A DNA stretch of 64,000 nucleotides. Source: an uncultured Pseudomonadales bacterium (GTDB taxonomy: Bacteria > Patescibacteriota > Microgenomatia > UBA1400 > PJMF01). This document shows positions 1 through 64,000 of the stretch, piece by piece; position 1 is the stretch's first letter, and each line of letters begins with the position of its first letter. The translations under genes were made by a program, and so were the position numbers. Location: positions 142,721-206,720 of the forward strand of contig CAZNOF010000001.1 of assembly GCA_964574595.1 (NCBI GenBank), written 5' to 3'. Under the pieces are notes generated by a model, which saw only the letters and a list, made by a program, of their open reading frames with translations, was not told where the DNA came from and did not search any database.

Positions 1-946
1 TGCCTTTGACAAAACACGCACGCTCACTAAAGGGGAGCCTGTTGTTTCAGACGTTATCCCTTTGAATGGGTACTCTAAAGAAGAGTTGCTCGCTTGTGTG
101 GCTGGCGCTGAAGCTTTTTCCGAACACCCAATAGCCAAAAGCATTATAGAAAGTTCAAAGAAGTTTCCGGAAAAAGACCATGAGTATAAGAATTTTAAAG
201 CGATCATGGGTAAAGGCATCAGTGGCGAATGTTTAGTCTGTGTCGATAAACACCACTGCATTGGCACACTCCAGTTTGTCATGGAAGAACATGCTGTTGA
301 TAAACATGTCGTCGACATCGTTGAGAGATTTGAAAAAGAGGGAAAAACAGCAATCGTTATCAGCGATGATAAGAAGGTAAAAGGTGTAGTAGGAGTTATG
401 GATGAGGTTCGACCCGACAGCAAGCTGGCTGTCCATAGACTCCATCAATTGGGCATAAAAACCGTGATGCTGACTGGAGACAATACCTCGGCAGCTTCCT
501 ACGTCGCCAAAGATATTAGTATCGACGAAGTACATGCCAAACTGTTGCCCGATGAAAAAGTCATCCAGTTATCAAATTTGATGAAGACATATACGCATGT
601 TGCCATGGTTGGTGACGGAGTTAATGACGCTCCGTCCCTAAGTGCCTCGTCGGTGGGAATTGCTATGGGAGCCATAGGTTCAGAGGTGGCCGTGGAAAAC
701 GCCGATATCTCTCTCATGAACAACAATCTAGGACTTATCCCATTTCTCGTATCATTGGGGCGCACAACAAGCACAACGATTAAGATAAATGTGATTGGCA
801 CAATAGGAGTTAAAGTGATTTTTCTCGCACTCGCTGTACTAGGGAAAAGTAACCTAGCCCTGGCAATTTTTGCTGATGTGGGTATGACAATCTTAGTGGT
901 TGCAAATGGGTTAAAACTCTTCGCTTTTGAGGCAGATCGAAAATAA
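1..946 (+). CDS. Heavy-metal translocating P-type ATPase, C-terminal part (5' end lies outside window)
   Basis: The reading frame is open from nt 2 (AFDKTRTLTKGEP = DKTGT phosphorylation motif). The HAD-domain hinge motif MVGDGVNDAPSL is present, followed by C-terminal TM helices. The ORF-track start at 62 (TTG) is internal. Confidence 0.85.
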   Translation, partial: AFDKTRTLTKGEPVVSDVIPLNGYSKEELLACVAGAEAFSEHPIAKSIIESSKKFPEKDHEYKNFKAIMGKGISGECLVCVDKHHCIGTLQFVMEEHAVDKHVVDIVERFEKEGKTAIVISDDKKVKGVVGVMDEVRPDSKLAVHRLHQLGIKTVMLTGDNTSAASYVAKDISIDEVHAKLLPDEKVIQLSNLMKTYTHVAMVGDGVNDAPSLSASSVGIAMGAIGSEVAVENADISLMNNNLGLIPFLVSLGRTTSTTIKINVIGTIGVKVIFLALAVLGKSNLALAIFADVGMTILVVANGLKLFAFEADRK

Positions 947-990
947 GCAGCTTGCCTTCAGTTTATCTCATCTGAGTATCTGAGTAACTC

Positions 991-1215
991 TTAATGGTTG
1001 TTCCCTCCACTTCTCATCATCCACACGTGCATCAGTGGACACGCAAGAAGAATCCCCGTATACACTACGGTATTTACAGGAACTTTAAAAACAGTTATTG
1101 CTAACAGTGCGAGAACAACCAAACCGACACAAAGCCCAAGCCATTTGAGTGATGATCCTTGAGGTTTCGCAGCGGGGAGTCTGTCCGTATGATCGTTGTG
1201 ATGTTCCATATGCAA
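991..1215 (-). CDS. Small His-rich membrane protein, DUF2933-like (MHMEHH... CPLMHVWMM)
   Basis: 74 aa with one TM helix, an N-terminal His cluster and a C-terminal CPLMHxxMM motif. This family typically neighbours metal P-type ATPases. It lies downstream of the TCS on the same strand. Confidence 0.55.
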   Translation of the reverse strand: MHMEHHNDHTDRLPAAKPQGSSLKWLGLCVGLVVLALLAITVFKVPVNTVVYTGILLACPLMHVWMMRSGGNNH

Positions 1216-1232
1216 CCTCCTTTGTATACTTA

Positions 1233-1244
1233 ACTGACGTCAGT
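1233..1244. promoter_or_regulatory. Perfect 12-bp palindrome ACTGACGTCAGT between the HK stop and the DUF2933-like start (possible operator)
   Basis: Read directly from the sequence (ACTGAC|GTCAGT). It sits about 18 nt upstream of the minus-strand small gene start and has no loop, so it fits a protein-binding site better than a terminator. Confidence 0.3.
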
Positions 1245-1270
1245 ATAGAAAACAGGAGATGAGGAAATCG

Positions 1271-2686
1271 TTAGGAAGAGATGACTTGTTGATACAACGG
1301 AAACGTGACGAGCATTGTCGTTCCTTTGCCAACTTTACTTTTGACTTGAATATTTCCACGATGTGCGGTGATAATACCTTGCGTAATCGCCAGTCCCAGT
1401 CCGGATCCAAGACTCTTTGTTGCTTTTGAGCCTCTGTAAAAGCGCTTGAAGATATGTTCCACTTCATCTTCAGGAATCCCGATCCCTGTATCTTTCACCT
1501 CAATGACGGCATTTCCTGCCCTCTCGCGAAGTGACAACGACACAGATCCGCCAACAGGTGTGTACTTTATTGCATTATCGAGCAGATTAAGCACCGCTCT
1601 CGCAATCTTATCCTCTGCGCCACTGATCAGAATGCCTGACTTAATATCACTTGTAAAGGTAATATGCTTTTGAGTCGATAGTTTCTGGGCAATCTCCTGC
1701 AGTTCCATAAGCGCCGAAGAGAGGTCAACCGATGCATCACTTAAATTCGGAGTTTGAGCACCAATCCAAGCAAGGTCCAAAATGTTCTTAATTGTTGATG
1801 ATATCCGATTGGTATCTATCAGTGTTTCTTCAAGTGCTTTTTTGTATTCATCTTTTGTCCTCTCCTTGGACATGGTGACTTCAATCCCACCTTTGAGCGT
1901 CGCTACTGGTGTTTTCAATTCATGAGCCACATCACCGATAAATTGGCGTTCACGAATGAATGCTTGATCCAAATGATCAAGGAGGCCGTTAAACGTCTGC
2001 GAGAGTTCCTCAATCTCGTCGCCCGTTTTAGGGTCAGGGACACGATCTTTCAAATTCTGCGCACTGATTTTTTTAAGTTGTTTTGAAACTTGAGCGATTG
2101 GGAGAAGTGCTGTTCGAGCGGCGAGAATTCCACCCAAAACAGCTAAAATAAGTAATCCGACGTATACCATCATCAAGGTGAGAGTTAATGTATTTAACGA
2201 TTCTTTGATCACATCCATGGGTTGTCCCATTAATACTACTGCTTGGAGCTTGCCGTCGCGCTCTGCGGGGAATACCCCAAATCGTATCGATGTTGCCCCA
2301 ACCGAGCGGTTGACAAAAGTTGGTCGAATAATGCTTGCCGACTTTTCAAGCAGATCAGTCACTGAAGCGTCATTGACTCCAAGTTCTTGAGATTGATAGA
2401 GAATCTTTCCATATGGATCTCCGATAATCAAAAGCATTCCCGGCATTTCACTAAATTGCTGTGCCAGGACATCACTATTTTTGATAAAGGACTGGTTCAT
2501 TCCCGTGTCTGTTTGTGCTATGAGCTCTACAATCTTTTGCGTGTGCGCGGTAATGGTGGTATCCGTGTGAGACAGGAGTGACTGTTGGGTAAGTAGATAA
2601 AAGGCAAAAAAGACCACAGCCATCGCCACAGAAAAGATGAGGGTGTACCACACCGTTAATCGAAATCGGATGCTTTTAATATTCAT
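1271..2686 (-). CDS. Sensor histidine kinase (2 TM helices, HAMP, HisKA, HATPase_c)
   Basis: Contains the H-box HELKTPV, N-box LLDNAIKYT, G1 DTGIGIP and G2 GSGLGLAI. The N-terminus carries TM helices flanking a periplasmic loop. Confidence 0.9.
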   Translation of the reverse strand: MNIKSIRFRLTVWYTLIFSVAMAVVFFAFYLLTQQSLLSHTDTTITAHTQKIVELIAQTDTGMNQSFIKNSDVLAQQFSEMPGMLLIIGDPYGKILYQSQELGVNDASVTDLLEKSASIIRPTFVNRSVGATSIRFGVFPAERDGKLQAVVLMGQPMDVIKESLNTLTLTLMMVYVGLLILAVLGGILAARTALLPIAQVSKQLKKISAQNLKDRVPDPKTGDEIEELSQTFNGLLDHLDQAFIRERQFIGDVAHELKTPVATLKGGIEVTMSKERTKDEYKKALEETLIDTNRISSTIKNILDLAWIGAQTPNLSDASVDLSSALMELQEIAQKLSTQKHITFTSDIKSGILISGAEDKIARAVLNLLDNAIKYTPVGGSVSLSLRERAGNAVIEVKDTGIGIPEDEVEHIFKRFYRGSKATKSLGSGLGLAITQGIITAHRGNIQVKSKVGKGTTMLVTFPLYQQVISS

Positions 2687-2691
2687 AAGAC

Positions 2692-3360
2692 CTAGTCGCC
2701 AATCCTATAGCCGACACCATGAACCGTTTGAATCAGCTTCTTTTTCGCACCCGAATCAATTTTCTTCCGGAGAGCGACGACAAACACGTCCACGACATTA
2801 CTCATCCCATCAAAATTATAGTCCCAGACGTGTTCAATGATCATGGTTCGACTGACAACTTCTCCTTTGTGACGAAGTAATAGCTCCAGAATAGCAAATT
2901 CTTTGGGGGTAAGGTTGATCGCTTTCTCACCACGTTTGACAACGTGTTTTAAGGGATCTACTTCCAGATCTTCCATATGTAAAATTGGTGAGGTTTCCTG
3001 ATGGCTCCGGCGAATGAGTGCGTGCACCCTAGAGCGAAACTCAACAAAGGAGAATGGTTTAGTAATATAGTCATCTGCTCCACTATCCAAACCAGCCACT
3101 TTATCTTCAGTGGTCGATTTGGCCGTGAGCATCAGAATTGGAGTTTTAATGTTCTTTTTTCGGAGTTCGCGACAGAGTTGAAGCCCGTCGACTTTGGGAA
3201 GCATGATGTCCAGCACAATCAAATCGTACTGCTCGTCTTCAGCTAACTCTTGACCTTCTTCACCATCGTAGGCTTGATCAACGGCGAAACCGTCCTCCAC
3301 AAAACCTTTTTTAATGATGTTGGACAATCGACGTTCGTCCTCAACAATTAGAATTCTCAT
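2692..3360 (-). CDS. OmpR-family response regulator (receiver + winged helix)
   Basis: Starts MRILIVEDE and has D..LDIMLP and LMLTAK receiver motifs plus a C-terminal winged-helix motif (GVGYR). The start was moved to the ATG at 3360; the track gives a GTG at 3366. Confidence 0.9.
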   Translation of the reverse strand: MRILIVEDERRLSNIIKKGFVEDGFAVDQAYDGEEGQELAEDEQYDLIVLDIMLPKVDGLQLCRELRKKNIKTPILMLTAKSTTEDKVAGLDSGADDYITKPFSFVEFRSRVHALIRRSHQETSPILHMEDLEVDPLKHVVKRGEKAINLTPKEFAILELLLRHKGEVVSRTMIIEHVWDYNFDGMSNVVDVFVVALRKKIDSGAKKKLIQTVHGVGYRIGD

Positions 3361-3499
3361 AGACACAGTATATTATAAAATCATGAGGAAAACATGAGCA
3401 TGCAAAGACCGGATTAGTCAAGTTAATTATAATCTTTTGCGAGAACACGCTCATGGTCATCCAGTTTCCCTCTGCAGTGACCGAGAGCAGTATCTCCGA

Positions 3500-3697
3500 T
3501 TAATGAATATGCCCTGACTTCTTCTTCCCCGAATGATCTCCATGATCCATAAACAAAAACATTAAAGGACAGAGTAGTAACAGTGGAAAGAAGAACGATC
3601 CAACTCCAAAAGTGGACATGTGCATAAACGTCACCAAAACACTATATAGTGTGACCATTCCTACGGCGTACAAGAGAATTTTTCCAAACGTTTTCAT
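3500..3697 (-). CDS. Second small His-rich membrane protein, DUF2933-like (CPLMFLFMDHGDH)
   Basis: 65 aa with one TM helix, the same CPLM..FM motif and a His-rich tail. It heads the minus-strand transcription unit that contains the TCS. Confidence 0.5.
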   Translation of the reverse strand: MKTFGKILLYAVGMVTLYSVLVTFMHMSTFGVGSFFFPLLLLCPLMFLFMDHGDHSGKKKSGHIH

Positions 3698-3828
3698 ATT
3701 CTTTCACCTCCTTTCAGACCAATAATATCAATTAAGGTATGAGGATTTTGTGAATATTTCATTAGTTTTTAAAACGATTTCAATGGACATTGATATCGTA
3801 CTACATTCTGTAGTACCTTATACCTCTA

Positions 3829-5001
3829 ATGGCTTTTCATTATCGTTCGTTCCTCTCTATTATTCTTATCTTTTTTTTGATGGTGGGTTTTAGCACACTT
3901 GGCTCAAGAACCGTTTTGGCTCAAGAAAAAAATTTAGACTCCTTAAAACAGAAAATTGAAGAACTTAAACGCAAGGTCACTCAAACTCAGGGAGAATCGA
4001 AGACACTGGCATCTGCTCTTACATACCTAACCAACAAAGAAGCTCAGACACAAAAACAAATCGAAAACACCGAATCTGAGATCGCGAGCCTTGAGCAAGA
4101 TGTGGATTCACTTTCAAAATCGATTGTTAAACTTGAATCTTCTCTGAATATTTTGTCCAAACAACTGGTTGCGAGCATTCAAAGATCATACAGGGCTGCA
4201 AAGATTGAGCCCTATCTTGCGCTTCTGGACTCTGATACGTTCTCCGATTTGCTTAAGAAATACAAGTATATTGAAGCCTTTCGAGCGGATACTCAGCAGC
4301 TGATGTTTAAAAGTGAACGTCAAAAACAGGAATACGAGACGCAACGCTCTCAACTTGAGACAAAGCAAGCCCAGGTCAAAAATTTACAGGAACAACTGCA
4401 AAAAACAAAAGAAATGCTTGCTCAACAACAAAAAGATAAAGCCAAATTACTTGAAATTAGCAAAAACAACGAACAGGCATACCAACAAGAGCTCCAAAGA
4501 GCTTTGATAGAGTATGACGCAATTCAACAAGCCATTTCCAGCACAGGCAATGACATGAAAGTTGGAGAAGTGAAACGAGGAGAAAAAATAGCCTCCATTA
4601 TCCCGGGTCCTTCTACATGTTCGACTGGAGGACATCTTCATTTCGAGGTTGTAAAACAAAAGCAAACTGTAAACCCAGCGGGGGTTTTAAAACAAGTTGA
4701 TATTCAGTGGGCAGACGAAAGTTTTTCTTTCTCAGGTAACTGGGATTGGCCTCTAAACAACCCAGCCAAGGTCATGCAAGGATATGGGATGACAAGTTTC
4801 GCTCGAAGTGGATTTTATGGAGGAAGACCACACACAGGCATAGACATCAAAAGTAAGTCTCCAAGTGATTGGTCGGTTTTGGCAGTGGAAAAAGGAACAC
4901 TTTATCGAGGTTCTGTTAAATGCGGAAAAGGTAATTTACAGTACGTACGAGTTGATCATCTCGACAATGTCTCCTCGTATTATTTGCACATTAATTATTA
5001 G
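3829..5001 (+). CDS. Coiled-coil M23/LytM peptidase (EnvC-like murein hydrolase activator)
   Basis: Signal/TM N-terminus, a long Q/E/K-rich coiled coil, and a C-terminal M23 domain (HTGIDI; no HxH second motif found). A second HLHF occurs mid-protein. Confidence 0.75.
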   Translation: MAFHYRSFLSIILIFFLMVGFSTLGSRTVLAQEKNLDSLKQKIEELKRKVTQTQGESKTLASALTYLTNKEAQTQKQIENTESEIASLEQDVDSLSKSIVKLESSLNILSKQLVASIQRSYRAAKIEPYLALLDSDTFSDLLKKYKYIEAFRADTQQLMFKSERQKQEYETQRSQLETKQAQVKNLQEQLQKTKEMLAQQQKDKAKLLEISKNNEQAYQQELQRALIEYDAIQQAISSTGNDMKVGEVKRGEKIASIIPGPSTCSTGGHLHFEVVKQKQTVNPAGVLKQVDIQWADESFSFSGNWDWPLNNPAKVMQGYGMTSFARSGFYGGRPHTGIDIKSKSPSDWSVLAVEKGTLYRGSVKCGKGNLQYVRVDHLDNVSSYYLHINY

Positions 5002-5008
5002 AGTAGTC

Positions 5009-5542
5009 TCATCGCTTATCGCTTCGTATAAAAGTTATGTGCTCCTCTGCGTGGGAATTAAAGTGATCGGCAGTTCCACTAATCATCTGCTCCACACACC
5101 ACTTGGCATATAACCCAGATAAAAGCTGACCCAACCACGCATTCGTCAAAGGAAGTTCGTAATCGATGGACACAGACAGCAGAGAGTTTTCCTCTTCTGG
5201 TGTTATCTCAACTGTCATCTGATATTGCCCAATAATGAGGAGTTTTGGAATGCCGACAGTTTCCCATACTTTGAGCGTCGGTGGTTCCCGCTTTGTGACT
5301 ACTTCATCTAAAAAGATACGTATGCCAAAGACAATTCCATCCATCTTGATGTGTGATCCAACCGCTTGGCCTTTTTTTTCATCGACAACGGTACTCATCT
5401 TCCCACCTCCAAGCATCAATGACGACTCGTTCATGTGCGAGGAAAACTTGCTCGGGTCATCAATGTATGAAAACACGTCAGTTGGTGAGGCGTGTATGAC
5501 CTTATTTTCACCATAGTGATGAAGGGATTCTGAGGTGTTCAT
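5009..5542 (-). CDS. SRPBCC (polyketide-cyclase/AHSA1-like) protein
   Basis: 177 aa lying downstream of ArsR, which is the classic ArsR–SRPBCC pairing. The fold call is based on context and composition. Confidence 0.4.
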   Translation of the reverse strand: MNTSESLHHYGENKVIHASPTDVFSYIDDPSKFSSHMNESSLMLGGGKMSTVVDEKKGQAVGSHIKMDGIVFGIRIFLDEVVTKREPPTLKVWETVGIPKLLIIGQYQMTVEITPEEENSLLSVSIDYELPLTNAWLGQLLSGLYAKWCVEQMISGTADHFNSHAEEHITFIRSDKR

Positions 5543-5543
5543 A

Positions 5544-5849
5544 TTATTTTTGGTGCGTTCTGATGTTGAGTACCATCATAGCAGTATCGTGGATCAGTTG
5601 TGGTGAACGAACGTGATAAAACTTTTTTTGACCTACCTTTTTTACTGCTACGATATTCGCTTTTCGCAGTACCATGAGGTGTTGCGAAATATTTGCTTGC
5701 GGGAGATGGGTTTTTTGGATAATCTCTCCAACACATAATGGATGGTCTCGTAATGCGTCGAGAATTTCCAATCGTTTCGGATTGGCCAATGCCTTAAAAA
5801 AAGCTGCTTCCTGTTCAATGACATCCATAATTCTCTCTAAATTCCACAA
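5544..5849 (-). CDS. ArsR/SmtB-family transcriptional regulator
   Basis: Has the LANPKRLEILDAL...CVGEI helix-turn-helix motif and is about 100 aa long. Confidence 0.8.
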   Translation of the reverse strand: MWNLERIMDVIEQEAAFFKALANPKRLEILDALRDHPLCVGEIIQKTHLPQANISQHLMVLRKANIVAVKKVGQKKFYHVRSPQLIHDTAMMVLNIRTHQK

Positions 5850-6775
5850 CCTCCACCTTGTTTTGGAGGCTGTTGTACCAGACCTTTTTCAATCAGCCAC
5901 TGTTTGACACTTTGCGCCCCAGAAGCCGATGAATACTCTTTACTCAATAGCGTTTTTGCATCAATATCTTGATATGATTGTCCCTCTTTATTCTTAAAGT
6001 ATAATGCAAGATCGTAATAGTTTCCTGGGAACCAATAGGCATTAAAGTACTTTCCAGCGTCATACATCTGCTTCTCACTGGCTCCACTACTGGCCATGAG
6101 TTGAAGGACTCCTAGGAGTGCCATCCCATGATTGCAGTCTGGGAAAGCCGTGGAGTTATTGCAACATGGTCTATAGATGTTTGAGGCAACGAGAGCCACT
6201 CTGTCTTCTTGTTCCTTTGTCATTGGAATCAGTGTCGATTTCGAGTAGTAATTCATCGCATCAGTTTTGGCGAGTGTCCACCCTCCAGTAGAGGCAAAAT
6301 TGCCCGCTCCTTGCTTCCCACCATACTTCATCATGTCACCATCAGTAAGGATGGTTGACTTGTTTGCCAGTCCAACCGCCCAAAAGTAGTTTAATAAGAA
6401 ATATGAATTCTCCCGAGTAATCTTGATCTTCTGCGTCGATCCTTTTAATAGAATATCCTCTTGTTCAGGGCTCAACGATTGGCCCGATTTTTCATACACA
6501 CTCCTGAATTTATCTGCATCGATGACTCCCATTGCCACCATTTTTGGTCCCAAATTCCCGTACGATGCTTCAATTTCAAATCCGGAAACGGGGTTCACTT
6601 CATCAAACACATTATCCTGGCTGGTAGGCGACGCCTGAATGAGTGGAGACTTTATCGGAGACACTAATCTCCCCGCTCGTAATTTCGCAACTTGTGGGGA
6701 GAGATACAGTCCCACCAGCACAGCGTTGATAGCCACACTCATAAGGAGGATAGAAAAGAGTTTGTTATTTTTCAT
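5837..6775 (-). CDS. Membrane-anchored secreted Cys-rich protein of unknown function
   Basis: N-terminal TM helix, a PCCNNSTAFPDCNHGM cluster and a C-terminal GGGCGI. The start was moved to the ATG at 6775, which has a GAGG spaced about 10 nt upstream. Confidence 0.5.
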   Translation of the reverse strand: MKNNKLFSILLMSVAINAVLVGLYLSPQVAKLRAGRLVSPIKSPLIQASPTSQDNVFDEVNPVSGFEIEASYGNLGPKMVAMGVIDADKFRSVYEKSGQSLSPEQEDILLKGSTQKIKITRENSYFLLNYFWAVGLANKSTILTDGDMMKYGGKQGAGNFASTGGWTLAKTDAMNYYSKSTLIPMTKEQEDRVALVASNIYRPCCNNSTAFPDCNHGMALLGVLQLMASSGASEKQMYDAGKYFNAYWFPGNYYDLALYFKNKEGQSYQDIDAKTLLSKEYSSASGAQSVKQWLIEKGLVQQPPKQGGGCGI

Positions 6776-7586
6776 AGCTTGCATGCCTCAATAACTTATA
6801 GAACACGAAGAGAATCACTCCAAACACAAGTAAGTCTACGATTGGGTTTTGGAAATACTTTGCTACCTCAAACACAATCATGCGGATTTGCTGACCATAT
6901 CCTTCCATTTGATTCATCTGAATCTTTCCCATGTAATTAAAGATCGCGATCAGAATACCGGTCAAAAAGAAGATTGCCGCCCCCAGATACTTGAGAACTG
7001 AATAAATTTTCAATCGGTTTGGTCCGGCTAGCTTTACTGAAGCCTTCTCATAAAACATAGACATCACAAAGAGTGGCATCACAATTCCAACTACATATGA
7101 GAGCGACACGATGAGGGCTTGGAATAGCGATGGAGACAGAGAGGTTAACGTCACGGCTGCAAACAGGACTGGAGCGCAACATGCGGAGGTGAGCCCAGAC
7201 ATCAATCCCAAGCCGAACACACTTGCAGTACTGATTTTTTTGTTTTGTGGACCAGAGACGTGAAAGATCTGAGGCAGATGAAAGATTGGCTTTAATGTCA
7301 TGATTCCCATCAAGATCATGATGAACGCTCCAAGATAGTAGATTGGTGCATGATACGCATCTAAGAAAAAGATTGCAGATCTGATCCCTAGTGCAATGGG
7401 AACTAGCACAAACGCCAATCCAAGTGCAAAAATGAGCGTGTAATACATTACGCGTCCACGTTCCTTAAAAATAGTTCCTAAATATGAAGGGAACAAAAAA
7501 GTAATGCAACACGGTGCAAAGAGTGCAAGAACTCCTGCTAAGAAGGATGCCGTGAGTGATATGCCGAATAAGAAGTTTGTATCCAT
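6765..7586 (-). CDS. DsbD_2/CcdA-like polytopic membrane protein with two CC motifs
   Basis: At least six TM helices. FAPCC sits in the first helix and TSACCAP in a later helix, which is typical of transmembrane thiol-disulfide or metal-handling DsbD-like proteins. Confidence 0.5.
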   Translation of the reverse strand: MDTNFLFGISLTASFLAGVLALFAPCCITFLFPSYLGTIFKERGRVMYYTLIFALGLAFVLVPIALGIRSAIFFLDAYHAPIYYLGAFIMILMGIMTLKPIFHLPQIFHVSGPQNKKISTASVFGLGLMSGLTSACCAPVLFAAVTLTSLSPSLFQALIVSLSYVVGIVMPLFVMSMFYEKASVKLAGPNRLKIYSVLKYLGAAIFFLTGILIAIFNYMGKIQMNQMEGYGQQIRMIVFEVAKYFQNPIVDLLVFGVILFVFYKLLRHASYEK

Positions 7587-7587
7587 A

Positions 7588-8100
7588 TTACTGTACGTTC
7601 GCCTTGATGCTAAATATTATTTTTTGGTTTGCAGGATCATTCGTGGTTACATACACCTCTCTCGTGACAATTCCATACACTGGCATAGTTGCAGGTCGGT
7701 ACGTCAACCGCACAATCGCAGAATCTCCAGGAGCAATTTCCGTCACAAACCCGCTTTGGGAATGCATGCTATATTCCTTGCTCGTCGTCCCGTTATAGAT
7801 AATCTGTCCAGCCGTACACCCACAGCTTGAGTTCACATTGAGAATCTGCAAAGGCTTCGTTCCCACATTCTTCAAGGTAAAGTCTTGCAGTTTCACATCT
7901 GATACCTTGATGACTCCCATATCAAAGAATGTTTGGGTGGTCTCAGCTTTTGGACGCTCTGTATCTTGTGTTGAAAAGGCAGCCGCACCAGGTTGAGGCA
8001 TCTGGGTAGACGAGAACAAAAACGCCATTCCTACGACGGCAACAACAAATACTAGTAAACCGATGATGATAACTTTTGGTGACATGTACAAATCGTACAA
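7588..8100 (-). CDS. Secreted DUF1573-like protein (SCGCT motif)
   Basis: N-terminal TM/signal, a beta-rich domain and an NVNSSCGCTAG motif. It is tightly coupled to the DsbD_2-like gene (2-nt gap). Confidence 0.4.
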   Translation of the reverse strand: MYDLYMSPKVIIIGLLVFVVAVVGMAFLFSSTQMPQPGAAAFSTQDTERPKAETTQTFFDMGVIKVSDVKLQDFTLKNVGTKPLQILNVNSSCGCTAGQIIYNGTTSKEYSMHSQSGFVTEIAPGDSAIVRLTYRPATMPVYGIVTREVYVTTNDPANQKIIFSIKANVQ

Positions 8101-8242
8101 CCGCAGAGATTAAGATTTTGTGAAGAATTGTGCACGAATCCGATAAACCTAAAGCATGAAATGTCGTAATTGAAAATATATAATAATTTCCTATTTAACC
8201 AGTATTTCCCATCTTGTTCCCACTTCCGAGTATTACTATTGG

Positions 8243-8986
8243 GTGATGAATCACACAGCTATCATCGAAACGCATGGATTATCAAAAAAATACAAGGACT
8301 TTTCTGCATTGCTTGAACTTGACTTGAAAGTATTTAAGGGTGAGGTTTTTGGCTTTTTGGGACACAATGGAGCTGGAAAAACAACCACTGTCAGCATCCT
8401 GACGACGTTACTACAGCCAACTGGAGGTTCTGCAACAGTTTGCGGTTTCGATGTTGTTAACAAAAGCATTGAAGTGAGGAAGAATATTGGATATTTGCCA
8501 GAAAACGTGAAGTTTTATGATAATTTGACTGCATATGAAAACTTAGAATATCTGGCAAACCTCTCTGGTATCCGAAAGCCAAAGGAAAGAATAACTGACG
8601 TTTTAGAGTTTCTCGATTTTACGGGTATTGAGAAGAAAAAATTAGGAGAGTTTTCTAAAGGCATGCGACAACGTATAGGTATAGCTCAGGCTATATTACA
8701 CGAACCAAAAGTTTTGTTTCTCGATGAACCAACATCGGGACTTGATCCAATGGGTATTAAGAAGCTTCGAGAAACGATTATCAAACTCAACAAAGAAAAA
8801 GACATGACAATTTTCATGAATACGCACCTTCTCTCTGAGGTGGCAAAAACGTGTACGTCTATCGGAGTACTTAATCATGGGAAACTTATATATAAAGATA
8901 CATTAGAAAATACACTAAAACGATTTCGTGATGAAACATCTCTTGAAGAGATATATTTCTCTATGGAAGAAAAAAAAGCAGTATGA
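8243..8986 (+). CDS. ABC transporter ATP-binding protein
   Basis: Walker A GHNGAGKTT, signature FSKGMRQR, Walker B LFLDEPTSGLD, H-loop NTHLL. Confidence 0.9.
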   Translation: MMNHTAIIETHGLSKKYKDFSALLELDLKVFKGEVFGFLGHNGAGKTTTVSILTTLLQPTGGSATVCGFDVVNKSIEVRKNIGYLPENVKFYDNLTAYENLEYLANLSGIRKPKERITDVLEFLDFTGIEKKKLGEFSKGMRQRIGIAQAILHEPKVLFLDEPTSGLDPMGIKKLRETIIKLNKEKDMTIFMNTHLLSEVAKTCTSIGVLNHGKLIYKDTLENTLKRFRDETSLEEIYFSMEEKKAV

Positions 8987-9930
8987 ATGCCCTTTTGACA
9001 ATAGCGGCTTTGGAAGTTAAAACGCTGTTTAAAGAGCGAATATTCTTTCTTCTCCTTTCTGTTTTCGTCTGCATGACAGTAGTCTCCACGTTTATTGGTT
9101 GGTCCACACTTACCACTACACACGCCATTTATAACGCGTCTGTCATTTTTCTCCATCAACAGGGAGTTACACAAATTCCATTAAACCCTGTCTCATCATT
9201 TCCCGCGTTATCAAGTTTTAGAAATATTATCGTTTATATGTTCCTCATTGGCAGTTTGATGGCGATTGTTGTTGGAAATAGAAGTTTTATTCGAGAACGA
9301 AAGTCAGGGACATTACAACTTCTCTTGACGCGACCAATTTCACGATCGACGCTCCTTATTGGGAAGGTTTTTGGTCTTTGTTTTGCACTCTTAAGCATTA
9401 TCACCGTAACGGCAATTATCAGTATCGCAACTTCTTACATCTTGCCACTAAAACATCTAGACGTACAAGATATTACTCGATTGTCAGTATTTTATATTTA
9501 TTCGTTCTTTTATATCTTTCTCTTTTCCCTATTGGGACTTCTTTCTGCAATTATCGCCAGAAGTGAGTCTCTAGCATTATTTATCCCGGTCTGCATTTGG
9601 GTGGGAATTAGTTTTGTAATGCCAGAGTTAGTCTCGGGTCAGACGCCAACCGCATTACTGAATCCTGTGACTATATCAACTGTTGCTGCTCAGGGTAGTT
9701 TCTTTTCCATATCACAACAAATACTTACGCCCATCTCAATCGGCTGGCACTATACCTCATTAGGAAGCCAGTTATTAAATGCTACTGCAGATACACAATC
9801 TTTATTTTACATTTTACAGCTAAACAAAAACAATATTGTTCTCCTCATTATTTTACTTTTGAGCACATACTTACTCTGTTCTATGGCCATAGAAAAATTT
9901 AATGTTGTAAGTGATATGGTGGATGACTAA
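8983..9930 (+). CDS. ABC-2 family permease
   Basis: Six TM helices. Its start overlaps the ATPase stop (ATGA). Confidence 0.7.
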   Translation: MNALLTIAALEVKTLFKERIFFLLLSVFVCMTVVSTFIGWSTLTTTHAIYNASVIFLHQQGVTQIPLNPVSSFPALSSFRNIIVYMFLIGSLMAIVVGNRSFIRERKSGTLQLLLTRPISRSTLLIGKVFGLCFALLSIITVTAIISIATSYILPLKHLDVQDITRLSVFYIYSFFYIFLFSLLGLLSAIIARSESLALFIPVCIWVGISFVMPELVSGQTPTALLNPVTISTVAAQGSFFSISQQILTPISIGWHYTSLGSQLLNATADTQSLFYILQLNKNNIVLLIILLLSTYLLCSMAIEKFNVVSDMVDD

Positions 9931-10909
9931 TATGTTTAAAATTCTAACGATAGCTAAAAAAGAATTTACTGATGCCTTGAAGAATAAAGTCTTTCTTACT
10001 TTTTTATTGTTTCTCGTCGGCCTCACTATTATTTCCATTTTTGTTGGAGCTCTTGATTTTCAAAGTAAGGTTTCTGCGTACCAAAATGCATATCAGCAAC
10101 TTATTCAAGGAGGACAGTCAGCAGAGACTCTTACGAAACCTGAGTTTTATCCACTTCAACTGTTACGGGGATCTATAGAGTATTTAGAAATTATTGGTGC
10201 AGTATTAGCAATTTCACTTGGCTATCTAAGTATTGCCAAAGAGAGAGGAAATAATACTCTCCGGCTTATTTTTACTCGCCCCATAAGTAAATCATCATTT
10301 ATGTTCGGAAAATTAGTTGGAAATGCGCTCTTACTATTGTTTATTTCTATTGTTGTTTTTTTTAGTATTTATATTGTTATTACGTTCGTAGGAGGCGTTC
10401 AGCCATCACTCTCAGAGACTTTGAAAATCTGTTCATCCCTTCTGTTTACGTGGATTTATTTATTGATTTTCTTTTTGATATCTGCAACGTTATCTCTTTT
10501 ATTTAAATCACTCCCAAATGCTCTAATTTTAGGTTTTGTCTTATGGATATTGTTTGTGCTTATCATTCCTCAAATCGGAGATACCATGGATACTGACAAC
10601 CAAGTTCCTGGTGGGTTTTTTAAAGCAATACACGTTGACAACCCCCAGTCGAAAATTATCTTACAACAATTTTCTGGATATGAAACGGCGCGTAACGCAC
10701 TAGAAGAAGCTTCTATCACCAAGCATTACGAGAGACTCTTGTTTGCTACGTTGGGAATAAAGGATATATATAATGGAAAATCCATACCATTTATTCTTCA
10801 AGACAAATTAAACGAATCAATTTGGCTACTCTGTTATCTGCTGTTCTTTGGGACGACCATTTTGTTCGTTTTTACGAAGAAACAACTGATTTTGGGGAAC
10901 GATGAATAA
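9911..10909 (+). CDS. ABC-2 family permease (second)
   Basis: Polytopic, with an N-terminus (FKILTIAKKEF) typical of ABC-2 permeases. Confidence 0.65.
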   Translation: MIWWMTNMFKILTIAKKEFTDALKNKVFLTFLLFLVGLTIISIFVGALDFQSKVSAYQNAYQQLIQGGQSAETLTKPEFYPLQLLRGSIEYLEIIGAVLAISLGYLSIAKERGNNTLRLIFTRPISKSSFMFGKLVGNALLLLFISIVVFFSIYIVITFVGGVQPSLSETLKICSSLLFTWIYLLIFFLISATLSLLFKSLPNALILGFVLWILFVLIIPQIGDTMDTDNQVPGGFFKAIHVDNPQSKIILQQFSGYETARNALEEASITKHYERLLFATLGIKDIYNGKSIPFILQDKLNESIWLLCYLLFFGTTILFVFTKKQLILGNDE

Positions 10910-10933
10910 ATTTTCATCTTATTACCATACTGA

Positions 10934-11560
10934 ATGGATATACTAAGTTCTATGAATAATAAAATAACGTACGTAATTGGCGGTGGCGCAATTGTAGTCC
11001 TAGTTCTTTTTTTGGCAGTAAATGCACAAAGCGGCAGTAAGGTCTCAAAACAATCGAATACCGCATTACTCCAACCCACACAGAACCCTCAGCCTACAGT
11101 CTCAAGCCAAAACCCACAAGACATTGTTCCTGGACTGTACAGTAATCCTATTCAAAATGCGTCCACGACTGAAGGGTTTGTACTATCACAAGCAGTCGTC
11201 GAAAATAACGTAGACGGGTCAGGTAAACCAGTAGATGATCATCTAGAATTGTCACTTAAAAACACCTCTGGAAAAGACTTAACAAATTTTGAAGTGTATT
11301 ACACAATCACAGATACGACGAACAATAAAAAAGAAGGATACTACAAAAAGCTTACTGGCTTTGTTCTGAAATCTGGACAAACCAAATCCATACATTTTAA
11401 TAACCAGCAAGGTGACGACGATTTCCCGGTCAATAAAAATGGTCTGTATTACACTTCCTCAAATAAATTGTTATTTGATGTTGAGGTAAGTACGCCAGGC
11501 TACAAAATCCAAACACAGCAAATAGAGAAAGCTGCTGGTGGCGCAGAAACACAGGACTAA
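10934..11560 (+). CDS. Membrane-anchored secreted protein, unknown function
   Basis: TM helix near the N-terminus, a Q/P/S-rich linker and a beta-rich C-terminal domain. It is the last gene of the ABC cluster. Confidence 0.5.
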   Translation: MDILSSMNNKITYVIGGGAIVVLVLFLAVNAQSGSKVSKQSNTALLQPTQNPQPTVSSQNPQDIVPGLYSNPIQNASTTEGFVLSQAVVENNVDGSGKPVDDHLELSLKNTSGKDLTNFEVYYTITDTTNNKKEGYYKKLTGFVLKSGQTKSIHFNNQQGDDDFPVNKNGLYYTSSNKLLFDVEVSTPGYKIQTQQIEKAAGGAETQD

Positions 11561-12021
11561 CGATCATACGTAAACAGAAATCTCGAACTTATTGCCACTG
11601 TAGTCGTAGCGATAGCGACGCTCCCAATGATATCCAGCGTGTGATGCACTCCTGCCAGAACTCTCGCACTCCCTATAATCAACGCAAGAACGAAGAGTAT
11701 CAGCCCAAGTCTCTTGCTATACAAATATGTCACAGCTGCAATTGCCATTGCCAAAAGCATGTGATCTGAAGGAAAGCCGTTATCAAGTGCCGAATCAATC
11801 ATTGGTTTCGTGCCTGAAACGAGAAACGGTCTGGGGTCCGATATGACAAGCGAAAGTATCTTGGCGAAAAGATATGTACATACAAACGAGATGATGCTGA
11901 GGATAATAAAACTTCTAAATCTTTTCTTTTCTGTCTGAAAGAGAAAAAGCGTAAAAACAACGTAAGAAAGCCCACTCACAATGAGGAGATATTTTGCTGC
12001 GAAGATAATGAATATGTTCAT
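11557..12021 (-). CDS. PAP2-family membrane phosphatase
   Basis: Contains the PSDH, SR and AGVHHTLD PAP2 motifs across five TM helices. Confidence 0.7.
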   Translation of the reverse strand: MNIFIIFAAKYLLIVSGLSYVVFTLFLFQTEKKRFRSFIILSIISFVCTYLFAKILSLVISDPRPFLVSGTKPMIDSALDNGFPSDHMLLAMAIAAVTYLYSKRLGLILFVLALIIGSARVLAGVHHTLDIIGSVAIATTTVAISSRFLFTYDR

Positions 12022-12031
12022 AGGATAGCTT

Positions 12032-13069
12032 CTATTTTTTTAGGAAAAAATCTGAGAGATCTTGTGTCGACGGATCAGCAGCTCCTCCCAACAGTGGAGA
12101 AACATCAAATATTTCTTGGATTGTTTTTAGATACGACGTATGGGAATACTCTGTCTGATTGGTGTATCCAGGCTTAATAAATGGTGAGAGCATAATCATG
12201 CCGATTGGGTTATTGTCGTCACTACCAGACCGACCTTCGTCCCATGTTACAAACAACGCCCCATCAGTTTGAAATGTTTTTGAGCTGGTAATCATAGGTA
12301 CTACATCAGAAAGCCACTTGTCTGCTTGCGCAATAGATCCATCATGCATATCGTGATCTAAGTTCGGAGTAATGAACACATAGTTTGGGACTGTTCCATT
12401 CTGCAAGTCTGCCTGTAGCTCTGTGAATGGTCGATTGTGCTCTCTACAATACGTATTTGTGTCCGAAGGTGGATTCCCTGCTAGATCCTGAAAGAACACC
12501 ATTGGATTGTGCTTGGCTGCGTATTTATTGGTATTGGCAACAGGACAGTTGGTACCAGGAATGTCCTCTTGGTATGATTTCCAAGTTAATCCACGTTTTT
12601 CGAGTAACCGTACGAAATGATCTTGAGAGGATGTAGAGTTTTTGGCTGTAGGAACATCATTAGTAGTGAAGATGTGGTCAGCAAAAGCAATCTCTCCTGC
12701 TTCCATAAGAATGTAGTTTGGCTCACTTGGATGTAAGGCAGGTAACTTTTTGGGAACATTGTAGTATTGACTCGCGTATGCCCCTTGCGTAAGAAGTGTG
12801 CCATTCATAAATGGCGCGTTTGTATTGTTTTTTATTTGGCTCCAATCGTGATTTTCCTCCACAATCACGAAGACATGCTGAATCTGTCTGAGCGATTGCT
12901 GTGAAGTGACCGCTACTTGAGCTTGAATCGTAGGTGTGAGGAGCTGCGCTGCGATGTCGTGGTCAGTAAAGCGACGATACACAAGAAATAGAACAGAGAC
13001 TAACCCAAGTGAAAAAATCACTATCAAGGCTAAAAAAGGATGTCGATGTATCGACTTCATATGATTCAT
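12032..13069 (-). CDS. Phosphoesterase-family protein (phospholipase C / AcpA-like), membrane anchored
   Basis: N-terminal TM helix, VIVEENHDW and ITPNLDHDMHDG motifs resembling PLC/acid-phosphatase phosphoesterases. Confidence 0.45.
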   Translation of the reverse strand: MNHMKSIHRHPFLALIVIFSLGLVSVLFLVYRRFTDHDIAAQLLTPTIQAQVAVTSQQSLRQIQHVFVIVEENHDWSQIKNNTNAPFMNGTLLTQGAYASQYYNVPKKLPALHPSEPNYILMEAGEIAFADHIFTTNDVPTAKNSTSSQDHFVRLLEKRGLTWKSYQEDIPGTNCPVANTNKYAAKHNPMVFFQDLAGNPPSDTNTYCREHNRPFTELQADLQNGTVPNYVFITPNLDHDMHDGSIAQADKWLSDVVPMITSSKTFQTDGALFVTWDEGRSGSDDNNPIGMIMLSPFIKPGYTNQTEYSHTSYLKTIQEIFDVSPLLGGAADPSTQDLSDFFLKK

Positions 13070-13198
13070 TGTGCAATTATACTAGCCTGAATATGGGAGA
13101 AACATGAGAATTGAGTGTGACAAAATTACTCATCACTACTACAGTTGTCGTCATTGATGGAGTTGCCGCATCTATAAATCTATAGAGTGTTTGAAATT

Positions 13199-13756
13199 CT
13201 ATGAAAGCTTCCATATGCCAACAGTCGCAACTCTCTTCTCCTGTAAAGTAATAACTACTGTCCAACGTACTGGTCGGAATCTCAGCAGAGAAAGCTCTGC
13301 TTTAATGCCATCTTTGTAAATAGGAAAACACATATAATCATTTGCCAATAAAAACTTGCCAAGCGATTGGATTTTATCGAGGGCCTTTTTCTTGTCTAAC
13401 ATATAGTAAAAAACTTCAGAACAGATTACTAAGTCGAACTTTTTTTCAAACTTTAACTCTTCAATCGCACCAACCCTAAAATCTACACCTTTCACTCTTT
13501 TTCTAGCACGTTCAATTGCCAATGGAGTGACGTCTATTGCGGTAATATCCGTACATATGCCTTGCAACATTTGCGTAAAATGTCCCTCTGCACAACCGAT
13601 CTCTAAAATTGAAGCATGTGGAACGGAATTCGCATATTCGAGTAGTTTCTTAAATCGTTTCTTTTCGTGTGGCGATGTCTCAAAATGCCAATGGTCTTCA
13701 CCTTTAACATCGAAATCTTTCGCAAGTTGTTGGTACACTTTTATTTGTTTTTCCAT
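13199..13756 (-). CDS. Class I SAM-dependent methyltransferase
   Basis: Motif I ILEIGCAEGHFT and motif II DLVICSEV. Confidence 0.75.
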   Translation of the reverse strand: MEKQIKVYQQLAKDFDVKGEDHWHFETSPHEKKRFKKLLEYANSVPHASILEIGCAEGHFTQMLQGICTDITAIDVTPLAIERARKRVKGVDFRVGAIEELKFEKKFDLVICSEVFYYMLDKKKALDKIQSLGKFLLANDYMCFPIYKDGIKAELSLLRFRPVRWTVVITLQEKRVATVGIWKLS

Positions 13757-13885
13757 AATAGGTCCTTATACACTGCTGTTTTGACGGATTCACGTTCTGG
13801 TACTTTATGTCCTGATGATGGGAATAGGATGGGAACATCTTATTTTCATCCTATTCCCATACTTGCCGATTTATACTTTGGGCAT

Positions 13886-14674
13886 ATGTCATCAGAATCA
13901 TCTCCAACATCCGTCGAAAATCACTTGTGGAACAAAGTTCCGGAAATTACCCTCTTTTTCTGGATCATTAAAGTTTTGTGTACGACAGTCGGTGAAACTG
14001 CTGCGGATTTTCTCAATACCAGTCTTCACTTAGGCCTCAATGGAACGACAATCGTAATGGGAACACTTCTGGCAATTGTTCTATTCTTTCAATTAAAAGC
14101 AAAGAGGTACATTCCCGGGCTCTATTGGCTGGCAGTGGTACTCATTAGTGTGTTTGGAACACTGATTACAGATAATCTTACGGACAATTTGGGAGTAAAT
14201 TTATTGACCTCTACGGCAGTTTTCAGTGTTGCCTTAGTAGCAGTGTTTGGAATATGGTATGCGTTTGAAAAAACTCTTTCCATGCACAGTATATTTACTT
14301 TACGAAGGGAATCGTTCTACTGGCTGACTGTCCTCTGTACCTTTGCGTTAGGAACCGCTGCAGGCGATTTGGTTGCTGAGCAGTTTGATCTTGGATACGC
14401 ACTTTCAGCACTCCTCTTTGCCGGGATTATTGCGGCAATTACTATTGCTCATAAAAAATTCAAACTCAATGCAATCGTCGCCTTTTGGGGTGCTTATATT
14501 TTGACTCGACCACTAGGGGCATCGATCGGAGACTATTTATCTCAGCCAAGTGAAAATGGAGGTCTTGGGCTAGGAACCGTTGTAACAAGTATCATCTTCC
14601 TCACTGCAATTTTAGGTACCGTTATCTATCTGGCAGTTACGAAGAAAGATGTTTCAAAACATCTCACAGCCTAA
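13886..14674 (+). CDS. Polytopic membrane protein with three internal repeats (LCTTVGETAADFL / LCTFALGTAAGDL / LTRPLGASIGDYL)
   Basis: The track ORF starts at 13667, but that stretch overlaps the antisense methyltransferase, so the start was moved to the ATG at 13886. Three repeats of helix–G-x-x-x-D–helix are visible in the translation. Confidence 0.45.
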   Translation: MSSESSPTSVENHLWNKVPEITLFFWIIKVLCTTVGETAADFLNTSLHLGLNGTTIVMGTLLAIVLFFQLKAKRYIPGLYWLAVVLISVFGTLITDNLTDNLGVNLLTSTAVFSVALVAVFGIWYAFEKTLSMHSIFTLRRESFYWLTVLCTFALGTAAGDLVAEQFDLGYALSALLFAGIIAAITIAHKKFKLNAIVAFWGAYILTRPLGASIGDYLSQPSENGGLGLGTVVTSIIFLTAILGTVIYLAVTKKDVSKHLTA

Positions 14675-14719
14675 GTTTCTCTCATCTTGCTCTCATCTCC
14701 CTACCAGTATAATAGCCCT

Positions 14720-15394
14720 ATGCAAATACTCATTGTAGAAGACGAGCTTAAGATAGCTCACTTTCTCAAACGTGGACTTTCCGAGGAAGGATATGTTATC
14801 GACCTTGCCCATGATGGCGAACAAGGACTGGAAAAATTTGAAATAAATTCCTACGACCTTATCATTTTGGATATCATGATTCCCAAAATTAATGGCGTAG
14901 CGGTCTGTAAAACTATACGGGAGAAGGATACGAATATTCCCATTTTAATGTTGACCGCAAAAGCTGCCATCGATGACAAAATTGCCGGGCTTGATGCTGG
15001 GGCAGACGACTACATGATTAAGCCATTTTCATTTGCCGAACTTTCAGCACGGATACGAGCATTACTTCGTCGAGGAAAAAAAGCTGACCCCACCATATTC
15101 ACTATAAATAACTTAGAGCTCAATCCTGCGACGAGAACTGCTAGTCGAGCAGGAAAACTTATTACCCTGACGACCAGAGAATACGCACTCCTGGAATATT
15201 TCATGCGTAACCCCAACATCGTCCTTACAAAAACACAAATACTTGAGCATGTCTGGGACTACAATTACGACGGGCTCTCAAATATTGTGGAAACATACGT
15301 AAAATACCTTCGTAAAAAATTACTGACTAGTAGATCAGAAAAAGAGCTCATTCATACCCTTCGCGGTTCCGGGTACATTCTAAAAATTGCGTAA
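14720..15394 (+). CDS. OmpR-family response regulator
   Basis: Starts MQILIVEDE, has LMLTAK and a winged helix (RGSGY). Start taken at the ATG at 14720. Confidence 0.9.
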   Translation: MQILIVEDELKIAHFLKRGLSEEGYVIDLAHDGEQGLEKFEINSYDLIILDIMIPKINGVAVCKTIREKDTNIPILMLTAKAAIDDKIAGLDAGADDYMIKPFSFAELSARIRALLRRGKKADPTIFTINNLELNPATRTASRAGKLITLTTREYALLEYFMRNPNIVLTKTQILEHVWDYNYDGLSNIVETYVKYLRKKLLTSRSEKELIHTLRGSGYILKIA

Positions 15395-15395
15395 T

Positions 15396-16412
15396 ATGTT
15401 TACCAAAGCCCAAGTACAGCTAACCATTCTCTATTCCATCTTTTTCTTAGGTTTGTTTTGGATTTTCAGTTTTGGACTGTATACATGGATGAATAGTTCT
15501 TTTGGCGAGGGATATATTAGTCAAGTTCAATATCGTCAGGGAGAAAAAATAGTTGATGAGGATTCCATAAAACCAGGAAGTAACAACGAAAAGATAGTCA
15601 CGATCGCTGGAGACGTGGCATTGGATCAGTTACTGCGTATTTTAATTGTCCTCAATGGAGTATTCCTGTTTGTCATTCCTGCAGTATCTTGGTATTTAGC
15701 CAAACGAACCCTCAAACCTGTACAAAAAGTACACGAGCGTCAAAGACAGTTTGTTTCTGATGCTTCACATGAGTTGTGCACTCCGCTGTCCATTATGAGT
15801 GGAGAGATGGAAGTCATCCTCAAAAAAGACAGAAGTGCCCATGAGTATAAGAAAACGATTATCAGTACCAAGGAAGAAGTCGAGCGACTCAATACTCTGG
15901 TAGAGAATCTTTTGTTTCTCGCTCGTGAAGATCAACACAAACATTCCCTTCATATAGAGTCCGTAGATATCACGGACGTTGTACATTCAGCTGTCGCATC
16001 CCTGCATCCAAATGCAAGGAGAAAACAAGTTGAGATAAATTTTGTTCCGCCACAGGAGAGCGTTACAACCAAAGGAAACGCTGCGATGCTCCAGCAACTA
16101 TTTGTCAACCTCATCGATAATGCAATCAAATATACGCCTACAAATGGACATATACGTATCTCCATTACTCCAAAAAAAGATGGGGTGGAGATCATCGTAC
16201 AAGATACAGGAATCGGGATTAGTGATGAACAGAAAGCAAAGATTTTCGACAGATTTTATCGAGTTGATTCTGCACGATCGGAAACCAAAGGATATGGATT
16301 GGGATTAGCCATCAGTAAATCAATTATTGATCGACACCATGGGTCTTTAACTGTAACTTCAATAGTTGGAAAAGGCTCGATGTTTCTTGTAAAGCTTCCC
16401 TACTCAGGATAA
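15396..16412 (+). CDS. Sensor histidine kinase
   Basis: H-box HELCTPLS, N-box LIDNAIKYT, G1 DTGIGIS, G2 GYGLGLAI, with two TM helices. Start taken at the ATG at 15396, just after the response-regulator stop. Confidence 0.85.
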   Translation: MFTKAQVQLTILYSIFFLGLFWIFSFGLYTWMNSSFGEGYISQVQYRQGEKIVDEDSIKPGSNNEKIVTIAGDVALDQLLRILIVLNGVFLFVIPAVSWYLAKRTLKPVQKVHERQRQFVSDASHELCTPLSIMSGEMEVILKKDRSAHEYKKTIISTKEEVERLNTLVENLLFLAREDQHKHSLHIESVDITDVVHSAVASLHPNARRKQVEINFVPPQESVTTKGNAAMLQQLFVNLIDNAIKYTPTNGHIRISITPKKDGVEIIVQDTGIGISDEQKAKIFDRFYRVDSARSETKGYGLGLAISKSIIDRHHGSLTVTSIVGKGSMFLVKLPYSG

Positions 16413-16491
16413 GTCTTCCTATTTTCGATTCATCTTCTTCCCACCATTCCCTCTGTATAGTTGGCTATAGAAAGGGGGTGAACAAAATCAT

Positions 16492-16971
16492 ATGAATAAA
16501 TTAACACTACCAGTTCTCGCCTTAGCGATCATTGGAGTTGGTGGAAGTGTCTACACGATCGCAAATAATCGTGCAAATACCGTCCACGCTCAAACAGCTG
16601 CAGTATCAACGCAATCAGCGACAGATATACCTGAGGTTAACGACACACCGGATGTTCAGGAGCCAAAACAAGCTTCTATTACTTCTGGTGTGACCGTTCC
16701 TGAGTCGGCTACGGAGATGGACGATACTGCTGAAAACTCGAAACTCACTACATTGGCAAAAATTAGTGAAGCCCAAGCGAAAGCAGCAGCCGAGAAAAGC
16801 GTTGGTGGTACTGCAAGCTCAGTGAAGCTTGAAGAAGAAAACGGCAACGTGGTCTATACCGTCACAATTGGTGACAAAGAGGTAAAGATCGATGCTGGAA
16901 ACGGCTCAGTACTTCGTACTGAAGCTGCCGATAGCACAGAAACTCATGATCAGACTGATAAGGCTGACTAA
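16492..16971 (+). CDS. Secreted PepSY-domain protein
   Basis: Signal peptide and a C-terminal PepSY-like segment (AKAAAEKSVGGTASSVKLEEENGNVVYTVTIGDKEVKIDAGNGSVL). There is a good GGGGTG RBS upstream. Confidence 0.6.
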   Translation: MNKLTLPVLALAIIGVGGSVYTIANNRANTVHAQTAAVSTQSATDIPEVNDTPDVQEPKQASITSGVTVPESATEMDDTAENSKLTTLAKISEAQAKAAAEKSVGGTASSVKLEEENGNVVYTVTIGDKEVKIDAGNGSVLRTEAADSTETHDQTDKAD

Positions 16972-16990
16972 TGAGACCAGACACAAAGAC

Positions 16991-17018
16991 GGGAGATCGT
17001 AAAGGTCTCCTGTTTTTG
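16991..17018 (+). terminator. Rho-independent terminator after the PepSY gene
   Basis: GGGAGAtcgtaaaggTCTCC hairpin followed by TGTTTTTG. Confidence 0.45.
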
Positions 17019-17132
17019 TAGTACTACTTTTACTGGATGAGAACTAAAGCAAATACTAAAGTGTGTATTTCTCTCTTTATAAAGAGAGTGTTGGAGTGCG
17101 CATAGTAAAGCTGAACTTTCAATTTCTTAATT

Positions 17133-17678
17133 CTACGGCATGAACAAGTAGTGATATTCGTCAAAGGCAAAATAACTTGGGTGGTTGAGTAGCTGATCTG
17201 CTATTTCCCATGCAGTCATATCCTCGGAGATTCGATAAGAAGCATATATATCGACAGTATTATTTCCTACCCTCAAAGCATCTGTCCTCCCAGGCAATTT
17301 ATCTACAGAGTGCTCTAAGGCATACTTCAATGCTTTCTCATCTCGCACAAATCCGTAATACTCTAAATTGCTCAGTAGAGCTGAGAGTGTTGTACCTTGC
17401 GTCAGGCGCAAAGTAATCTTGCCATCACTTCCTTTAGAAGAGCGAGCTTCTTTTGCTTCCGCGGGTGTCATATGCAAACGTTCCAAATAGTAATCCTCAA
17501 CTTTCTTAGGTGAATTCCAATTTTTCCCTGGTGCTTGAAAACTTTCTTCACTTGGTTTTGTCAAACTGATCTGCATTGGTGAATTCGGTTGTTTAATCAC
17601 AAGGGCAACAGACGCCAATATGATGGATAGTAGAATCAAAAGCAAAAGTCGGTTTTTTGTGAACAGTTTTTTTATCAT
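17133..17678 (-). CDS. Membrane-anchored protein, weak resemblance to the N-terminal (non-catalytic) YceG/MltG-like region
   Basis: N-terminal TM helix and a short ITLRLTQGTTLSALL..GFV segment. It is too short to carry a catalytic domain. Confidence 0.3.
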   Translation of the reverse strand: MIKKLFTKNRLLLLILLSIILASVALVIKQPNSPMQISLTKPSEESFQAPGKNWNSPKKVEDYYLERLHMTPAEAKEARSSKGSDGKITLRLTQGTTLSALLSNLEYYGFVRDEKALKYALEHSVDKLPGRTDALRVGNNTVDIYASYRISEDMTAWEIADQLLNHPSYFAFDEYHYLFMP

Positions 17679-17733
17679 CGCTATTTTATTATACGTCTCT
17701 TTGGCAACTCATTTCTCTCTCGAGGTTAATCTG

Positions 17734-17761
17734 TTGACATTTGTCACGATCTAGATATACT
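17734..17761 (+). promoter_or_regulatory. Sigma70-like promoter of the T4SS-like operon (TTGACA-16-TATACT)
   Basis: TTGACA at 17734-17739 and TATACT at 17756-17761 with a 16-nt spacer, about 50 nt upstream of the pilin start. Confidence 0.45.
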
Positions 17762-17811
17762 TTGAGACAATAACAACCATTAGCTGCCCTAATGTATAGA
17801 ATGGGCGGCTT

Positions 17812-18138
17812 ATGAAAAAAATAATTGTTTTCCAATTTTTCGTTTTCTCTTTTTTACTCCTCGCCTCTCCTGTCTTTGCTCAAGCTACCGATATTGCGAA
17901 GGTTCAGAACTTTATTACCAGTATCATCCAATCACTAGTACTCCTCGCAGGAGCATTAGCCTCTGCTTTCTTTGTCTGGGGTGGGATCAGCTATATCACC
18001 AGCTCAGGAAATCCAGAGTCACTTGAAAACGCTAAAAAAACTATTAAGTATTCAGCGATAGGTCTCACTATTTGCTTAGCCGCATTTGTTATTACAAATA
18101 TCGTCACTCAGTTGGCACAGAAAGCATTTGGTCAATGA
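17812..18138 (+). CDS. VirB2/TrbC-like T4SS pilin
   Basis: 108 aa: a signal peptide (SPVFA|QA) followed by two hydrophobic helices separated by a short polar loop, which is the VirB2 topology. Confidence 0.55.
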   Translation: MKKIIVFQFFVFSFLLLASPVFAQATDIAKVQNFITSIIQSLVLLAGALASAFFVWGGISYITSSGNPESLENAKKTIKYSAIGLTICLAAFVITNIVTQLAQKAFGQ

Positions 18139-18154
18139 GTAGAGAACATGAAGC

Positions 18155-19453
18155 ATGCGTCACACCACCGTATTCATCATTTTCATTTTGCTTGCTATAT
18201 TCCTACCGTCGCCTGTTTTTGCTGTTTCCAATAACCTAGAAGTTACACAATTCACCTCATCAACACTCAACACTCTCACTATTCTTGCCTCTTTGGTAGC
18301 CACCTTTTTTCTACTCCAGGGAGGATATCTCTATATCACCTCAGCAGGAAAGCCTGATGCGCTGCAAGCAGCAAAGAAAACAATTCGGAATGCATCGATC
18401 GGATTAGTGTTGGTTCTCTCCGCAAACACAATTACTTCTCTACTCACTGGAGCATTTACGACTCCAAGTATCCCGATAGATGGAAATTCCCTCGCTTTAA
18501 CGCCAATCGAACCCGTGGCTCCAAGTAGCGGGTTGGCTCAAGTGTTAACTGATTCCATCGCCTCTCTACTTCAGAATATTATCCAAAGTGCTACCAAACC
18601 CATTACGGATGCGATTCTTAGCTTTCTCACCATTACCCCCACTCTGGCAACAAACTCCGTAATTTTTAACTTCTGGCTCATTATCGTAGGTATAACCGAC
18701 TCACTCTTTGCACTTCTGATTGCAGTCTTAGGCTTTCAATTTATGAGTGCGTCAACATTTGGATTTGAAGAACTTGAGCTCAAACAATTATTGCCTCGCA
18801 TTGGTCTGGCCTTTTTAGGAGCAAACACATCCATTTTTATCATTGACTGGATTGTGAAGTTGCTCAATGTTCTCGTGTCTGCAATTCTTCATGCCACGGG
18901 AGGACTCAATCAAGTATGGCTTGCCAACGCGTTTAACCCCGCATCACTGTCTACAGATCAAATTGCACTCATCACACTGATCTTTATGATTCTCTTTCTT
19001 ATCCTGGCAGTCGTTCTGCTACTTTTCTATATCACACGCTTAATCGTGATTGCGCTGGGAGCGGTACTTTCTCCATTACTGTTTTTGCTTTGGTCAGTAC
19101 CAAAGTTTGCTGATTTTGCAGAAATCTCAGCCAAGTCGTATCTGGTAACCGTTTTCTCTATCTTCATACACGTTGTCATCATTCAATTGGCTGCTTCATT
19201 TTTAACACTTCCGGGACAGGTGGGAACAAATTCACTGATCTCAATTCTCGTTGGTGTAGGACTCCTTATGACACTCCTGAAAACTCAATCATTTATGATT
19301 CAACTCATGTTTTACAACTCCGGTCGTTCGATGATCAAACGCATTGGTGGGCAGTTGATGAATGTGATGAGTAGTAAGCAATCGGAATCGACTGCGACGC
19401 CATATTTTGCCGATAAATCTATAAAAACTGCGAGAAAGGTTGTGAACGCATGA
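18155..19453 (+). CDS. Pilin-like N-terminal module fused to a VirB6/TrbL-like polytopic membrane domain
   Basis: The first ~100 aa are paralogous to the upstream pilin (SPVFA cleavage site, LAS/LVA helix, YITS[SA]G[NK]P[ED][SA]L..AKKTI). The remaining ~330 aa contain at least five TM helices. Confidence 0.55.
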   Translation: MRHTTVFIIFILLAIFLPSPVFAVSNNLEVTQFTSSTLNTLTILASLVATFFLLQGGYLYITSAGKPDALQAAKKTIRNASIGLVLVLSANTITSLLTGAFTTPSIPIDGNSLALTPIEPVAPSSGLAQVLTDSIASLLQNIIQSATKPITDAILSFLTITPTLATNSVIFNFWLIIVGITDSLFALLIAVLGFQFMSASTFGFEELELKQLLPRIGLAFLGANTSIFIIDWIVKLLNVLVSAILHATGGLNQVWLANAFNPASLSTDQIALITLIFMILFLILAVVLLLFYITRLIVIALGAVLSPLLFLLWSVPKFADFAEISAKSYLVTVFSIFIHVVIIQLAASFLTLPGQVGTNSLISILVGVGLLMTLLKTQSFMIQLMFYNSGRSMIKRIGGQLMNVMSSKQSESTATPYFADKSIKTARKVVNA

Positions 19454-19935
19454 GAACCACTATTATTCCTGCTCAAATTACATCAGTTGAAGATACCATT
19501 GCAGGGAATTTAAACCTGCAACAAATTGTGTTGTTTATTCTTTCCCTTTTTATCAATACCTTTTTGTATGCGCTTCTTCCTATGCGCCTTGCGTTTACGT
19601 TCTACAAAATTCCAATCATGATCGCGGTCTTCGTAGTATGCATTGGTCTATCGCTTCGAATTAAGCAACGGATCGTTCTCGATTGGCTGGTTGTCTTTGT
19701 TCGATATGCCATTCGTCCACATCTGTATTTCTTTAATAAGAATTCGGAAGTTTTCCGATCCATCGTCGTTGAAAAAGTAATTCTCAAACAATCATTCAAA
19801 CAAACTCCTATTCTCGATTACAAGCTAGATCGTCCCAATTCATCCGCCTTCGACTATACATCCCTTTTACGTAATCCATCGCTAAACATCCAGTTCAAAC
19901 GCAATCGTGTTCAGGTAATCAAAAACTATGAGTAG
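19450..19935 (+). CDS. VirB3/PrgI-like small membrane protein
   Basis: 161 aa with two TM helices, immediately upstream of VirB4 and overlapping the previous gene by ATGA. Confidence 0.4.
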   Translation: MRTTIIPAQITSVEDTIAGNLNLQQIVLFILSLFINTFLYALLPMRLAFTFYKIPIMIAVFVVCIGLSLRIKQRIVLDWLVVFVRYAIRPHLYFFNKNSEVFRSIVVEKVILKQSFKQTPILDYKLDRPNSSAFDYTSLLRNPSLNIQFKRNRVQVIKNYE

Positions 19936-20542
19936 ACTCAACAAAGCAGCATCGTCTCGGTCACAGATCAACATCAAAGAAGTCAAAGATGGTGTTCTGG
20001 TTTTGCCTGGAAAAAAGTACCGCATGATTGTTGAGACATCAGCAGTGAACTTTGAATTGAAAAGTGAAGAAGAACAAGATCAAATCATCGACATGTTCCA
20101 AAATTTCTTAAATTCTCTTCCTTGCCCTGTACAAATACTTATACGAACCAGAGAAGTGGATATCGATGGCTATCTTGAGGAGTTTATGCAGCACAAATCT
20201 CAAGAGAAAGAAGTAGTCTACAAGGAACAGATTGATGAATACGCTTTGTTTATTAAGAAACTCATCTCAGGAAACAAAATTCTTTCTCGAAAGTTTTTTA
20301 TCGTCATCCCATATACCTCAGAAAATGGAAAACACGACTTCTCTCTCATTAAAGAACAACTTCAAGTAAGTGTAGATATTATTTCAAAAGGGCTTGAGCG
20401 AATGGGGATGAAGACACGGACACTCGGAAATTTGGAAACGCTCGACCTTTTCTATAGTTTTTATAACCCTGCTCATACAAAATCTCAGCCATTAACTAAA
20501 AAGGCTGTCCAAGCATTACTAGCGGAATCCTATGGAATTTAA
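19928..20542 (+). CDS. VirB4 N-terminal domain as a separate ORF
   Basis: 204 aa. Together with the next ORF (597 aa) the length matches a canonical ~800-aa VirB4/TrsE. The junction is ATGGAATTTAA, i.e. translational coupling in a different frame. Confidence 0.45.
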   Translation: MSRLNKAASSRSQINIKEVKDGVLVLPGKKYRMIVETSAVNFELKSEEEQDQIIDMFQNFLNSLPCPVQILIRTREVDIDGYLEEFMQHKSQEKEVVYKEQIDEYALFIKKLISGNKILSRKFFIVIPYTSENGKHDFSLIKEQLQVSVDIISKGLERMGMKTRTLGNLETLDLFYSFYNPAHTKSQPLTKKAVQALLAESYGI

Positions 20543-22325
20543 ACCAGTTACATATCTGACGAAAAGAATAAAAGCATTTCAAAAGCGAAAAAAAACGCAA
20601 GACAAAGCACGTCAATTTGAATTTGGAACACAAGATCAAGTCGATCTGATTTCCTATGCCAGCTTGAAAGAAACGTCAAACTATATTGAACTCGATGGGA
20701 AAGTCATGCGAACACTTTTTATATCAGGCTACCCGTATGTTGCAACGACTGGCTGGCTCTCAATGCTTACCAACTTCAATCATAACGTCGATATCTCGTA
20801 TCACATTGAACTGGTTGATCCCTTGATTGCACTCCCTAAACTCACTCGAAAAATCACTGAACTTGAATCAACCCGGCGATCCATGCTCACCGAAGGGAAA
20901 ATTATTAGCTCAGAGATCCTTGATCCACTTGAGTCCGCCATGAAACTCAAAGATAGAATTCTACGAGGACAAGAAAAACTTTTCCAGGTCTCCATTTATG
21001 TCACATTGATTGCTGACACGCTTTTGGATCTCAATAAGACGACTACTCTTTTGGAAACCACTCTTGCCACAAAACTGTTCTATACAAAAATTGCCGGATT
21101 CCAGCAGCTTGAAGCATTGCAGTCAATTCTGCCTAGAGGAGAAAATCTATTGGCACAGAAAAGAAACTTAGATAGTTCTTCTGCTGCCCTTACTTTCCCA
21201 TTCACATCCTCGGAACTCGTGCAGGAATCAGGAATTTTGTATGGAATCAACAAATCCAATAATTCCCTTGTCATCATCGATCGATTTTCACTTCACAATG
21301 CGAACAGTATTATCTTTGCCCAATCTGGAAGTGGAAAAAGTTATTCTGCAAAAGTAGAAATTTTACGTCAACTGATGCAGAAGACAAAAGTGATTGTAAT
21401 CGATCCGGAGCGTGAATATAAACAACTGTGCGAATCTCTCAACGGTACATATATCAAATTATCCGTTAATTCCAAAGAAAAGATCAATCCGTTTGATTTC
21501 TCTCTCAATGCCTCTGGTTCGGAAAATAGCCTCGCCGAACATATTCAGGACCTCACCGAGGTAATTTCACTTATGGTTGAGGGTCTTACGGCTCAAGAAA
21601 AAGCAATTCTCGACCGTGCCATCATCCAGACATATAAGGAAGCTGGGTTTTCGCTTCGAGCAGTTCAAAAATCTCGAGGTAAACATGTCTATCCACTCTT
21701 GAAACACTTATATAAAAACCTAAAAGCTGAGGGAGAAAAAGGTTTGACAGCCAGACTAGAAAAATTTGTAACAGGTTCGCTTGCGACCGTGTTTGATAGT
21801 CAGACAAACATTAAACTCGATAATCGCCTGGTTATTTTTGACATAAAAGATCTTCCTGAATCAATTCGAAAGATTATGCTCGTGATCGTGGCAAACTTTG
21901 TCTACAACCAAGTGAAAATAGAGCCTCAAAAACGTTTACTCATAATTGATGAAGGCTGGTTACTCCTGGAACACCAAGAAAGTGCCAGATTTGTGGCTGG
22001 GTTAGCGCGTCGAGCCAGAAAATATTATCTCGGTGTAAGTATCATTACCCAACAAGCCAATGACTTTTTAAACAATGAATATGGTCGAGCGATTGCCTCA
22101 CAGGCCTCTTTGAGGATTCTGATGCGTCAGGACACCACCACCATCGCAGGAGTAGCTCGAGAATTCAAACTCAGTGAATACGAAGAAAAATTCCTACTCA
22201 CCTGTGATCGAGGTGAAGCCATTATCATTGCAGATCAGAATCATGTGGCGATAAAAGTAGTGGCTTCCGAGAAAGAACATCCTTTAATAACCACAGATCC
22301 CAAAGAACTTTTCCAAACCCCATGA
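20532..22325 (+). CDS. VirB4/TraC/TrsE-family T4SS ATPase (C-terminal ATPase portion)
   Basis: Walker A AQSGSGKSY, Walker B LLIIDEGW, plus AGLARRARKY and ITQQ motifs. Confidence 0.8.
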   Translation: MEFKPVTYLTKRIKAFQKRKKTQDKARQFEFGTQDQVDLISYASLKETSNYIELDGKVMRTLFISGYPYVATTGWLSMLTNFNHNVDISYHIELVDPLIALPKLTRKITELESTRRSMLTEGKIISSEILDPLESAMKLKDRILRGQEKLFQVSIYVTLIADTLLDLNKTTTLLETTLATKLFYTKIAGFQQLEALQSILPRGENLLAQKRNLDSSSAALTFPFTSSELVQESGILYGINKSNNSLVIIDRFSLHNANSIIFAQSGSGKSYSAKVEILRQLMQKTKVIVIDPEREYKQLCESLNGTYIKLSVNSKEKINPFDFSLNASGSENSLAEHIQDLTEVISLMVEGLTAQEKAILDRAIIQTYKEAGFSLRAVQKSRGKHVYPLLKHLYKNLKAEGEKGLTARLEKFVTGSLATVFDSQTNIKLDNRLVIFDIKDLPESIRKIMLVIVANFVYNQVKIEPQKRLLIIDEGWLLLEHQESARFVAGLARRARKYYLGVSIITQQANDFLNNEYGRAIASQASLRILMRQDTTTIAGVAREFKLSEYEEKFLLTCDRGEAIIIADQNHVAIKVVASEKEHPLITTDPKELFQTP

Positions 22326-22921
22326 ATCCATTCTTACTCTGGAACATTTTTTCCTTTCGTCATGAAATTAAATATGTTGCCTTAGCTTTCATTCTCATCC
22401 TCTGTTTGCCGTTCATTGCTGTGATCGCCCTCACCCATACAGGAACAGATGTTGTTTCTGATCAATTGGTCAATAGTACACAAAATGAGTCAGTCGAAAT
22501 TAAAAACCCTCTGAATGGAACAATTCTCAAGAAAATAGATGGACCATTCATCTGGCCAATACATGGAAGAATTACTCTTGAATTTGGAGAGTCTGATTTG
22601 CCCTACCAGCCATTTCATACGGGGATAGATATTGCCGGAAAACCTGGAGATCCTGTGATCTCATTTCTTAAAGGTACAGTGATCTATGCTGGAGAACTGT
22701 CTTGGGGATATGGAAAACACATCATCGTTGATAACGGAAACAATGTGACGTCACTCTACGGCCACTTAAGTAAGATTTCAGTCAAAAAAGGGGATGTAGT
22801 CCCTCAAGGACAAATAATTGGATTGAGAGGAAGTACAGGATGGTCAACTGGAGCACACCTTCATTTTGAAACGAGAGTATTTGGAATCCCAGTCAATCCA
22901 AGGGTATTTTTAGGAAAATAG
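22322..22921 (+). CDS. Membrane-anchored M23/LytM peptidase (T4SS-associated wall hydrolase)
   Basis: N-terminal TM helix, HTGIDIAG and HLHFE motifs. Overlaps the VirB4 stop by ATGA. Confidence 0.8.
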   Translation: MNPFLLWNIFSFRHEIKYVALAFILILCLPFIAVIALTHTGTDVVSDQLVNSTQNESVEIKNPLNGTILKKIDGPFIWPIHGRITLEFGESDLPYQPFHTGIDIAGKPGDPVISFLKGTVIYAGELSWGYGKHIIVDNGNNVTSLYGHLSKISVKKGDVVPQGQIIGLRGSTGWSTGAHLHFETRVFGIPVNPRVFLGK

Positions 22922-22927
22922 ATAATC

Positions 22928-24331
22928 CTAATATTTCATATCAACGTAGTAGCCAGTCCTTCCATAGCACGGGTACCCACTTTTAGTTTTATGCGGATTG
23001 AGGCTCCCACTATGTGTAGTTTTCGTAAACCGCTTGCCGCAGGCAGTACATTGATAAATGTATCTTGGTCCAACTGAAACGCTTCTTCTCGTTCTTCCAA
23101 ATCTTGTTCTAGGCGCACTTAATGGTTTGTTTGGATCAAACAGGTGAGGATCTTCTGGCGTTTCTCCTGCCTTAGATAGTTCTATAATAAAACCCTCCCT
23201 GGGTTTGAATTTTTCTTCAGTGTTCTCTATAGATTGAAAGTTCTCCGATACAAAACACCGAACCCCAGGAGCACTTTGTCCACCAGAACAGTTGTATACG
23301 TAAAAATATTCTCGTTCTTGTCCATCTCTTTTTTGGAGGTATTTCAATGAATAAGGCTCGATCATTCGATTTTCTCCTTTATAGCAGACCTTCAAAAGAG
23401 TTTGAGTTCGAGCGGCGTGCATAATTGGATTTCTTAACTCAGGTCCAAAGTATGCAAACTGCGAATACCCATTATCTGGATATACACTGAAGAGTGTCTC
23501 CAAATCTCCTAAGAATGTGGCAATTGCCTCGTCTACACCAAACACAAATTGTTGTGCACACACCAGAGTTTTATCCCAGTATTCTCTAAAGTAATCAAAT
23601 GAAGTTTTGAGTAGGATATTTTTCAATACGTGAGGGTTTTTATCAAATATCGTTTTACGTATTAGCGTTTGGACGACTTCTTCTTTGTTGAGTTGTCCTC
23701 CCAACATTTTTATAGAGTAAGCGTAGTCAAACAGGTCGGGAGCGTGTTGTCGTTGAAGCAAACACTTAAGTTTAGTTGCAATAATCTCTTCTAGCTTCAT
23801 ACATCGTATGTCTGTAGTGAGCTCGCCTGCATCAGAATATGGGTGAATCAATTTTACAGTTTGGATTGGCAAAAGTACTTTATCAAAACGGGTAATATCC
23901 ATTGAAATTCGTATCCTGAAATGCTCAGCATTTCCATAAAAGTCACGAAAGTAGACTCGTGCTTCGTACACTTTCAGTCCGGGGATCGGAGCTTCACTCG
24001 CAGAAAATTTCTCTTCAACTTTATTATCCTCCTTAATAAAAGAGACATGTGCTTTCTCTTGAATAAAATCACAAACATTATTGATCTCTTTTAGCAATAT
24101 TTCCTGTGATATGTCTCCTGGAATACCAAAGTCTAAATCTGCTGAAAAGCGAGTGTTTTCGAAGTAGCCTTTACGGAGAGCGTTGCCTCCTTTTAGAAAA
24201 AGCTCATCTTTGAGGCCACTCACCGTGAAAAAGCCGTGAATTAGCCAGCCAAAAACATAATCCCTCTCCACATTTGACCGATGGATTTCAAATTCGACAG
24301 CTTTGGCATCAATTTCTTCTTTTTTGATCAT
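22928..24331 (-). CDS. AbiEii/DUF1814-like Pol-beta nucleotidyltransferase fused to a WYL-like domain and a C-terminal zinc-finger-like tail
   Basis: NTase motif FLKGGNALRKGYFENTRFSADLDF (hG[GS]...DhD). WYL-like segment RMIEPYSLKYLQKRDGQEREYFYVYN..GVRCFVSENFQSIE. C-terminal YQCTACGKRFTKTTHSGSLNPH (C-x2-C...H...H). Start set at M34 (24331) to avoid overlapping the divergent XRE gene. Confidence 0.55.
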   Translation of the reverse strand: MIKKEEIDAKAVEFEIHRSNVERDYVFGWLIHGFFTVSGLKDELFLKGGNALRKGYFENTRFSADLDFGIPGDISQEILLKEINNVCDFIQEKAHVSFIKEDNKVEEKFSASEAPIPGLKVYEARVYFRDFYGNAEHFRIRISMDITRFDKVLLPIQTVKLIHPYSDAGELTTDIRCMKLEEIIATKLKCLLQRQHAPDLFDYAYSIKMLGGQLNKEEVVQTLIRKTIFDKNPHVLKNILLKTSFDYFREYWDKTLVCAQQFVFGVDEAIATFLGDLETLFSVYPDNGYSQFAYFGPELRNPIMHAARTQTLLKVCYKGENRMIEPYSLKYLQKRDGQEREYFYVYNCSGGQSAPGVRCFVSENFQSIENTEEKFKPREGFIIELSKAGETPEDPHLFDPNKPLSAPRTRFGRTRRSVSVGPRYIYQCTACGKRFTKTTHSGSLNPHKTKSGYPCYGRTGYYVDMKY

Positions 24332-24422
24332 ATCTCGAGTGCAATATCTTTTGGATTGTAGTCCTCTTCCGTAAAAATCTCCAGTGCGCGGAATCTTTCT
24401 TGAATATAGTATAATTTCGAGT

Positions 24423-24632
24423 ATGGCCACTAAGAAAACAGATCAGAACGCTTTTGGAGTGCTTCTGAAAGAAGCGAGAGTAAAACTCGAGCTCACCCAG
24501 ACTCAAGTCGCCGAAAAAGCAGACATGACTAGTACTTACTATGCAATGATCGAACGAGGAGAAGTAAATCCTTCTCTTGAAAAGCTCAAGAGCCTGGCTA
24601 AAGTGCTTAAGATCAAATTGACAATCTCTTAA
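24423..24632 (+). CDS. XRE-family (Cro/CI-type) HTH transcriptional regulator
   Basis: LLKEARVKLELTQTQVAEKADMTSTYYAMIERGEVNPSLEKLKSLAKVL. It is divergent from the NTase-WYL gene. Start taken at the ATG at 24423. Confidence 0.75.
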   Translation: MATKKTDQNAFGVLLKEARVKLELTQTQVAEKADMTSTYYAMIERGEVNPSLEKLKSLAKVLKIKLTIS

Positions 24633-24931
24633 TCTAATTTTCTCTCGGCCAATACTCTTAAAGCAAATTCTCTCATAACGTCTGCCACTTTGATCGCCTG
24701 CTCTATGTTCGCATGATCTGGATCAGTTGTTTCTAGGCACTTCAGTGCGGATTCAATCAATATTTCACGATTGCTTTCACGCATGGCGAACAGTAGTGTT
24801 TCCTCTGAAATAGAATTGTACTTCTCTCCAAAGCGAGCAGATTTCGACAGTTCTAGGATTTCTGTCCAAGGTAACAAGCTCAGGTTAGAGATGCTGTCAT
24901 TTTTAGATTTCATCCCTCGTATTATAGCCAC
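24629..24931 (-). CDS. Small protein of unknown function downstream of the PLD nuclease (possible cognate inhibitor/immunity)
   Basis: 100 aa, 9 nt downstream of the PLD gene on the same strand. No recognisable motifs. Confidence 0.35.
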   Translation of the reverse strand: MAIIRGMKSKNDSISNLSLLPWTEILELSKSARFGEKYNSISEETLLFAMRESNREILIESALKCLETTDPDHANIEQAIKVADVMREFALRVLAERKLD

Positions 24932-24940
24932 TTTCTCAAG

Positions 24941-25381
24941 TTAGAGGAATTTGGAGTATTGGAGAAATTCAAACATCTCATTTGCCTCTTCTTTGTCTTC
25001 AATTCGCATCATGATTTCTCGGCTTTTGCTCTGAGATAGGATATTTAAACTTCCCTCCCAGAGGATCTCCCTGTCGAGAAGAGCTAACTTCCGATGGTGA
25101 TTTCCTGTACACAGAAGTACTTGCACTCCAAGCCTCTCAAACCGTTGGATTTCAGCTTCCGATTGTGGCTCCATTGTTTCTGTATGTTCTCGAGGATCTC
25201 GAGTAAATATATAGACTTTTACGTCTTTCTCAATAAGTAGCTTAAAATAAGGGAAAAGTGTCCTCATTCGTTCGCTTGTAATGAATGGACTTTCAACAAC
25301 GACTTCGCTAGTACAGCGAAGTAAATCTTTCTTGAATTGTTGGTAAAACGTCGTTTCGTCAAACAAAGAGGAGTTATTCAT
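24941..25381 (-). CDS. Single-HKD phospholipase-D-family nuclease (Nuc-like)
   Basis: Perfect HxKx4Dx6GSxN signature: HHRKLALLDREILWEGSLNI. At 146 aa with no signal peptide it matches dimeric single-HKD nucleases. Confidence 0.75.
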   Translation of the reverse strand: MNNSSLFDETTFYQQFKKDLLRCTSEVVVESPFITSERMRTLFPYFKLLIEKDVKVYIFTRDPREHTETMEPQSEAEIQRFERLGVQVLLCTGNHHRKLALLDREILWEGSLNILSQSKSREIMMRIEDKEEANEMFEFLQYSKFL

Positions 25382-25489
25382 GGACTTTCTCCTCTGACAG
25401 AGATTGATACGACAGCATTAACTTGTTAAAATAGCCAAGTAGGGATTCGAGCTGGGGTTCAAAATAATTTGCGTCTCCCGCTCAGCAAT

Positions 25490-26347
25490 TTATTCAAACC
25501 TGAAGCTTTTCATCATTTTTTCATCCAAACAGCCACTATCTAGACCATATTCATTTTCATTCGTAAAGGAACAAGCCTGGTCTAAGTTCCAGAAAGCAAA
25601 TTTTTGTTTTGAGGGCGAGTATTTTGCGGCGATACTATAGTTAATCGGACAGCCAGTTTCTGGGTACACTTTCCCATCGCCCAGGATCTCAATATCGAAG
25701 ATGCCCGGCACAGTGCTTTCCTTTTTACTACCAAGTCGGCAGGTTTTCCCATAGTTTGCTTTGATAATCGAATCTAGCTCAGCATCTGTGCTTGCTTTAT
25801 GCACTGATATTTTCCAACTGAGGACCATGTATTTGTGTTTGCCTTCTAAGGCTGAGAGAGTGATTGCTTTTTTGGAGCAAGTGAAATAGTTAACTGGATA
25901 CCCATCTCCAAATTCGGGATTCGGTTCCTCGCCGCCTAGCTCAAAAAAATACTTGGGTACGATGTAGAGTGCGTTCTTGGTAGTAATCGTTGTCATAGGC
26001 ACGATTCCTTCAACTGAGTCGTACGATTTGTTTTTTACATTCCATGTGCAACCTGCAAAGTATTGTTTTGTCTGTTTTGGCATGAAGATTGAGATGCCCA
26101 GTGACTTACTAACAATTTTCGTTGAACCAAACTTCATCTCCTCTGCCGCTGCTTCTTCAGGATTATAGTTAGGGCTGTAGTGCTCAGTCGGCACGTAACT
26201 AGGAACCGGAGTTGCTGATGGTTGCAAGCTCAGTGATGGTTGTTTGAAGTAACTGTGAAGCGCCAGCGATGTAAATACGATTGCTAACACAGTTCCTAGA
26301 ATGAGGATGGGAATTATCGAGGGTTTTAAGAATTTAGAGCGAGTCAT
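25490..26347 (-). CDS. Membrane-anchored secreted protein, unknown function
   Basis: N-terminal TM helix and a Cys-containing beta-rich domain. Confidence 0.45.
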   Translation of the reverse strand: MTRSKFLKPSIIPILILGTVLAIVFTSLALHSYFKQPSLSLQPSATPVPSYVPTEHYSPNYNPEEAAAEEMKFGSTKIVSKSLGISIFMPKQTKQYFAGCTWNVKNKSYDSVEGIVPMTTITTKNALYIVPKYFFELGGEEPNPEFGDGYPVNYFTCSKKAITLSALEGKHKYMVLSWKISVHKASTDAELDSIIKANYGKTCRLGSKKESTVPGIFDIEILGDGKVYPETGCPINYSIAAKYSPSKQKFAFWNLDQACSFTNENEYGLDSGCLDEKMMKSFRFE

Positions 26348-26392
26348 GCTGCTATTGTAGTATTCAGCTCAGCAATTTGCTACGATTGGTGA

Positions 26393-27139
26393 ATGACTGA
26401 AATCCAAATGTCTCAAATAAATAATCCTTCAGAGAAATCTGCGGTTGTGACTGATGTACCCAAGTCGTCTTCACCACAAAGCACTCTTCCAATTGTTGTG
26501 GCTATAATTTTGTCTGGGTTCGTTTTTGGAGGGTTAGGATATTTAGCTGGTAAAACAGCTGTCTCCTCTAAAAAAGAAATTGTTGAAAGTAATCTAGTTC
26601 AAGCAACACCTTCAACGGTTCCGACCCAAAATCCAACCGCCACAAGCTCTCCGATTGTTTTGGCCACGCCCAGCCTGCTACCTGCTCAATCCCTCATGCC
26701 CGGGTGGACTTTACATAAGAGTCGGGCGGGTATTTATGAGGTTCAGGTACCAGTAGGATGGAGAATTATTGGCTCTGAAGGTTTGGATGAAGGATTTGGT
26801 CCAAAAGAAGTTCAAGAGGATACTCTCTGGGGAATCGGCGTCTATTCGAAATCAAGCAACACTCTGGCAAAAATAGCGGCACCTATCGGAGATCAATTTG
26901 AAGATAGAAATCAAACAAGTGAGCCAATTACCGTGAACGGCTACTCTGCTACTAAAATCGTGACCACAACTGGCAAGTATGATGGGTGGTATTCTGAAAC
27001 AATTGTTTTCGACGCTGGAGATTCCTACATTGCTTTCTCCAATGGAGCAATGTCTGACGAAACCTTCCATAAAGTTAAGGGTGTTAAGCCAGGAGTCACT
27101 TTTGAGAAATTTTATCAGTCATTCCGTTTGCTGAAATAG
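26393..27139 (+). CDS. Membrane-anchored secreted protein, unknown function
   Basis: TM helix at about residues 33-53 and an S/T/P-rich linker. Confidence 0.45.
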   Translation: MTEIQMSQINNPSEKSAVVTDVPKSSSPQSTLPIVVAIILSGFVFGGLGYLAGKTAVSSKKEIVESNLVQATPSTVPTQNPTATSSPIVLATPSLLPAQSLMPGWTLHKSRAGIYEVQVPVGWRIIGSEGLDEGFGPKEVQEDTLWGIGVYSKSSNTLAKIAAPIGDQFEDRNQTSEPITVNGYSATKIVTTTGKYDGWYSETIVFDAGDSYIAFSNGAMSDETFHKVKGVKPGVTFEKFYQSFRLLK

Positions 27140-27142
27140 CTT

Positions 27143-28066
27143 CTACTCATCTGCCTGCATTTTGTGTAAAAAGTATTTTTCTAAAATGCCCATGTCTTCC
27201 AAGACACTTAGCAGGTGGCGATTGATTTCGGCAAGAGACATTTTGTCTCCACCCTCAACTCCTTCACGTATTTGATTTTGCATGTCTAGCACGTCAAGAT
27301 CATCTACGCTGGCGATTTCAGCTATTAAAGTTGCTAGTTGCTGGTCATTTTGCTGAGTGACTTCGTCATACTCTTGCTGTGTCCAACCTCCTGGGGCGTT
27401 GCTCATCAGAGGCATGAACCTTACTGGCTCAATGTTGATGACACCAAAAGTTCCACCATTTCTAGTTACCTGCATTAGTGTGCAGTGCGCATAATTATCT
27501 CCCATAGGCAGGACCATTTTTCCTCCATTTGGATCAAGTTGTTTCAAGAGCTCAATCGGCATAGAACGAGCGGCCGCCGTGACGATAATTCTTTGAAATG
27601 GGGCGTGGTCAGGCAACCCAACCACTCCATCGCCAACATGAAAGTGAATTGAATCGTTTCCTTGCGTCCGGACAATTGTTTCTGCTCGACGGACAAGCTC
27701 GTCAGAGATATCAGTAGTGTGAACTGTTTCTGCACAATCGGCTAACAAAAGTGCCAGCCAGCCCGAGCCAGTTCCCACCTCAAAAACAGATCCAGTTCCA
27801 TCCAATTCTAAGAAGTCCATCATTCTGGCCACCAGCGAGGGCTGACTCATGGTGGCACCATTGATAGGAATAATGGCATCGGTCCAAATGTGGTCAAGGT
27901 ACTTATCTTCAACAAAAGGTGCACGGCTGCGTCGAGCAATTGCCTGACGGATGAGCTGATTATCAGTATATGGATGGATACTTTTTTCGAGGAAACCTTG
28001 TATCTTCCCTTCCGACTGACGCTCCGCTGTGTTCTGATGGGCTGGTTCTTGTTCTGCTTTTAGCAT
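27143..28066 (-). CDS. Protein-L-isoaspartate O-methyltransferase-like (PIMT) with N- and C-terminal extensions
   Basis: SAM motif VFEVGTGSGWLALLLA and a PIMT-like core. At 307 aa it is about 100 aa longer than canonical Pcm. Confidence 0.6.
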   Translation of the reverse strand: MLKAEQEPAHQNTAERQSEGKIQGFLEKSIHPYTDNQLIRQAIARRSRAPFVEDKYLDHIWTDAIIPINGATMSQPSLVARMMDFLELDGTGSVFEVGTGSGWLALLLADCAETVHTTDISDELVRRAETIVRTQGNDSIHFHVGDGVVGLPDHAPFQRIIVTAAARSMPIELLKQLDPNGGKMVLPMGDNYAHCTLMQVTRNGGTFGVINIEPVRFMPLMSNAPGGWTQQEYDEVTQQNDQQLATLIAEIASVDDLDVLDMQNQIREGVEGGDKMSLAEINRHLLSVLEDMGILEKYFLHKMQADE

Positions 28067-28075
28067 ATCAGCCGA

Positions 28076-30280
28076 TTATATCTCAATGTCATAATCCCAG
28101 TCCCCGCCTTGGTATTTAATCAAATCCTGTCTGAAAAGTGATGGGAACATCGACCAAATAACTGTCAAGTGTTTACGGACATGCTCATCTGGGTCACTGA
28201 TAGCTTGTCTGAGTTCATTTTGGAATTTCTCGGGATCCGAAGCCCAGGTATCAATGATGGTCGCTCGGACCATGACACTTTCCTCTTTTGCGTAGAGATC
28301 TTGCAGTTCCTGTTTGAAATGGGTTGGCAATGATTTCCAGGCTCTGACAACGTTATTGCGAACTAAATCATCTTTATCTTGGACAGCTTCATTCAAAAAG
28401 TCTTTGAAGAAGACAGGATCTCTGACCACCATCTCACTAATCTGATCACGATCTGTTTCATTATTGGTCTCTTTTGCTTTGCGGTACATGTAGATAAGTT
28501 CATCTTTATAGGTATGGATATCTTTTCTAATAATTTCGATAATCGAGTCCTTTTGAAAATTCCCAGAAATTTGCGTCATTAAGCTATTCAGGACATTCTT
28601 TTGGCTTAAATTAGAATAGCTCTGTTGAATCGCCTCAGGGTTGATTGCTCGTAACATCAAGGGATGCTGAAGTGCCTTCAAGGCTGCTAGACGACCCTCT
28701 GGAGTGTGAAGATATTGAACAATGTGGCCAAAGGTGAGCTGATCCAAAGGAATTTGCTGATTTGCTCCCGTGTATACGAGTGCCCCGGGATTTGCAGGGT
28801 TATTGGCGGCTTCGATGTACATGACAATGGCATTGGTAACTGCCTCTGCTGACAGACGATTCTGTGTATCTCCAACCTCAGATGGCACAATTAAGCCGCG
28901 GACCTCCCAGGTCTTAAACCAAATGGATTTCTTAATAGTCTCTTCCTCATTTCCCAGAACCTCACCGATTAATGGTCGAAAGGGATGCTTGGAGAGATCG
29001 AGATGTATGTGCATGCTGGAGAGATGTTCGGCATTATCTCTAAACCAATGAGCTAACTGATTCAGTGATTTAATATACTCAGCGTTAAAATCTAATGCTT
29101 TGGATGATCGTCTCATCTCGGGAATGTCTTCTTTTTGGGTAAGTGGGTTGATATCAAACCCGTCGTCCCATACTTCTGGGATTTCTGTGATTGGAACGTC
29201 TTTTGAGTACTCAAATTCCAGGCCAATCTTCCCAGTAATAGGGGTCAGGGGATCAGTCGGCATGACGACTTGTTTGCTCATTCTTCTCAATTCTGGGTAA
29301 CTGTCAAAAAGTGTTTGGGCATCTTGTTCCATTGCCTTACGAAGTTCGCTATATCTGGCTTGTTGGTCAATCAGCCAAGAAGACTCTGCGGCTTGCGGAT
29401 GAATCATGATTTGACTGGTGAGTTGGAAGGCAAGTGGATGCGAGAGATCTTTCTGTTCATCCATTTTCCAGAGAATATCTTCGTGCTTAGAAGTGGGAAT
29501 CGTGATTTGCTCTAAACAATCATAAATCATGTAACGCAGCTTCTTGTTCAAGTGAGCGTTGTCGATAGCCTTCAGAAGACTGTCAACCAGATCTGGTAAC
29601 TCTGGCAAAAATTCGGTCGGTTTTTTCGTTTCTAATCGATATTTGTGTAAGGCATTTTTGAGGAGCGTGGTTAATGTTTCAGCGCCTTTTGTATCACCTA
29701 GCCCGTCTCTGATGTCTGGATCGGCGGCTGCCTCGGCAATTCTGATGGCGACTGTTTCAAAGGGACCTGGCACGGTGTAAGGATATCCGTCTTTTCCCTG
29801 AAATCTGACATGCTCTTCCCGAAGCAACGCCCGGCGGGATACCTGTTTTTCGTGTTCCGGCTTAATTGTGGCCAGTACGCGGCTAACTTCCTCAGGAATC
29901 TCTTTCACACTATTCGCGCCATAAAATCGCATGACTTCTTGTGCGATAAACGTATTGGGATTGTTGCTGAGAATCAGAATCTCCTGAAGCGGCCGTTTCG
30001 GCTGTTGGGTCTCAAGTTGTTGATTCGCTAATTTTTTCACCATCTCTTCATCTGGAGTCAGAACTCGATTTTCCATGTTGGCTGATTCCGGAACGAACAA
30101 ACCTCGTTGTGCACGGGCAATTTGATCACGACGGGAACTTGGAATAAGTAGACCAGTCTCGGTTTGAGTCAGATCCTCTTGATGAATCTGACCGCGTAGC
30201 TCACTGGGGATTTCTAATTGTGGCTTTTCAATACCTAGGTGTGCTGGTGTGAGGGGTTGTCTATCAATTGACGTATGCAA
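28076..30280 (-). CDS. Large paralog B: conserved GLEFEY...SMHIHLD core plus C-terminal HEAT/PBS-lyase-like repeats
   Basis: 734 aa. Shares N-terminal, central (YTVPGP, IYDCLEQI, GKIGLEFE, PEMRRS, WFRDNAEHLSSMHIHLD) and C-terminal repeat (D..VR...) blocks with the adjacent 777-aa gene. Confidence 0.6.
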   Translation of the reverse strand: MHTSIDRQPLTPAHLGIEKPQLEIPSELRGQIHQEDLTQTETGLLIPSSRRDQIARAQRGLFVPESANMENRVLTPDEEMVKKLANQQLETQQPKRPLQEILILSNNPNTFIAQEVMRFYGANSVKEIPEEVSRVLATIKPEHEKQVSRRALLREEHVRFQGKDGYPYTVPGPFETVAIRIAEAAADPDIRDGLGDTKGAETLTTLLKNALHKYRLETKKPTEFLPELPDLVDSLLKAIDNAHLNKKLRYMIYDCLEQITIPTSKHEDILWKMDEQKDLSHPLAFQLTSQIMIHPQAAESSWLIDQQARYSELRKAMEQDAQTLFDSYPELRRMSKQVVMPTDPLTPITGKIGLEFEYSKDVPITEIPEVWDDGFDINPLTQKEDIPEMRRSSKALDFNAEYIKSLNQLAHWFRDNAEHLSSMHIHLDLSKHPFRPLIGEVLGNEEETIKKSIWFKTWEVRGLIVPSEVGDTQNRLSAEAVTNAIVMYIEAANNPANPGALVYTGANQQIPLDQLTFGHIVQYLHTPEGRLAALKALQHPLMLRAINPEAIQQSYSNLSQKNVLNSLMTQISGNFQKDSIIEIIRKDIHTYKDELIYMYRKAKETNNETDRDQISEMVVRDPVFFKDFLNEAVQDKDDLVRNNVVRAWKSLPTHFKQELQDLYAKEESVMVRATIIDTWASDPEKFQNELRQAISDPDEHVRKHLTVIWSMFPSLFRQDLIKYQGGDWDYDIEI

Positions 30281-30294
30281 AAAGCATACCAGCC

Positions 30295-32628
30295 TTAGTT
30301 ACTTGCTGCCACTGCTCTTTCTGCACGTTCTCTAATGTCTTGATCAGAATCCTGAGAAGCTAATTTTAGCTCATCTTTATAACTTCTTGGTCTCATGGCC
30401 CAAAAATCGACAATGACATTCCGAATTGAATCACCTTGATTTTTGTAGGCATTTAAAATATCGTCCCTGAAAAGGTTTGGTTTCTCCAGCCAAGCTTTCA
30501 CCACCAGCTTTCTAATGTAGGGATCTTTGTCTTGCATGATCTCTTTGAGTTTGTTTTGATTTTTACCAAGATCTTTTACCCAGCCATTTACCACTTCCGC
30601 TCTTACCCGCCAACTGGGATCTGATGCATAGATGTTTTCAAGTTTTTCTCGGTATTTACTCGGATCTGTAGCCCAAAATTTTGCCACAGCGGCTCGGACA
30701 TAGTGATCTTGAAAAGTAGCAAGCTGATCGATAGTCTCGGTAAATTCTGTTGGCTGACTGGTGATGGCTCGCACTAGGTACTCTTTTTCCGACTGCTCAT
30801 TTTCACCTTGCAGATACTCGATGATATTGGGCAGGAAAATGCCTGGTGCTTCATACATCGCTCGTACAAGTGCGAGTTTCTGATAGTTTCCCTCAGCAGA
30901 TTTCTCAAGCGTTTTTAGGGCAATTGGTTTGCTGGCATCATCGAATCCCTGGATCAAAGAGTAGGGATCAATACTTTTAAACATCAACGGATGCTCTAAA
31001 ACCTTTAATAAGGCTAGTCGACCTTCAAGACCATCAAGGTGAGCAGAAACATAAGCAAACGTGAGCTGATCCCAAGTATAATCCCGATCTGATTCAAGGT
31101 GAATTTCTGGTCTGAAATGCTCATCTTCGCGGGCAGCTGCAATGTAGAGTTCAATAGCGCTGACGACGGCCGCTCCGTCAAGACGATTCCGTTGCCGCGT
31201 GTCAAACGGAACCAATAAGCCTCTTATTTCCATCGTGTTGTAATTAATGCCATTTCGGTAGGTCCGATTTGAGTTTCCCAAAATGCCACCTAAATCAGGT
31301 CGAACAGGATGTGTCGTTTTATCAAGATGAATGTGCATGCTTGATAAATGCTGAGCATTATCTCTGAACCAGTCCGACAAATGGCTCACAGAACGAATGT
31401 ACTCAGCATTGTAATGAAGTGCATTAATACTTCTTCTCATTTCAGGAGCGTTTGTACCTTCAGGATTTGATTGAGGGTTGTCCACACCTTCTTCCCAGAC
31501 GTCGCTGATTGGTTGCTCTAGAGGATCTTCTGGTTTGGAGAACTCAAATTCAAGTCCAATCTTCCCTTCTGTGGGATGAAAAACATCACTCGAGACAACA
31601 ATTCGTTTGGCTAGACGCTTGAGCTCAGAATAATGATGCACTAAAGTTGTCGGGTCGTTATTCAAGAGTCCCAGTAACTCAATTCGTCGCTCTTCTTGAG
31701 CTTTCAACCAGGTGGATTCGGCTGCCTGAGGATGGGTCATTATTTCCGTGGTTAACTGAAATGAAAGCGGGTGACTTAAATCTCGATTCGAATCCATTCG
31801 CCATAAGACATCTTCAAGAGTTGATGTGGGAATGTCAATTTGCTCAAGACAGTCATAAATCATAAATCGTAATTTTCGATTCAAGCTTGCCATATCCAGC
31901 GCGGTAATTAACTGATTCACCAGGTCAGGCATTTCGGGTAGGAACTCAACTTTTTCAGGGGTCTTTAATCGATACTTCTTCAATAGCTCCTTGAGAATCA
32001 GCGTTAGCTGTTCAGCTCCTTTGCTATCACCCAGTGCCTCTCTGATAGCTGGGTCTGCAACTGCCTCAGTTATTTTCATTCCCACGTACTCAAGTGGCCC
32101 GGGGACGGTATAGGTATATCCATCTCTACCTTGATACTTCGTGCGTTCTTCTCTTTGAGTAGCTGAAAATGAGGGTTCACCCTTTTCTTCCGGATCGAGG
32201 TCAATTAAGACTTCGCCCACAACTGATGGAAGTTCTTTTGCCGTGTGAACGCCATAATCTTTCAATACTTCTTGAATAACAAATGCTCTTGGGTTGCTCC
32301 CGAGGACAAGGATTTCTCGGATTGGTCGCTGAGGTTTTTCTTCTTCAGTAGACTGCGTGCCAAACTGTTGAATTGCCTCATCATCTGGAGTTAGGATCCT
32401 GTTTCGGTCCATCCGAGCTGATTCTGGAACAAGTACCTGTCGAGAAGCTGACACGAGCTGATCTCGCCGGGATCCTGGCACGAGCAGCCCAGTATTTGTT
32501 TCGGTGAGGTCGTTAGGATTGACTTGGCCGCGCAGCTCATTTGGAATTTCCAATTGAGGTCTTTCTAAGCCGAGATTCGCTGGAAGGATAGGTTCTCTGT
32601 TTGTTGGCGTATGCAAAAAGCATATCAT
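30295..32628 (-). CDS. Large paralog A: same architecture, longer HEAT-repeat tail
   Basis: 777 aa. The C-terminus carries at least five D-x-x-[VI]R-helix repeats (DHYVRAAV, DPSWRVRAEV, DPYIRKLV, GDSIRNVI, DQDIRERA). Confidence 0.6.
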   Translation of the reverse strand: MICFLHTPTNREPILPANLGLERPQLEIPNELRGQVNPNDLTETNTGLLVPGSRRDQLVSASRQVLVPESARMDRNRILTPDDEAIQQFGTQSTEEEKPQRPIREILVLGSNPRAFVIQEVLKDYGVHTAKELPSVVGEVLIDLDPEEKGEPSFSATQREERTKYQGRDGYTYTVPGPLEYVGMKITEAVADPAIREALGDSKGAEQLTLILKELLKKYRLKTPEKVEFLPEMPDLVNQLITALDMASLNRKLRFMIYDCLEQIDIPTSTLEDVLWRMDSNRDLSHPLSFQLTTEIMTHPQAAESTWLKAQEERRIELLGLLNNDPTTLVHHYSELKRLAKRIVVSSDVFHPTEGKIGLEFEFSKPEDPLEQPISDVWEEGVDNPQSNPEGTNAPEMRRSINALHYNAEYIRSVSHLSDWFRDNAQHLSSMHIHLDKTTHPVRPDLGGILGNSNRTYRNGINYNTMEIRGLLVPFDTRQRNRLDGAAVVSAIELYIAAAREDEHFRPEIHLESDRDYTWDQLTFAYVSAHLDGLEGRLALLKVLEHPLMFKSIDPYSLIQGFDDASKPIALKTLEKSAEGNYQKLALVRAMYEAPGIFLPNIIEYLQGENEQSEKEYLVRAITSQPTEFTETIDQLATFQDHYVRAAVAKFWATDPSKYREKLENIYASDPSWRVRAEVVNGWVKDLGKNQNKLKEIMQDKDPYIRKLVVKAWLEKPNLFRDDILNAYKNQGDSIRNVIVDFWAMRPRSYKDELKLASQDSDQDIRERAERAVAASN

Positions 32629-32708
32629 TTTTTGAAAGCTCGTGCTTAGAGACCTTAGCTCATTGCCCCTGGCGATAATTTCGTTATAATTTGTCCAGGC
32701 AAGAAGTT

Positions 32709-32781
32709 GCCGGGATAGCTCAGTTGGTAGAGCGGCGGTATCGTAAACCGTAGGTCGTGGGTCCGATTCCCACTCCCGGCT
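32709..32781 (+). tRNA. tRNA-Thr (anticodon CGT)
   Basis: Folded by hand: acceptor GCCGGGA/TCCCGGC, D-arm GCTC-AGTTGGTA-GAGC, anticodon stem GCGGT/ACCGT with loop ATCGTAA (U33, CGT, A37), T-arm GTGGG-TCCGATT-CCCAC. No CCA is encoded. Confidence 0.85.
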
Positions 32782-32785
32782 CTCT

Positions 32786-33091
32786 ATGGATATTCAAAAA
32801 ATTACAGACGAAGTCGAAAAAACTTCTTTGCTTTACACCAAAAAATTTGAAATTGAGAGAACGCCTGATTGGTTTATTTTGAAGCTTCAAGAAGAGTTGG
32901 GCGAGCTGATTCAGAGTTACTTAATGATGAACGGCCAAGCAAGGAGAAAAGAAAAATCAACTGCAGAGCTAGAGCAAGAGTTCAAGCAAGAAGTTGCTGA
33001 TGTTTTTGCCCACGTTCTTCTCTTGGCTAAACACAATGATATCGATTTAGAAAAAGAAGTAAAAGCCAAGTGGTTAGTTTGGAATAAGTAG
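32786..33091 (+). CDS. MazG-like nucleotide pyrophosphohydrolase (small, all-alpha)
   Basis: EELGELIQ...EVADVFAHVLLLA (EExxE...ExxD pattern). Confidence 0.55.
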   Translation: MDIQKITDEVEKTSLLYTKKFEIERTPDWFILKLQEELGELIQSYLMMNGQARRKEKSTAELEQEFKQEVADVFAHVLLLAKHNDIDLEKEVKAKWLVWNK

Positions 33092-33154
33092 CTATCCAAG
33101 TTATCTAATCGAGTGTGCATGAAGAAAATTCGCGTGCTAAAATGAAGTTCACTC

Positions 33155-33928
33155 ATGCCAAATACTCAATACTCCAAATACACCCAAACAGATTATCCAG
33201 GACGACCTATGCCAAATTCCACGAGAATTACCTCAAGAAGAGCCAAAGTAATTGAAAATAATTTGCTTTCACAGACGATTTTGTTCGGGGTAATTACCAT
33301 CGGCCTAATCGTTTTATTTGCCACAATTGTCATTCCTAATGCGATTAAAGTGTTGGGTGGATCGGCCGGAAGCCAAGCCATCACTCAAGGTGATACAGTT
33401 CCCCCACAAATTCCTACCATCGCCTCCCCTGTGGAAGCAACAAATAGCGCCAAACTCACTTTAAGCGGCTACAGCGAAAAAGGGAATCAAGTTGTGGTAC
33501 TGGATAATAGTCAGGAAGTGAAGCGTACGGATGCGAAAGAAGATGGTAGTTTTAGCGTGGATATTGACCTGCAAAATGGCGACAACTCGCTCACTTCTTA
33601 CGCGATCAAAACATCCAATCAGCTCCAGTCATCGGTGTCTCAAGCATATCTGGTGAAATTCGATAACGAGCCACCTAAACTTGATATTGATGAACCACAG
33701 GACAACCAGACGATAAACGGAAATAAGAATCAACAACTTTCAATTAAAGGCATTACTGATGTCGGCTCCCGTGTCTCCCTGAATGACCGGCTCGTGATCG
33801 TGAAGAGCGATGGCAGTTTCATCACGAGCTTTCAACTGAATGCTGGAGACAATACGTTGGATCTCAAATCCACTGATCCTGCTGGTAACTTAACCGAGAA
33901 GAAGTTAACTATTCATTTCGCACCGTAA
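33155..33928 (+). CDS. Membrane-anchored surface protein with two Ig-like (Big-like) repeats
   Basis: TM helix followed by two ~90-aa repeats (..GYSEKGNQVVV..DGSFSV.. and ..KGITDVGSRVSL..DGSFITSF..). Confidence 0.5.
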   Translation: MPNTQYSKYTQTDYPGRPMPNSTRITSRRAKVIENNLLSQTILFGVITIGLIVLFATIVIPNAIKVLGGSAGSQAITQGDTVPPQIPTIASPVEATNSAKLTLSGYSEKGNQVVVLDNSQEVKRTDAKEDGSFSVDIDLQNGDNSLTSYAIKTSNQLQSSVSQAYLVKFDNEPPKLDIDEPQDNQTINGNKNQQLSIKGITDVGSRVSLNDRLVIVKSDGSFITSFQLNAGDNTLDLKSTDPAGNLTEKKLTIHFAP

Positions 33929-35132
33929 TTGATGTTTTTGGTAAAGCTAAGAAGCCGAGCCATAAAAGTACGAACGGGTAAATGAGACTGGCATTGAATA
34001 AGCCATGGATCAGAACCGCGCCAATTCCTGCCCACAGCCAAGGGTGTTTCAATCCTGTTTTCAAAAGTTGCTGGGTTAAGATAAACAAAAATAAGACTGT
34101 TCCGACTACGCCAGTTCCACTCAGTAACATTACTAACCAGTTGTCTGGGACACGGTTATGTCCGGCATCAGGATTGAGCAACTGGTTTTCAGCACTCACA
34201 AAGAGTCCTTTGCCCGTCAACCATTGCCATGAGTGAAGTTGCGTCAGCTCATTTTGAGCCGAGGTAGATCTAGAAACAATTGTAGATGTTCTCTCTAATT
34301 TCACTCCTTCACCATCTGGTCTTGGGAGTAGCGGAATCGAAATAGCCAACAAGCAGATGCAACCTAGGAGTAAGTAGCTGATTTTTCTCCGGTTTTGTGA
34401 GAAGAAATATCCGGCGGTGAGTAGACCACTCATGCCAAAAGCTAGGTACGTAGCTCGAGAATATGTCAGACTGATGCCGATCGTTAGGGTGGTCAGCAGG
34501 AGTCCTAGGATGGCTTGTGTGAACTGCCGGGAAACTTGGATTTTAATGAGCTGGCGCTGAAACCAGGTTTGCATCAGTAAGAACATATTCAGAATAAAGA
34601 TGATGCCAGTAAATCCCGGATCAAGAATCGTTGAGATCAGTCTGAAGTAGTGGTCATCCCAGCCAATCAGCGATAAAAAGCGGGTATCTGGAAGGACTAC
34701 ATATTGCAGCAAGCCAAAGTATAAAATGTAAAAACCTGAGGTGATCATCCCAATTTTTAACGTCTTGGATCGAAGGGTATTGTTTTTACTCAGACGCCAT
34801 AATGCGTATAAGAAAGTCAGGTAAAACAGTATTCTGGTGGAGTATAAAACTGGGTTGATGAGATTGCCGTTTGTTACAGCTGCTGCTAGCCAACCAACAA
34901 TCGTCCAAATAATAAACAGCTTGATGGGTAATCCTATTTTACTCAACGAACTTATGATTTCTCTAAGGATTTTGGGTTCGGAAAATCCCATTAAAATCAG
35001 GAAAACAGCCATCAGGATTTCGTGCAAGTAGATACTAATTGATGAGTAAATGGTGAATTTCTCTAATTGACCAAAACTGACAGTGGCAAAGAAAAGGAGT
35101 AACAGTAGTGGCATCCAAATTTTCTGCTTCAT
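33909..35132 (-). CDS. O-antigen ligase/polymerase-like (Wzy_C-type) polytopic membrane protein
   Basis: At least 10 TM helices and a large loop near the C-terminal third. Start moved to 35132 (MKQKIW) to give an ATGA overlap with the GT2 gene. Confidence 0.4.
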   Translation of the reverse strand: MKQKIWMPLLLLLFFATVSFGQLEKFTIYSSISIYLHEILMAVFLILMGFSEPKILREIISSLSKIGLPIKLFIIWTIVGWLAAAVTNGNLINPVLYSTRILFYLTFLYALWRLSKNNTLRSKTLKIGMITSGFYILYFGLLQYVVLPDTRFLSLIGWDDHYFRLISTILDPGFTGIIFILNMFLLMQTWFQRQLIKIQVSRQFTQAILGLLLTTLTIGISLTYSRATYLAFGMSGLLTAGYFFSQNRRKISYLLLGCICLLAISIPLLPRPDGEGVKLERTSTIVSRSTSAQNELTQLHSWQWLTGKGLFVSAENQLLNPDAGHNRVPDNWLVMLLSGTGVVGTVLFLFILTQQLLKTGLKHPWLWAGIGAVLIHGLFNASLIYPFVLLWLGFLALPKTSITVRNE

Positions 35133-35872
35133 TGTTCCTCGTAGAGAGTGGCTCTCAAACCAAAAGAATGGAGGCTCATGGTGACAGCGTAAATCAGGCC
35201 TCGCCACCCATCTAGTAGGCCAAGCTTGAGAAAGTAGTTATAGAGAAACTTGCCCACCGGCCAAGCAAAAAGTGAAAGGAAAGAGACATGCTGTCGATCT
35301 TTCTTTCGTAAGGCAACCTCTAGCTGAATGTATTTCAAAACTGAGCCGATAAACTCCGAGAAATCTCTGTGAGCATAATGCTTGAGGACAACTTGTGTGT
35401 GAATAACGTTTCCATCAACTCTGGCCTTTTCGTGTACTGGTCTTTCATATCGAAAGTAACCCTGGCGAAAAATTCGAAGTATATGGACATTTCTTACCTC
35501 TCCCCAATTCAGTTCTTTGCCATGAAACACATCTTTCCGATGAATGTAAGCGCCCTGCCAATCTTCTCGATCTAAGAGAGCAGCCAAAACAGTTGGTGCT
35601 GCTGCATCTACAACCTCATCGCTGTCAACAAAGAAAAGAATTTCCTCTTTGGCATGTTTGGCTGCCTCGTTCCGATATGCAGAAAAATCACTTTGATTGA
35701 TTGAAGTATGTACAATAGTGAATCCGGTTTTCTCAATCCAAGATGGAACGTGATCAGCTCCGGTCCAGTAAATAATTCGATCACTTGCCCATTCAGTAGA
35801 TTCAACCACTTGTTTTAAAATAGCTTGATCCTGATGTGCCAAAATGATGAGTGAGATGGGAAGTTTTGTCAT
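35129..35872 (-). CDS. Family-2 glycosyltransferase
   Basis: ISLIILAHQDQ N-terminus and a DSDE (DxD) motif. Confidence 0.65.
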   Translation of the reverse strand: MTKLPISLIILAHQDQAILKQVVESTEWASDRIIYWTGADHVPSWIEKTGFTIVHTSINQSDFSAYRNEAAKHAKEEILFFVDSDEVVDAAAPTVLAALLDREDWQGAYIHRKDVFHGKELNWGEVRNVHILRIFRQGYFRYERPVHEKARVDGNVIHTQVVLKHYAHRDFSEFIGSVLKYIQLEVALRKKDRQHVSFLSLFAWPVGKFLYNYFLKLGLLDGWRGLIYAVTMSLHSFGLRATLYEEQ

Positions 35873-35876
35873 AGTG

Positions 35877-37106
35877 CTACTCTTTAGCAGTAAATGTATT
35901 CCAGAGACCTAGCGAAGCGACACCAAACGTAATTAATCTTGAGACGATCACAGCGTTCACCGCTCCAGCCAGACCGCCGGTTGGCGCCCATAAAAAGATG
36001 AGGAGAATTAAAGTGGTGACGTTGACGAACAGGCTCAGATTGAGCCAAAAATATTGCTTTACAGATGTAAATAAATTTTGAGTTAAAAGCACAAAACTTT
36101 GAATAAGGCCAGCTACGGCCAATAAAGGTAAAATTGGCTCAACACCAAGCCATTTTCCTCCACCTAAGATGATCTCAACGATAAACTTTGGAAAGACAAT
36201 CAGCGGCAACGAAATCAAAGCAAACGCCCCAACGGAGGTCAAAGTTGATTTCCAAAATGCTTTTCTTAATCGATCTGAATCACGGAAGATGCGGACGTAG
36301 ACTGGGAATGTGGCATGTTGCACAGATTTAGCTAGTTCTAAATTGAATTTATGACTTAATGAATAGCCCTGAGCATAAATGCCTAAGGCAGTTGTGTTCA
36401 CAACCTTTCCGATCATCAAGTTATCAACATTTTGAACCGCGTACCCCAGAGCGGCTGACAGATTCAAGCTCTTGGCATTATGGAAGATTTCTTTTGCTCG
36501 AGAGGAAATATACGCAAAGCGAGGTCTCTCTTTAAAGAAGAGGAACGTAATTAAAACTTCAAAAAGCGCTGAACAGATCATGCCAAGAATGAAGGCCATT
36601 GAGGACTTGATAATGAAGGCAAATATGATGGCCGCAATGACATCAATAATGACTAAAGATAATCGATAAATGGAGTCTCTAAAGAAGAACAAGTTTTTGT
36701 GCAAACCCACCACGGCCGGATTGATAAAGCCTCGGATAGCAGGGACAAAAGCAGCTACTGCCGCTAACGTCAGCAAGACATCTTCATGATAGATGCTTCG
36801 CATCGCGATACCCATTAGAACGATCAAAATCGCAATTGCAAATCCTCTAAAAATAGAAATGACCCAGGCGGTGTCCAGAAAATAGCTGACGCTCCGCTCA
36901 GACTGAACGATGGTGGTGTTAATACCCGTTTCAGTAAATGACTCCATCGTGCCAAGCAGGACAGCCACAAGTGAAAAAAGTCCAAAGTCATGTGGTGACA
37001 AAAGTCTTGCTAAAAAGAAGATTTTGATTGCGGCTGCTAATGCCGTTGCAAAGGTGACAACGCCACCTAAACTAAAACCGCTAAAAACTTGTCGTCGGTA
37101 TCCCAT
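35877..37106 (-). CDS. Polysaccharide/oligosaccharide flippase (Wzx/MOP superfamily)
   Basis: 409 aa with about 12 TM helices, in a glycan operon. Confidence 0.5.
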   Translation of the reverse strand: MGYRRQVFSGFSLGGVVTFATALAAAIKIFFLARLLSPHDFGLFSLVAVLLGTMESFTETGINTTIVQSERSVSYFLDTAWVISIFRGFAIAILIVLMGIAMRSIYHEDVLLTLAAVAAFVPAIRGFINPAVVGLHKNLFFFRDSIYRLSLVIIDVIAAIIFAFIIKSSMAFILGMICSALFEVLITFLFFKERPRFAYISSRAKEIFHNAKSLNLSAALGYAVQNVDNLMIGKVVNTTALGIYAQGYSLSHKFNLELAKSVQHATFPVYVRIFRDSDRLRKAFWKSTLTSVGAFALISLPLIVFPKFIVEIILGGGKWLGVEPILPLLAVAGLIQSFVLLTQNLFTSVKQYFWLNLSLFVNVTTLILLIFLWAPTGGLAGAVNAVIVSRLITFGVASLGLWNTFTAKE

Positions 37107-37170
37107 GAGATTTATTGTAACAGGTTTTCCTCATTGAATCTGTGACCTTGTCCAAGCATAATAATCTCCT

Positions 37171-37752
37171 ATGAACGGAATCGTTAACTCTATTGGTAGT
37201 TTCTTTTTGGACATTATTGAGACGGTCGTTATTGCCCTGTCTATTTTCTTAATTATCTATTTATTTGTTGCTTCGCCACATCAAGTGAATGGCCAGTCCA
37301 TGGTCCCAAACTTTCAGAGTGGTGACTATGTTTTGTCTGATAAAGTGAGTTATCGAATTGGTCAACCTAAACGAGGTGACGTGATCGTTTTTCACGCACC
37401 AGAAGCTGCAAACTGTCCTAAAGGAACAGGCTGTGACTTCATTAAACGCGTGCTTGGTTTACCAGGTGAAACGATGACGGTTCATGACAATCACGTGTAT
37501 GTGAATGGTCAGCCGATTGAAGAGCCATACATTCCAAGTGATTTTGATACTTTGCCGGGTCCAGCAACCAAGGACAAATCAATTACGTTAGGCCCTGACG
37601 AGTACTTTGTGTGTGGAGATAACCGGCCTTATTCAAGTGACTCTCGAAGTTGGGGACCAATTACCAAAAACGAAATTGTAGGCAAAGCCTTCTTCCGCTA
37701 CTGGCCGTTGCAATCTGCCGGCAAGATTGAACATGCTAGCTATGCATTTTAA
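37171..37752 (+). CDS. lepB: Signal peptidase I
   Basis: GQSMVPNF (catalytic Ser box), KRVLGLPGE (Lys box), GDNRPYSSDSR (S26 box E). Confidence 0.85.
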   Translation: MNGIVNSIGSFFLDIIETVVIALSIFLIIYLFVASPHQVNGQSMVPNFQSGDYVLSDKVSYRIGQPKRGDVIVFHAPEAANCPKGTGCDFIKRVLGLPGETMTVHDNHVYVNGQPIEEPYIPSDFDTLPGPATKDKSITLGPDEYFVCGDNRPYSSDSRSWGPITKNEIVGKAFFRYWPLQSAGKIEHASYAF

Positions 37753-37796
37753 GTGAGTTGTGTTATACATAAATCGAAAAGAGACAGCTGAGCGCT

Positions 37797-38645
37797 ATGA
37801 CAACACCGCATCCTCAAATATTACCTGTGAATCAACTTCAACCTAACCCTCTCCAACCCAGAGGAAAGGTGATGGCTGAACAGCTAGATGAACTCGTTCA
37901 ATCTGTGAAGCAGTATGGGATTTTAGAGCCGATTATCGTGGCTCACACTCCTGCTGGCTATCAAATTATTGCTGGTGAACGCCGATGGCGTGCTGCCAAA
38001 CAAGCTGGTCTGAAAGAAGTGCCAGTGCTGGTGAAAGTAACGACTCCCAAAGGCATGTTGGAGATGGCGATTATTGAAAACGTGCAGCGGGTTGACCTAT
38101 CTGCCATGGAGCGCGCCCAGGCATTTCAGCAGTTAATTCGTGATTTTCATTTTTCTCAAAGTCAAATTGCTGAAAAAATCGGTAAATCTATTGCTTATGT
38201 GACGAACACCTTGAGACTCCTGAACCTGCCGGATGCTATCAAAGATGGAATGGCTGGTTCATTAATTACGGAAGGTCATGCACGCGCTTTAGCCGGACTG
38301 GATGACGAACGAGCCCAAGTGGAAGTTTATAAGATTTTGCTGCGAGAGAATGCCTCTGTTCGCCGAGCTGAAGAGCTCGTCCGCCGAGTGAAACATCAAC
38401 TGCCGGTGAATGCCGACTCTCAGCCTCATCAAAAGCCTAATCGATTAAAAGATATGCCAAGTAACTTGTCACCTCACTTGGATGTCTGGCAAGCCCAACT
38501 CCAAGGTCTTTTTAATCCAAAGTACTCAAACGTGAAGTTAACGCAGTCAAACAGACAGACCAAGGTAACCTTTATTTTTAAAGGGAATCCAGATGTCATT
38601 GAAGACCAACTCAAAGTTATCTTAGAGAAAATGAAAAACGATTAA
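37797..38645 (+). CDS. parB: ParB/Spo0J partition protein
   Basis: GERRWRAAKQAGL ParB box and an HTH. No parA is adjacent in the window. Confidence 0.8.
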   Translation: MTTPHPQILPVNQLQPNPLQPRGKVMAEQLDELVQSVKQYGILEPIIVAHTPAGYQIIAGERRWRAAKQAGLKEVPVLVKVTTPKGMLEMAIIENVQRVDLSAMERAQAFQQLIRDFHFSQSQIAEKIGKSIAYVTNTLRLLNLPDAIKDGMAGSLITEGHARALAGLDDERAQVEVYKILLRENASVRRAEELVRRVKHQLPVNADSQPHQKPNRLKDMPSNLSPHLDVWQAQLQGLFNPKYSNVKLTQSNRQTKVTFIFKGNPDVIEDQLKVILEKMKND

Positions 38646-38652
38646 CCGTTAT

Positions 38653-38901
38653 TTATTTAATAACGTTAACGACAGTTCTACCCAATCGTTTTGAGAAAGT
38701 GACTGCTCCATCAAGCATGGAGAAGATAGTGTAGTCATGACCCATAGCTACACCTTTACCAGGCTTGTAGAGGGCACCGTGTTGGCGAACGATGATGTTA
38801 CCGACTTCGACTTTTTCACCACCAAATTTTTTAACACCTAAGCGTTTACCGCGTCGTTGATGATGTTGTCTAACCGCTCCACCAGCTTTAACATGAGACA
38901 T
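38653..38901 (-). CDS. rpmA: 50S ribosomal protein L27
   Basis: KRLGVKKFGGEKVEVGNIIVRQHG. Confidence 0.85.
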   Translation of the reverse strand: MSHVKAGGAVRQHHQRRGKRLGVKKFGGEKVEVGNIIVRQHGALYKPGKGVAMGHDYTIFSMLDGAVTFSKRLGRTVVNVIK

Positions 38902-38905
38902 ATAT

Positions 38906-40081
38906 TTACCTCGAGTTTACTTTTTTATGAAATACAAATTGCCAAACTTGTCTTTGCACAATTGCCTGTGGGCGATGGTACATGATCGGTTCGGAAACAG
39001 GAGTATAGCCAAGAACTGCTAACTTGTCAATCAGTTTCTCGAGAGAATAGACGGTTTTACCATCTACCACGTATGGGAAAATGATAACTAAGGCAGCTTT
39101 GTCGTTTAAAATTTTGGTCCATTGTCTAAATGCGCCCCAGTACATCTTCTCTAAACCTTTGAAAATGTTTGGTAATTGAATGGCTTGTGGGTTTGGTTTA
39201 CCCAAGAATGGCTCAGTTACCATCAAATCAACTGGTTTTTGGAGTTGCTCAGGGGTAACTAAAGTGGCATCACTGTAAAATACAAAGCCGTCAACTTCTC
39301 GTTGATAGGTTTTGCCAAACCACTCAAGATTTGCTTGAGTGCCGAAAACAGAGTCTTTATCCAAATCAGAGCCAGCAACTGACAACTGAAGCACTAGTGC
39401 CTCGAGTAAAACAGTCCCTGATCCACAAAATGGGTCGTATAAAAATGGTGTTCTCGTTTCAGCGTCAGTTCCCTGCTCTTTTTTCCAATTTCCTCGAGCC
39501 AAGTTGGTCATCATTCTAGCTAATTTAGGAGGTAACATACCCTTTTTTCGGTCAGCATATGGCTTAACGCGATCTCTGACTGTCCAGTCATCGATGTCTT
39601 GGGTGGCCAAAGTGTGTGTGAAAATTGTATCTTCATCAACTCGAATCACTGATAACTCGATTAAATCTTGATGGGTCAAGACGGCAGCCGTTAAGCCACC
39701 TCGAGAACCCTCAATGAATCGAGAAGGAATATTTCGAGCTTTTAATCTGTTTTTGATGAACTGGTTTTGAATTTTTGGAATGTTGTCGCGATTTAACTCG
39801 GCAATGGCAAAAGTTGGTTTGGGAAATTGAGCTAAGTAAGCCGCAATGTAATCAAGCAAAGTCTCTTCATCAACTTGATTGAAGACACCAACTTGCTTCA
39901 TAACTTTGAGTGAACCACCAAGCTGATTAAAGAGGGCAATTGCTTGCTCATCGCTCTCTAATTCTGCCTGCACAAGATCAGCCGTTAAGTTAATAACGTT
40001 TGGATCTGGTAAAACAGCTTTCAATTCCTGAATGGAAAGATCTGGTGTTCGGCCAATGAGAAAAAAGTAGGTATTTAACAT
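38906..40081 (-). CDS. THUMP-domain RNA (guanine-N2/adenine-N6-type) methyltransferase, UPF0020-like
   Basis: DPFCGSGTVLLEA (DPFxGSG motif I) and PFLGKPNP (NPPY-like motif IV). Confidence 0.6.
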   Translation of the reverse strand: MLNTYFFLIGRTPDLSIQELKAVLPDPNVINLTADLVQAELESDEQAIALFNQLGGSLKVMKQVGVFNQVDEETLLDYIAAYLAQFPKPTFAIAELNRDNIPKIQNQFIKNRLKARNIPSRFIEGSRGGLTAAVLTHQDLIELSVIRVDEDTIFTHTLATQDIDDWTVRDRVKPYADRKKGMLPPKLARMMTNLARGNWKKEQGTDAETRTPFLYDPFCGSGTVLLEALVLQLSVAGSDLDKDSVFGTQANLEWFGKTYQREVDGFVFYSDATLVTPEQLQKPVDLMVTEPFLGKPNPQAIQLPNIFKGLEKMYWGAFRQWTKILNDKAALVIIFPYVVDGKTVYSLEKLIDKLAVLGYTPVSEPIMYHRPQAIVQRQVWQFVFHKKVNSR

Positions 40082-40115
40082 GATGGGCAGTTCTCTTCTT
40101 CTCGAGCCAAGCGAA

Positions 40116-40427
40116 TTAGGCGATCTTGACTACTTCTAAAGTCGTTTCTGAGGCTCGGAAACCTTTGACGCGTCGGTAACGAGATTTGGCTCGGTACTTG
40201 GCGACACGAATTTTTTCGCCTTTATCGTGACCAACTACTTTTAAGGTCACTAATGCTTTATCTACTAATGGTGCACCAATTTTAACAGTTTCGCCATCAA
40301 CAGACATTAAGACATCAGAGATTTTAAGCTCGTCGCCTTCCTTGTTTTCCAGGCGTGTAACTGTAATTTGTTCACCTTCGGCAACTTTAAGTTGCTTACC
40401 GGCTAACTGAATGACTGCGTATTTCAT
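40116..40427 (-). CDS. rplU: 50S ribosomal protein L21
   Basis: Starts MKYAVIQLAGKQLKVAEGE and is 103 aa. Confidence 0.85.
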   Translation of the reverse strand: MKYAVIQLAGKQLKVAEGEQITVTRLENKEGDELKISDVLMSVDGETVKIGAPLVDKALVTLKVVGHDKGEKIRVAKYRAKSRYRRVKGFRASETTLEVVKIA

Positions 40428-40481
40428 AAAACTCCATAACTACTAAGTTTGTGTCAAGAGAAGGAATTATATCACGAAATC

Positions 40482-41549
40482 TTATCGGATATGTAGGGAA
40501 GGCTGCTTTTTGAACTCTTTGATCATTGATTGGACACATCCATACTGAAAACAAAGGGTTAAGACAGAACTTCCGCCATAGGAAATCAGAGGTAAAGTGA
40601 TGCCGGTAATTGGCAAAAGGCCAATATTCATACCGATATTAATTGAGGCTTGCACCGCCAACATGGTAGCGGTGATGAAGCAGAAGTACTTTTCAGCTGG
40701 ATGGCTGGCTAAATAACCCATCAAGATGAAGAAAAAAGTTAACGAGGTGTACAGACCAACCACGAGGGCGGAGCCGATTAAGCCCGTCTCTTCTGCAAAA
40801 GAAGCAAAGACAAAGTCGGTTTGCCGCTCTGGGAGAAACCTTAAATGGGACTGAATGCCTTGACCCAGTCCCCTGCCGAGTACTTGACCGGATCCAACGG
40901 CTATCACTGACTGAATGGCATTATAACTGGCTGAACTAGCATGATCTGAAACGTTAATAAAAGAAGTTACCCGCTGCTTTTGATACGGCAGAAGCAGAAA
41001 GTTCCAGGCTACAAAGATAGTGATTACTGCTAATCCGGCAATTCCCAAGATGTACTTCACCTTAGTCTGAGACAGAAAGAATAAACTGGCCATCGCCATC
41101 ACATAAATCACCGTAGAACCTAAATCAGGCTGAAGGAAGATTAATACGGCAGGTAAGCCTGCTAAAAAGCCAAAAGTAAGCAATGAGCGAATGTTTTGCA
41201 GTGGATGTTTGGTGACATAGTGCGAAAGGAGTAAACCTACCGACACCACCGCCAACTGAGATGGTTCCACATGGATCGGTCCAACAGGAATCCAACTAAC
41301 TGCGCCGCGAGTGACTTTACCAATGACTTGCGTCAACAGCAGTAGAAAAATCAGTAACGCGTATAAGTATGGGGAAACCTTTAACCATTGGCTGAAACTG
41401 ATTTTCGAGGCCGCAATAAAGATGCCTGCACCCATTAGGAAAAATATGATTTGTTTGGAAAGCAAGGTAGGTGCCACACTTCGGAGAACAAGAATACTTA
41501 TCGCCGAGAGACAGAGCATGAAAAACGGCAGTAACCAATAACGTAGCAT
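40482..41549 (-). CDS. rodA: SEDS-family peptidoglycan glycosyltransferase (RodA-like)
   Basis: Ten TM helices. It is a second SEDS copy besides the dcw-cluster ftsW. Confidence 0.6.
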   Translation of the reverse strand: MLRYWLLPFFMLCLSAISILVLRSVAPTLLSKQIIFFLMGAGIFIAASKISFSQWLKVSPYLYALLIFLLLLTQVIGKVTRGAVSWIPVGPIHVEPSQLAVVSVGLLLSHYVTKHPLQNIRSLLTFGFLAGLPAVLIFLQPDLGSTVIYVMAMASLFFLSQTKVKYILGIAGLAVITIFVAWNFLLLPYQKQRVTSFINVSDHASSASYNAIQSVIAVGSGQVLGRGLGQGIQSHLRFLPERQTDFVFASFAEETGLIGSALVVGLYTSLTFFFILMGYLASHPAEKYFCFITATMLAVQASINIGMNIGLLPITGITLPLISYGGSSVLTLCFQYGCVQSMIKEFKKQPSLHIR

Positions 41550-41593
41550 ACTCTGCTAGAGTAACGAGTTTCTCGAGCTGAGTCTAGAGCTGA

Positions 41594-44500
41594 TTACGCT
41601 ACAATCTTGGCAACTTCGCCCTTGGACAAAGTACTCTTTGTCTTGGTTTGGATCTGCTCAGTCCAGTCTGTTGGCCAATCAGGCAACTCGACTTTGACTT
41701 GATCATGGACGCCCACTCCAGCATCTTTTCTGAGCTGCTGAATTTGACGCATGGCGTCTCGAGCTTTTCCTTCTGCAATCAGTTCCGGAGTGAGTTCTGT
41801 GTTGAGTTCGACTGCAAAATGACCATCGGTATTTTTTGACCACTCAATTTTTTTGACATTGATTTCCGCCAAGATTAACTCTGCTACGTCTTTATCTGGC
41901 AACTCTTGAGAAGTTGAGACTTTAACGCTGGCGAGCGGTTGGCGAAGCTTAAATCCTTTGACTTGTCTTTCCTTATGAGCTGCTGTCACTAAGTTCATGG
42001 CTACTTGCATGTCTGCAGCCAGTTTTTCTTGGTACCACTCAGCTTTGCCTTTTGGCCAGTCAGTTAAGTGAACAGACTTCTCTTCTCCAGTCAGCTGCTG
42101 ATAACTCATGTCACTGAAAAATGGTGCTAATGGTGCGAAAAGTTGGGCTAAAGTAACCAGAACATAGCCAAATACCTGAGCTGACTCTTGTCCTTGTTGA
42201 TCTGTTTGTTTGAGTCGTTCGCGACTTTGTCTCAAGTACCAGGTTGAAAGTTCATTCACGAACTCGATTAAAGAACGGCTAGATTTGACTACGTCATAAT
42301 TGTCCATATCGGCCGTTACGTCACGGATGACGACTTGCAGATGAGAAAGGAGCCATCTGTCCATCACGTGATTGACCTTTCCAGGAGCTTGCGTGACGTC
42401 TAATTTAGGAGTAGTGAGATTGCTTTCTACAAATTGCTTGTAGAAGGACAACAGATTCCACCAGATGACGAAGACTTTTTTACGTAACTCACTGACTTCT
42501 TTTTCACTAAAGTTCAGATTATCTGCTTTCATCACCACTGAGCTCATCAAATAAAGTCGCAAACTATCTACGCCATATTTATCGATGACCAGTTTTGGAT
42601 CAGGATAATTTTTCTTTGACTTACTCATCTTGGTGCCGTCTTCAGCTAAGATGGTGCCGGTTGTTAAGGCATTCTGGAAAGAAGGCTTATCAAACAGGCC
42701 GACTGACAAGACGTGCATACAGTAGAACCAGGCTCTCGTCTGGGCGATGTACTCTGAAATAAATTGAGCTGGGTAGTTTTTTTCAAACCAATCCTTGTTC
42801 TCAAAAGGATAATGTTGGGCGGCAAAAGGCATGCTGGCACTCTCAACCCAGCAGTCAAACACCTCTGGAATTCGGCGGCCTTTTACCGTCTTAGCATCAT
42901 CAATCCACAGTTCAATATCATCGATGAATTGCCGATGAATGTCAGTTAAATTCTCAACTTGCTTTGGATCGACTGCCCATTGTTTCAACTCGGCGATTGA
43001 ACCCACTACTCGATACTGAGGCACTTTACCAGCGCTCTTCCAGATTGGCATTGGATTTCCCCAATACCTAGATCGCGAGATGTTCCAATCTGGGGCAGTC
43101 TCTAACCCTTTGCCAAATCGGCCATACTTCAGATGATCTGGGAACCAGTTGATACTTTCGTTTGCCTCAACCAGCTTGGATTTTAGTTTTTGAACATTGA
43201 AGAACCAGGCTGGAACTGCGTTGTAGAACAACGGCGTTGAACAGCGGTAACAGAATGGGTAGGAGTGCTTATATTTTTCAGCCAAAAACAGTAATTCTCG
43301 GCTGGTTAAGTCATCAATGACCCATTGCTCAGCTTTCTTGTAGAAGACACCTTTCAGTGGTTCTACGAAGTCTAAGAATCGACCTTGATCATCGAGTGTT
43401 GGGACGCATGGCAAGTCAACCTTTTGTGCCAAAGCGTAGTCATCTTCACCAAAAATTGCAGCGGTGTGGACAATGCCTGTTCCCTCACTCAAACTGACGA
43501 ATGGAGCTGATGTCACGTAGTAGGCTTTCTTATCGCCAACTGGCATGTAGGTGTACAGTGGCTCATATTCAAGACCCATCAAGCATTCACCGGTCACTGT
43601 TTGAAGGACTTCTGGGTGATGCACATCTTGCAACTTCATTAACTCAGTCACTTTGTCTTTCGCCATCCATAATAATTCCCCGTTGAACTCCACTTGGCTA
43701 TACTCTGCATCGGGCAAGACAGCTAAAGCCACGTTTCCAGGCAATGTCCAAGGGGTAGTCGTCCAGGCTAACAGGTACTCTTCCCTCTTAGCGTGCTCGG
43801 CGTGATCTTTAGCAAATTTCTCTAACTGTTGATTACGAGGAGTATTTTTCTTGACCTTAAACTTCACATAGACTGAATTGTCTTCTACATCTTTGTAGGA
43901 GTTATCCATGGCAATTTCAAAGTTGGAAAGTGGTGTGGCACAGCGTGGGCAGTATAAAACGACTTTTCTGCCTTCATAGACATTGCCGCGTTTGTACATT
44001 TCTGAGAAGCCCCACCAGATAGATTCCATGTAACTGGTATCCATCGTTTTGTAAGACTCCTTAAAGTTGACCCATCGGCCGATTCTATCGATGATGACTT
44101 CCCATTCTTTATCAAACCGGAAAATAGCGGCTCGGCAAGCATCATTAAAATTGCCAATGCCGTACTCTTCAATGCCTTTTTTACCACCTTTAAGATCTAG
44201 TTCTTTTTCGATGATGTTCTCGATTGGCACGCCATGACAATCCCAACCCCATCGTCGAGCTACCTGGTATCCTTTCATCGTCCAGTATCTTGGGATGACA
44301 TCTTTGATGGTTGATGCCAAGATATGCCCATAATGTGGTAACCCAGTTGCAAATGGAGGCCCGTCATAGAAGACATATGAATGGTCTGCGGGTCTTGAGT
44401 CTACTGACTTCTCAAACGTCTTATCTGCTTTCCAAAAAGCTAACTGCTCTTCTTCAAGTTTTGGAAAATCTGGTGTTTTACTAAAATCAATTTTTTTCAT
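41594..44500 (-). CDS. ileS: Isoleucyl-tRNA synthetase
   Basis: HIGH box (PHYGHIL), WTTTPWTLPGN, KMSKS. Confidence 0.9.
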   Translation of the reverse strand: MKKIDFSKTPDFPKLEEEQLAFWKADKTFEKSVDSRPADHSYVFYDGPPFATGLPHYGHILASTIKDVIPRYWTMKGYQVARRWGWDCHGVPIENIIEKELDLKGGKKGIEEYGIGNFNDACRAAIFRFDKEWEVIIDRIGRWVNFKESYKTMDTSYMESIWWGFSEMYKRGNVYEGRKVVLYCPRCATPLSNFEIAMDNSYKDVEDNSVYVKFKVKKNTPRNQQLEKFAKDHAEHAKREEYLLAWTTTPWTLPGNVALAVLPDAEYSQVEFNGELLWMAKDKVTELMKLQDVHHPEVLQTVTGECLMGLEYEPLYTYMPVGDKKAYYVTSAPFVSLSEGTGIVHTAAIFGEDDYALAQKVDLPCVPTLDDQGRFLDFVEPLKGVFYKKAEQWVIDDLTSRELLFLAEKYKHSYPFCYRCSTPLFYNAVPAWFFNVQKLKSKLVEANESINWFPDHLKYGRFGKGLETAPDWNISRSRYWGNPMPIWKSAGKVPQYRVVGSIAELKQWAVDPKQVENLTDIHRQFIDDIELWIDDAKTVKGRRIPEVFDCWVESASMPFAAQHYPFENKDWFEKNYPAQFISEYIAQTRAWFYCMHVLSVGLFDKPSFQNALTTGTILAEDGTKMSKSKKNYPDPKLVIDKYGVDSLRLYLMSSVVMKADNLNFSEKEVSELRKKVFVIWWNLLSFYKQFVESNLTTPKLDVTQAPGKVNHVMDRWLLSHLQVVIRDVTADMDNYDVVKSSRSLIEFVNELSTWYLRQSRERLKQTDQQGQESAQVFGYVLVTLAQLFAPLAPFFSDMSYQQLTGEEKSVHLTDWPKGKAEWYQEKLAADMQVAMNLVTAAHKERQVKGFKLRQPLASVKVSTSQELPDKDVAELILAEINVKKIEWSKNTDGHFAVELNTELTPELIAEGKARDAMRQIQQLRKDAGVGVHDQVKVELPDWPTDWTEQIQTKTKSTLSKGEVAKIVA

Positions 44501-44518
44501 CTTCTCTCCTTAATATAC

Positions 44519-44567
44519 AAAAAAAGCCTCCATCACCCAAAAATAGTTTTGAGCAATGAAGGCTTCC
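44519..44567 (-). terminator. Leader terminator/attenuator immediately upstream of the ileS RBS
   Basis: On the minus strand: AAGCCUUCAU...AUGGAGGCUU (10 bp with one G·U pair) followed by UUUUUUU, about 20 nt before the AGGAGAG RBS. Confidence 0.5.
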
Positions 44568-44870
44568 CGAATTTTCGGAAAAGGTACCAACCTCATGTTA
44601 CTTAGTTCCTGCGATTACGGGCTTACCCGGAAAGATCTACTTTGCGACTTCTTAGAGAACTCGCATTTCTGCTCTCACCTCGTCCATTGATGATGAACTC
44701 AAACGGTTTAGCAGAATTATACACAATTTCGAGGTATAATGTCCAACGAGTATTTTTGCTGGAACGATAGCATCAATTTGAGCGAAAATATTCAGATCCT
44801 TAATAGCTTATATTTCAAGAACCGTTAACGCTCGTTCAATCTCGGACGTAGCACCACATAGAATTGGAGA
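44568..44870 (-). promoter_or_regulatory. ileS 5' leader, possibly a T-box riboswitch
   Basis: A T-box-like GAGGUUGGUACC element sits just 5' of the terminator (consensus AGGGUGGUACC). Neither Stem I nor a specifier codon could be verified by eye. Confidence 0.3.
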
Positions 44871-44876
44871 AGAAAA

Positions 44877-45638
44877 GTGAAAACGTATCGTACTGTGACT
44901 CTTAAAGCAGGTGCAGTAACATGGGGCATTCAAGCTCATCGTAACCCCTACCTGAGTACCCAACCTGATATTGCCTATGTTATCTTCGGCCAAATTGGTC
45001 TAGCTAATTCCTTGGCAGTTGTCCCGGTTAAGGTAACCGAGCGTCAGCAAGAGACTCTCATCTCTAATGGAAGCGTGCTTGTTGAGTACGCAGCTATTTC
45101 GGCCACACCTGAAGGTTTGCCGATCTTAATCTCGGCCTCTGGTGAAAGTGGTGACGGGCTGATTACCCTGTTTGAGACGCCGATCGGTACCAAAGGCAAT
45201 GACCTGACTGGTGATTGGAATCCTCAAACCTTTCCTACTGAGGAGCAGTTGGCACGAGCAACAGTGACTGTCATACAACCATTTTTGCCATTTCCGGGCC
45301 AAGAGATTGCCAAAGGTCAGTTCGGCCAGATCGGTGACACCGGTTTGTTCATGGCCTCGCACGTGTTGGCCCTCATGCCATCTGCTGTCTGGTTCAGCGA
45401 TGTAGTACGAAATGACGATGTTGAAAAATCGATCAGAAACTTCTACTACTGGGATCAGGTTTCGCTGAAGTCGATGACTTGGGAAGAGCGGGTGCGGCGA
45501 GGTTTTATTTCGCCGAATCAAATGCGAGTCGTACTCAATCAGAAGGTAACGATTCCGGCAGAGCTTTTTTGGCAACTTGTGGAAGCTTGTCCGAACTCGG
45601 CGCTGGTTACCGCCGCAAAGAAGGCTCTTGAAAGTTAA
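44877..45638 (+). CDS. Hypothetical protein (GTG start)
   Basis: 253-aa ORF with no recognisable motifs. Confidence 0.4.
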   Translation: MKTYRTVTLKAGAVTWGIQAHRNPYLSTQPDIAYVIFGQIGLANSLAVVPVKVTERQQETLISNGSVLVEYAAISATPEGLPILISASGESGDGLITLFETPIGTKGNDLTGDWNPQTFPTEEQLARATVTVIQPFLPFPGQEIAKGQFGQIGDTGLFMASHVLALMPSAVWFSDVVRNDDVEKSIRNFYYWDQVSLKSMTWEERVRRGFISPNQMRVVLNQKVTIPAELFWQLVEACPNSALVTAAKKALES

Positions 45639-45688
45639 GTATTAATCTTAGAACCCGTGTGCTTGGACAGCCGCGGGTTTTTTATTGG

Positions 45689-47071
45689 TTATTTTTTATT
45701 TCGCAGAAATGCTGGGATATCAAACTCGTCTTCAAACTCGTTGGCACCGCCAACTTGAGAAACTGGCAATGAGTTGTCATTTGTATCAGCTGTCTCATCC
45801 TGTGTTTGTTGTAACATTGGATTGATAGGTGGTGGCGAGACTTGTTGAGTTGATTGTTGAGCTGGTTGAGCAGAACGATTGAAACCCAGCAAATCACCAA
45901 ATGAGTGCTGTTTGACTACTGGTTGCTGCTGACTCATTAAGACGTCAGATTTAAGGATTGGCTGAGTAAATGAGGTTGGAGCTCTGTCAATTTTTGGTTC
46001 TTCTCGAGTTTCCGGTTGAACTGGTGCTGGAGCAGCCATTCGAGAAAGCCGGGTGTTTGATTCTCTACTGAATGAACCGAACATCGTCTTCTGAGACGAA
46101 GCGTAGCCGAGTTGTCGTTCATCAAAGCCGGTAGCAATGACACTGATTTTAATGGTTGAGCCAAGCTGTTCGTCAATTGTGGCACCGAAGATGATGTTAG
46201 CATCTGGAGCAGCGGCACTAGCGATGATGGTTGAAGCATCAGAAACTTCACTCATGGCCATATCTGGGCCACCAATGATGTTGTACAAAATACCTTTCGC
46301 GCCATCAATTGAAACTTCTAAGAGTGGAGATGAAATAGCCATCCTGGCGGCTGCTGCAGCGCGGTTTTCACCACTAGCCTGCCCAATACCCATCAAAGCA
46401 GAACCTGAGTCTGACATAATTGTTTTGACGTCAGCAAAGTCCACGTTAATAAGTCCAGGAACAGTGATTAAATCGGAAATACCCTGCACACCTTGACCTA
46501 AGACATTGTCCGCTAAGCGGAAAGCATCAAGGAGGGTCATTTTTTTATCAATTACATCCATTAAACGTTGGTTTGGAATGACAATGAGCGTATCAACATT
46601 TTCTTTGAGGTTTTCAATTCCCTCTTCAGCAGATTGCATTCGGCGAATACCTTCAAAGGCAAATGGTTTCGTAACGACGGCAACGGTTAAGGCGCCGGAT
46701 TCTTTGGCAATCTCAGCAATAATGGCTGAAGCCCCTGTTCCAGTACCACCACCCATACCGGCGGTGATAAATACCATATCAGAATCGTATAAAAGGTCTT
46801 TTAGCTTCTCGCGACTTTCCTCGGCTGCAGCTCGGCCCACCTCTGGATCTGCGCCAGAACCTAACCCTTTAGTAAAGTTACTACCGATTTGAACTTTTGT
46901 TTCAGCTTTTGAGGAAAGAAGGGCTTGAGCATCAGTATTTACCGTGATGAACTCAACGCCTTGAATCTGATTTGAAGAGATCATGGAGTTGACGGCATTA
47001 CCGCCGCCACCACCTACACCAATGACTTTGATTTTAGCGAAAGTTGTATTTGTCGGTTTAACCAAACCCAT
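45689..47071 (-). CDS. ftsZ: Cell division GTPase FtsZ
   Basis: [11 protein letters not shown] and GGGTGTG tubulin signatures, with a long disordered tail ending in [13 protein letters not shown]. Confidence 0.95.
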
Positions 47072-47168
47072 GCGACTCCTTTACGATGTGGTGGTAGTGT
47101 ATCATTTTTCTTTGAGCTGTGAGGGGGAAAATACGAAACAAGTTTCGGTTTCTCGCCTCGTTAAAAAA

Positions 47169-48479
47169 CTATGGAATGATTGACTTAATTAACTGCACAA
47201 TTTTGTTGGAAATTTGATCAAGTTTTACATTCTTCATCATGTCGCTGATCCGAACAATCTTTTGTGGAGGTTGTGAAATGTTGCGGCGTGATGCGTAAAC
47301 AAGCAGCCCAATACTGGCGGCAAATGAAGGCTTCTGGATATCATCAATCAAGCCCTTGAGCTCGGTTGGTTTGCCTACTCTGGCTGGCAAGTTCAGGGTT
47401 CTTTTGGCAATCTCGACAATACCTACTGTTTCCGCTCCACCACCAGCTAAGACAAGTCCGGCTGGAACGAGTGGAAGTAAGTTGTGTTTTTGGAGTTCCT
47501 TGGCAATGAGAGCAAACATTTCCTTCATTCGTGGCATCATAATACCCTCAACGATTGTTCGTTTGGAAAGATCGTCTTGATTCTCGCTCAAGCCGAGCTC
47601 TTCAAGGTTGAGCTGGTCTTCTTCTTTTTGTCGTTTTTTGAAATCTTCTTTTGATTCACCGACGTGTGGTTTCATGGTGAAAAATTGATCATGAGTCAAG
47701 GCAAGTTTAATTTTTTCTGCTGCATCCAAGCTTAATCGGCAACCTAAAGCAATGTCCTGAGTGATGTGTCTGGCGCCAATTGGCAATACTCCAGAATACG
47801 TTAAAGCTCCTTCAACATACGCGCAGACAGAGGTTGATCCAGCGCCAATATCGACAAGTACCACACCCAACTCTTTTTCTGTTTCAGTCAAAACAACTTC
47901 AGCAGAGGCGAGACCTGCAAAGACGAAGCCATCTAACTCGAGACCTAAGTCTTGAACGAGTTTGGCTAAGTTTCTGAGGGACGTTGATTGGGCGGTGATA
48001 ATATGTGCTTCTGCTTCCAGTCGAACACCGGTCATTCCAACAGGATCCTTAATGCCAGCTTGTGAATCCACGGCAAAATCTCGAGGCACAACGTGGACAA
48101 TTTCTCGAGCTGATGGTAACGAGACGGCCCGTGCTGCTTCAAGCACTCGGGAAACATCTTCTTGAGTAATTTCTTGAGTTGGAGCTGAAACTGCTACGAC
48201 ACCCTTAGAATTTTGAGAGGCAATATGTGTACCAGAGATAGAAACAGAAACTGAGTGAACTTCAACTCCAGCCATTCTTTCTGCAGCATCAACACTTTCA
48301 GTCATGGAACCAAGCACATCTTCCAGATCTACGATCTGACTCTTTCGCATGCCACGAGTAGGAACTGCAGAGACACCTAACACTTGAATTTCTCGAGTGT
48401 CTGGCTGAGTGGTGGCAATTAACGTCACGCACTTGTCTGTGCCCACGTCAATGACGGCTATATTTTGTCCTCGCTGCAT
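47169..48479 (-). CDS. ftsA: Cell division protein FtsA
   Basis: Actin-like ATPase with IAVIDVGTDK and DIGAGST motifs. Confidence 0.9.
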   Translation of the reverse strand: MQRGQNIAVIDVGTDKCVTLIATTQPDTREIQVLGVSAVPTRGMRKSQIVDLEDVLGSMTESVDAAERMAGVEVHSVSVSISGTHIASQNSKGVVAVSAPTQEITQEDVSRVLEAARAVSLPSAREIVHVVPRDFAVDSQAGIKDPVGMTGVRLEAEAHIITAQSTSLRNLAKLVQDLGLELDGFVFAGLASAEVVLTETEKELGVVLVDIGAGSTSVCAYVEGALTYSGVLPIGARHITQDIALGCRLSLDAAEKIKLALTHDQFFTMKPHVGESKEDFKKRQKEEDQLNLEELGLSENQDDLSKRTIVEGIMMPRMKEMFALIAKELQKHNLLPLVPAGLVLAGGGAETVGIVEIAKRTLNLPARVGKPTELKGLIDDIQKPSFAASIGLLVYASRRNISQPPQKIVRISDMMKNVKLDQISNKIVQLIKSIIP

Positions 48480-48530
48480 ATCTCTTAGAATAACAAAGAT
48501 TCTCCTGATTGTGTGGAGCGGTTTTCAACT

Positions 48531-49259
48531 TCAAGTTTTTAAAACAGGATATTTGAATCGTAAATCAATTGTTTTAATGGGTTGTTTCACCATCTTCACG
48601 TTTATATTCTCTACGATATACGCGAGTTTATCAACTTGTGCTGCCACTCCTTGAACGCTTAATTGTGCAACTTTTTGGTCAGGTAATTCAAGTGCGATTT
48701 CATCATTGTTTATCAAACTGATTTTCTGAACTTGGAGATGTTTGGTCTCAATTTGACTGATCATGCTAGAAAGTGCTTGATGAATATCTGGATCAAGGTT
48801 CGATCGAAGATTTAAGCTTTGATACATTTCATCTGGTATCTGAATAATTGGCAGTGTGGACTGGTTTGTCTGATTGATGACAGTGCCTGTTTCATCAACC
48901 AAGTAAAGGTTCTCTTGAGTAGCAGCTTTGACAGCATAAAGCTCTGATGCTGGTAAAAAGTTCACTACAATCGTATCTGGCAACTGTTGTTTGAACTGAT
49001 ATCGATGAAGAGATGGTTGATATCGGCTAATTTTCTGAAGCTGAGCATCAATATCTACTTGAAACAGCGATTTGCCTAAGTCCTTATTGAGTTCTGCTTG
49101 TAAGTAATCTGGGCAGTTTTCTACGCCATCGATCGTACAGGTGATTTTTTTAATCCCAAAAGTATGATTCAGCTGAATAAATATGAGGGAGAAAACCGTC
49201 AGAAAACACAAGATTCCAGTCACCAGGAGTTGTTTACTTCTCATGTCCAACTTTTTCAA
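48531..49259 (-). CDS. ftsQ: FtsQ/DivIB-like cell division protein
   Basis: Bitopic with POTRA-like architecture, located between murG and ftsA. Confidence 0.65.
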   Translation of the reverse strand: MKKLDMRSKQLLVTGILCFLTVFSLIFIQLNHTFGIKKITCTIDGVENCPDYLQAELNKDLGKSLFQVDIDAQLQKISRYQPSLHRYQFKQQLPDTIVVNFLPASELYAVKAATQENLYLVDETGTVINQTNQSTLPIIQIPDEMYQSLNLRSNLDPDIHQALSSMISQIETKHLQVQKISLINNDEIALELPDQKVAQLSVQGVAAQVDKLAYIVENINVKMVKQPIKTIDLRFKYPVLKT

Positions 49260-50358
49260 TTACTTGATACAAAAGTTCGTCTGCATTACTGATTTGCGCT
49301 GATTTGATACTTTGTAATTTTGCCTTAAGTGCTTCATGGTTTTTCTTTAGCTCATTAAGAGCGGTTAAAAGGTGAGGTTCATCAAGTTCTCTTTGAGCCA
49401 GATAAATTGCTCCTCCACGCTGGACCAATGACAGGGCATTTTTACTCTGTTCATCATTTCGGGCATGAGCCAGTGGAATAAAAATGGTAGGAACCTGCGC
49501 AAAAATAACTTCTTGAACGGTGTTCGCTCCGGCTCTGGAAATCATTCCCCAGACGTGCTGATATACCCAGCCCAGTTCCTCTTCGGTAATCCACTCACGT
49601 ACCACATATTGAGTTGCCAGTTCTTTGACTGATTTAGCGGCTGCCAGTTCCAGTTCTTGTTTGTAATTGTTCGTGGTGGTGGAGTTGCCACATTGGTGCA
49701 GCACGTCCCACTCCTTCAATAACTCGGGTAAGATGAGTTGAATAGTGTGATTAATCGATTGTGAGCCTTGGCTACCTCCGGCGATATACAACAGTGGTCG
49801 TTGAGAAGGCGGCATTGCCCAGTCCGGTTTTGCTTTCTTTTGCCAAAGACCTTGTCGAATTGGGTTACCGGTTAAGACAACTTTATTCTTTGGAAATGAT
49901 GAGGCGGTTTCTGGAAATGAAATGGCAATTTTGGTGGCAAAGTGAGCAATGAATCTATTTGCGGTACCCGGTGCGGCAGTTTGTTCATGAGTTACTACTG
50001 GAATTCCTCGTAGCCAGGCTGCCAGGGCAAATGGAACTGCCAGGTATCCTCCAAATGACAAAAACAAATCAGGCTGCTCCTTTTTAAGGATAGTTGATGC
50101 TCTCAGAAAAGAACCAATGAATTTAAAAAACTGAAGTGGCAATAGAAGTGGTTGAGTTAGGTCAACTTTCCCCGAGTCAAACTCCAGGAAAGGTATGCCT
50201 CGTTTCTCAACCTCTTCTTTTTCTACACTTCTCTGTTGCAATGTCGTTTGACTGAATTTTCTACCTACAAAAAGAATAGAATCTTTTTTTTGTGAAAGCA
50301 CGTAGTCAATCGCTGACAAAGCTGGAGTTAAATGTCCTCCCGTAATCAGAATTTTCAT
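49234..50358 (-). CDS. murG: UDP-GlcNAc:lipid I GlcNAc transferase MurG
   Basis: MKILITGGHLTPALS N-terminus and a GT28 C-terminal domain. Confidence 0.85.
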   Translation of the reverse strand: MKILITGGHLTPALSAIDYVLSQKKDSILFVGRKFSQTTLQQRSVEKEEVEKRGIPFLEFDSGKVDLTQPLLLPLQFFKFIGSFLRASTILKKEQPDLFLSFGGYLAVPFALAAWLRGIPVVTHEQTAAPGTANRFIAHFATKIAISFPETASSFPKNKVVLTGNPIRQGLWQKKAKPDWAMPPSQRPLLYIAGGSQGSQSINHTIQLILPELLKEWDVLHQCGNSTTTNNYKQELELAAAKSVKELATQYVVREWITEEELGWVYQHVWGMISRAGANTVQEVIFAQVPTIFIPLAHARNDEQSKNALSLVQRGGAIYLAQRELDEPHLLTALNELKKNHEALKAKLQSIKSAQISNADELLYQVIEKVGHEK

Positions 50359-51440
50359 GCCTCACCTTTTCGACCCAATTGAATCAATATACCTATCACA
50401 AATAATACCATCATCAATGAGGTCCCCCCATATGAGAAAAATGGTAATGGAATCCCAGTCAATGGCACTAGCGCCACAATTGCAGACAAGTTTAAGACAA
50501 TCTGCATACCAACCCAAATTAGCAGTCCCATTGAAAACAGATACTCATAGGTGCCAGGTTTTGTTTTTTTCGTGATTTGGTGAATCGTGCGAATGAAAAA
50601 TGCAAATAAGGCAATCAAGACAACCGACCCCAGAAAGCCAATTTCCTCAGCCACGATAGCAAATATTGAGTCGGTACTTGCTTCAGGAATATAAGAAAAC
50701 TTCTGTCTTGATTTGCCAATTCCTTCACCCATTAATCCTCCATTGCCCAGGGCAAGGGTGATTTGATGAATGTGGAAGCTGGCGCCTAAAGGATCGGCCT
50801 CAGGATTCAAGAATGTGGTCACTCTTTGTAGCCGATATGGCGAGAAATAAATGATCAGGATGAGTAATACTGCTCCTAACCCACCGATCATCGTGAATGT
50901 TTTGAGTGGTGCGCCTGCTAAAAAGTACATTCCGAATGCAATTGCCAGTACAATTAAAGCAGAGCCCATATCGGGTTGTTTGAGCAACAGAGCACTGGGT
51001 AGCAAAGTTAAGAACAAGAAAGGCCCCAACTTCTGATGCTCAGTCATCCATTTTGCAAAAAAAGAAACGATGGCAAACTTTAAGACTTCAACTGGCTGTA
51101 AACTGAAGCCAGGAAGATAGAGCCAGCGCCTTGCTCCATTTACCTCACGGCCGATTACTGGGAGAAAGGTGGCAATTAATAAGAGAATTGAGAGACCATA
51201 TAAAGCAGGTGAGATTTTTTTCCAAAACGGAATTGGAATGAGCGAGCCGGCAATAAGTCCAGCCATGCCAATGCCCAGCCACATTGCCTGTTGTCTTACA
51301 AAATAAAACGGATTGCCAAACGTTGAGTATGCTTCTGCAACAGATGCTTCAAAAACAAAAAGTAAGCCTAACGCACAGAGGATGAGCGTTAAGATGAAAA
51401 GTACTTTCTGTGGGGCAGCAACAGATTTCTTAATATTCAT
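50355..51440 (-). CDS. ftsW: SEDS-family FtsW
   Basis: Polytopic. Start taken at 51440 (MNIKKS), forming an ATGA overlap with the murD stop. Confidence 0.8.
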   Translation of the reverse strand: MNIKKSVAAPQKVLFILTLILCALGLLFVFEASVAEAYSTFGNPFYFVRQQAMWLGIGMAGLIAGSLIPIPFWKKISPALYGLSILLLIATFLPVIGREVNGARRWLYLPGFSLQPVEVLKFAIVSFFAKWMTEHQKLGPFLFLTLLPSALLLKQPDMGSALIVLAIAFGMYFLAGAPLKTFTMIGGLGAVLLILIIYFSPYRLQRVTTFLNPEADPLGASFHIHQITLALGNGGLMGEGIGKSRQKFSYIPEASTDSIFAIVAEEIGFLGSVVLIALFAFFIRTIHQITKKTKPGTYEYLFSMGLLIWVGMQIVLNLSAIVALVPLTGIPLPFFSYGGTSLMMVLFVIGILIQLGRKGEA

Positions 51441-52783
51441 GGCTGATCTAACTCTTGTATCCAATGTCGGAATTGAGCCGCTTTATCTTGATAATCATGG
51501 AACTGTCCAAAGCTGGGAGAAGCTGGTGAAAGAAGCACGACGTCGCCTCTCTTGGTTTTTTCAAATGAAATTCTGACAGCCTGCTCCATGGTATCGACCA
51601 AATGCATCTCTGGGAATTGGTCAGGAGAGTATGTAGCTTCGATGAGCTGCTTCATTTTCTCTCCAGATGGTTTGAAAAATATAACCACTGGAATTTTTTT
51701 CTTCACAACTTCCTCAACAATTAATGAGTACTCAATCCCCCGATCAAATCCACCGAGCATGACCACTTTGGCTTGAGGGTACGCTTGAATTGCTGCAATG
51801 GCCGCCTCTGGAATTGTGGCGAGCGTATCATCGATAAAGGTGACTCCACTTTTGGTTGTAATAGGCTCTAAACGATGGGACAAAGGTTGAAAGGTTTGAA
51901 TAGTTTGAACAACACTTGCATTGTCAATCGAAGTCACTTCAGCGAATTGAAGTGCAGCTGGTAAATCTTGAGTTAAGAAAACGTCACTCAGCGATGTCTG
52001 CACATTTTCTAAAAGGGCTATCTCATCCCGACCTGCGTAAGGTTGAAATGGTTTCTTTATACCTTTGCTCTGGGTGGCAAACTTTTTGATGAGTGGCTCA
52101 TTTTCGTTATAAATGCTGTAGTCACTTTCACCTTGAAATTTCAGAATATTTGCTTTAGCTAGCACGTACTCATCAATAGTTCCGTGATAATTTAAGTGTT
52201 CAGAAAAGATATTCAATAGAATTGCCCAGTGCGGACTAAAGGTGACCGCTTGGAGTTGATAACTGGACATCTCCATAGCCACAACTGTCTCATCGGTGAT
52301 TTGACTAACAATTTCAAATGGTGGGATGCCAATGTTTCCGGCCAACAGGGCAACCTTATTAGCTGCTAAAAGTAGTTGATAAATAAATGTGGTCGTCGTG
52401 CTCTTGCCCTTTGTTCCTGTAATGCCTACCGTTTGATTTCGATACACTCTCAAGAATTCGTTCAACTGTGATGTAATTATTCCGTCATGCTTTATAAACT
52501 CTTGTAATTGTGGCTCCGTCAAAGGGATGCTTGGTGTTTTAAAAATAACATCATATCTTTCAAGACCGAGAAGATACTCTGATTTACCAAGAATAAGATT
52601 GACGTTCTCCTGATCTACTTCACTTAATTGAAGTGTTTCAGCTTGATCCATAACATTTAATATTTTCCCTGGGAAAAGTTGCTTGAGCTGTTCTAAGGTA
52701 CTAATGCCTTCTTTTCCTAATCCTAAAACGAGAAGTTCTTTGTTTTGATAAAGATGTGCGAGGGATGTAGTCAGTTTATTCAT
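51437..52783 (-). CDS. murD: UDP-MurNAc-L-Ala:D-Glu ligase MurD
   Basis: LVLGLGKEG N-terminus, GITGTKGKSTTTTF P-loop, MEMSSYQL. Confidence 0.85.
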   Translation of the reverse strand: MNKLTTSLAHLYQNKELLVLGLGKEGISTLEQLKQLFPGKILNVMDQAETLQLSEVDQENVNLILGKSEYLLGLERYDVIFKTPSIPLTEPQLQEFIKHDGIITSQLNEFLRVYRNQTVGITGTKGKSTTTTFIYQLLLAANKVALLAGNIGIPPFEIVSQITDETVVAMEMSSYQLQAVTFSPHWAILLNIFSEHLNYHGTIDEYVLAKANILKFQGESDYSIYNENEPLIKKFATQSKGIKKPFQPYAGRDEIALLENVQTSLSDVFLTQDLPAALQFAEVTSIDNASVVQTIQTFQPLSHRLEPITTKSGVTFIDDTLATIPEAAIAAIQAYPQAKVVMLGGFDRGIEYSLIVEEVVKKKIPVVIFFKPSGEKMKQLIEATYSPDQFPEMHLVDTMEQAVRISFEKTKRGDVVLLSPASPSFGQFHDYQDKAAQFRHWIQELDQP

Positions 52784-54155
52784 AAATGCCTAAGGCAGCT
52801 TTTAAAATTGATTTGAATTCTGTGGGCAGATGAGAATCATTTTGGTAACCCTTCAAAAATTGTCGTGCGTCATCAGCAGTCTGTTTGACGTCTCCCACAA
52901 TTTCTTTGGCGGTTTTCCAGAGCAGACTCATCTGAGCATCCTCATTCCGCTCTAAGGCTAATGCCAAAGCGTAAATACTTTCTTGCCTGGTTCCAACACA
53001 TTCGAGTGATTTGACCTCAATTTGACCAGTCAGTTCTTGGAGGATTGGTTTCAGATTTGGTTTAGCAAATAAATCTTGACCCCAAATGGCTTGCACTTCA
53101 AATTGATCTAAAAATGCCGATAGAAGAATGAACACAAACATACACTTTGGACACTCGCCACACCACTTGCCAGATTTTTGTCCTCTGTTACAACTTAAGA
53201 AAATTGGAAAGTACTGTGGTACGCGACTAAATAGCTCAGCGATTTGAATTTCATGGAGTGGCCTCAACCAACTAAAGTACTGAACTTCGGCAATAAGGTA
53301 CTTCTGAAAGTAGGAATCAAATGCTTCTTCAAACTCAAAGGTTTTGGAGTATTGATGATTGATTGTTTGGCCTAAGAAAACGGTGTTTCCTTCATTGGCA
53401 CTCCACTCATTTGATAGAGCAATATATTTATAATCATACAGAATGGCAGCAGTTGCGGAAACAAATGCCAGTAAGGCAGAAAATGGTGTGTGACCATTTA
53501 AATACCCACTTCTGTTCAATTCAATGAGTTGTGGGTCAATAAATCGCTGCACGTTTCTGTTATCAGAAATACCACTCACGGTCAGGAGCTGACGAATTTG
53601 GTCATTACTGTTGAGGGTCAAGGAAGTTACTGGGAATGGTAATTCTTTTGCCAATTCAAGGCTTACAGCGGAGTCCTTGCCACCCCCAACTGGAATAAGT
53701 ACTTGTTGACTGAGTGAGATTGCTTGCCAATCATGTTTTACAGGTAAATGAGTCACCTCAATATCAAGAAAGTCCTTGTGCCAACCATCTATTTGGTTGA
53801 CGAAGAAGAATTCACTTAGTCCTTTTTCAAGTAACTGTTTCCAAAATACCATTTGCTCAGCATTGAGATATCCAGCTTCGATGGTAATGTGCGGACTGCA
53901 GGCGCTTTTCCAATATGACAGAAGTTCGACCATGCCTACTTGAAACGCTAACTCTTGCAAAAAACCAGCTTGAAAGGATTCGATTCGTTTAGCTGAGACC
54001 AAAGGGAAAAAAAGTGAAGGTTTAAAAGTAGGACCATTCTCTAACACAAACTCATACGAAAAAGTGACTCCATCTTCCTGAACAGTAACATCAACCCTTT
54101 GATAACTGAATCTAGGGTGCTTATCTCGTAACACTTGGAAATCAATATGTTGCAT
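52776..54155 (-). CDS. PP-loop (PAPS-reductase-like, GGGKDS) ATP pyrophosphatase-family protein with a C-terminal Cys cluster; function unknown
   Basis: PVGGGKDSAVS at about residue 155 and C-x9-WCGECPKC near residue 330. There is no glutaminase domain. It is inserted between mraY and murD. Confidence 0.5.
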   Translation of the reverse strand: MQHIDFQVLRDKHPRFSYQRVDVTVQEDGVTFSYEFVLENGPTFKPSLFFPLVSAKRIESFQAGFLQELAFQVGMVELLSYWKSACSPHITIEAGYLNAEQMVFWKQLLEKGLSEFFFVNQIDGWHKDFLDIEVTHLPVKHDWQAISLSQQVLIPVGGGKDSAVSLELAKELPFPVTSLTLNSNDQIRQLLTVSGISDNRNVQRFIDPQLIELNRSGYLNGHTPFSALLAFVSATAAILYDYKYIALSNEWSANEGNTVFLGQTINHQYSKTFEFEEAFDSYFQKYLIAEVQYFSWLRPLHEIQIAELFSRVPQYFPIFLSCNRGQKSGKWCGECPKCMFVFILLSAFLDQFEVQAIWGQDLFAKPNLKPILQELTGQIEVKSLECVGTRQESIYALALALERNEDAQMSLLWKTAKEIVGDVKQTADDARQFLKGYQNDSHLPTEFKSILKAALGIYE

Positions 54156-54170
54156 ATTTCTGTTTACACT

Positions 54171-55214
54171 CTACAGCATTGCCAACCAAACACCAAATAG
54201 AGTCAGCATAATTTGCACGAGCCAAGCTCTTTGAACGATTTTCGGCTCTTCCCAACCATGATACTGTAGCCATAAGTGTAGCGGAGAGACTGGAAAGACT
54301 TTTTTCTTGCGGAATCGCTTGGATAAGAGTTGGATGGTCGATGAAGAGATTTCTAAGACAAATAAAGAGCCGATAATTAAGACTGCAATAATTTTTCCCA
54401 ACAACAAGCCAACAACCGCCAATGTCGCCCCAAAAGCCAGTGCCCCAACGTCGCCCATAAAAATACGTGCTGGGAAAATATTAAAGTACATAAATGAGAT
54501 CAGCGCTCCAAGCCATAGTGCAATAAACATTGAGAGCGGCACATCTAAGATGGCTGAAGAGAGATACCATAATCCAAATAACGAAATCATCAGGATACCA
54601 GAGGCCAAGCCATCTAATCCGTCAGTAATATTGACGGCATTGGTAAAAGAGACAATCACAAACATGGCAAAAGGAATATAGAGGGCGCCCATTTCGATTG
54701 TTTTATTGAAGAACGGAATATAGACAAAAGAAATATGAAGCTGGAAGTACAACATGAACGCAACGATAGCGCTTAAAATAAGTTGGAGAATGAATTTATG
54801 CTTCATTCTCAAGCCAAAAAACTGTTTTTTCTCTATCTTAAAAAATTTCTTGACGTCATCGTACATTCCAAGCATACCAAAGGAAAGAAACGTGAAGAAC
54901 AAAATATTAATTTCTTTAGGAATATCGTAGACACCAGTGATATGAATTCCGAAAAACTTGACGATGGGAAAAATGATCGCAAATAAACTGGCGACGACCA
55001 TAATTACTAGTAAGCCACCCCCAACAGGCACACCGGCCTTACTGTTATGAAAGGTGTCAAAAATCGGAGTGCTTTGGCCAAATGCGTCAACAGTTTTTTG
55101 TTTGGCTCGCTGAAATTTTAATCGATAGAGGGTGTTAATAAACGGAACAATTAAAATGCTCGTAATCACAAACGAGAAAAGAAGCAATCCAAGAATAAAA
55201 AGGAGTGAATTCAT
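54171..55214 (-). CDS. mraY: Phospho-MurNAc-pentapeptide translocase MraY
   Basis: NAVNITDGLDGLA and KAGVPVGGG motifs. Confidence 0.9.
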   Translation of the reverse strand: MNSLLFILGLLLFSFVITSILIVPFINTLYRLKFQRAKQKTVDAFGQSTPIFDTFHNSKAGVPVGGGLLVIMVVASLFAIIFPIVKFFGIHITGVYDIPKEINILFFTFLSFGMLGMYDDVKKFFKIEKKQFFGLRMKHKFILQLILSAIVAFMLYFQLHISFVYIPFFNKTIEMGALYIPFAMFVIVSFTNAVNITDGLDGLASGILMISLFGLWYLSSAILDVPLSMFIALWLGALISFMYFNIFPARIFMGDVGALAFGATLAVVGLLLGKIIAVLIIGSLFVLEISSSTIQLLSKRFRKKKVFPVSPLHLWLQYHGWEEPKIVQRAWLVQIMLTLFGVWLAML

Positions 55215-55224
55215 ATGGCTCTAA

Positions 55225-56541
55225 TTAGTATCTTTCAATTCTAGCTCCCATTGAACAAAGACGCTCGTCCAGTTTTTCATATCCACGATTAATCTGTTCT
55301 TCAGGATCATGTAAGTTGGTTATTCCGTGAGCGATTAAACCAGCTACCATCAAGGTAGCACCATGGCGAAGGTCTTTGACGGTGAACTCACCGGCTTTTA
55401 AGGTGGCAGGTCCAGTGATTCTGGCTGCGTGAAATTGATTTGGTTTGGCATCATCTAGGTTGAAGTTATACACTTGGTCTGGATTACTGACTTCAGGATT
55501 AAATAGCTCGATATCAGCTCCCATTTGTTTCAGCGAATCGATATAGCCAAAACGACTTTCATAAACCGTCTCGTGCAGCGTACTAACTCCTTTTGCTTGA
55601 GTCATCATTGTCACCCAAAGAGGCTGCCAGTCGGTCTTAAAGCCTGGATGTACTTCCGTGGTAACATCGATCGCTTTTAATTTTTGTTTGTAGTAGAAAC
55701 GAATTCCGTAATGTCCAACTTCGTAGCCCGCACCTGCTTGTTCCAGCTTCTCCAAAAAGGCTTTTAGATCATGAGCATTTGCATCTTCAACGATCACGTC
55801 ACCTTTGGTAGCTAAAGCAGCACAGGCAAAAGAAACGGCTTGATTTTGATCAGGCATAATTTTATGAACTGAGCCATTTAGCTTGGTAACACCATCAATT
55901 TCAATTACTGAACCAGGATATCGACGAATTCTAGCTCCCATTGAGTTTAAGAACTGAATCAAGTCATCAATTTCTGTTTCCTCGGCGGCATTTTCCAGTA
56001 CAGTCTTCCCTTTTGCCTTGACTGCGGCCATGATCAGAGTTTCGGTTCCGGTATGAGACTTTTTCTTGAAACGGTACAAATTGCCTTTCAGTTCTCCTTT
56101 GACCTCAATTCGGTCACCGTTCGTTGAAACGTGTGCTCCCAAAGCTTCAAGCCCATCAAAATGTCGATCGAGTGGTCTGTTACCAATCTTATCCCCGCCT
56201 GGAAAAGGCACAGAAGCCTTGCCAAATTTCGCTAGTAAAGCTGGGATGAATAGAGTCGCTGCTCTGGAAACTTCACCGTTCTCAGAAGAGATTTCCCAGG
56301 AGCTAAGTTCTTGAGGATCAATTTTGTACGCACGATCGCCCACTAATTCAGCTTTGCCGCCGAGTGAGTTAATGACTCTGGCTACGAGTTCAACGTCACC
56401 AATATGACTAAAATTCAGAAGTCTGGAAGGCGTGTCTGCTAAAAGTGAGGCAATCATCAGTTTGTAGGAAGCGTTTTTTGCTCCACCTATTCTGACACTG
56501 CCGTATAAAGGAAAACCGCCGGTTATTTTAAAGTTAGACAT
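55225..56541 (-). CDS. murA: UDP-GlcNAc enolpyruvyl transferase MurA (active-site Asp variant)
   Basis: GGAKNA and PGGDKIGNRPLDRH motifs. The catalytic Cys115 position is Asp. Confidence 0.85.
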   Translation of the reverse strand: MSNFKITGGFPLYGSVRIGGAKNASYKLMIASLLADTPSRLLNFSHIGDVELVARVINSLGGKAELVGDRAYKIDPQELSSWEISSENGEVSRAATLFIPALLAKFGKASVPFPGGDKIGNRPLDRHFDGLEALGAHVSTNGDRIEVKGELKGNLYRFKKKSHTGTETLIMAAVKAKGKTVLENAAEETEIDDLIQFLNSMGARIRRYPGSVIEIDGVTKLNGSVHKIMPDQNQAVSFACAALATKGDVIVEDANAHDLKAFLEKLEQAGAGYEVGHYGIRFYYKQKLKAIDVTTEVHPGFKTDWQPLWVTMMTQAKGVSTLHETVYESRFGYIDSLKQMGADIELFNPEVSNPDQVYNFNLDDAKPNQFHAARITGPATLKAGEFTVKDLRHGATLMVAGLIAHGITNLHDPEEQINRGYEKLDERLCSMGARIERY

Positions 56542-56543
56542 AA

Positions 56544-57503
56544 TTACTCTAGAAAGAAAACTTCCTCATGGAGATCAACTCCATAAAGTTCTTTCACTTT
56601 CTGTTTGACTATACTTGCTAACTGTTTTACTTCATCACTCGTGCCATTACCAGTATTGACAAAAAAAGCCGCATGTTTCTCACTTACCTCAATTCCGCCA
56701 ACTCGAGTTTTCTTGAGTCCTGCTCGGTCAATGAGGAAGGCAGATGGAAACTCAGTTTTTTCAGCAAATTGAGGAAATTCTTGTCTTAACTGAGGAGTAT
56801 TTGGTACATTTTGGAAGTAGCAGCCTGAGCTGGGCTCGCCAAGTGGCTGAGTAGTTGCTCGTCGAATAGTCGCTTCCTTGACCAATTCAAGGGATTTTTC
56901 TTTATAGCCCATCGGCAGTAAAAACTCGATTTGCAGGATGATTTCATGCGTCTGTTGGAATCTGGAAAAGTCATATCTGAATTCACATTCTTCTTGTGTC
57001 AGCCACTTTACTTCACCATTCAGATCGACTACCTCAACTCGTTTGACATACTCGCCAATCAGATGCGCGTCGTAGTGGGCATTATTGTAGATAGCACCGC
57101 CAATTTTTCCTGGTACACCCAAGTAATATTCGAGACCAGCTAATCCGTCGTCTATAGTCTGGCGAACCAAGAGCGCTGTTTTATAACCCGATCCAACTCT
57201 AATTAAGGTTTTACTTTCCTGACGTTCAAGAATTTGATACGCATCGTACGTTAAAGAAATGGTTACTCCCTTGAGTCCTGCAGACGAAATGACTACGTTG
57301 CTGGCTCCAGCTAGGATCCGGAACGAGATTTTTTCTTGGGAACAAAATTTGACGACCTCAATGATTTTCTCTCGAGTGTCGGCGACAATAAATACTTCGG
57401 CTGGGCCACCAATTTTAAAATAGCTCATGGGAGCCAAAGGCACATCAAACTGGGGATGTAGTTGTGAAAGTCTATCCTGAACTAACTGTTGTAGGGTAGT
57501 CAT
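56544..57503 (-). CDS. murB: UDP-N-acetylenolpyruvoylglucosamine reductase MurB
   Basis: FKIGGPAEVF FAD-binding N-terminus. Confidence 0.85.
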   Translation of the reverse strand: MTTLQQLVQDRLSQLHPQFDVPLAPMSYFKIGGPAEVFIVADTREKIIEVVKFCSQEKISFRILAGASNVVISSAGLKGVTISLTYDAYQILERQESKTLIRVGSGYKTALLVRQTIDDGLAGLEYYLGVPGKIGGAIYNNAHYDAHLIGEYVKRVEVVDLNGEVKWLTQEECEFRYDFSRFQQTHEIILQIEFLLPMGYKEKSLELVKEATIRRATTQPLGEPSSGCYFQNVPNTPQLRQEFPQFAEKTEFPSAFLIDRAGLKKTRVGGIEVSEKHAAFFVNTGNGTSDEVKQLASIVKQKVKELYGVDLHEEVFFLE

Positions 57504-57539
57504 TGATCCATTATACCCATTTTTGTCACATTTTGCGCA

Positions 57540-57974
57540 TTATTTCACATTTTGGAGATTATTATTCAAAATAGTCGGCTTCATCCCCATTATTTCATCA
57601 TACCCATTCACTCGTTTATCTGGAGAATGAAGTAAAAACAAGGTTTTTTTCAGATACAGAGCGACTGCCATTTCCATCAGGACATTTGGGCCAATATACC
57701 CTGCCAAATCATGTTTGGGTTCATTCACGACCAGAATTGCATCTGCTTTTCGAATATTGGGAAAGTGACTGAGAATGGCCTGGTGTTTTTGTTCAATATT
57801 GCCGTCATCAAATCGATCAGAGTAATGGTCAAAGTTGAAGTCTCGATTCTGTTCCATTTCGAGTGCTAACTCAGGAACAATTACTTGATAGCCTGCTTTT
57901 TCTAGCGCATGCATTACTTTAATCACTGATTCATACGCGGAGCAGCTGGCACAGAGTGTAATGGTCTTGATCAT
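57540..57974 (-). CDS. Small Rossmann-like protein, nucleoside 2-deoxyribosyltransferase-like fold (tentative)
   Basis: 144 aa. GYIGPNVLMEMAVALYLKKTLFLL resembles the NDT-family catalytic-Glu region. It overlaps murC by ATGA. Confidence 0.3.
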   Translation of the reverse strand: MIKTITLCASCSAYESVIKVMHALEKAGYQVIVPELALEMEQNRDFNFDHYSDRFDDGNIEQKHQAILSHFPNIRKADAILVVNEPKHDLAGYIGPNVLMEMAVALYLKKTLFLLHSPDKRVNGYDEIMGMKPTILNNNLQNVK

Positions 57975-59437
57975 CGTATCAACTCATGAATTTGATAAAT
58001 ATCACCAGCTCCAACACTCACGCAAACATCACCTTTTTTTAATTGCGATTGTAAAAAGTTTGCCAGTTCTGGGACTGTTTTCAGATTTTTCGCGATGATG
58101 TCAGGGAATGAGGTTTGTATCTGTTCGCAGAGCAGGTCACTCGAAATACTGCTATCAAATTGCTCTCTGGCTGAAGAGAAAATATCAATCATATAGACTT
58201 CATCTGCTTCAGCAAATGCGGCGACAAAATCCTTAAAAAGCGCCTTGGTTCTAGTAAAAGTGTGTGATTGAAAGGCAATTACTATCTTTTGATCTGGATA
58301 CCACTCACGAAATGCATGAATAACTTTGGAAATTTCATCTGGATGGTGAGCGTAATCATCGTAATAAATGACCCCATTTTTCTCACCAATAAACTCGGCT
58401 CTTCTTAAGGTTGAGCGAAAGTCAGCCAGATACTGAGCTGCATCATTCATGGGTACGCCCGCCTCTTGTACCGCCAAAAGGGCTGCCATCGCGTTCATGA
58501 CGTTGTACTCACCGGGAATTCTTAACTGGAGGAGGATCTTCTCATCAGCTACCTTGTTGTAAAGCATAGATTCGGTTACCCCGGGTTGGGTTTGATAGGA
58601 CAGTAACTGTAGATCAGCTTTAATACTTGTTCCAAATGTGAGTAGTTGTCTGTTATGTGTTTGAGAGTTCTGTGCCTCGATGATCACTGTTTGAGCTAGC
58701 TCGTGAAGGTCAGGATTATCAACATTCACGATTAAACTGCCGCCATCTTTAATAGAGTTGAAGAAAGTACCATACACTGCTTTCGTATGCTCAAAATCTT
58801 TATAAACATCTGGGTGGTCAAATTCTAAATTAGTACAGACCGTAATGTATGGTTGTAAGAATGAAAAGCGAGGCGTGATCTCTTCTCCTCGGCTGGGTGC
58901 AGAAGGATCTGTCACATACTCATCAGCTTCCGCTACGAAGTACTCACTTTTGCGGCTCCATTGGCCAGTTTTCTCGAGTCCGGGAATATTTCCCACGCCA
59001 ACGGCGAAAGACACTTCTCTGTCTGGATCTGCCTGATGAACCCGATTCAGAATCCAGGAAATCATGGCAGAAGTTGTGGATTTTCCCCCCACACCACAAA
59101 CGGCAATTCCCTTTTTGGCATTAAATAATTCTGCTAATGCCACGGCATGAGGAATGGTTTCAATCTCCCGCTTCTGTGCCGCCAGAACTTGAGGATTCTG
59201 TTGCGCATGATGAGCGGCTGTAAAAACCACGCAGTCGCAGTCACGAGGAATCTCCGCTGAGAATGAATTGTCGATAGAAATGCCTAACTTTTCTAAAATG
59301 TGCTGAGTGACAAAATGTTCCGGCACATCTGAGCCACGGACTTTCTTCCCGGCGTCAACCAAGCATTGAGCCAGGGCAGTCATTGCTACGCCTTTGATGC
59401 CGACTAAATAGAATGACTGATATGACAAAAGGTTCAT
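57971..59437 (-). CDS. murC: UDP-MurNAc:L-Ala ligase MurC
   Basis: VGIKGVAMTALAQCL, CGVGGKSTTSAM. Confidence 0.85.
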   Translation of the reverse strand: MNLLSYQSFYLVGIKGVAMTALAQCLVDAGKKVRGSDVPEHFVTQHILEKLGISIDNSFSAEIPRDCDCVVFTAAHHAQQNPQVLAAQKREIETIPHAVALAELFNAKKGIAVCGVGGKSTTSAMISWILNRVHQADPDREVSFAVGVGNIPGLEKTGQWSRKSEYFVAEADEYVTDPSAPSRGEEITPRFSFLQPYITVCTNLEFDHPDVYKDFEHTKAVYGTFFNSIKDGGSLIVNVDNPDLHELAQTVIIEAQNSQTHNRQLLTFGTSIKADLQLLSYQTQPGVTESMLYNKVADEKILLQLRIPGEYNVMNAMAALLAVQEAGVPMNDAAQYLADFRSTLRRAEFIGEKNGVIYYDDYAHHPDEISKVIHAFREWYPDQKIVIAFQSHTFTRTKALFKDFVAAFAEADEVYMIDIFSSAREQFDSSISSDLLCEQIQTSFPDIIAKNLKTVPELANFLQSQLKKGDVCVSVGAGDIYQIHELIR

Positions 59438-60414
59438 ATTTCGCTAAGTCCAATTAACAGATTGCCAATCTTTTGGGCATCGTGCCTCAATAATGATCGA
59501 TGAGCTGTGTCATAGGCAACTGCTGCTGCTAATTTTTCACTCAAAATATCTGCTCGAACTACTCTTGGATCACCGTCCAAATCATCAACAACCGGAAACT
59601 CTTTTTCAGCGGCATAGAGATCTAAAATTGCTTGAGGGATTTCCGTTGAGTTCACGACAATTACATCGACTTGTCTGCCAATGGCCTCTTCAATGCCTTT
59701 GACGTGGTCTAGCGCGGTCATATCAGGAGTTTGGGTAAAGCGAGTCATCAAGTTCAGAATGTAGACAACTTTGGCACGGCTGTGCTGTAAAGTTTCTTTG
59801 ACTTTATCTGGGACCAGTGTGGCCATCAAACTTGCGTAGTAGTCACCTGGACCAATGATAATCATGTCTGCTTCTTTAAGTGCTTCCTCAGCAGAAGGAT
59901 TAATTGTGGCATGAGGAACTAACTGAATTTGGGCAATTTTACGGAGTTTTTCTTGTTTCTCATCAAGTGTGTGTTCACCAACTTCTACACTGCCATCTGC
60001 ATACTGGATTTGGAGGTTTACATTATCTTTAGTGACCGGAATGACTCTTCCTTCAAGACGAAAAACTTTTTCGGCAATTTCTAACGATTCAGTGGTGTCA
60101 CCAGTCATGTCCTGAAGAGCGGTCAGAATGAGGTTCCCTAAGTTATGTCCTTGCAGCCCAGTCCCTTTATCAAAACGATAGAGCAAAATCTTGCGAATCC
60201 ACTCTTCTCCTTCACTTTCTGCCAGAGCAGCCAATGCCTGTCTCAAGTCACCGACTGGTTGAAAACCAAATTCATCACGAATTTTGCCGGTTGAACCACC
60301 TGAGTCAGAAACGGCAATAATACTAGAGATTTCAAAGTCAGTGCAGCGTTTCAAACCACTCACCACTGGAAAAGTGCCGGTACCACCACCGAGCACGACT
60401 ATTTTTTTCGTCAT
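59434..60414 (-). CDS. yvcK: YvcK/CofD-like (UPF0052) protein
   Basis: IVVLGGGTGTF N-terminus, about 326 aa. Confidence 0.75.
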   Translation of the reverse strand: MTKKIVVLGGGTGTFPVVSGLKRCTDFEISSIIAVSDSGGSTGKIRDEFGFQPVGDLRQALAALAESEGEEWIRKILLYRFDKGTGLQGHNLGNLILTALQDMTGDTTESLEIAEKVFRLEGRVIPVTKDNVNLQIQYADGSVEVGEHTLDEKQEKLRKIAQIQLVPHATINPSAEEALKEADMIIIGPGDYYASLMATLVPDKVKETLQHSRAKVVYILNLMTRFTQTPDMTALDHVKGIEEAIGRQVDVIVVNSTEIPQAILDLYAAEKEFPVVDDLDGDPRVVRADILSEKLAAAVAYDTAHRSLLRHDAQKIGNLLIGLSEI

Positions 60415-61667
60415 ATTTTGTCCTTCGTTTTCTTATTCATAATTGCCCGAACTGCCGCTTGATCACTCCAAGGGTATTCGGTGGTGCCAAATGCCATGCT
60501 CTTTTCATGGCCTTTCCCAAAAATGGCAATAATATTGTGAGGCTGAGCATAGTGAGACATGGCGTAAGCAATAGCCTCACCCCGATCAGCAATCGTCATT
60601 ACTTTACCATGATACTCGCCTAAATTTGACTTCATTTGTCGGATAATCGCCCAAACTTCTTCTGTCCGAGGGTCTTCTGCCGTAAAAATAGCGATATCTG
60701 CCAGCTCTGCGCCAAGCCGTCCCATCAGGGGTCGTTTCTTTTTATCACGCAGTCCCGCGCAGCCAAAAATGGCGATCAATTTACCCCTGCGCCTATTCCC
60801 TTTCATTTTGTCTTGAAGAGCTAGCAGAGCTGACTCCAAAGCCTTGGGAGTGTGTGCGAAATCCACAATGATTTCCGCACCTTGATAGTTGCCTACTGTT
60901 TCCATCCGTCCAGGGACACCCTTAAATTTTTTTAGGCCAGCAATGTAATCGTTGTCTGAGACCGCTAGTTCTTGAGCCATTGTATAGACGAGACGAGCGT
61001 TCATTTGGTTATATGGTTCTTCAAACCGATCGGCAATAACCTTTTTCACCATTTTGGGAACTGGATCATCAGCCGAGTATGTAACCACTCTAGCTCGACC
61101 ATTTCTGAGCTCTTTCTTGAGTTTCCCAAAAGACATCTCATCATCAGCATTGATAATCGCTACCTCTGCTCTCTTTGCCAGAGCGGCCTTTGCCTCAACA
61201 TAGAGGTCATAAGTGAGATGATAATCCAAGTGCTCTAAGGAAATATTGGTGATTCCGACAATTTTCGGATGAACACCCCATAAACGGTATTGATAGATAC
61301 CGTGGGAGGTAGCTTCCATAACCAAGTATTCAAAGCCCTCGTCCACCATTTTTCGCATGAATGCTTGAATTTGTTTTGGGTCTGGGGTGGTGACGTGAAA
61401 GCCGGTATCAATTTCTTCATCGCCAATGTACGCGGCGACCGTACTTAATAAGGCAACCTTCTTGCCAGCAGCTTTCAGGACAGAATACAGCAGCGTGCTC
61501 GATGTGGTTTTTCCGTCTGTACCAGTGATGCAAATAACTTGGAGTTGTTTATTCGGGAAGTGATACTTTATTTGAGCAGGAAGGCCAGAAAGAAGGCCAG
61601 TTTTTAAGAAGTGATACGGCTTTTTGATTTGGTAAGCGAGTAAATCAAACATGCATGCTCCAGTCAA
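60411..61667 (-). CDS. murE: Mur-ligase-family enzyme, MurE-like but lacking the usual N-terminal domain
   Basis: P-loop ICITGTDGKTTSS at residue ~47, MEATSHG, and C-terminal TAEDPRTE (DNPR-like) and FGKGHE motifs. Only 418 aa. Confidence 0.5.
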   Translation of the reverse strand: MTGACMFDLLAYQIKKPYHFLKTGLLSGLPAQIKYHFPNKQLQVICITGTDGKTTSSTLLYSVLKAAGKKVALLSTVAAYIGDEEIDTGFHVTTPDPKQIQAFMRKMVDEGFEYLVMEATSHGIYQYRLWGVHPKIVGITNISLEHLDYHLTYDLYVEAKAALAKRAEVAIINADDEMSFGKLKKELRNGRARVVTYSADDPVPKMVKKVIADRFEEPYNQMNARLVYTMAQELAVSDNDYIAGLKKFKGVPGRMETVGNYQGAEIIVDFAHTPKALESALLALQDKMKGNRRRGKLIAIFGCAGLRDKKKRPLMGRLGAELADIAIFTAEDPRTEEVWAIIRQMKSNLGEYHGKVMTIADRGEAIAYAMSHYAQPHNIIAIFGKGHEKSMAFGTTEYPWSDQAAVRAIMNKKTKDKI

Positions 61668-61672
61668 GTTGA

Positions 61673-62152
61673 CTATTTTGATTGTAAGTACTCATCAGCT
61701 TGGGTCAAGAGTTGTTTGCCAGCCTCAAAAGTGATCAACTGTTTACCCTCTGCCAGCGTCACCCATTTGTAGTCTTCAATTTCTAGCTGTTGAACTTGGA
61801 TGTCAGTTGAATTTGTTTCAGCCAGCCAAAAAGTCACGACTTTATCAACCTTTTTTCCCCAGACTTTGAATGAGTACTTTTCTAGAAATGTCACATTTTT
61901 CTCTGGTTTCAAATGACTTAATCCAACTTCTTCTTCAACTTCCCTAATAGCTGCTTCTAAAGGTTTCTCATTACCTTCAGCGTGACCTTTGGGGAAGTCC
62001 CAGTGACCCTGTTGATGTTTAATTGTTAAAAAGTGAGGTTTGCTCTCTTTCCACTGATAAATAATCATGCCATACGAGGCATCAATGCCTGATCGGTACA
62101 AATCTAGGTTTCGACGAAAATGGTGAAGTGACGGTAAATGCAATCTTTTCAC
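61673..62152 (-). CDS. Nudix hydrolase
   Basis: Nudix box GHAEGNEKPLEAAIREVEEEVGL. Confidence 0.85.
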   Translation of the reverse strand: MKRLHLPSLHHFRRNLDLYRSGIDASYGMIIYQWKESKPHFLTIKHQQGHWDFPKGHAEGNEKPLEAAIREVEEEVGLSHLKPEKNVTFLEKYSFKVWGKKVDKVVTFWLAETNSTDIQVQQLEIEDYKWVTLAEGKQLITFEAGKQLLTQADEYLQSK

Positions 62153-62176
62153 ACAGTTATCGTATCATGAGCTGAT

Positions 62177-63991
62177 TTACTTATCCGGAGGGATATTCAT
62201 GAGTAAGAACAGTTTATCGGCAATGCGATACCAAAGCGGTGCCGCGGTTTCTGCTGCCCAGGGAGAACTCTGCGGTGCGGTTAACTTGACCAGCATCACA
62301 AATTGAGGATTGTCTGGTGGCGCAAATCCAATATAACTGGCAATTGTTTGCTTGGGATCGTAATGGCCGTCAATGGGAATTTGAGCAGTTCCAGTTTTAG
62401 CCGCGGTATTGTGCGTTTTTGAAGCTGCCCATTTTGATTCTCCCTCGGTGGCAGCGGTGACCATCATTTTAGTGACAGCAGCAGCTGTTTCTGGTGAGAT
62501 TGGTTGACCAACTACCACTGGTTGTACTGGAATATCGTTCCCCGTGTTGGTATCGGTCACATGATCAATAATCTCTGGTTGCATTAAGATGCCCTTGTTT
62601 GCCACAGCTCCAATTGCCTTAACCATCTGCATCCCGGTTGTAACAATTCCCTGTCCAAAAGAACTTGTTGCCAAATCAATAACTTTCCAATCTTTTCTGA
62701 TTGGAGTACTAGTATCTTCTTGAAGCTCCAACTTCGTTTGATCACCAATACCAAATTTCTTAATGTACGTCAAAAAACGATCTTGACCAAGCAACTCGGC
62801 TACATAAACCATAGCTGTATTGTCTGACTTAGTTAAAGCTTCGGTCATATTAATATCTGGAGTGTACTCATCATTCCAAGTTTTAATCGTGTATTGGCCA
62901 ATTTTGCGAGCTGTAGCACACACCGGACAAGCCGTCTCAGGATTAATGACGCCTGCATCGATACCAGCTGATACCGTCAAAACTTTGAAGATAGAGCCAG
63001 GTTCAAACGACTCAACTAGGGACGGATTTTTGTACAGTTGGGCTGGAAAGTCATAAAAGTGAGATGGGTCGTAGTTGGGATAGTCTGCCATGGCTAAAAT
63101 TTTGCCCGTTTTGGGGTCCATGACGATTACTTCGCCAGCACTGGCTTGGTACTTAGTAATACCTTCCTTCAACATCTGTTCAACGGTGAACTGAATATCT
63201 CGGCGAATTGTTAAGTGAACATCTCGGCCATCAAATTGAGTATCTTCGGGTTTGTTGCCAAAGAGCAAAGAAAATCCCAGTGCATCCTTCAAAAATGTCT
63301 TCTTTTCAACATGTCCACGTAACTCGCGGTCAAGAGCGCCCTCAATTCCAAAATAGCCTTGATCGTTGCCGTCTTTGTCTTTACCGACCAGTCCAACCAC
63401 ATGAGCAGCCATTGAAGCTTCTGGATAATCGCGGATTTCGAAACTCTCAAAACCCACACCTTTGATCTTCATCTGCTCGATCTGCTGTTTGGTGGACTCG
63501 TTAATTCTTGATTTTAATACTGTCCAACGGCTGTTTGAGTCACTCAGTTTATTGAGAAGAGTGGCCTTCACCTGATCTACTGTTTGCGGAGGAACCTGGG
63601 CACTTGGTGAAGCATTTGGGTCTACGGGATCAATTAAGAGTGGTGCCAACTGCGCAGCAACAGTCTTGGGTTCAGTACTCATGATGTATGGCTGAGCATA
63701 GAGTTTGTAAACGGTCGCGTTTCCTACAAGTAAGTAGTTGTCGGCAGTGAAGATACGGCCACGTTTCCCTGAGACTGGGACAACCCGCGTGTACTGGCCT
63801 TGTGCTTCCGCTTGAAGAACTGCACTGTGGATGACCTGCCAGTAAAACAGTCGTAGCGTAATGACGAACAACAAAAGGTAGATGACACCTAATAGAACTC
63901 TTGTTCTGGGCGGGGCAGCAACACGAGGTTGTTTGGGATGGGTCGGATGAGAAGTCTTGTGACTAGACTGGAGTTCGTGTTTGACCGGCAT
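62177..63991 (-). CDS. ftsI: Class B penicillin-binding protein (FtsI-type transpeptidase)
   Basis: SIFK (SxxK), KSDN (SxN), KTGTA. N-terminal TM helix. Confidence 0.85.
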   Translation of the reverse strand: MPVKHELQSSHKTSHPTHPKQPRVAAPPRTRVLLGVIYLLLFVITLRLFYWQVIHSAVLQAEAQGQYTRVVPVSGKRGRIFTADNYLLVGNATVYKLYAQPYIMSTEPKTVAAQLAPLLIDPVDPNASPSAQVPPQTVDQVKATLLNKLSDSNSRWTVLKSRINESTKQQIEQMKIKGVGFESFEIRDYPEASMAAHVVGLVGKDKDGNDQGYFGIEGALDRELRGHVEKKTFLKDALGFSLLFGNKPEDTQFDGRDVHLTIRRDIQFTVEQMLKEGITKYQASAGEVIVMDPKTGKILAMADYPNYDPSHFYDFPAQLYKNPSLVESFEPGSIFKVLTVSAGIDAGVINPETACPVCATARKIGQYTIKTWNDEYTPDINMTEALTKSDNTAMVYVAELLGQDRFLTYIKKFGIGDQTKLELQEDTSTPIRKDWKVIDLATSSFGQGIVTTGMQMVKAIGAVANKGILMQPEIIDHVTDTNTGNDIPVQPVVVGQPISPETAAAVTKMMVTAATEGESKWAASKTHNTAAKTGTAQIPIDGHYDPKQTIASYIGFAPPDNPQFVMLVKLTAPQSSPWAAETAAPLWYRIADKLFLLMNIPPDK

Positions 63992-64000
63992 AGATCCAGT

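Follow-up and report, generated by a model that had tools for sequence, protein, structure and literature searches.

A probable heavy-metal control module with two DUF2933 mini-genes and a candidate direct-repeat operator in a Woesebacteria-like CPR bacterium

The stretch of DNA analysed here (64,000 nucleotides, called the window below) comes from a Woesebacteria-like CPR bacterium and carries near its first end what is probably the control module of an island for heavy-metal resistance. Four open reading frames on the minus strand, described in an earlier note, are real: mini1 (3500-3697), a response regulator gene (2692-3360), a sensor histidine kinase gene (1271-2686) and mini2 (991-1209). 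The product of mini1 is a DUF2933 protein of 65 aa; it has two hydrophobic helices, the second with CPLMFLFM, and ends in the tail DHGDHSGKKKSGHIH. That of mini2, a DUF2933 protein of 72 aa, has an N-terminus rich in His and two helices, the second of which contains CPLMHVWMM; the longest ORF spans 991-1215, and translation probably begins at the ATG at 1209, which AGGAGG precedes by 6 nt. The regulator is of the OmpR/PhoB type (222 aa; Pfam Response_reg and Trans_reg_C), and within its longest ORF (2692-3366) the probable start is the ATG at 3360, as annotated on public contigs. Its gene lies 5 nt upstream of that for the kinase (471 aa). The 3' part of a P1B heavy-metal ATPase gene (2-946, plus strand), truncated by the window start, ends 44 nt from the mini2 stop. 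The unit had been called head-to-tail with this ATPase gene; the arrangement is in fact convergent, tail to tail. On the other side, the gene of a secreted, coiled-coil M23 peptidase (3829-5001, plus strand; Pfam Peptidase_M23) is divergent from mini1, an adjacency retained in L001-L006. It is followed by a five-gene operon (5009-8085, minus strand), defined from ORFs and Pfam, for DUF1573, a CcdA-like protein with a CC motif, a 315-aa unknown protein, an ArsR regulator and an SRPBCC protein; the order is identical in L001-L003 and L009. A second two-component system of the OmpR type is located 11 kb away (14687-16412). A search of the 64-kb window for homologues of the ICMT, CopY/BlaI, multicopper oxidase, YtkA, YHS and HMA genes of related islands found none.

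The Rfam scan of positions 1-9000 at E <= 1 gave no matches. A possible RNA hairpin 3' of mini1 (3441-3496, minus strand) is weakly indicated: it has no U-tail, and its centroid energy of -23 kcal/mol corresponds to a z-score of -1.7, which is not significant. The terminator scan yielded no terminator-like site at 3441-3496 and no convincing one between genes, and the spacer between mini2 and the ATPase gene folds no better than shuffles. An 8-3-8 palindrome, GTACTACATTCTGTAGTAC (3798-3816, unstranded), located 13 nt 5' of the M23 peptidase start, is unique within the window, invariant in four relatives and found again beside M56/Penicillinase_R genes in L002, L009 and L095. It is a candidate operator of the BlaI/CopY type, outside the regulon of the box described below.

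The two-component system belongs to the heavy-metal type, in agreement with the metal-responsive circuit proposed earlier. It sits in a metal island, and its best NCBIfam matches are cztS_silS_copS for the kinase (TIGR01386; 262.3 bits over the full length, best of all models, below the cut-off of 292.55) and cztR_silR_copR for the regulator (TIGR01387; 260.0 bits, below the cut-off of 279.2). In itself it is an ordinary, routine heavy-metal sensor-regulator pair. The kinase has the order TM, outer sensor domain of about 135 aa, TM, HAMP, HisKA and HATPase, as identified with Pfam. The match to the CusS sensor domain is weak and sub-threshold (22.5 bits, cut-off 24.1), and the outer domain has four residues, H48, M63, M84 and M153, that do not vary among six orthologues. 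The PDB search found no solved relative of the sensor domain; the best PDB relatives of the regulator are DrrD and PhoP. Islands of relatives carry multicopper oxidase, YtkA, cupredoxin, HMA and HMBD-ATPase genes, and the sequence evidence makes copper the most likely metal of the island. Pointers away from copper were also observed, namely the Zn/Cd type of the adjoining ATPase and the presence of ArsR-type regulators.

The suggestion that the mini-proteins are DUF2933-like was borne out with Pfam PF11666, which they match with 26.8 bits (mini1) and 23.8 bits (mini2) at a gathering threshold of 21 bits; the C-P-L-M-x-x-x-M motif and His-rich ends pointed out earlier are present in both. BLASTP gave no pairwise alignment of mini1 with mini2, so that their kinship is visible only through Pfam and through the subfamily profiles, which match each other with E values of 2e-5 and 6e-3. 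Among 51 DUF2933 members, L55, C57, P58 and M64 (mini2 numbering) are invariant and C27, H61, M65, H70 and H72 nearly so. The features that mark a member of the family, an LLxCPLMH core of the second hydrophobic helix and a His-rich tail, were found, and the core is also seen in the DUF2933 protein of SGI-4. The AF2 model of mini2 is a helical hairpin of the kind expected of DUF2933 (helices 19-41 and 45-66; pLDDT about 80, mean 68, moderate confidence), and the mini-proteins are predicted to be two-helix membrane hairpins. By the positive-inside rule, applied to the charge distribution only, the His-rich tails lie probably in the cytoplasm, which makes the periplasmic placement suggested in the earlier note doubtful. 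We infer that DUF2933 may be a membrane-embedded binder of soft metals. DUF2933 is an uncharacterised family; in the literature searched, PF11666 is mentioned nowhere and DUF2933 in five papers. The PDB holds no relatives of the mini-proteins, the sole match being a spurious designed coiled coil. Plasmid sequences searched with tblastn contained no counterpart of mini2 or of the M23 domain.

The earlier reading had been made to depend on the conservation of the mini-ORFs in relatives, and both turned out to be conserved genes under purifying selection (pN/pS 0.1-0.3; 0.11-0.13 for mini1 and 0.10-0.31 for mini2). Orthologues of mini1 are found in L002-L006 with 83-88% identity, and the subfamily is rare, with 8 true representatives in 1.84 billion clusters. 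Orthologues of mini2 are found in L002, L004, L009, L012, L013 and L088. The two-sided bracketing by DUF2933 genes is restricted to a narrow clade.

OmpR-type regulators bind direct repeats. The regulator site had been sought in a 12-bp palindrome before mini2, ACTGACGTCAGT (1233-1244, unstranded), which exists and is perfect, and which overlaps the last 3 nt of the mini2 -10 box and the likely transcription start, but which is not supported as the regulator site. Perfect 12-bp palindromes are no more frequent in the window than expected by chance (13, as compared with a mean of 19 in shuffles), a search for related copies of ACTGACGTCAGT gave none, and the sequence is not conserved, as L002 reads ACTGTTAGCAGT and L009, L088 and L013 also differ. 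Frequency, uniqueness and non-conservation led us to reject it as an operator, and a conserved direct-repeat box lies just upstream; it is probably incidental.

This box, the better candidate for the regulator site, consists of 20 bp that form a direct repeat with an 11-bp period, and a -10 box follows it after 10-11 nt. Copies stand before mini1, before the regulator gene, before mini2 and before the DUF1573-CcdA-ArsR operon, and orthologous islands have them too. The mini2 box, CTTCCTAAC GA TTTCCTCAT (1259-1278, minus strand; PWM score 27.6 bits), has its 5' half within the last codons of the kinase gene and is conserved in L002, L004, L009, L010, L011 and L088; the -10-like hexamer TATACT of this putative promoter (1242-1247, minus strand) follows 11 nt downstream, a spacing found in the window, L002, L009, L088 and L013. 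The putative regulator-kinase promoter (3367-3402, minus strand) consists of the box CATGCTCAT GT TTTCCTCAT (3383-3402; 24.5 bits), 10 nt, TATACT (3367-3372) and then 6 nt before the ATG, a layout which is the same in L002, L004, L009, L010 and L013. This promoter geometry suggests that the regulator-kinase mRNA may be leaderless. In the putative mini1 promoter (3722-3758, minus strand) the box AATATTCAC AA AATCCTCAT (3739-3758; 23.0 bits), which is conserved in L002 and L004, is followed after 11 nt by TGaTATTAT with the -10 box at 3722-3727. The fourth box, ATTCTTCAC AA AATCTTAAT (8109-8128 within 8092-8128, minus strand; 20.8 bits), stands before the five-gene operon, followed by 11 nt, TACGAT (8092-8097), 6 nt and the ATG at 8085. 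It was left out of matrix building and scores above the maximum of 18.5 bits in 30 shuffles; it is conserved in L002, L003 and L009.

The common repeat, spacing and -10 box are shared by 16 aligned instances from three intergenic regions of orthologues with kinase identities of 46-84%; since the matrix was built from related sequences, these trained sites are not independent. Boxes outside the training set precede ICMT-bPH2-ATPase genes (L002), multicopper oxidase genes (L009, L011), CcdA genes (L012, L013) and an ATPase gene (L013). All six orthologous loci have matches of 19 bits or more; the 74 loci whose kinases are more distant (1.15 Mb) have none. The direct repeat lies upstream of copper-handling genes and of the regulator's own gene in the window and the six orthologous loci, the latter position being kept in every orthologue, and was not found at housekeeping genes in the 64-kb window. 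A generic promoter scan showed no canonical -35/-10 promoter on the minus strand.

SilRS, PcoRS and CusRS of the enterobacterial copper-silver island (CHASRI, SGI-4) fall into the same NCBIfam heavy-metal two-component subfamily as the present pair; the CusR box is an inverted repeat. The RND efflux and outer-membrane parts of that island are absent here. Its DUF2933 gene encodes 68 aa, LLLLVCPLMHLFHGHGDH, and adjoins genes for an M23 peptidase (pcoG) and a P1B ATPase (PMC4824010, PMC12582456); in Salmonella SGI-4 it directly follows silP, and not a kinase gene as here. The box resembles the experimentally defined CopR site of Corynebacterium glutamicum, TGAAGATTTnnTGAAGATTT (PMC3140484). Its reverse complement is AAATCTTCAnnAAATCTTCA, as compared with AAATATTCAcaAAATCCTCA here, and the mini1 box matches it at 16 of 18 positions. 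CopRS also combines an OmpR-type regulator with a membrane kinase, a direct-repeat operator of 11-bp period and autoregulation, and its targets likewise include a multicopper oxidase, a thioredoxin-like protein and a P-type ATPase. In contrast to the single CopR site, at least four boxes are present here, one per transcription unit, and each lies at a set distance of 10-11 nt from its -10 box; the phylum differs (CPR), and no DUF2933 genes are described for CopRS. DUF2933 mini-proteins embedded in strings of metal-handling genes, as here, are known from Alteromonas and relatives, with copA-cupredoxin-DUF2933-ICMT clusters (PMC8478169), and from Bradyrhizobium, where bsl7992-bll7991 is an operon of DUF2933 and ICMT genes (PMC9104804). 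Those clusters have one DUF2933 copy, an ICMT gene and MerR-type or FixK2 control, whereas the window has two copies, a two-component system and no ICMT gene inside it; ICMT-like genes with boxes of their own occur in other CPR islands (L002, L013, L091, L093).

On balance we think it probable that the locus is a copper-type control module in which the regulator activates the box promoters and the mini-proteins are induced outputs rather than sensors of the kinase. The kinase, which by family membership resembles CopS and CusS, would sense the metal through its own outer domain and phosphorylate the OmpR-type regulator. The regulator would then bind the 20-bp direct repeat, which would stand in for a -35 element, and this binding would activate at least four promoters of the window, those of mini1, regulator-kinase, mini2 and DUF1573-CcdA-315aa-ArsR-SRPBCC. 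In relatives the regulon may extend to the multicopper-oxidase and ICMT-ATPase operons that bear the box. On the inner side of the membrane, the DUF2933 hairpins might bind Cu(I) or other soft ions, and the mini-proteins could either act as a buffer for the metal or deliver it to exporters, for instance the P1B ATPase.

Small membrane proteins that give feedback on a two-component system are known, as in the case of MgrB and PhoQ. The mini-proteins could similarly be partners of the kinase, either as metal-presenting co-sensors or as regulator-induced feedback modulators, which we regard as unlikely. The layout agrees with such a role, as a gene for a small membrane protein, apparently driven by the regulator, lies beside the kinase gene: mini2 is directly 3' of it in the window, L002, L004, L009 and L088 and within its gene string in L012, L013, L091 and L093. 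The regulator-type box at both mini-genes is what a feedback loop predicts, and proteins modelled as two membrane helices could touch the transmembrane helices of the kinase. However, mini1 is missing from most orthologous loci (L009-L013), mini2 has become a pseudogene by frameshift in L010 and has been lost by deletion in L011, both loci retaining an intact kinase, and the kinase already has a conserved His/Met outer domain. In the CPR island L095 the DUF2933 gene keeps a box-type promoter 6 kb from the kinase, and L097 has a DUF2933 gene with such a promoter and no kinase in the visible 8.7 kb of the contig. In proteobacteria the family accompanies ATPase and ICMT genes under MerR or FixK2 control, with no dedicated kinase adjoining. 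To MgrB there is no sequence relation, and DUF2933 differs from it in its conserved metal-ligand residues and its wide occurrence away from kinase genes. The role of sensors or chaperones for the kinase proposed in the earlier note has no direct support, and the distribution argues against it. Because boxes precede both mini-genes, these appear from the sequence to be separately driven outputs of the regulon.

The metal assignment within this copper-type reading also has a competitor, which we hold to be doubtful: the system could respond to Zn, Cd or Pb, and the mini-proteins could serve the convergent ATPase. The latter looks like a Zn/Cd/Pb (P1B-2) type from its motifs, which, in the window and in the longer copy on L001, are IACPCAL with CPC in the transmembrane region, GVKVIF with the Lys of TM5 and FADVGM with the DxG-like ADVG of TM6; its best NCBIfam matches are the ATPase-IB_hvy and ZntA/CadA-like models. 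An ArsR/SmtB-type regulator is encoded in a box-controlled operon, and His-rich tails suit Zn(II) too. Against this, the ATPase is not a conserved neighbour, its position being taken by YtkA and multicopper oxidase genes in L002, L009, L011 and L088, and its phosphorylation motif in the window and L001 is DKTRT in place of the canonical DKTGT. The box-controlled targets of relatives are copper-type genes, the box resembles the site of a copper regulator, and the conserved Cys/Met/His set favours soft ions. It is very improbable that the box belongs to another factor, such as the second OmpR-type regulator encoded 11 kb away, or is a lineage-specific promoter element and that the palindrome in the promoter region is the real operator, since the box, as a direct repeat of 11-bp period, has the form usual for OmpR-family sites, stands before this regulator's own gene in every orthologue, accompanies orthologues of this kinase only (six of six such loci, none of 74 others) and is lacking at housekeeping genes of the window, while the palindrome is unique, unconserved and at chance frequency.

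A further reading is a conjecture that is more likely wrong than right: DUF2933 proteins might be regulator-induced membrane hairpins that bind Cu(I) or Ag(I) and either hand the metal to P1B ATPases within the membrane or feed the metal load of the membrane back to the kinase, and in the lineage of the window two diverged copies under their own box promoters would divide these roles. If true, this would give a function to a widespread unknown family that Salmonella and E. coli also carry in copper-silver islands of clinical relevance.

To our knowledge, there is almost no experimental knowledge of transcription control in CPR bacteria. The locus offers a testable operator model for such a bacterium, in which a 20-bp direct repeat keeps a constant distance of 10-11 nt from the -10 box and, in two units, the start codon comes 6 nt past the -10 box. 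The question of where the regulator binds shifts from the palindrome to the direct repeat. Across many CPR islands the DUF2933 mini-genes appear to be dedicated targets of metal regulators, and with the family also adjoining silP and pcoG in enterobacterial copper-silver islands, they may offer the easiest way to learn what DUF2933 does.

Four open reading frames lie on the minus strand within 991-3697, which bears out the unit described in the earlier note: the small gene mini1 (3500-3697, 65 aa), an OmpR-type regulator (longest ORF 2692-3366), a histidine kinase (1271-2686, 471 aa) and the small gene mini2 (longest ORF 991-1215). The regulator start at ATG 3360 (222 aa) is favoured by public gene calls and by conserved promoter geometry. 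For mini2, the ATG at 1209 is the more likely start, giving 72 aa with AGGAGG 6 nt upstream. The neighbouring P1B ATPase, on the plus strand, has its end at 946, so that the units converge tail to tail rather than head to tail as first described. The kinase contains HAMP, HisKA and HATPase domains (Pfam), with a sub-threshold match to the CusS sensor domain. Its top NCBIfam model is cztS_silS_copS (full length, 262 bits, cut-off 293), and that of the regulator is cztR_silR_copR (full length, 260 bits, cut-off 279). These models are heavy-metal subfamilies and agree with the metal-responsive system claimed earlier, though both scores are under the curated cut-offs. The observation is correct, and the unit is an ordinary heavy-metal two-component system.

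Both mini-proteins score above the Pfam threshold of 21 bits for DUF2933 (PF11666; mini1 26.8 bits, mini2 23.8 bits), as their initial DUF2933-like assignment had it. They are too diverged to be aligned by BLASTP; their subfamily profiles find each other with E values of 2e-5 and 6e-3. By codon comparison, pN/pS is 0.11-0.13 in mini1 and 0.10-0.31 in mini2, which marks both as real protein-coding genes kept by purifying selection. They are genuine DUF2933 neighbours of the two-component system. With eight genuine representatives among 1.84 billion clusters, the mini1 subfamily is rare. For mini2 the subfamily comprises more than 40 clusters at 90% identity; the few of them that name a source are from Patescibacteria/Microgenomates. 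Across 51 DUF2933 sequences L55, C57, P58 and M64 are invariant, and C27, H61, M65, H70 and H72 nearly so. AlphaFold2 places helices at 19-41 and 45-66 of mini2 with moderate confidence. The position of the lysines, N-terminal and in the tail, suggests that both termini are inside the cell; the His-rich tails would then be cytoplasmic and the Cys-Pro-x-x-His motif would lie in the inner membrane half.

When the three intergenic regions were aligned across relatives, a common layout emerged of two 9-nt half-sites separated by 2 nt, the second ending in C(C/T)TCAT and followed after 10-11 nt by a -10-like hexamer (TATACT, TATAAT or TATTAT). The two halves form a direct repeat of 11-bp period, as is usual for OmpR-family sites. 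A position matrix built from 15 instances of this box found exactly four sites above 20 bits in the whole window, all on the minus strand: before mini2 (1259-1278), the regulator gene (3383-3402), mini1 (3739-3758) and, outside the training set, a DUF1573-CcdA-315aa-ArsR-SRPBCC operon (8109-8128). The top score in 30 shuffles was 18.5 bits. The box is a better operator candidate than the perfect 12-bp palindrome ACTGACGTCAGT, which is present at 1233-1244 as reported but does not hold up as the regulator site. That palindrome overlaps the -10 box of mini2 as well as the site where its transcription probably starts. Perfect 12-bp palindromes number 13 in the 64-kb window, versus about 19 expected for its composition; this one has no related copies beyond chance, is altered at its centre in the related contig L002 (ACTGTTAGCAGT) and is absent from L009, L088 and L013. 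It was rejected as an operator on these grounds and is regarded as incidental, without meaning.

A generic scan found no canonical -35/-10 promoter on the minus strand, as expected for activator-dependent promoters. In the regulator gene (3358-3372) and the DUF1573 operon (8083-8097) the ATG follows the -10-like hexamer by exactly 6 nt, with no Shine-Dalgarno sequence; this geometry, also seen in L009, L010 and L013, suggests leaderless mRNAs. The mini-genes, by contrast, have short leaders with AGGAGG. The mini1-regulator spacer contains a 38-nt stretch (3403-3440) shared with L002 and missing in L003 and L004; the conserved sequence upstream can form a hairpin that lacks a U-tail and is not statistically significant. 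The CcdA-like protein (CC motif in the first helix) and the following 315-aa protein (5837-7586) are kept in every related island, with no significant Pfam or NCBIfam match, and their genes are predicted to be box-controlled.

An 8-3-8 palindrome, GTACTACATTCTGTAGTAC (3798-3816), is invariant in four relatives and sits 13 nt ahead of the start of the M23 peptidase gene. Its core TACTACA-N3-TGTAGTA recurs in L002 (16354-16370), L009 (15616-15632) and L095 (4834-4850), each time between an M56 (BlaR-like) gene and a DsbA-multicopper-oxidase operon and near a Penicillinase_R (BlaI/CopY) gene. This palindrome probably serves a second, BlaI/CopY-type circuit as operator; the window itself encodes no such repressor. 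The stretch 13667-16971 contains a second OmpR-type two-component system (regulator 14687-15394, kinase 15387-16412), with a DUF347 membrane protein before it and a PepSY protein after it; no direct-repeat box was found there. Type IV secretion genes at 17812-22325 (TrbC/pilin-like, TrbL, TraC-like, TraG-like) are common to L002 with 77-88% protein identity, so the metal island may adjoin a conjugative element or be part of one. Further on, at about 45-60 kb, is a cell-division/murein cluster.

In relatives, boxes outside the training set precede ICMT-bPH2-ATPase in L002, multicopper oxidase operons in L009 and L011, CcdA in L012 and L013, and an HMBD-ATPase in L013. The mini1 box AAATATTCAcaAAATCCTCA resembles the experimentally defined CopR site of C. 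glutamicum, TGAAGATTTnnTGAAGATTT (PMC3140484), matching its reverse complement at 16/18 positions. Islands of the candidate phyla radiation (CPR) hold DUF2933 amid multicopper oxidase, YtkA, YHS, ICMT, bPH2, HMBD-ATPase, DsbA and CcdA/redoxin genes, in varying order. Copper is the favoured metal because of the box targets in relatives, the copper-type island content and the likeness to the CopR site. Zinc or cadmium is possible, as ArsR regulators are present and the neighbouring ATPase is of Zn/Cd type: its longer public copy (L001 8112-9494) has CPC, the TM5 Lys and ADVG in TM6, a Zn/Cd/Pb pattern. Its phosphorylation motif is DKTRT (window 8-22), not the near-universal DKTGT; the enzyme may be inactive or unusual, and the remainder looks intact. 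Further uncharacterised metal-island mini-proteins are the small Cys-rich proteins ending in GDCCVFCSYADTKC that recur among related islands (L009 11912-12121, L013 2897-3097, L093 3789-4007) and, with a box of its own, a 63-aa protein that begins MIFMCHCCGH (L013 3148-3339).

The closest relatives are Candidatus Woesebacteria and Microgenomates assemblies. The complete four-gene unit also occurs in L002/L008 (kinase 84% identical) and L003/L004, and mini1 is absent at greater distance; two-sided bracketing is a narrow-clade variant. At the mini1 position, L009 and L010 (kinase identities 76% and 72%) carry an ORF of 87-89 aa that is not related to it, and in L012 and L013 (47% and 46%) regulator and kinase are followed by CcdA-like and redoxin-like genes, then mini2. 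A frameshift or internal deletion splits mini2 of L010 (11447-11604), and in L011 the gene is deleted (1299-1474) with box, -10 hexamer and ribosome-binding site persisting, which indicates recent gene loss. The DUF2933 genes of L095 and L097 have a box at the same distance from TATAAT, with the kinase 6 kb away in L095 and none within the 8.7 kb of contig covered for L097. In Salmonella SGI-4, a 68-aa DUF2933 gene directly follows silP, facing the M23 peptidase gene pcoG (PMC4824010, PMC12582456). Alteromonas and relatives carry copA-cupredoxin-DUF2933-ICMT strings adjoining MerR genes (PMC8478169), and in Bradyrhizobium DUF2933 and ICMT form a FixK2-dependent operon (PMC9104804). Thus the link to the kinase is local and that to metal-export genes general. 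Adjacency and the inferred box-driven expression would also fit mini-proteins acting as kinase partners or feedback modulators, a possible reading made less likely by mini-gene loss where the kinase is retained and by DUF2933 genes with no adjacent kinase.

Of the 80 loci retrieved by means of the kinase, 6/6 orthologous ones and 0/74 others (1.15 Mb) have a site scoring 19 bits or more. The box might instead be that of another factor, such as the second OmpR-type system encoded at 14687-16412, but its strict association with the gene of the regulator at 2692-3360 argues against this. The boxes would drive mini1 and mini2 as separate transcription units, and with regulator-type boxes of their own both genes appear to be outputs of the two-component system. 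We propose that their products would bind soft metal ions within the membrane, assisting buffering or export. The useful result of the analysis is the predicted direct-repeat regulon.

Follow-up and report, generated by a model that had tools for sequence, protein, structure and literature searches.

We identified a type IV secretion system (T4SS) operon of the chromosomal Patescibacteria (CPR) kind in a Microgenomates genome. The operon consists of six co-directional open reading frames on the + strand (g1 to g6, positions 17812–22921), all of which are present where the preliminary description had placed them. The searches covered the 64-kb window, that is, the whole stretch of DNA analysed, which is part of a source contig of about 230 kb. 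ORF domain scans of the window indicated a chromosomal setting, with a dcw cluster, FtsZ, IleRS, ParB, and L21 encoded, and core housekeeping genes surround the cassette. Domain assignments bore out the proposed anatomy of a pilin, a pilin::VirB6 fusion, a VirB3-like protein, a two-piece VirB4, and an M23 hydrolase. The operon is an ordinary representative of the already published Patescibacteria-clade T4SS and not a new system, and its specific traits are a VirB6 channel protein fused to a pilin and a small gene trio, one member of it nuclease-like, that accompanies the cassette. The locus is probably the Microgenomatia version of this chromosomal system, derived from CD1110/CTn2-like MPF-FATA conjugation machinery of monoderms, with a role in the epibiotic lifestyle rather than in mobile-element transfer.

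The first gene, g1 (17812–18138, +), encodes a VirB2-like pilin whose 108 aa include a signal peptide and a hydrophobic hairpin of two helices. It matched the Pfam profiles T4SS_pilin (1.1e-14) and TrbC (5e-8), and it was assigned to the NCBIfam family NF045849, Mbov_0395 pilin-like conjugal transfer protein, with 42.1 bits against a curated cut-off of 40. The product of g2 (18155–19453, +; 432 aa) also has a signal peptide and joins a second pilin (N-terminal T4SS_pilin match, 2e-10) to a VirB6-like protein, with a pilin hairpin at aa 28–100, a disordered linker at aa 101–126, and a polytopic VirB6-like domain at aa 127–413. A polytopic helical VirB6 fold encoded beside VirB3 and VirB4 places g2 in the VirB6 family. 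Its sequence identity to VirB6/TrwI of plasmid R388 (PDB 7O3V) and to DotA of Legionella (PDB 9NGY) was 11–16%, and unlike g2, neither TrwI nor DotA has an N-terminal VirB2-like domain. A VirB5 partner is absent here, in contrast to these two comparison systems, and no VirB8-like component was identified for the system. The third gene, g3 (19450–19935, +), encodes a PrgI/VirB3-like membrane protein of 161 aa with two hydrophobic helices. Taken alone, g3 gave a weak PrgI match (8e-4, model positions 2–86 of 91), while 37 of 38 g3 orthologues matched PrgI, with a best value of 3.7e-8. A PrgI/VirB3 homologue and VirB2-like pilin genes adjoin virB4, as is characteristic of the Patescibacteria clade.

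VirB4 is encoded by two genes. The soluble g4 product (19928–20542, +; 204 aa) is a free-standing, TrsD/TraC-like N-terminal piece that matched conju_CD1110 positions 11–172 (7e-12), VirB4_plasma positions 105–284 (1.7e-12), and TrsD (1.9e-5), and Pfam PF26593 (TraC-like) was found in its orthologues. The ATPase itself is g5 (20532–22325, +; 597 aa), with Walker A (AQSGSGKS, aa 263–270) and Walker B (hhhDE, aa 470–474) motifs whose residues were unchanged in 81/81 sequences. It matched conju_CD1110 positions 167–734 with 352 bits, above the cut-off of 325, as a VirB4 of the MPF-FATA type, so that g4 and g5 are collinear with a single CD1110 VirB4 model (positions 11–172, then 167–734). A TrsD-like gene adjoining virB4 is a mark of the Patescibacteria clade, and the arrangement was kept in 79 loci; judged by sequence comparison, the VirB4 split in this group is exact and conserved. 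The preliminary description had named an ATPase of the HerA/FtsK family as one case that would overturn its reading. This came out negative: HerA matched g5 at 7.8e-5 vs 6.8e-105 for VirB4 CD1110, the match to the VirB4 C-domain (PDB 4AG5) reached 3.6e-47, and the PDB sequence matches were VirB4 proteins only. The suggested reading as a Gram-positive-style T4SS was supported. The last gene, g6 (22322–22921, +), encodes an M23 metallopeptidase of 199 aa (Peptidase_M23, 8e-32) anchored by one N-terminal transmembrane (TM) segment. Its residues H99, D103, H179, and H181 were conserved in 79–80 of 80 sequences, and it is probably the peptidoglycan-opening enzyme, a functional VirB1 analogue.

A near-consensus sigma-70-type promoter, TTGACA-16-TATACT (17734–17761, +), lies 50 nt upstream of g1 and was the top-scoring promoter site within positions 16900–24600. 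The strong promoter reported earlier was thus verified: it matches the consensus at 11 of 12 positions, and in 36/61 loci the 150 nt preceding the orthologous pilin gene contained a match of at least 10/12, vs 0/61 control windows. The earlier claim that ATGA overlaps couple all six genes was correct for g2/g3 and g5/g6 only. A 16-nt gap separates g1 from g2, and the overlaps are 8 nt at g3/g4 and 11 nt at g4/g5. Overlapping junctions were kept among related loci at g2/g3 (70/72) and g4/g5 (78/79).

For comparison among genomes, we used the best 80 of 225 confirmed VirB4 relatives, drawn from species-representative (one-genome-per-species) contigs. These 80 had 68–89% pairwise identity to g5 and came nearly all from CPR/Microgenomates MAGs, while the nearest plasmid-borne VirB4s were CD1110-type proteins from Bacillota or Actinomycetota with at most 35% identity. 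This pattern is compatible with a place of g5 in the CPR-specific VirB4 clade nested in MPF-FATA. The six-gene order was identical in all 59 related loci complete enough to judge. The cassette was kept in nearly every species, with a median pairwise VirB4 identity of 74%, and some genomes carried two cassettes. The window holds no DNA-processing genes and its VirB4 gene is in two pieces, as might be expected if the cassette were a decaying, non-functional leftover of an integrated conjugative element. This reading is contradicted by the VirB4 split itself, which 78/79 loci share as a pair of overlapping frames, by the invariant Walker, M23, and other key residues, and by six genes intact across some 80 species behind a conserved promoter. 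The orthologous system is also reported to be essential in Saccharibacteria (PMC10633639), and we consider decay extremely improbable. Among flanking families, the gene for a phospholipase D (PLD)-superfamily protein was present in 54 loci and an XRE-HTH gene in 26, and every other family in at most 11/81. The secreted proteins and HEAT-like paralogues beside the operon, which had been proposed as cargo, were conserved next to the cassette in 0/80 related loci, and this proposal was not upheld.

No relaxase, type IV coupling protein (T4CP), or integrase was found among the scanned ORFs of the window, which extends 17 kb upstream and 41 kb downstream of the cassette, and no large serine recombinase or other recombinase was found in it. 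The Pfam scan covered ORFs of at least 100 aa taken as genes, apart from a few nested or overlapping ones, and about ten scanned ORFs had no Pfam match. A tblastn search of the window with T4CP, MOB_C, and FtsK-type translocase queries from related and reference loci likewise gave no match, in agreement with the earlier statement that a VirD4 coupling ATPase, relaxase, and integrase are missing from these 64 kb. Nor did the nine other loci of the window's VirB4 cluster have a MOB_C relaxase, T4CP, or serine recombinase within 10 kb. Some relatives differ in this respect. A relaxase of the Replic_Relax type, which belongs to the MOB_C superfamily (PMC5357655), was encoded within 10 kb of the cassette in 11/81 loci; nine of these also had a T4CP and four of the nine a large serine recombinase as well. 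The relaxase/T4CP-bearing loci were scattered over 6/18 VirB4 clusters. Large serine recombinases occurred in the 10-kb flanks of 7/80 related loci, beside a T4CP in four, and in the more distant relative L089 the M23 gene of the cassette is followed by Fic, T4CP, and Replic_Relax genes. This relaxase-bearing minority is not mentioned in the published descriptions of the Patescibacteria T4SS that were consulted. Cassettes of this type can thus occur in an ICE-like context. Moreover, T4CP homologues were reported in 2,918 CPR genomes, nearly all of them (PMC12102498), and because of this and the 11 loci with MOB_C nearby, the missing T4CP and relaxase in the window are weak evidence against DNA transfer.

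These observations, together with the genomes carrying two cassettes, would suit a mating-pore module that belongs to a conjugative or integrative element and still moves DNA with a T4CP and MOB_C-type relaxase encoded elsewhere or acting in trans. We nevertheless consider this unlikely, given the gene content of the window and of the nine loci of the same cluster, the core housekeeping surroundings, and the near-universal retention of the cassette at the VirB4 identity given above, a pattern not typical of selfish elements. Inter-class transfer is also rare in published data, with relaxases detected in only 103/3,035 genomes (PMC12102498). The suggestion that the apparatus probably does not serve plasmid or self-transfer agrees with the conclusion published for the Patescibacteria system (PMC12102498, PMC10633639, PMC12857230).

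We compared the operon with the Patescibacteria-clade T4SS (Quinonero-Coronel et al. 2025, PMC12102498), including SEML1_0006-0019 of Southlakia epibionticum (Wang et al. 2023, PMC10633639). Both are chromosomal and have an MPF-FATA-related VirB4, a separate TrsD-like gene beside virB4, PrgI/VirB3 and VirB2-like pilin genes in a monoderm, a peptidase downstream of virB4, and no relaxase or T4CP nearby. The present operon has two pilin domains, whereas the reference has a six-gene pilin array. Its VirB6 is fused to the second pilin, while the survey calls VirB6 scarce in Microgenomatia and the fusion is unmentioned (PMC12102498). Two Bacillota plasmids were also compared. On Paenibacillus urinalis plasmid NZ_CP118103 (L081), an MPF-FATA example of the CD1110/CTn2 kind, PrgI also lies upstream of a CD1110-type VirB4 and a cell-wall hydrolase downstream. 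Unlike here, that VirB4 is one 789-aa protein (about 32% identity), the hydrolase is NlpC/P60 rather than M23, pilin genes are absent, and adjacent genes code for VirD4 (CD1115 family) and a translocase of the FtsK type. The best match to g5 in the plasmid collection (35% identity) came from the Pontibacillus sp. ALD_SL1 megaplasmid NZ_CP062975 (L082), which has the same gene order: two Mbov_0395-type pilin-like genes, a large membrane protein, a small protein in the VirB3 position, a TrsD-like gene overlapping a CD1110 VirB4, and an M23-containing hydrolase, with no T4CP or relaxase annotated within 9 kb. It differs in that the protein in the VirB6 position (779 aa) is neither pilin-fused nor recognised by the g2 profile, the hydrolase has 1050 aa, and the host is a free-living member of the Bacillota.

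Downstream of the M23 gene, the spacer content varied between loci. In the window it holds an AbiEii-like nucleotidyltransferase gene (22928–24430, −; PADLOC AbiEii, 2e-47), which sits in this hypervariable spacer and does not belong to the secretion apparatus. Then follow a gene for an XRE-family HTH regulator of 82 aa (24384–24632, +; HTH profile matches), one for a small soluble protein of 100 aa (24629–24931, −), and one for a single-HKD PLD-superfamily protein of 146 aa (24941–25381, −; PLDc_2, 1.4e-10), convergent with the cassette. In 33/54 loci the XRE-HTH gene immediately preceded the PLD pair, and in the minimal loci L087 and L088 an XRE-HTH gene directly follows the M23 gene on the same strand. 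The small ORF, found here directly after the PLD gene, occupied this place in 45/54 PLD loci, 40 of the 45 belonging to one family, and its product had no Pfam, NCBIfam, or PADLOC match. Of the 54 loci in which at least 8 kb of sequence followed the cassette, 44 had the PLD gene itself, in every case on the strand opposite to the cassette, and it adjoined both cassette copies in two-cassette genomes. Look-ups from PLD homologues ended beside T4SS cassettes. The motif HxK(x4)D(x6)GSxN was unchanged in 54/54, and the best profile match of the protein was a Mokosh PLD domain (MkoC, 1e-10). The PLD gene also borders a defence-gene island. Neither this three-gene accompaniment nor the variable island that follows the M23 gene is described for the Patescibacteria-clade T4SS in the published accounts consulted (PMC12102498; PMC10633639). 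The cassette, the XRE gene, and the PLD/small-protein pair might form one functional module, in which the PLD protein would be a translocated effector that the small protein inhibits, or a processor of imported host nucleic acid, and five pilin domains on a VirB6 pentamer would substitute for VirB5 in nucleating the pilus; we hold this combined proposal to be doubtful.

ComB is a T4SS that functions with neither a coupling protein nor a relaxase but retains VirB2-, B3-, B4-, and B6-like parts. ComB of Helicobacter pylori (cited in PMC11665869) has a diderm core, B7–B10, unlike the present system. The VirB2, B3, B4, and B6 set without a nearby T4CP or relaxase resembles ComB minus its outer-membrane parts, and a weak similarity to CedD (7.5e-7) was also found. 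As with ComB of Helicobacter and Ced of archaea, the machine could import host nucleic acid for a cell unable to make nucleotides, with the PLD protein processing the cargo. The linkage of a PLD gene that is catalytically intact by its motif, including beside both copies in two-cassette genomes, is consistent with import, as are the nucleotide acquisition by T4SS already hypothesised (PMC11665869) and the host RNA acquisition reported for one CPR parasite (bioRxiv 10.64898/2026.06.21.733656). However, the PLD protein has neither a detected signal peptide nor a TM segment, it is missing from 10/54 loci and from L089, and it could equally be defence- or toxin-like, given its Mokosh match and the neighbouring island. 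We consider nucleic acid import a rather unlikely role.

Most likely, on the present analysis, the operon serves the epibiotic lifestyle, by attaching the cell to its host or exchanging macromolecules with it, and not mobile-element transfer. The Patescibacteria-clade T4SS derives from monoderm MPF-FATA conjugation systems and is mostly relaxase-less, with a Patescibacteria-specific VirB4 clade nested in MPF-FATA together with TrsD, PrgI, and VirB2 arrays (PMC12102498). In Southlakia epibionticum, the T4SS and pilins are essential for epibiotic growth while the T4CP is not, as relayed from PMC10633639 in PMC12102498 and PMC12857230. Tubular structures observed where a parasite contacts its host might be T4SS pili (bioRxiv 10.64898/2026.06.21.733656). 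The promoter-led operon encodes a Sec-exported VirB2-like pilin. By analogy with VirB-type systems, the M23 enzyme would open peptidoglycan locally, and VirB3, VirB4, and VirB6 would build a translocon in the cytoplasmic membrane. VirB4 would pull the pilin out of the membrane and polymerise it on the VirB6 platform, and the resulting pilus or channel would reach the host bacterium. The second pilin domain sits at the extracytoplasmic N-terminus of the VirB6-fold channel or platform protein, and, more speculatively, the pilin domains tethered to a VirB6 oligomer could provide a base or primer layer replacing the missing VirB5.

Few machines are known to be indispensable to the epibiotic lifestyle in a very large and largely uncultivated bacterial radiation; the Patescibacteria T4SS is among them, and the window provides a clean, minimal Microgenomates example of it. 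The VirB6 reported as scarce in Microgenomatia may be found fused to a pilin. The presence of MOB_C beside a minority of orthologous cassettes bears on whether the system has truly left conjugation. The PLD/small-protein/XRE trio stays linked to the cassette while other flanking genes vary by locus, and the module reading, if true, would give the Patescibacteria T4SS a concrete substrate or cargo.

[quoted passage not shown] The relatives were the best 80 of 225 confirmed matches to g5, the VirB4 ATPase gene, in a one-genome-per-species collection, and were 68–89% identical to it. Gene order and orientation were the same in 59/59 loci of sufficient length to contain the full set. Leaving aside a downstream trio of PLD, small-protein and XRE genes, the commonest other flanking family occurred in only 11 loci. 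Median pairwise identity was 74% for VirB4, followed by g1 (63%), g4 (60%), g6 (57%), g2 (55%), and g3 (41%). The source organism is a member of the Microgenomates/Microgenomatia (CPR, Patescibacteria), and the sensibly labelled MAGs among the best 80 of the 225 g5 relatives were those of Woese-, Levy-, Davies-, Shapiro-, and Roizmanbacteria. Many contigs with CPR-type cassettes (e.g. loci L002, L004, L006, and L010) bore MAG titles such as “uncultured Gammaproteobacteria”, “Pseudomonadales”, “Micrarchaeota” or “Methylococcaceae”, which probably reflect mislabelling or mis-binning. The window is chromosomal, and carries the dcw/mur cluster and genes for FtsZ, FtsA, IleRS, ParB, L21, and signal peptidase.

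The neighbours of the cassette were considered as possible parts or cargo of the system. The HEAT-like paralogues (28076–32628), a PepSY protein, a two-component system, and an upstream 181-aa gene were rejected in this role, being adjacent to the cassette only in its closest relatives. The suggestion in the preliminary description that the HEAT-repeat paralogues could be cargo was thus not borne out. These two adjacent paralogues, of 734 and 777 aa, had weak HEAT_2 matches and were not linked to the cassette in other loci. At L087 and L088 (16354–17770), two other loci with the cassette, the core of a diversity-generating retroelement (RVT_1 reverse transcriptase and bAvd) lay directly upstream of the first pilin gene.

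ORF calling placed g1 to g6 at 17812–22921 on the + strand, downstream of a 133-bp intergenic region with a near-consensus promoter on the same strand (TTGACA-16-TATACT, 17734–17761). A promoter scan of 16900–24600 ranked this site highest, and the total number of promoter-like matches there was not above the shuffled-sequence level. In 36/61 related loci, a site matching at least 10/12 positions preceded the orthologous first gene by no more than 150 nt, compared to 0/61 control windows placed inside virB4, which supports the promoter as originally proposed. The genes had also been described as tightly coupled through ATGA overlaps. The operon-like coupling is real, but ATGA overlaps were literally present at only two of the five junctions (g2/g3 and g5/g6), while the others were a 16-nt gap (g1 to g2), an 8-nt overlap (g3/g4), and an 11-nt overlap (g4/g5).

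The products of g1, g3, and g6 resembled known T4SS components. The 108-aa g1 product is a VirB2-type pilin, with a signal peptide, a two-helix hydrophobic hairpin, matches to Pfam T4SS_pilin (1e-14) and TrbC (5e-8), and a score above the curated cut-off of the NCBIfam “Mbov_0395 family pilin-like conjugal transfer protein”. By itself the g3 product (161 aa) matched PrgI at only 8e-4, but 37/38 orthologues matched PrgI (best 3.7e-8), marking it as a PrgI/VirB3-like protein. The g6 product was a membrane-anchored metallopeptidase (Peptidase_M23, 8e-32). For g2, g3, and g4, no useful match among PDB sequences came from either sequence or profile searching.

Judged by their profile matches, g4 and g5 together make up one VirB4. 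On the NCBIfam CD1110-family VirB4 model, g4 covered positions 11–172 and g5 positions 167–734, the latter with 352 bits against a curated cut-off of 325. Residues 227–584 of g5 matched the solved VirB4 C-terminal domain (4AG5, 3.6e-47). The preliminary description had named a HerA/FtsK-type ATPase as the case that would overturn its T4SS reading, and this case is ruled out for g5 by the model score and the 4AG5 match. The g4 product matched TrsD (1.9e-5), which in pGO1-type systems is a free-standing VirB4-N-like protein. The split was kept in 78/79 loci, and is therefore neither a sequencing artefact nor a pseudogene. Across the loci compared, the VirB4 N-domain was fused to VirB4 in Paenibacillus (L081), free-standing in CPR and Pontibacillus, and fused to PrgI in Embleya. 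In the last case (L083 7335–8384, plasmid NZ_CP108778), a 349-aa protein annotated as “PrgI family protein” had a TrsD/VirB4-N-like region at aa 136–249. This protein is a VirB3::VirB4-N fusion, a third partitioning of the VirB4 N-domain.

Among ~80 orthologues compared, the Walker A/B residues of VirB4 and the HxxxD and HxH residues of the M23 protein were invariant or nearly so. The data show the parts list of the cassette, intact catalytic sites, tight coupling of its genes in an operon, and a promoter that is conserved; we give practically no credence to its being a dead remnant.

The second “pilin” of the window cassette is the VirB6. The N-terminus of the 432-aa g2 product carried a further signal peptide and another pilin domain (T4SS_pilin, 2e-10), followed past a linker by a polytopic helical domain with weak TrbL-type profile matches. 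A diverse alignment yielded a confident AlphaFold2 model (pLDDT 80.3, pTM 0.73), while a shallow one, with all sequences above 60% identity, was unusable (pLDDT 55). The top Foldseek matches of the model were all chains of TrwI, the VirB6 of plasmid R388, with probability 1.0 and weak E-values of 0.01–0.07. The g2-family profile matched, over the C-domain only (2e-23), a protein whose gene directly precedes the PrgI gene on a conjugative plasmid of Embleya. Since fold, family profile, and position agree, the pilin::VirB6 fusion first recognized from the sequence is supported. Such a fusion would be topologically coherent, as the N-terminus of VirB6 is periplasmic. The fused architecture was common in metagenomes, with ~60 clusters at 50% identity and full-length coverage down to 26% identity. 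A tblastn search of PLSDB with g2 gave just one weak Streptomyces match, so no sequenced plasmid in that database was found to carry the fusion. Some metagenomic proteins (P0203, P0208, P0224, P0226, and others; 280–930 aa) were pilin polyproteins with 3–8 tandem T4SS pilin domains. VirB6 homologues were scarce and VirB2 “arrays” abundant in Microgenomatia in a previous survey (PMC12102498).

The absence of a relaxase and a type IV coupling protein (T4CP) from the 17 kb upstream and 41 kb downstream of the window cassette is established. Among the window ORFs of at least 100 aa scanned with Pfam, about ten of which had no match at all, we found no relaxase, coupling protein or integrase, as the preliminary description had reported, and T4CP and MOB_C proteins from related loci and reference plasmids had no tblastn match in the 64 kb. 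Of the 81 loci, 11 had a Replic_Relax protein within 10 kb of the cassette (58 bits, cut-off 25), a family belonging to the MOB_C superfamily (PMC5357655). A T4CP of ~865 aa (TrwB_AAD_bind, TraG-D_C) adjoined the relaxase in nine of these, and four of the nine also had an adjacent large serine recombinase. The recurrent flanking ORF families included the T4CP (family 19) and a P-type ATPase (family 11). At L008 (592–6122), L009 (928–6509), L026 (71–5643), and L048 (14700–20712), all within 10 kb of the cassette, the serine recombinase, T4CP, and Replic_Relax genes were accompanied by small DUF2958-type genes, and this arrangement is ICE-like. A diverged six-gene cassette (VirB4 48% identical) on a 216-kb metagenomic contig (L089 6658–15173) was followed directly after the M23 gene by genes for a Fic/RhuM protein, a T4CP-like ATPase, and Replic_Relax. 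Because of these loci, the cassette is seen to occur both in ICE-like settings and alone. Relaxase-bearing loci were spread over 6/18 VirB4 clusters, and none fell in the window's own cluster. These relatives caution against reading the lack of a relaxase near the window cassette as its absence from the genome. We consider a conjugative role for this cassette improbable.

The PLD/small-protein/XRE trio (24384–25381) showed a solid linkage to the cassette. In the window, a single-HKD PLD-superfamily gene (146 aa, 24941–25381, - strand) is convergent with the cassette and is followed on the same strand by a gene for a 100-aa small soluble protein, while an XRE-HTH gene starting at 24384 lies on the T4SS strand (+) and faces the PLD gene. 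Among the 54 loci whose sequence extends 8 kb or more downstream, 44 had a PLD gene after the cassette, always convergent and 0.27–7.9 kb from the M23 stop. A small ORF came after the PLD gene in 45/54 PLD loci (one family in 40/45), and an XRE-HTH gene faced it in 33/54. The HKD motif was invariant (54/54). No signal peptide was found in the PLD protein, and its best-scoring profiles were that of the Mokosh MkoC PLD domain (1e-10) and, at a weak level, Zucchini/mitoPLD. Searches started from two PLD homologues each ended beside a T4SS cassette, with the genes arranged likewise. Microgenomates genomes with two complete cassettes (L047 and L051 on contig CAJQIG010000001.1; L002/L032; L030/L077; L048/L080) had a PLD gene beside each, with PLD pairs 47–56% and VirB4 pairs 68–92% identical. 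Other flanking genes changed from locus to locus while the trio stayed with the cassette. The spacer between the M23 and XRE-HTH genes was hypervariable. In the window it held a gene for an AbiEii-like nucleotidyltransferase whose C-terminus forms a zinc ribbon (22928–24430; PADLOC 2e-47), and at other loci unrelated genes took this place (in L086, for example, S8 peptidase with AAA). Such turnover suggests a hotspot for insertion or for defence genes. Adjacent T4CP/MOB_C genes were present at 5/10 PLD-lacking loci with at least 8 kb downstream (L009, L026, L029, L042, L055) versus 5/44 PLD-positive ones, a possible anticorrelation in small numbers. The linkage may reflect an effector, the processing of nucleic acid, a defence function or simply the anchoring of a defence island.

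The window cassette is most likely an instance of the T4SS surveyed by Quinonero-Coronel et al. 2025 (PMC12102498), who found a Patescibacteria-specific VirB4 clade nested in MPF-FATA in 2,407/3,035 genomes. That T4SS is chromosomal and carries TrsD, PrgI/VirB3, VirB2-like pilins, and peptidases, with a relaxase in only 103 genomes, a minority of relaxase-linked systems, and with T4CP homologues that are nearly universal and seldom close to virB4. For Southlakia epibionticum, Wang et al. 2023 (PMC10633639) showed the T4SS and its pilin genes to be essential for epibiotic growth, and noted that no coupling or relaxase protein could be recognised. The initial proposal of a role other than plasmid transfer is supported and coincides with this published view (PMC12102498, PMC10633639), so it is not new. 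VirB2-like pilins in monoderm T4SSs were stated to be known only from Patescibacteria (PMC12857230), which appears to be contradicted by a megaplasmid of Pontibacillus sp. ALD_SL1 (Bacillota; L082 4456–14009, NZ_CP062975). Its genes follow the order of the window cassette: a pair of pilin-like genes comes first, then genes for a large membrane protein and a small protein, a TrsD-like gene, a CD1110 VirB4, and an M23 hydrolase. The locus adjoins flagellar genes, and neither a T4CP nor a relaxase is annotated within 9 kb of it. CPR are thus not alone in having VirB2-like pilins beside a split CD1110 VirB4.

By analogy with VirB-type systems, the M23 protein would open the peptidoglycan, VirB3, VirB4, and VirB6 would form the membrane translocon, and VirB4 would drive pilin extraction and polymerisation on VirB6, giving a structure that may touch the host cell. 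More speculatively, the pilin domains joined to VirB6 might, in an oligomer of that protein, stand in for VirB5 as the pilus nucleus. We consider it likely that the cassette serves in host interaction rather than self-transfer. Reviews describe the function of these T4SSs as “completely unknown”, with delivery of effectors or acquisition of nucleotides put forward as candidates (PMC11665869, PMC12857230). Uptake of nucleic acid from the host, as a special case of host interaction, deserves consideration but seems to us rather unlikely. The pilin::VirB6 fusion, the linkage to the PLD trio, and the ICE-like relatives provide leads into the question of what this T4SS does.

What the first reader, a model, noticed from the sequence alone, without database searches (positions are those of the whole stretch)
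17812..19453. Pilin gene duplicated and fused to a VirB6-like domain
Residues 1-100 of the 432-aa protein align by eye with the free 108-aa pilin immediately upstream. Both share the signal peptide ending SPVFA, the hydrophobic helix, and the block YITS(S/A)G(N/K)P(E/D)(S/A)L..AKKTI(K/R)..(A/S)IGL. The rest is a polytopic VirB6/TrbL-like domain. A covalent pilin-VirB6 fusion beside a free pilin is unusual. It may tether the pilus base to the inner-membrane channel.
Basis: seen in the sequence. Interest (0 to 1): 0.55.

Follow-up and report, generated by a model that had tools for sequence, protein, structure and literature searches.

The report
Pilin domain fused to VirB6 platform
In this ultra-small (Patescibacteria/Microgenomates) bacterium, the membrane platform protein of a type IV secretion machine carries a built-in copy of the pilus subunit encoded just upstream; this arrangement is conserved in over a hundred related species but is not described in the papers I could search.

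Summary
The 108-aa ORF (17812-18138) and residues 1-98 of the 432-aa ORF (18155-19453) are 40% identical (E=5e-21; 43%, E=1e-18 without the signal peptides). Both pass Pfam's cutoffs for T4SS_pilin and TrbC/VirB2.

The rest of the 432-aa protein is a complete VirB6/TrbL core. Its relatives pass TrbL_4, R388 TrwI/VirB6 and Legionella DotA are the top structural matches, and a profile alignment covers TrwI residues 4-306.

The fusion is neither an artefact nor a local oddity. In 80 species-level genomes of Microgenomates and allies, wherever the contig allows, the operon is: free pilin, pilin::VirB6, VirB3/PrgI, split VirB4 (N-part plus ATPase), cell-wall hydrolase. The duplication is ancient, because free and fused copies form separate clades.

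A Pro/Ser/Thr-rich linker of fixed length (25 aa) joins the two domains. The closest unfused relatives are actinobacterial TrbL proteins.

My best reading (about 0.4) is a permanently tethered pilin layer on the VirB6 platform that nucleates or anchors the free-pilin polymer. The nearest precedent is archaeal CedA, whose N-terminus resembles the CedA1 pilin. The fusion may also explain why a 2025 survey found VirB6 "scarce" in Microgenomatia.

Verdict: a new variant of a known kind, of moderate interest.

The parts
17734..17761 (+). Promoter-like site TTGACA-16 nt-TATACT, about 50 nt upstream of the free pilin gene
   Evidence: It matches 11 of 12 consensus positions and is the best site in 17000-23200. 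The total number of sites in that region is not above the shuffled expectation. Consensus match only.
17812..18138 (+). Free VirB2-like pilin, 108 aa: signal peptide (cleavage predicted after VFA), two hydrophobic helices, K-rich loop
   Evidence: PF18895 54.6 bits, PF04956 33.4 bits. NCBIfam NF045849 'Mbov_0395 family pilin-like' 42.1 bits, cutoff 40. Hydropathy. Orthologues lie immediately upstream of the fusion gene in 79 of the 79 loci that hold both genes.
18155..19453 (+). Whole pilin::VirB6 fusion gene, 432 aa
   Evidence: Single uninterrupted ORF. An identical protein is on record on a 229,805-bp contig. The same architecture occurs in more than 1,100 clusters and in 79 of 80 loci; the exception, L001, is a 1.9-kb contig on which no fusion ORF was called.
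18155..18223 (+). Signal peptide of the fusion protein (aa 1-23, ...SPVFA|V)
   Evidence: Hydrophobic span and A-x-A-like site. It is dispensable: 4 of 79 loci and many 402-407-aa clusters start at the mature N-terminus MN(P/S)EVA.FT, with an in-frame stop 2-5 codons upstream.
18224..18454 (+). VirB2-like pilin domain of the fusion (aa 24-100): helix 28-62, K/R-rich loop, helix 67-100
   Evidence: 40-43% identity to the free pilin. PF18895 41.2 bits. AF2 helices have pLDDT 81-90. The loop at aa 58-80 is the best-conserved part of this domain.
18455..18532 (+). Linker (aa 101-126), Pro/Ser/Thr-rich and predicted disordered
   Evidence: pLDDT is below 50 for aa 103-116 and 118-122. The stretch measured (aa 101-125) is exactly 25 aa long in 90 of 90 relatives and 22-31 aa in the broad set, while its sequence is poorly conserved: majority fraction 0.27.
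18533..19390 (+). VirB6/TrbL core (aa 127-412): extracytoplasmic helix 127-159, then five long hydrophobic helices 168-202, 209-248, 268-314, 316-350 and 360-412; a K/R-rich tail follows
19450..19935 (+). VirB3/PrgI-like small membrane protein, 161 aa; its start overlaps the fusion gene's stop
   Evidence: PF12666 PrgI E=8e-4, below cutoff. PrgI (weak) is on record for the orthologue in L081. The position is conserved in the loci.
19928..20542 (+). Separate N-terminal part of VirB4 (TraC-like/TrsD-like), 204 aa
   Evidence: Aligns to CD1110-family VirB4 positions 11-172 of 752 and to VirB4_plasma 105-284 of 894; the TrsD match is weak. PF26593 TraC-like in L081. It is a separate ORF in all loci.
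20532..22325 (+). VirB4 ATPase (C-terminal two thirds), 597 aa
   Evidence: NCBIfam CD1110-family VirB4 352 bits, cutoff 325, positions 167-734. Pfam P-loop_TraG, AAA_10 and DUF87.
22322..22921 (+). M23 peptidase, 199 aa; probably the cell-wall hydrolase of the machine (a VirB1 analogue)
   Evidence: PF01551 109.7 bits. Conserved as the last gene of the operon. A CHAP hydrolase replaces it in a related subfamily.

Best explanation
Identity (confidence about 0.95). The 432-aa protein is the VirB6/TrbL platform subunit of a chromosomal, monoderm-type (MPF-FATA-like) type IV secretion system of a Microgenomates-group Patescibacterium. A VirB2-like pilin module, an old paralogue of the free pilin encoded just upstream, is fused to its N-terminus through a 25-residue flexible linker of fixed length.

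Mechanism (inferred, confidence about 0.4). After membrane insertion the pilin module sits as a two-helix hairpin with its N- and C-termini outside and its K/R-rich loop inside, the same orientation as a free pilin. The linker and helix 127-159 lie outside the membrane. The next two helices (168-202 and 209-248) are the counterparts of TrwI alpha1/alpha2. In R388, alpha1 and its vicinity form the site where VirB6 recruits VirB2. If this VirB6 oligomerises as R388 VirB6 does (a pentamer), the platform carries one covalently tethered ring of pilin-like subunits beside its own pilin-binding sites. I propose that this ring is a built-in 'layer zero': it nucleates the polymer of the free pilin and holds it on the platform. 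In diderm systems that job is done by non-covalent VirB2-VirB6 contacts together with VirB5 and VirB10, none of which was found in this operon. VirB4 (here split into two genes) with VirB3 would extract free pilin from the membrane, and the M23 hydrolase would open the wall.

Shown here: the domain identities, the paralogy, conservation of the operon, the linker properties, and the alignment to TrwI. Inferred: the topology, the oligomeric state, the contact between tethered and free pilin, and the nucleation or anchoring role.
For: - Pilin module: BLASTP E=5e-21, or 1e-18 without the signal peptides; Pfam matches above cutoff.
- VirB6 core, sequence evidence: the C-domain alone finds 469 clusters at 50% identity. 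Unfused hits pass TrbL_4 (P0250 52 bits, P0224 32, P0215 31.4, P0242 29.3, P0248 28.5). Of 85 relatives, 34 hit TrbL_4 and 24 hit TrbL.
- The pilin module is extra to a complete core: hhalign maps aa 145-418 to TrwI 4-306, including LSPLLFLLW against LGPLFILALIW, and Pfam TrbL covers TrwI 40-259.
- A real, selected gene: 79 of 80 loci carry the single fused ORF, always with a free pilin upstream where sequence exists, followed by VirB3, VirB4-N, VirB4 and a hydrolase. The same operon occurs in a 43%-identical subfamily.
- Non-redundant old paralogues: two reciprocally exclusive clades, with 34% identity within a genome against 61% and 49% among orthologues.
- Pilin-specific function retained: the shared loop motif is as conserved as the VirB6 helices, with majority fraction 0.79 in the close set and 0.60 in the broad set.
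- Geometric constraint: linker length is fixed at 25 in 90 of 90 sequences while its sequence drifts.
- Not matured like a normal pilin: a subclade lost the signal peptide on the fused copy only.
- Topology fits: unfused relatives have a signal peptide directly before the core, so the core's N-terminus is extracytoplasmic.
- Published framework: the VirB6 pentamer holds a VirB2 recruitment site on TM alpha1 and an assembly site, and the pilus has C5 symmetry (PMC9259494). The VirB10 TM helix occupies that site in the resting machine (PMC11294453).
Against: - Nothing was measured: there is no multimer model, no contact prediction between the pilin module and the core, and no experiment.
- In the published model the pilus grows from its base. 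A permanently tethered basal layer is awkward in that model, because new layers would have to insert above it, or the 25-residue tether (at most about 9 nm, my estimate) would stop growth after a few layers.
- It is not known that these bacteria make T4SS pili at all, or that their VirB6 is pentameric.
- The window protein itself is below Pfam's cutoff for TrbL_4 (18.2 bits, cutoff 27). The Foldseek E-values (0.04-0.1) and the hhalign probability (24%) are individually weak, so the VirB6 assignment rests on their agreement.
- The 5-TM count and the topology come from hydropathy and the AF2 helices only.
- Near-invariant A100, T103 and P104 at the domain boundary could be a processing site.
Confidence: 0.45

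Rival explanations
1. Autoinhibitory plug. The tethered pilin hairpin binds in cis (or to the neighbouring subunit) at the pilin-recruitment helices of VirB6 and keeps the platform closed until a signal displaces it. This would replace the role that the VirB10 transmembrane helix plays in R388. Free pilin polymerises only after displacement.
For: In R388 the VirB10 TM helix covers the entire VirB2 recruitment site on VirB6 alpha1/alpha2 in the resting state (PMC11294453). No VirB10 was found in this operon. The module is tethered one linker and one helix away from the alpha1/alpha2 counterparts. A fixed linker length fits an intramolecular docking geometry.
Against: A plug needs only to bind VirB6. 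The loop motif shared with the free pilin is strongly conserved, which suggests the module keeps pilin-type contacts beyond VirB6. No contact or regulatory evidence exists. This reading is not exclusive of the 'layer zero' reading.
Confidence: 0.2
2. Insertion or stability device with no pilus role. The pilin-like hairpin merely replaces the signal peptide seen in unfused relatives. It delivers the N-terminus of the VirB6 core to the outside by the same route as pilins and adds two membrane anchors.
For: Unfused relatives carry a signal peptide (plus, in many, a Pro/Thr-rich linker) at the same place. A subclade of fused proteins has lost its own signal peptide, so the hairpin can act as the insertion signal. 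[quoted passage not shown]
Against: An insertion signal would not need to keep the pilin-specific polar loop motif GGY.YITS.GKP..L..AK.TI.NA.IGL across the whole clade at the level of the core helices, nor a linker of fixed length.
Confidence: 0.15
3. Polyprotein precursor. The protein is cleaved in the linker, releasing a second (minor) pilin and a conventional VirB6.
For: Some T4SS pilins are trimmed at the C-terminus before maturation (RP4 TrbC; my own knowledge). The free pilin ends ...AFGQ exactly where the fused module reads ...AFTTP, and A100, T103 and P104 are nearly invariant among close relatives.
Against: The operon contains no TraF/LepB-like maturation peptidase, only an M23 or CHAP wall hydrolase. 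The rest of the linker has no conserved motif in the broad set, yet its length is fixed, which is unnecessary for a discarded spacer. No genome among the 80 loci has the two halves as separate genes.
Confidence: 0.1
4. Artefact. A frameshift, a lost stop codon or a mis-assembly joined a second pilin gene to virB6 in this one assembly.
For: None beyond the general possibility in metagenome assemblies.
Against: The same single ORF is found in 79 of 80 independent species-level genomes and in more than 1,100 protein clusters, with amino-acid conservation across the junction.
Confidence: 0.01

Closest known systems
Archaeal Ced/Ted DNA-import systems: CedA (VirB6-like) and CedA1 (VirB2-like pilin) (Beltran et al. 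2023, PMC9905601)
   Same: The membrane-channel protein has an N-terminal region homologous to nearly the whole pilin encoded in the same system. The authors conclude that one evolved from the other, and they see the same relationship more weakly for A. tumefaciens VirB2 and VirB6. It is a minimal machine: VirB2, VirB6 and VirB4 homologues, with no outer-membrane parts.
   Different: It is archaeal and imports DNA. The relationship was detectable only by profile comparison and is mentioned in one passage and a supplementary figure. Here the two copies are 40% identical, the module is set off by a discrete linker, and profile alignment shows it is additional to a complete TrwI-equivalent core. 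I could not compare sequences with CedA directly.
R388 TrwI/VirB6 with TrwL/VirB2 (Mace et al. 2022, 2024; PDB 7o3v, 8rt9, 8rtd)
   Same: The core is homologous and structurally closest. VirB6 is the proposed recruitment and assembly platform for the pilin.
   Different: In R388 the pilin and VirB6 are separate proteins that interact transiently. TrwI has only about 23 residues before alpha1. The R388 machine also has VirB5 and VirB7-11 and spans two membranes.
Patescibacteria T4SS as surveyed by Quinonero-Coronel et al. 2025 (PMC12102498) and shown essential in Southlakia epibionticum (Wang et al. 2023, PMC10633639)
   Same: It is chromosomal and monoderm MPF-FATA-like, with VirB4, TrsD-like, PrgI/VirB3, VirB6 and VirB2-like pilins. 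Relaxase is usually absent, and the locus often lies near dnaA. This locus belongs to that system.
   Different: Those papers describe separate VirB6 genes and arrays of free pilins. They report VirB6 as 'scarce' and VirB2 arrays as abundant in Microgenomatia. Neither paper mentions a VirB2-VirB6 fusion (term searches).
Actinobacterial and Firmicute-type TrbL-family proteins (Pfam TrbL_3 PF19590, TrbL_4 PF19597)
   Same: They are the closest unfused relatives of the core, with the same helix order.
   Different: They begin with a signal peptide, often followed by a Pro/Thr-rich spacer, directly before the core, and have no pilin hairpin. Gram-positive T4SSs generally lack VirB2 pilins (PMC12102498).
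'Extended' VirB6 proteins
   Same: They are VirB6 cores carrying extra domains.
   Different: A 2025 review describes those extra domains as large, hydrophilic, and central or C-proximal (PMC12857230). Rickettsia RvhB6 paralogues and the F-plasmid TraG N-domain are examples from my own knowledge. None of these extensions is an N-terminal pilin-like hairpin.
Mycoplasma ICE conjugation genes (Mbov_0395 pilin-like protein, CDS16 VirB6-like, Mbov_0397 VirB4)
   Same: The free pilin passes the NCBIfam model for the Mbov_0395 pilin-like protein. VirB4 matches the related models, though below the cutoff for the Mycoplasma family. It is a minimal monoderm machine (PMC12857230).
   Different: It is a mobile element with a relaxase and a coupling protein. 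Whether its 8-TM VirB6-like protein has a pilin-like N-terminus was not examined.

Membership tests
VirB2/TrbC-type T4SS pilin (Pfam PF04956, PF18895) | Match to the family profile at or above the curated cutoff | tested here: met
   Free pilin: 54.6 bits (cutoff 26.6) and 33.4 bits (cutoff 27.9). Fused module: 41.2 bits (cutoff 26.6) and 28.3 bits (cutoff 27.9).
VirB2/TrbC-type T4SS pilin (Pfam PF04956, PF18895) | Signal peptide followed by two hydrophobic helices joined by a short, positively charged loop | tested here: met
   Hydropathy and K/R counts. AF2 helices 28-62 and 67-100. In a subclade the fused copy lacks the signal peptide.
VirB2/TrbC-type T4SS pilin (Pfam PF04956, PF18895) | Small stand-alone protein (about 70-130 aa) that can leave the membrane and polymerise | tested here: not met
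   Met for the 108-aa free pilin. Not met for the fused module, which is covalently joined to a 330-aa membrane protein in 79 of 80 loci. The fused module is therefore 'pilin-like' rather than a pilin in the functional sense.
VirB2/TrbC-type T4SS pilin (Pfam PF04956, PF18895) | Assembles with phospholipid into a helical pilus | not testable with these tools
   Needs purification and cryo-EM or cryo-ET. The PDB sequence search with the pilin profile found no solved relative.
VirB6/TrbL (Pfam PF04610, PF19590, PF19597) | Match to a family profile at or above the curated cutoff | tested here: inconclusive
   The window protein scores 18.2 bits on TrbL_4, cutoff 27, but a precomputed PF19590 hit is on record for the identical protein P0001. 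Of 85 relatives, 34 hit TrbL_4 and 24 hit TrbL at E<=0.01, and several unfused relatives pass the cutoff. NCBI names one family member 'conjugal transfer protein TrbL family protein' (P0313).
VirB6/TrbL (Pfam PF04610, PF19590, PF19597) | Polytopic protein with about five hydrophobic helices and an extracytoplasmic N-terminus | tested here: met
   Five long hydrophobic helices follow residue 168 and map one-to-one on the five hydrophobic spans of TrwI. A signal peptide precedes the core in unfused relatives. The topology is inferred, not measured.
VirB6/TrbL (Pfam PF04610, PF19590, PF19597) | Fold similarity to solved VirB6-type proteins | tested here: met
VirB6/TrbL (Pfam PF04610, PF19590, PF19597) | Encoded beside VirB3 and VirB4 | tested here: met
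VirB6/TrbL (Pfam PF04610, PF19590, PF19597) | Forms the (pentameric) base of the stalk and binds pilin | not testable with these tools
   Only a monomer prediction was available. The oligomeric state is assumed by analogy with R388.
Patescibacteria chromosomal MPF-FATA-like T4SS | VirB4 of the monoderm (FATA) type, with TrsD-like, PrgI/VirB3, VirB6 and VirB2-like genes nearby | tested here: met
   VirB4 passes the CD1110-family model (352 bits, cutoff 325). The 204-aa ORF matches VirB4 N-terminal regions and TrsD weakly. The PrgI match is weak. The operon is conserved.
Patescibacteria chromosomal MPF-FATA-like T4SS | Chromosomal location without relaxase or coupling protein nearby | tested here: met
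   Neighbours are housekeeping genes: FtsZ, FtsA, Mur ligase, a PBP, a tRNA synthetase and two-component systems. No T4CP or relaxase domain occurs among the ORFs scanned. Not every ORF of the window was scanned.

The most novel reading that the evidence does not exclude
The tethered pilin ring acts as a molecular ruler and primer. Each platform subunit holds one pilin-like subunit on a 25-residue leash, so the machine would build a short conduit of fixed length, anchored across the wall, rather than a long sheddable pilus. This would be a different assembly logic for a T4SS filament. In addition, the locus would be the clearest surviving intermediate showing how conjugative pilins and the VirB6 N-terminus are related by duplication, fusion or fission, an idea so far supported only by weak profile matches in archaea and Agrobacterium.
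Probability: 0.15. Interest if true: 0.75.

Novelty: new variant of a known kind. Interest (0 to 1): 0.5.

Why it matters
1. A conserved natural fusion of VirB2 to VirB6 is 'Rosetta-stone' evidence that the two proteins work in direct contact. This independently supports the model, drawn from the R388 cryo-EM structure, that VirB6 is the platform on which pilin is recruited and assembled.

2. It probably explains an anomaly in the 2025 survey of Patescibacteria. VirB6 appeared 'scarce' and two-gene 'pilin arrays' appeared abundant in Microgenomatia. The second 'pilin' of the pair may be the missing VirB6.

3. The related T4SS is essential for the epibiotic life of a cultivated Patescibacterium. 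Knowing that a large uncultivated class uses a six-gene machine with a tethered pilin gives a compact target for structural work.

4. Together with archaeal CedA/CedA1, it bears on how conjugative pilins originated.

5. On the practical side, database names for this family are inconsistent ('pilin', 'TrbL family protein', 'hypothetical'). The free pilin is named a TRAP transporter subunit by one source, which looks like a misannotation.

Tried and rejected
- The first AF2 run, on 24 close homologues, gave pLDDT 52 and was unusable. A 90-sequence alignment that included 39-45%-identical relatives raised it to 75.
- Profile searches of PDB sequences found nothing real, either for the fusion family or for the free-pilin family (chance hits to profilin).
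- hhalign of the shallow family profile (Neff 2.7) against a single TrwI sequence gave only a 26-column chance match. The broader 85-sequence profile (Neff 5.8) gave the full-length alignment. Its probability is still low because the template is a single sequence.
- The genome scan with the broad alignment A3 failed because it had no sufficiently conserved stretch, so A1 was used. The 80 loci are therefore biased towards relatives of 50% identity or more.
- The AFDB fold library was unavailable, so I could not check for archaeal CedA-like structural matches or for annotated AFDB entries with the same architecture.
- I tested whether the pilin hairpin might simply be VirB6's own alpha1/alpha2 hairpin, as Beltran's remark on VirB2 and VirB6 might suggest. 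I rejected this for the present protein. TrwI aligns from its residue 4 to residue 145 onwards here, and all five hydrophobic spans of TrwI are accounted for downstream of the module.
- A recent local duplication was rejected by the two-clade tree.
- I considered covariation analysis between the module and the core but did not run it. About 330 partly redundant sequences are too few for a reliable result.
- Literature searches for a described VirB2-VirB6 fusion found none. The library holds open-access papers and preprints only.
Full report
**The observation**

Two adjacent same-strand ORFs occupy the stated interval: 17812-18138 (108 aa) and 18155-19453 (432 aa), separated by 16 nt. BLASTP of the small protein against the large one aligns residues 1-99 with 1-98 at 40% identity and 67% similarity, with one gap, E=5e-21. 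With both signal peptides removed, the mature regions still align at 43% over 70 residues, E=1e-18, under composition-adjusted statistics. The similarity is therefore not generic hydrophobicity. Both signal peptides end SPVFA, and the block YITS.G.P..L..AKKTI....IGL is shared. Both proteins pass the curated cutoffs of Pfam T4SS_pilin (PF18895) and TrbC/VirB2 (PF04956). An HMM built from the module finds only these two ORFs in the 64-kb window.

**The C-terminal 330 residues**

- Sequence search. A phmmer search with residues 106-432 alone against 1.84 billion cluster representatives found 469 clusters at E<=1e-3 and 124 at E<=1e-10. Among 85 near-full-length hits, 34 match TrbL_4, 24 match TrbL/VirB6 PF04610 and 43 match T4SS_pilin. 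Unfused hits such as P0250 (52 bits), P0224, P0215, P0242 and P0248 pass the TrbL_4 cutoff.
- Profile alignment. I fetched R388 and aligned the 85-sequence family profile to TrwI with hhalign. Residues 145-418 align to TrwI 4-306 (262 columns, E=8e-4 for the single comparison). The invariant LSPLLFLLW motif falls on TrwI LGPLFILALIW. Pfam TrbL covers TrwI 40-259. The five hydrophobic spans of TrwI correspond one-to-one to helices 168-202, 209-248, 268-314, 316-350 and 360-412 here.

The core is therefore a complete VirB6. The signal peptide, the pilin hairpin, the linker and most of helix 127-159 are additions upstream of it. The pilin module is not VirB6's own alpha1/alpha2 hairpin.

**Is the fusion real, and how common is it?**

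- The identical protein is on record on a 229,805-bp contig.
- A search of 5.8 billion proteins gave 1,125 hits at E<=1e-3 among the 8,000 candidates scored. The 120 best are all 402-441 aa, and 119 of them carry PF18895.
- A scan of one genome per species (185,579 species) with two conserved peptides found 160 genomes, of which 80 loci were fetched. Record titles name Woese-, Levy-, Davies-, Gottesman-, Pace-, Woyke- and Berkelbacteria and 'Patescibacteria group'. Woesebacteria sit in the Microgenomates group of NCBI taxonomy. Many third-party bins carry implausible names such as Gammaproteobacteria.
- My ORF and HMM analysis of these loci shows one invariant operon wherever the contig allows: free pilin (107-184 aa), pilin::VirB6 (402-501 aa), VirB3/PrgI-like (about 165 aa), a ~205-aa ORF, VirB4 (about 600 aa) and an M23 peptidase.
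- A subfamily only 43% identical (P0274) has the same order next to dnaA, dnaN, rnpA and yidC, with a CHAP hydrolase in place of M23.

In the window the genes overlap or abut, and a TTGACA-16-TATACT site lies about 50 nt upstream of the free pilin. The surroundings are chromosomal housekeeping genes. No coupling protein or relaxase occurs among the ORFs scanned.

**History of the fusion**

Across 79 genomes the free and fused copies share 34% identity within a genome. Free orthologues share 61% and fused orthologues 49%. A neighbour-joining tree has one clade with all 79 fused copies and none of the free ones. The duplication therefore predates the radiation of these lineages, and both copies have been kept under selection. 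The free, presumably polymerising, copy is the more constrained.

The nearest relatives of the core that lack the module are named by their sources as actinobacterial 'TrbL family' proteins (Micromonospora, Gaiellaceae). They, and low-GC relatives, begin with a signal peptide, often followed by a Pro/Thr-rich spacer, directly before the core. This fits the published view that the Patescibacteria T4SS derives from monoderm conjugation machinery (PMC12102498). It also suggests that a pilin gene was fused in front of an SP-bearing VirB6.

**Anatomy relevant to mechanism**

- Hydropathy and charge place the module's K/R-rich loop inside the cell and both of its ends outside.
- Residues 103-122 are predicted disordered.
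- The stretch between the module and the core (aa 101-125 measured) is exactly 25 residues in 90 of 90 relatives and 22-31 residues in the broad set. Its sequence is the least conserved internal segment and is rich in Pro, Ser and Thr.
- The module's loop motif is as conserved as the VirB6 helices.
- In 4 of 79 loci, and in many 402-407-aa clusters, the fused gene starts at the mature pilin N-terminus with an in-frame stop just upstream. It therefore has no signal peptide, while the free pilins in those loci keep theirs.

**Interpretation**

In R388, five VirB6 subunits form the only C5 membrane assembly. Their alpha1 helix and its vicinity were proposed as the VirB2 recruitment site, and the dome above as the assembly site of the C5 pilus (PMC9259494). 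In the resting machine the VirB10 transmembrane helix covers that site (PMC11294453).

The CPR protein places a pilin-like hairpin, in the correct membrane orientation, one fixed-length leash and one helix away from the counterparts of alpha1/alpha2. The operon shows no VirB5 or VirB10.

My preferred reading (about 0.4) is that the tethered hairpins form a built-in first layer that nucleates and anchors the polymer of the free pilin. Four observations favour a retained pilin-type interaction with a geometric constraint: the conserved pilin motif, the fixed linker length, the strict co-occurrence with a free pilin, and the loss of the signal peptide only on the fused copy.

The rivals are:

- a cis-acting plug of the recruitment site (0.2);
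- a mere insertion or anchoring device (0.15);
- a cleaved polyprotein (0.1).

The main difficulty for my reading is that base-growing pili would have to add subunits above a tethered layer, or else stop after a few layers. That alternative leads to the more novel 'ruler/stub' reading.

**Comparison with what is known**

The closest precedent is archaeal. [quoted passage not shown] They saw a weaker signal for Agrobacterium VirB2 and VirB6, and suggested that one evolved from the other (PMC9905601).

For Patescibacteria, the 2025 survey used the same Pfam pilin models. It reported VirB2 'arrays' as especially abundant and VirB6 as 'scarce' in Microgenomatia, and attributed the scarcity to sequence divergence. 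Term searches in that survey and in the Southlakia paper turned up no VirB2-VirB6 fusion, a recent review did not contain the term, and my other searches found none described. The searches cover open-access text only. The two-gene pilin 'array' of Microgenomatia is therefore probably one free pilin plus the missing VirB6. I did not verify this with their profiles.

**Verdict**

The domain assignment is well supported by convergent evidence. The fusion is an ancient, conserved feature of a large uncultivated clade. The function of the tether is inferred only. I rate it a new variant of a known kind, with interest 0.5.

Noticed in passing
window 19928-20542 and 20532-22325 (+): VirB4 is encoded as two overlapping genes. 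The 204-aa ORF aligns to positions 11-172 of the CD1110-family VirB4 model and weakly to TrsD. The 597-aa ORF aligns to positions 167-734 (352 bits, cutoff 325). The split is conserved in essentially all 80 related loci, so it is not a frameshift.
   Followed up: partly
window 22322-22921 (+); L081 11279-11821: The last gene of the operon is a cell-wall hydrolase whose type is interchangeable: an M23 peptidase here and in the 80 loci, a CHAP-domain protein in the 43%-identical P0274 subfamily.
   Followed up: partly
L005, L006, L008, L079 (start of the fused gene); clusters P0021-P0062: A subclade of the fused proteins (402-416 aa) has no signal peptide. The ORF starts at the mature pilin N-terminus with an in-frame stop 2-5 codons upstream. 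In L005 the free pilin's stop and the fused gene's ATG are in the same frame, two codons apart.
   Followed up: partly
L013 and L014 (same contig JBBDPM010000004.1); L035/L044; L043/L048; L017/L025: Several genomes carry two copies of the pilin and pilin::VirB6 locus. The full six-gene operon is seen in both copies for L013/L014 and L035/L044. In the Woykebacteria MAG the two copies lie on one 108-kb contig about 50 kb apart.
   Followed up: no
loci L001-L080 (record titles): Many third-party MAG records that carry this Patescibacteria operon are titled 'uncultured Gammaproteobacteria', 'Pseudomonadales', 'Woesearchaeota archaeon', 'Omnitrophota' or 'Sulfotelmatobacter'. These are probably mislabelled or contaminated bins.
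   Followed up: no
window 17812-18138 (+): One source (JGI) names the free pilin 'TRAP-type C4-dicarboxylate transport system permease small subunit', which looks like a misannotation. NCBI names members of the fusion family either 'pilin' or 'TrbL family protein'. The free pilin also passes the NCBIfam model for the Mycoplasma ICE 'Mbov_0395 pilin-like' protein.
   Followed up: partly
window 22928-24430 (-): A 500-aa ORF convergent with the operon has an AbiEii nucleotidyltransferase toxin domain (residues 69-265) and a long C-terminal extension that ends in a Cys-rich, zinc-finger-like stretch. No antitoxin partner was looked for.
   Followed up: no
window 28076-30280 (-) and 30295-32628 (-): Two adjacent large ORFs (734 and 777 aa) have no Pfam match at E<=1e-5.
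   Followed up: no
window 13667-16971 (+): Upstream of the T4SS operon lie a DUF347-repeat membrane protein, an OmpR-type response regulator, a histidine kinase and a PepSY-domain protein, all on the same strand. A YceG-like ORF (17133-17678, minus strand) separates them from the pilin promoter. Whether the two-component system regulates the T4SS is unknown.
   Followed up: no
proteins P0215, P0232, P0249, P0257, P0265, P0271 and others: Distant unfused TrbL relatives of high-GC type, probably actinobacterial, carry a signal peptide followed by a 60-200-residue Pro/Thr/Ala-rich low-complexity spacer before the VirB6 core. A spacer on the outer face of the membrane is thus a recurring feature of monoderm VirB6 proteins.
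   Followed up: partly
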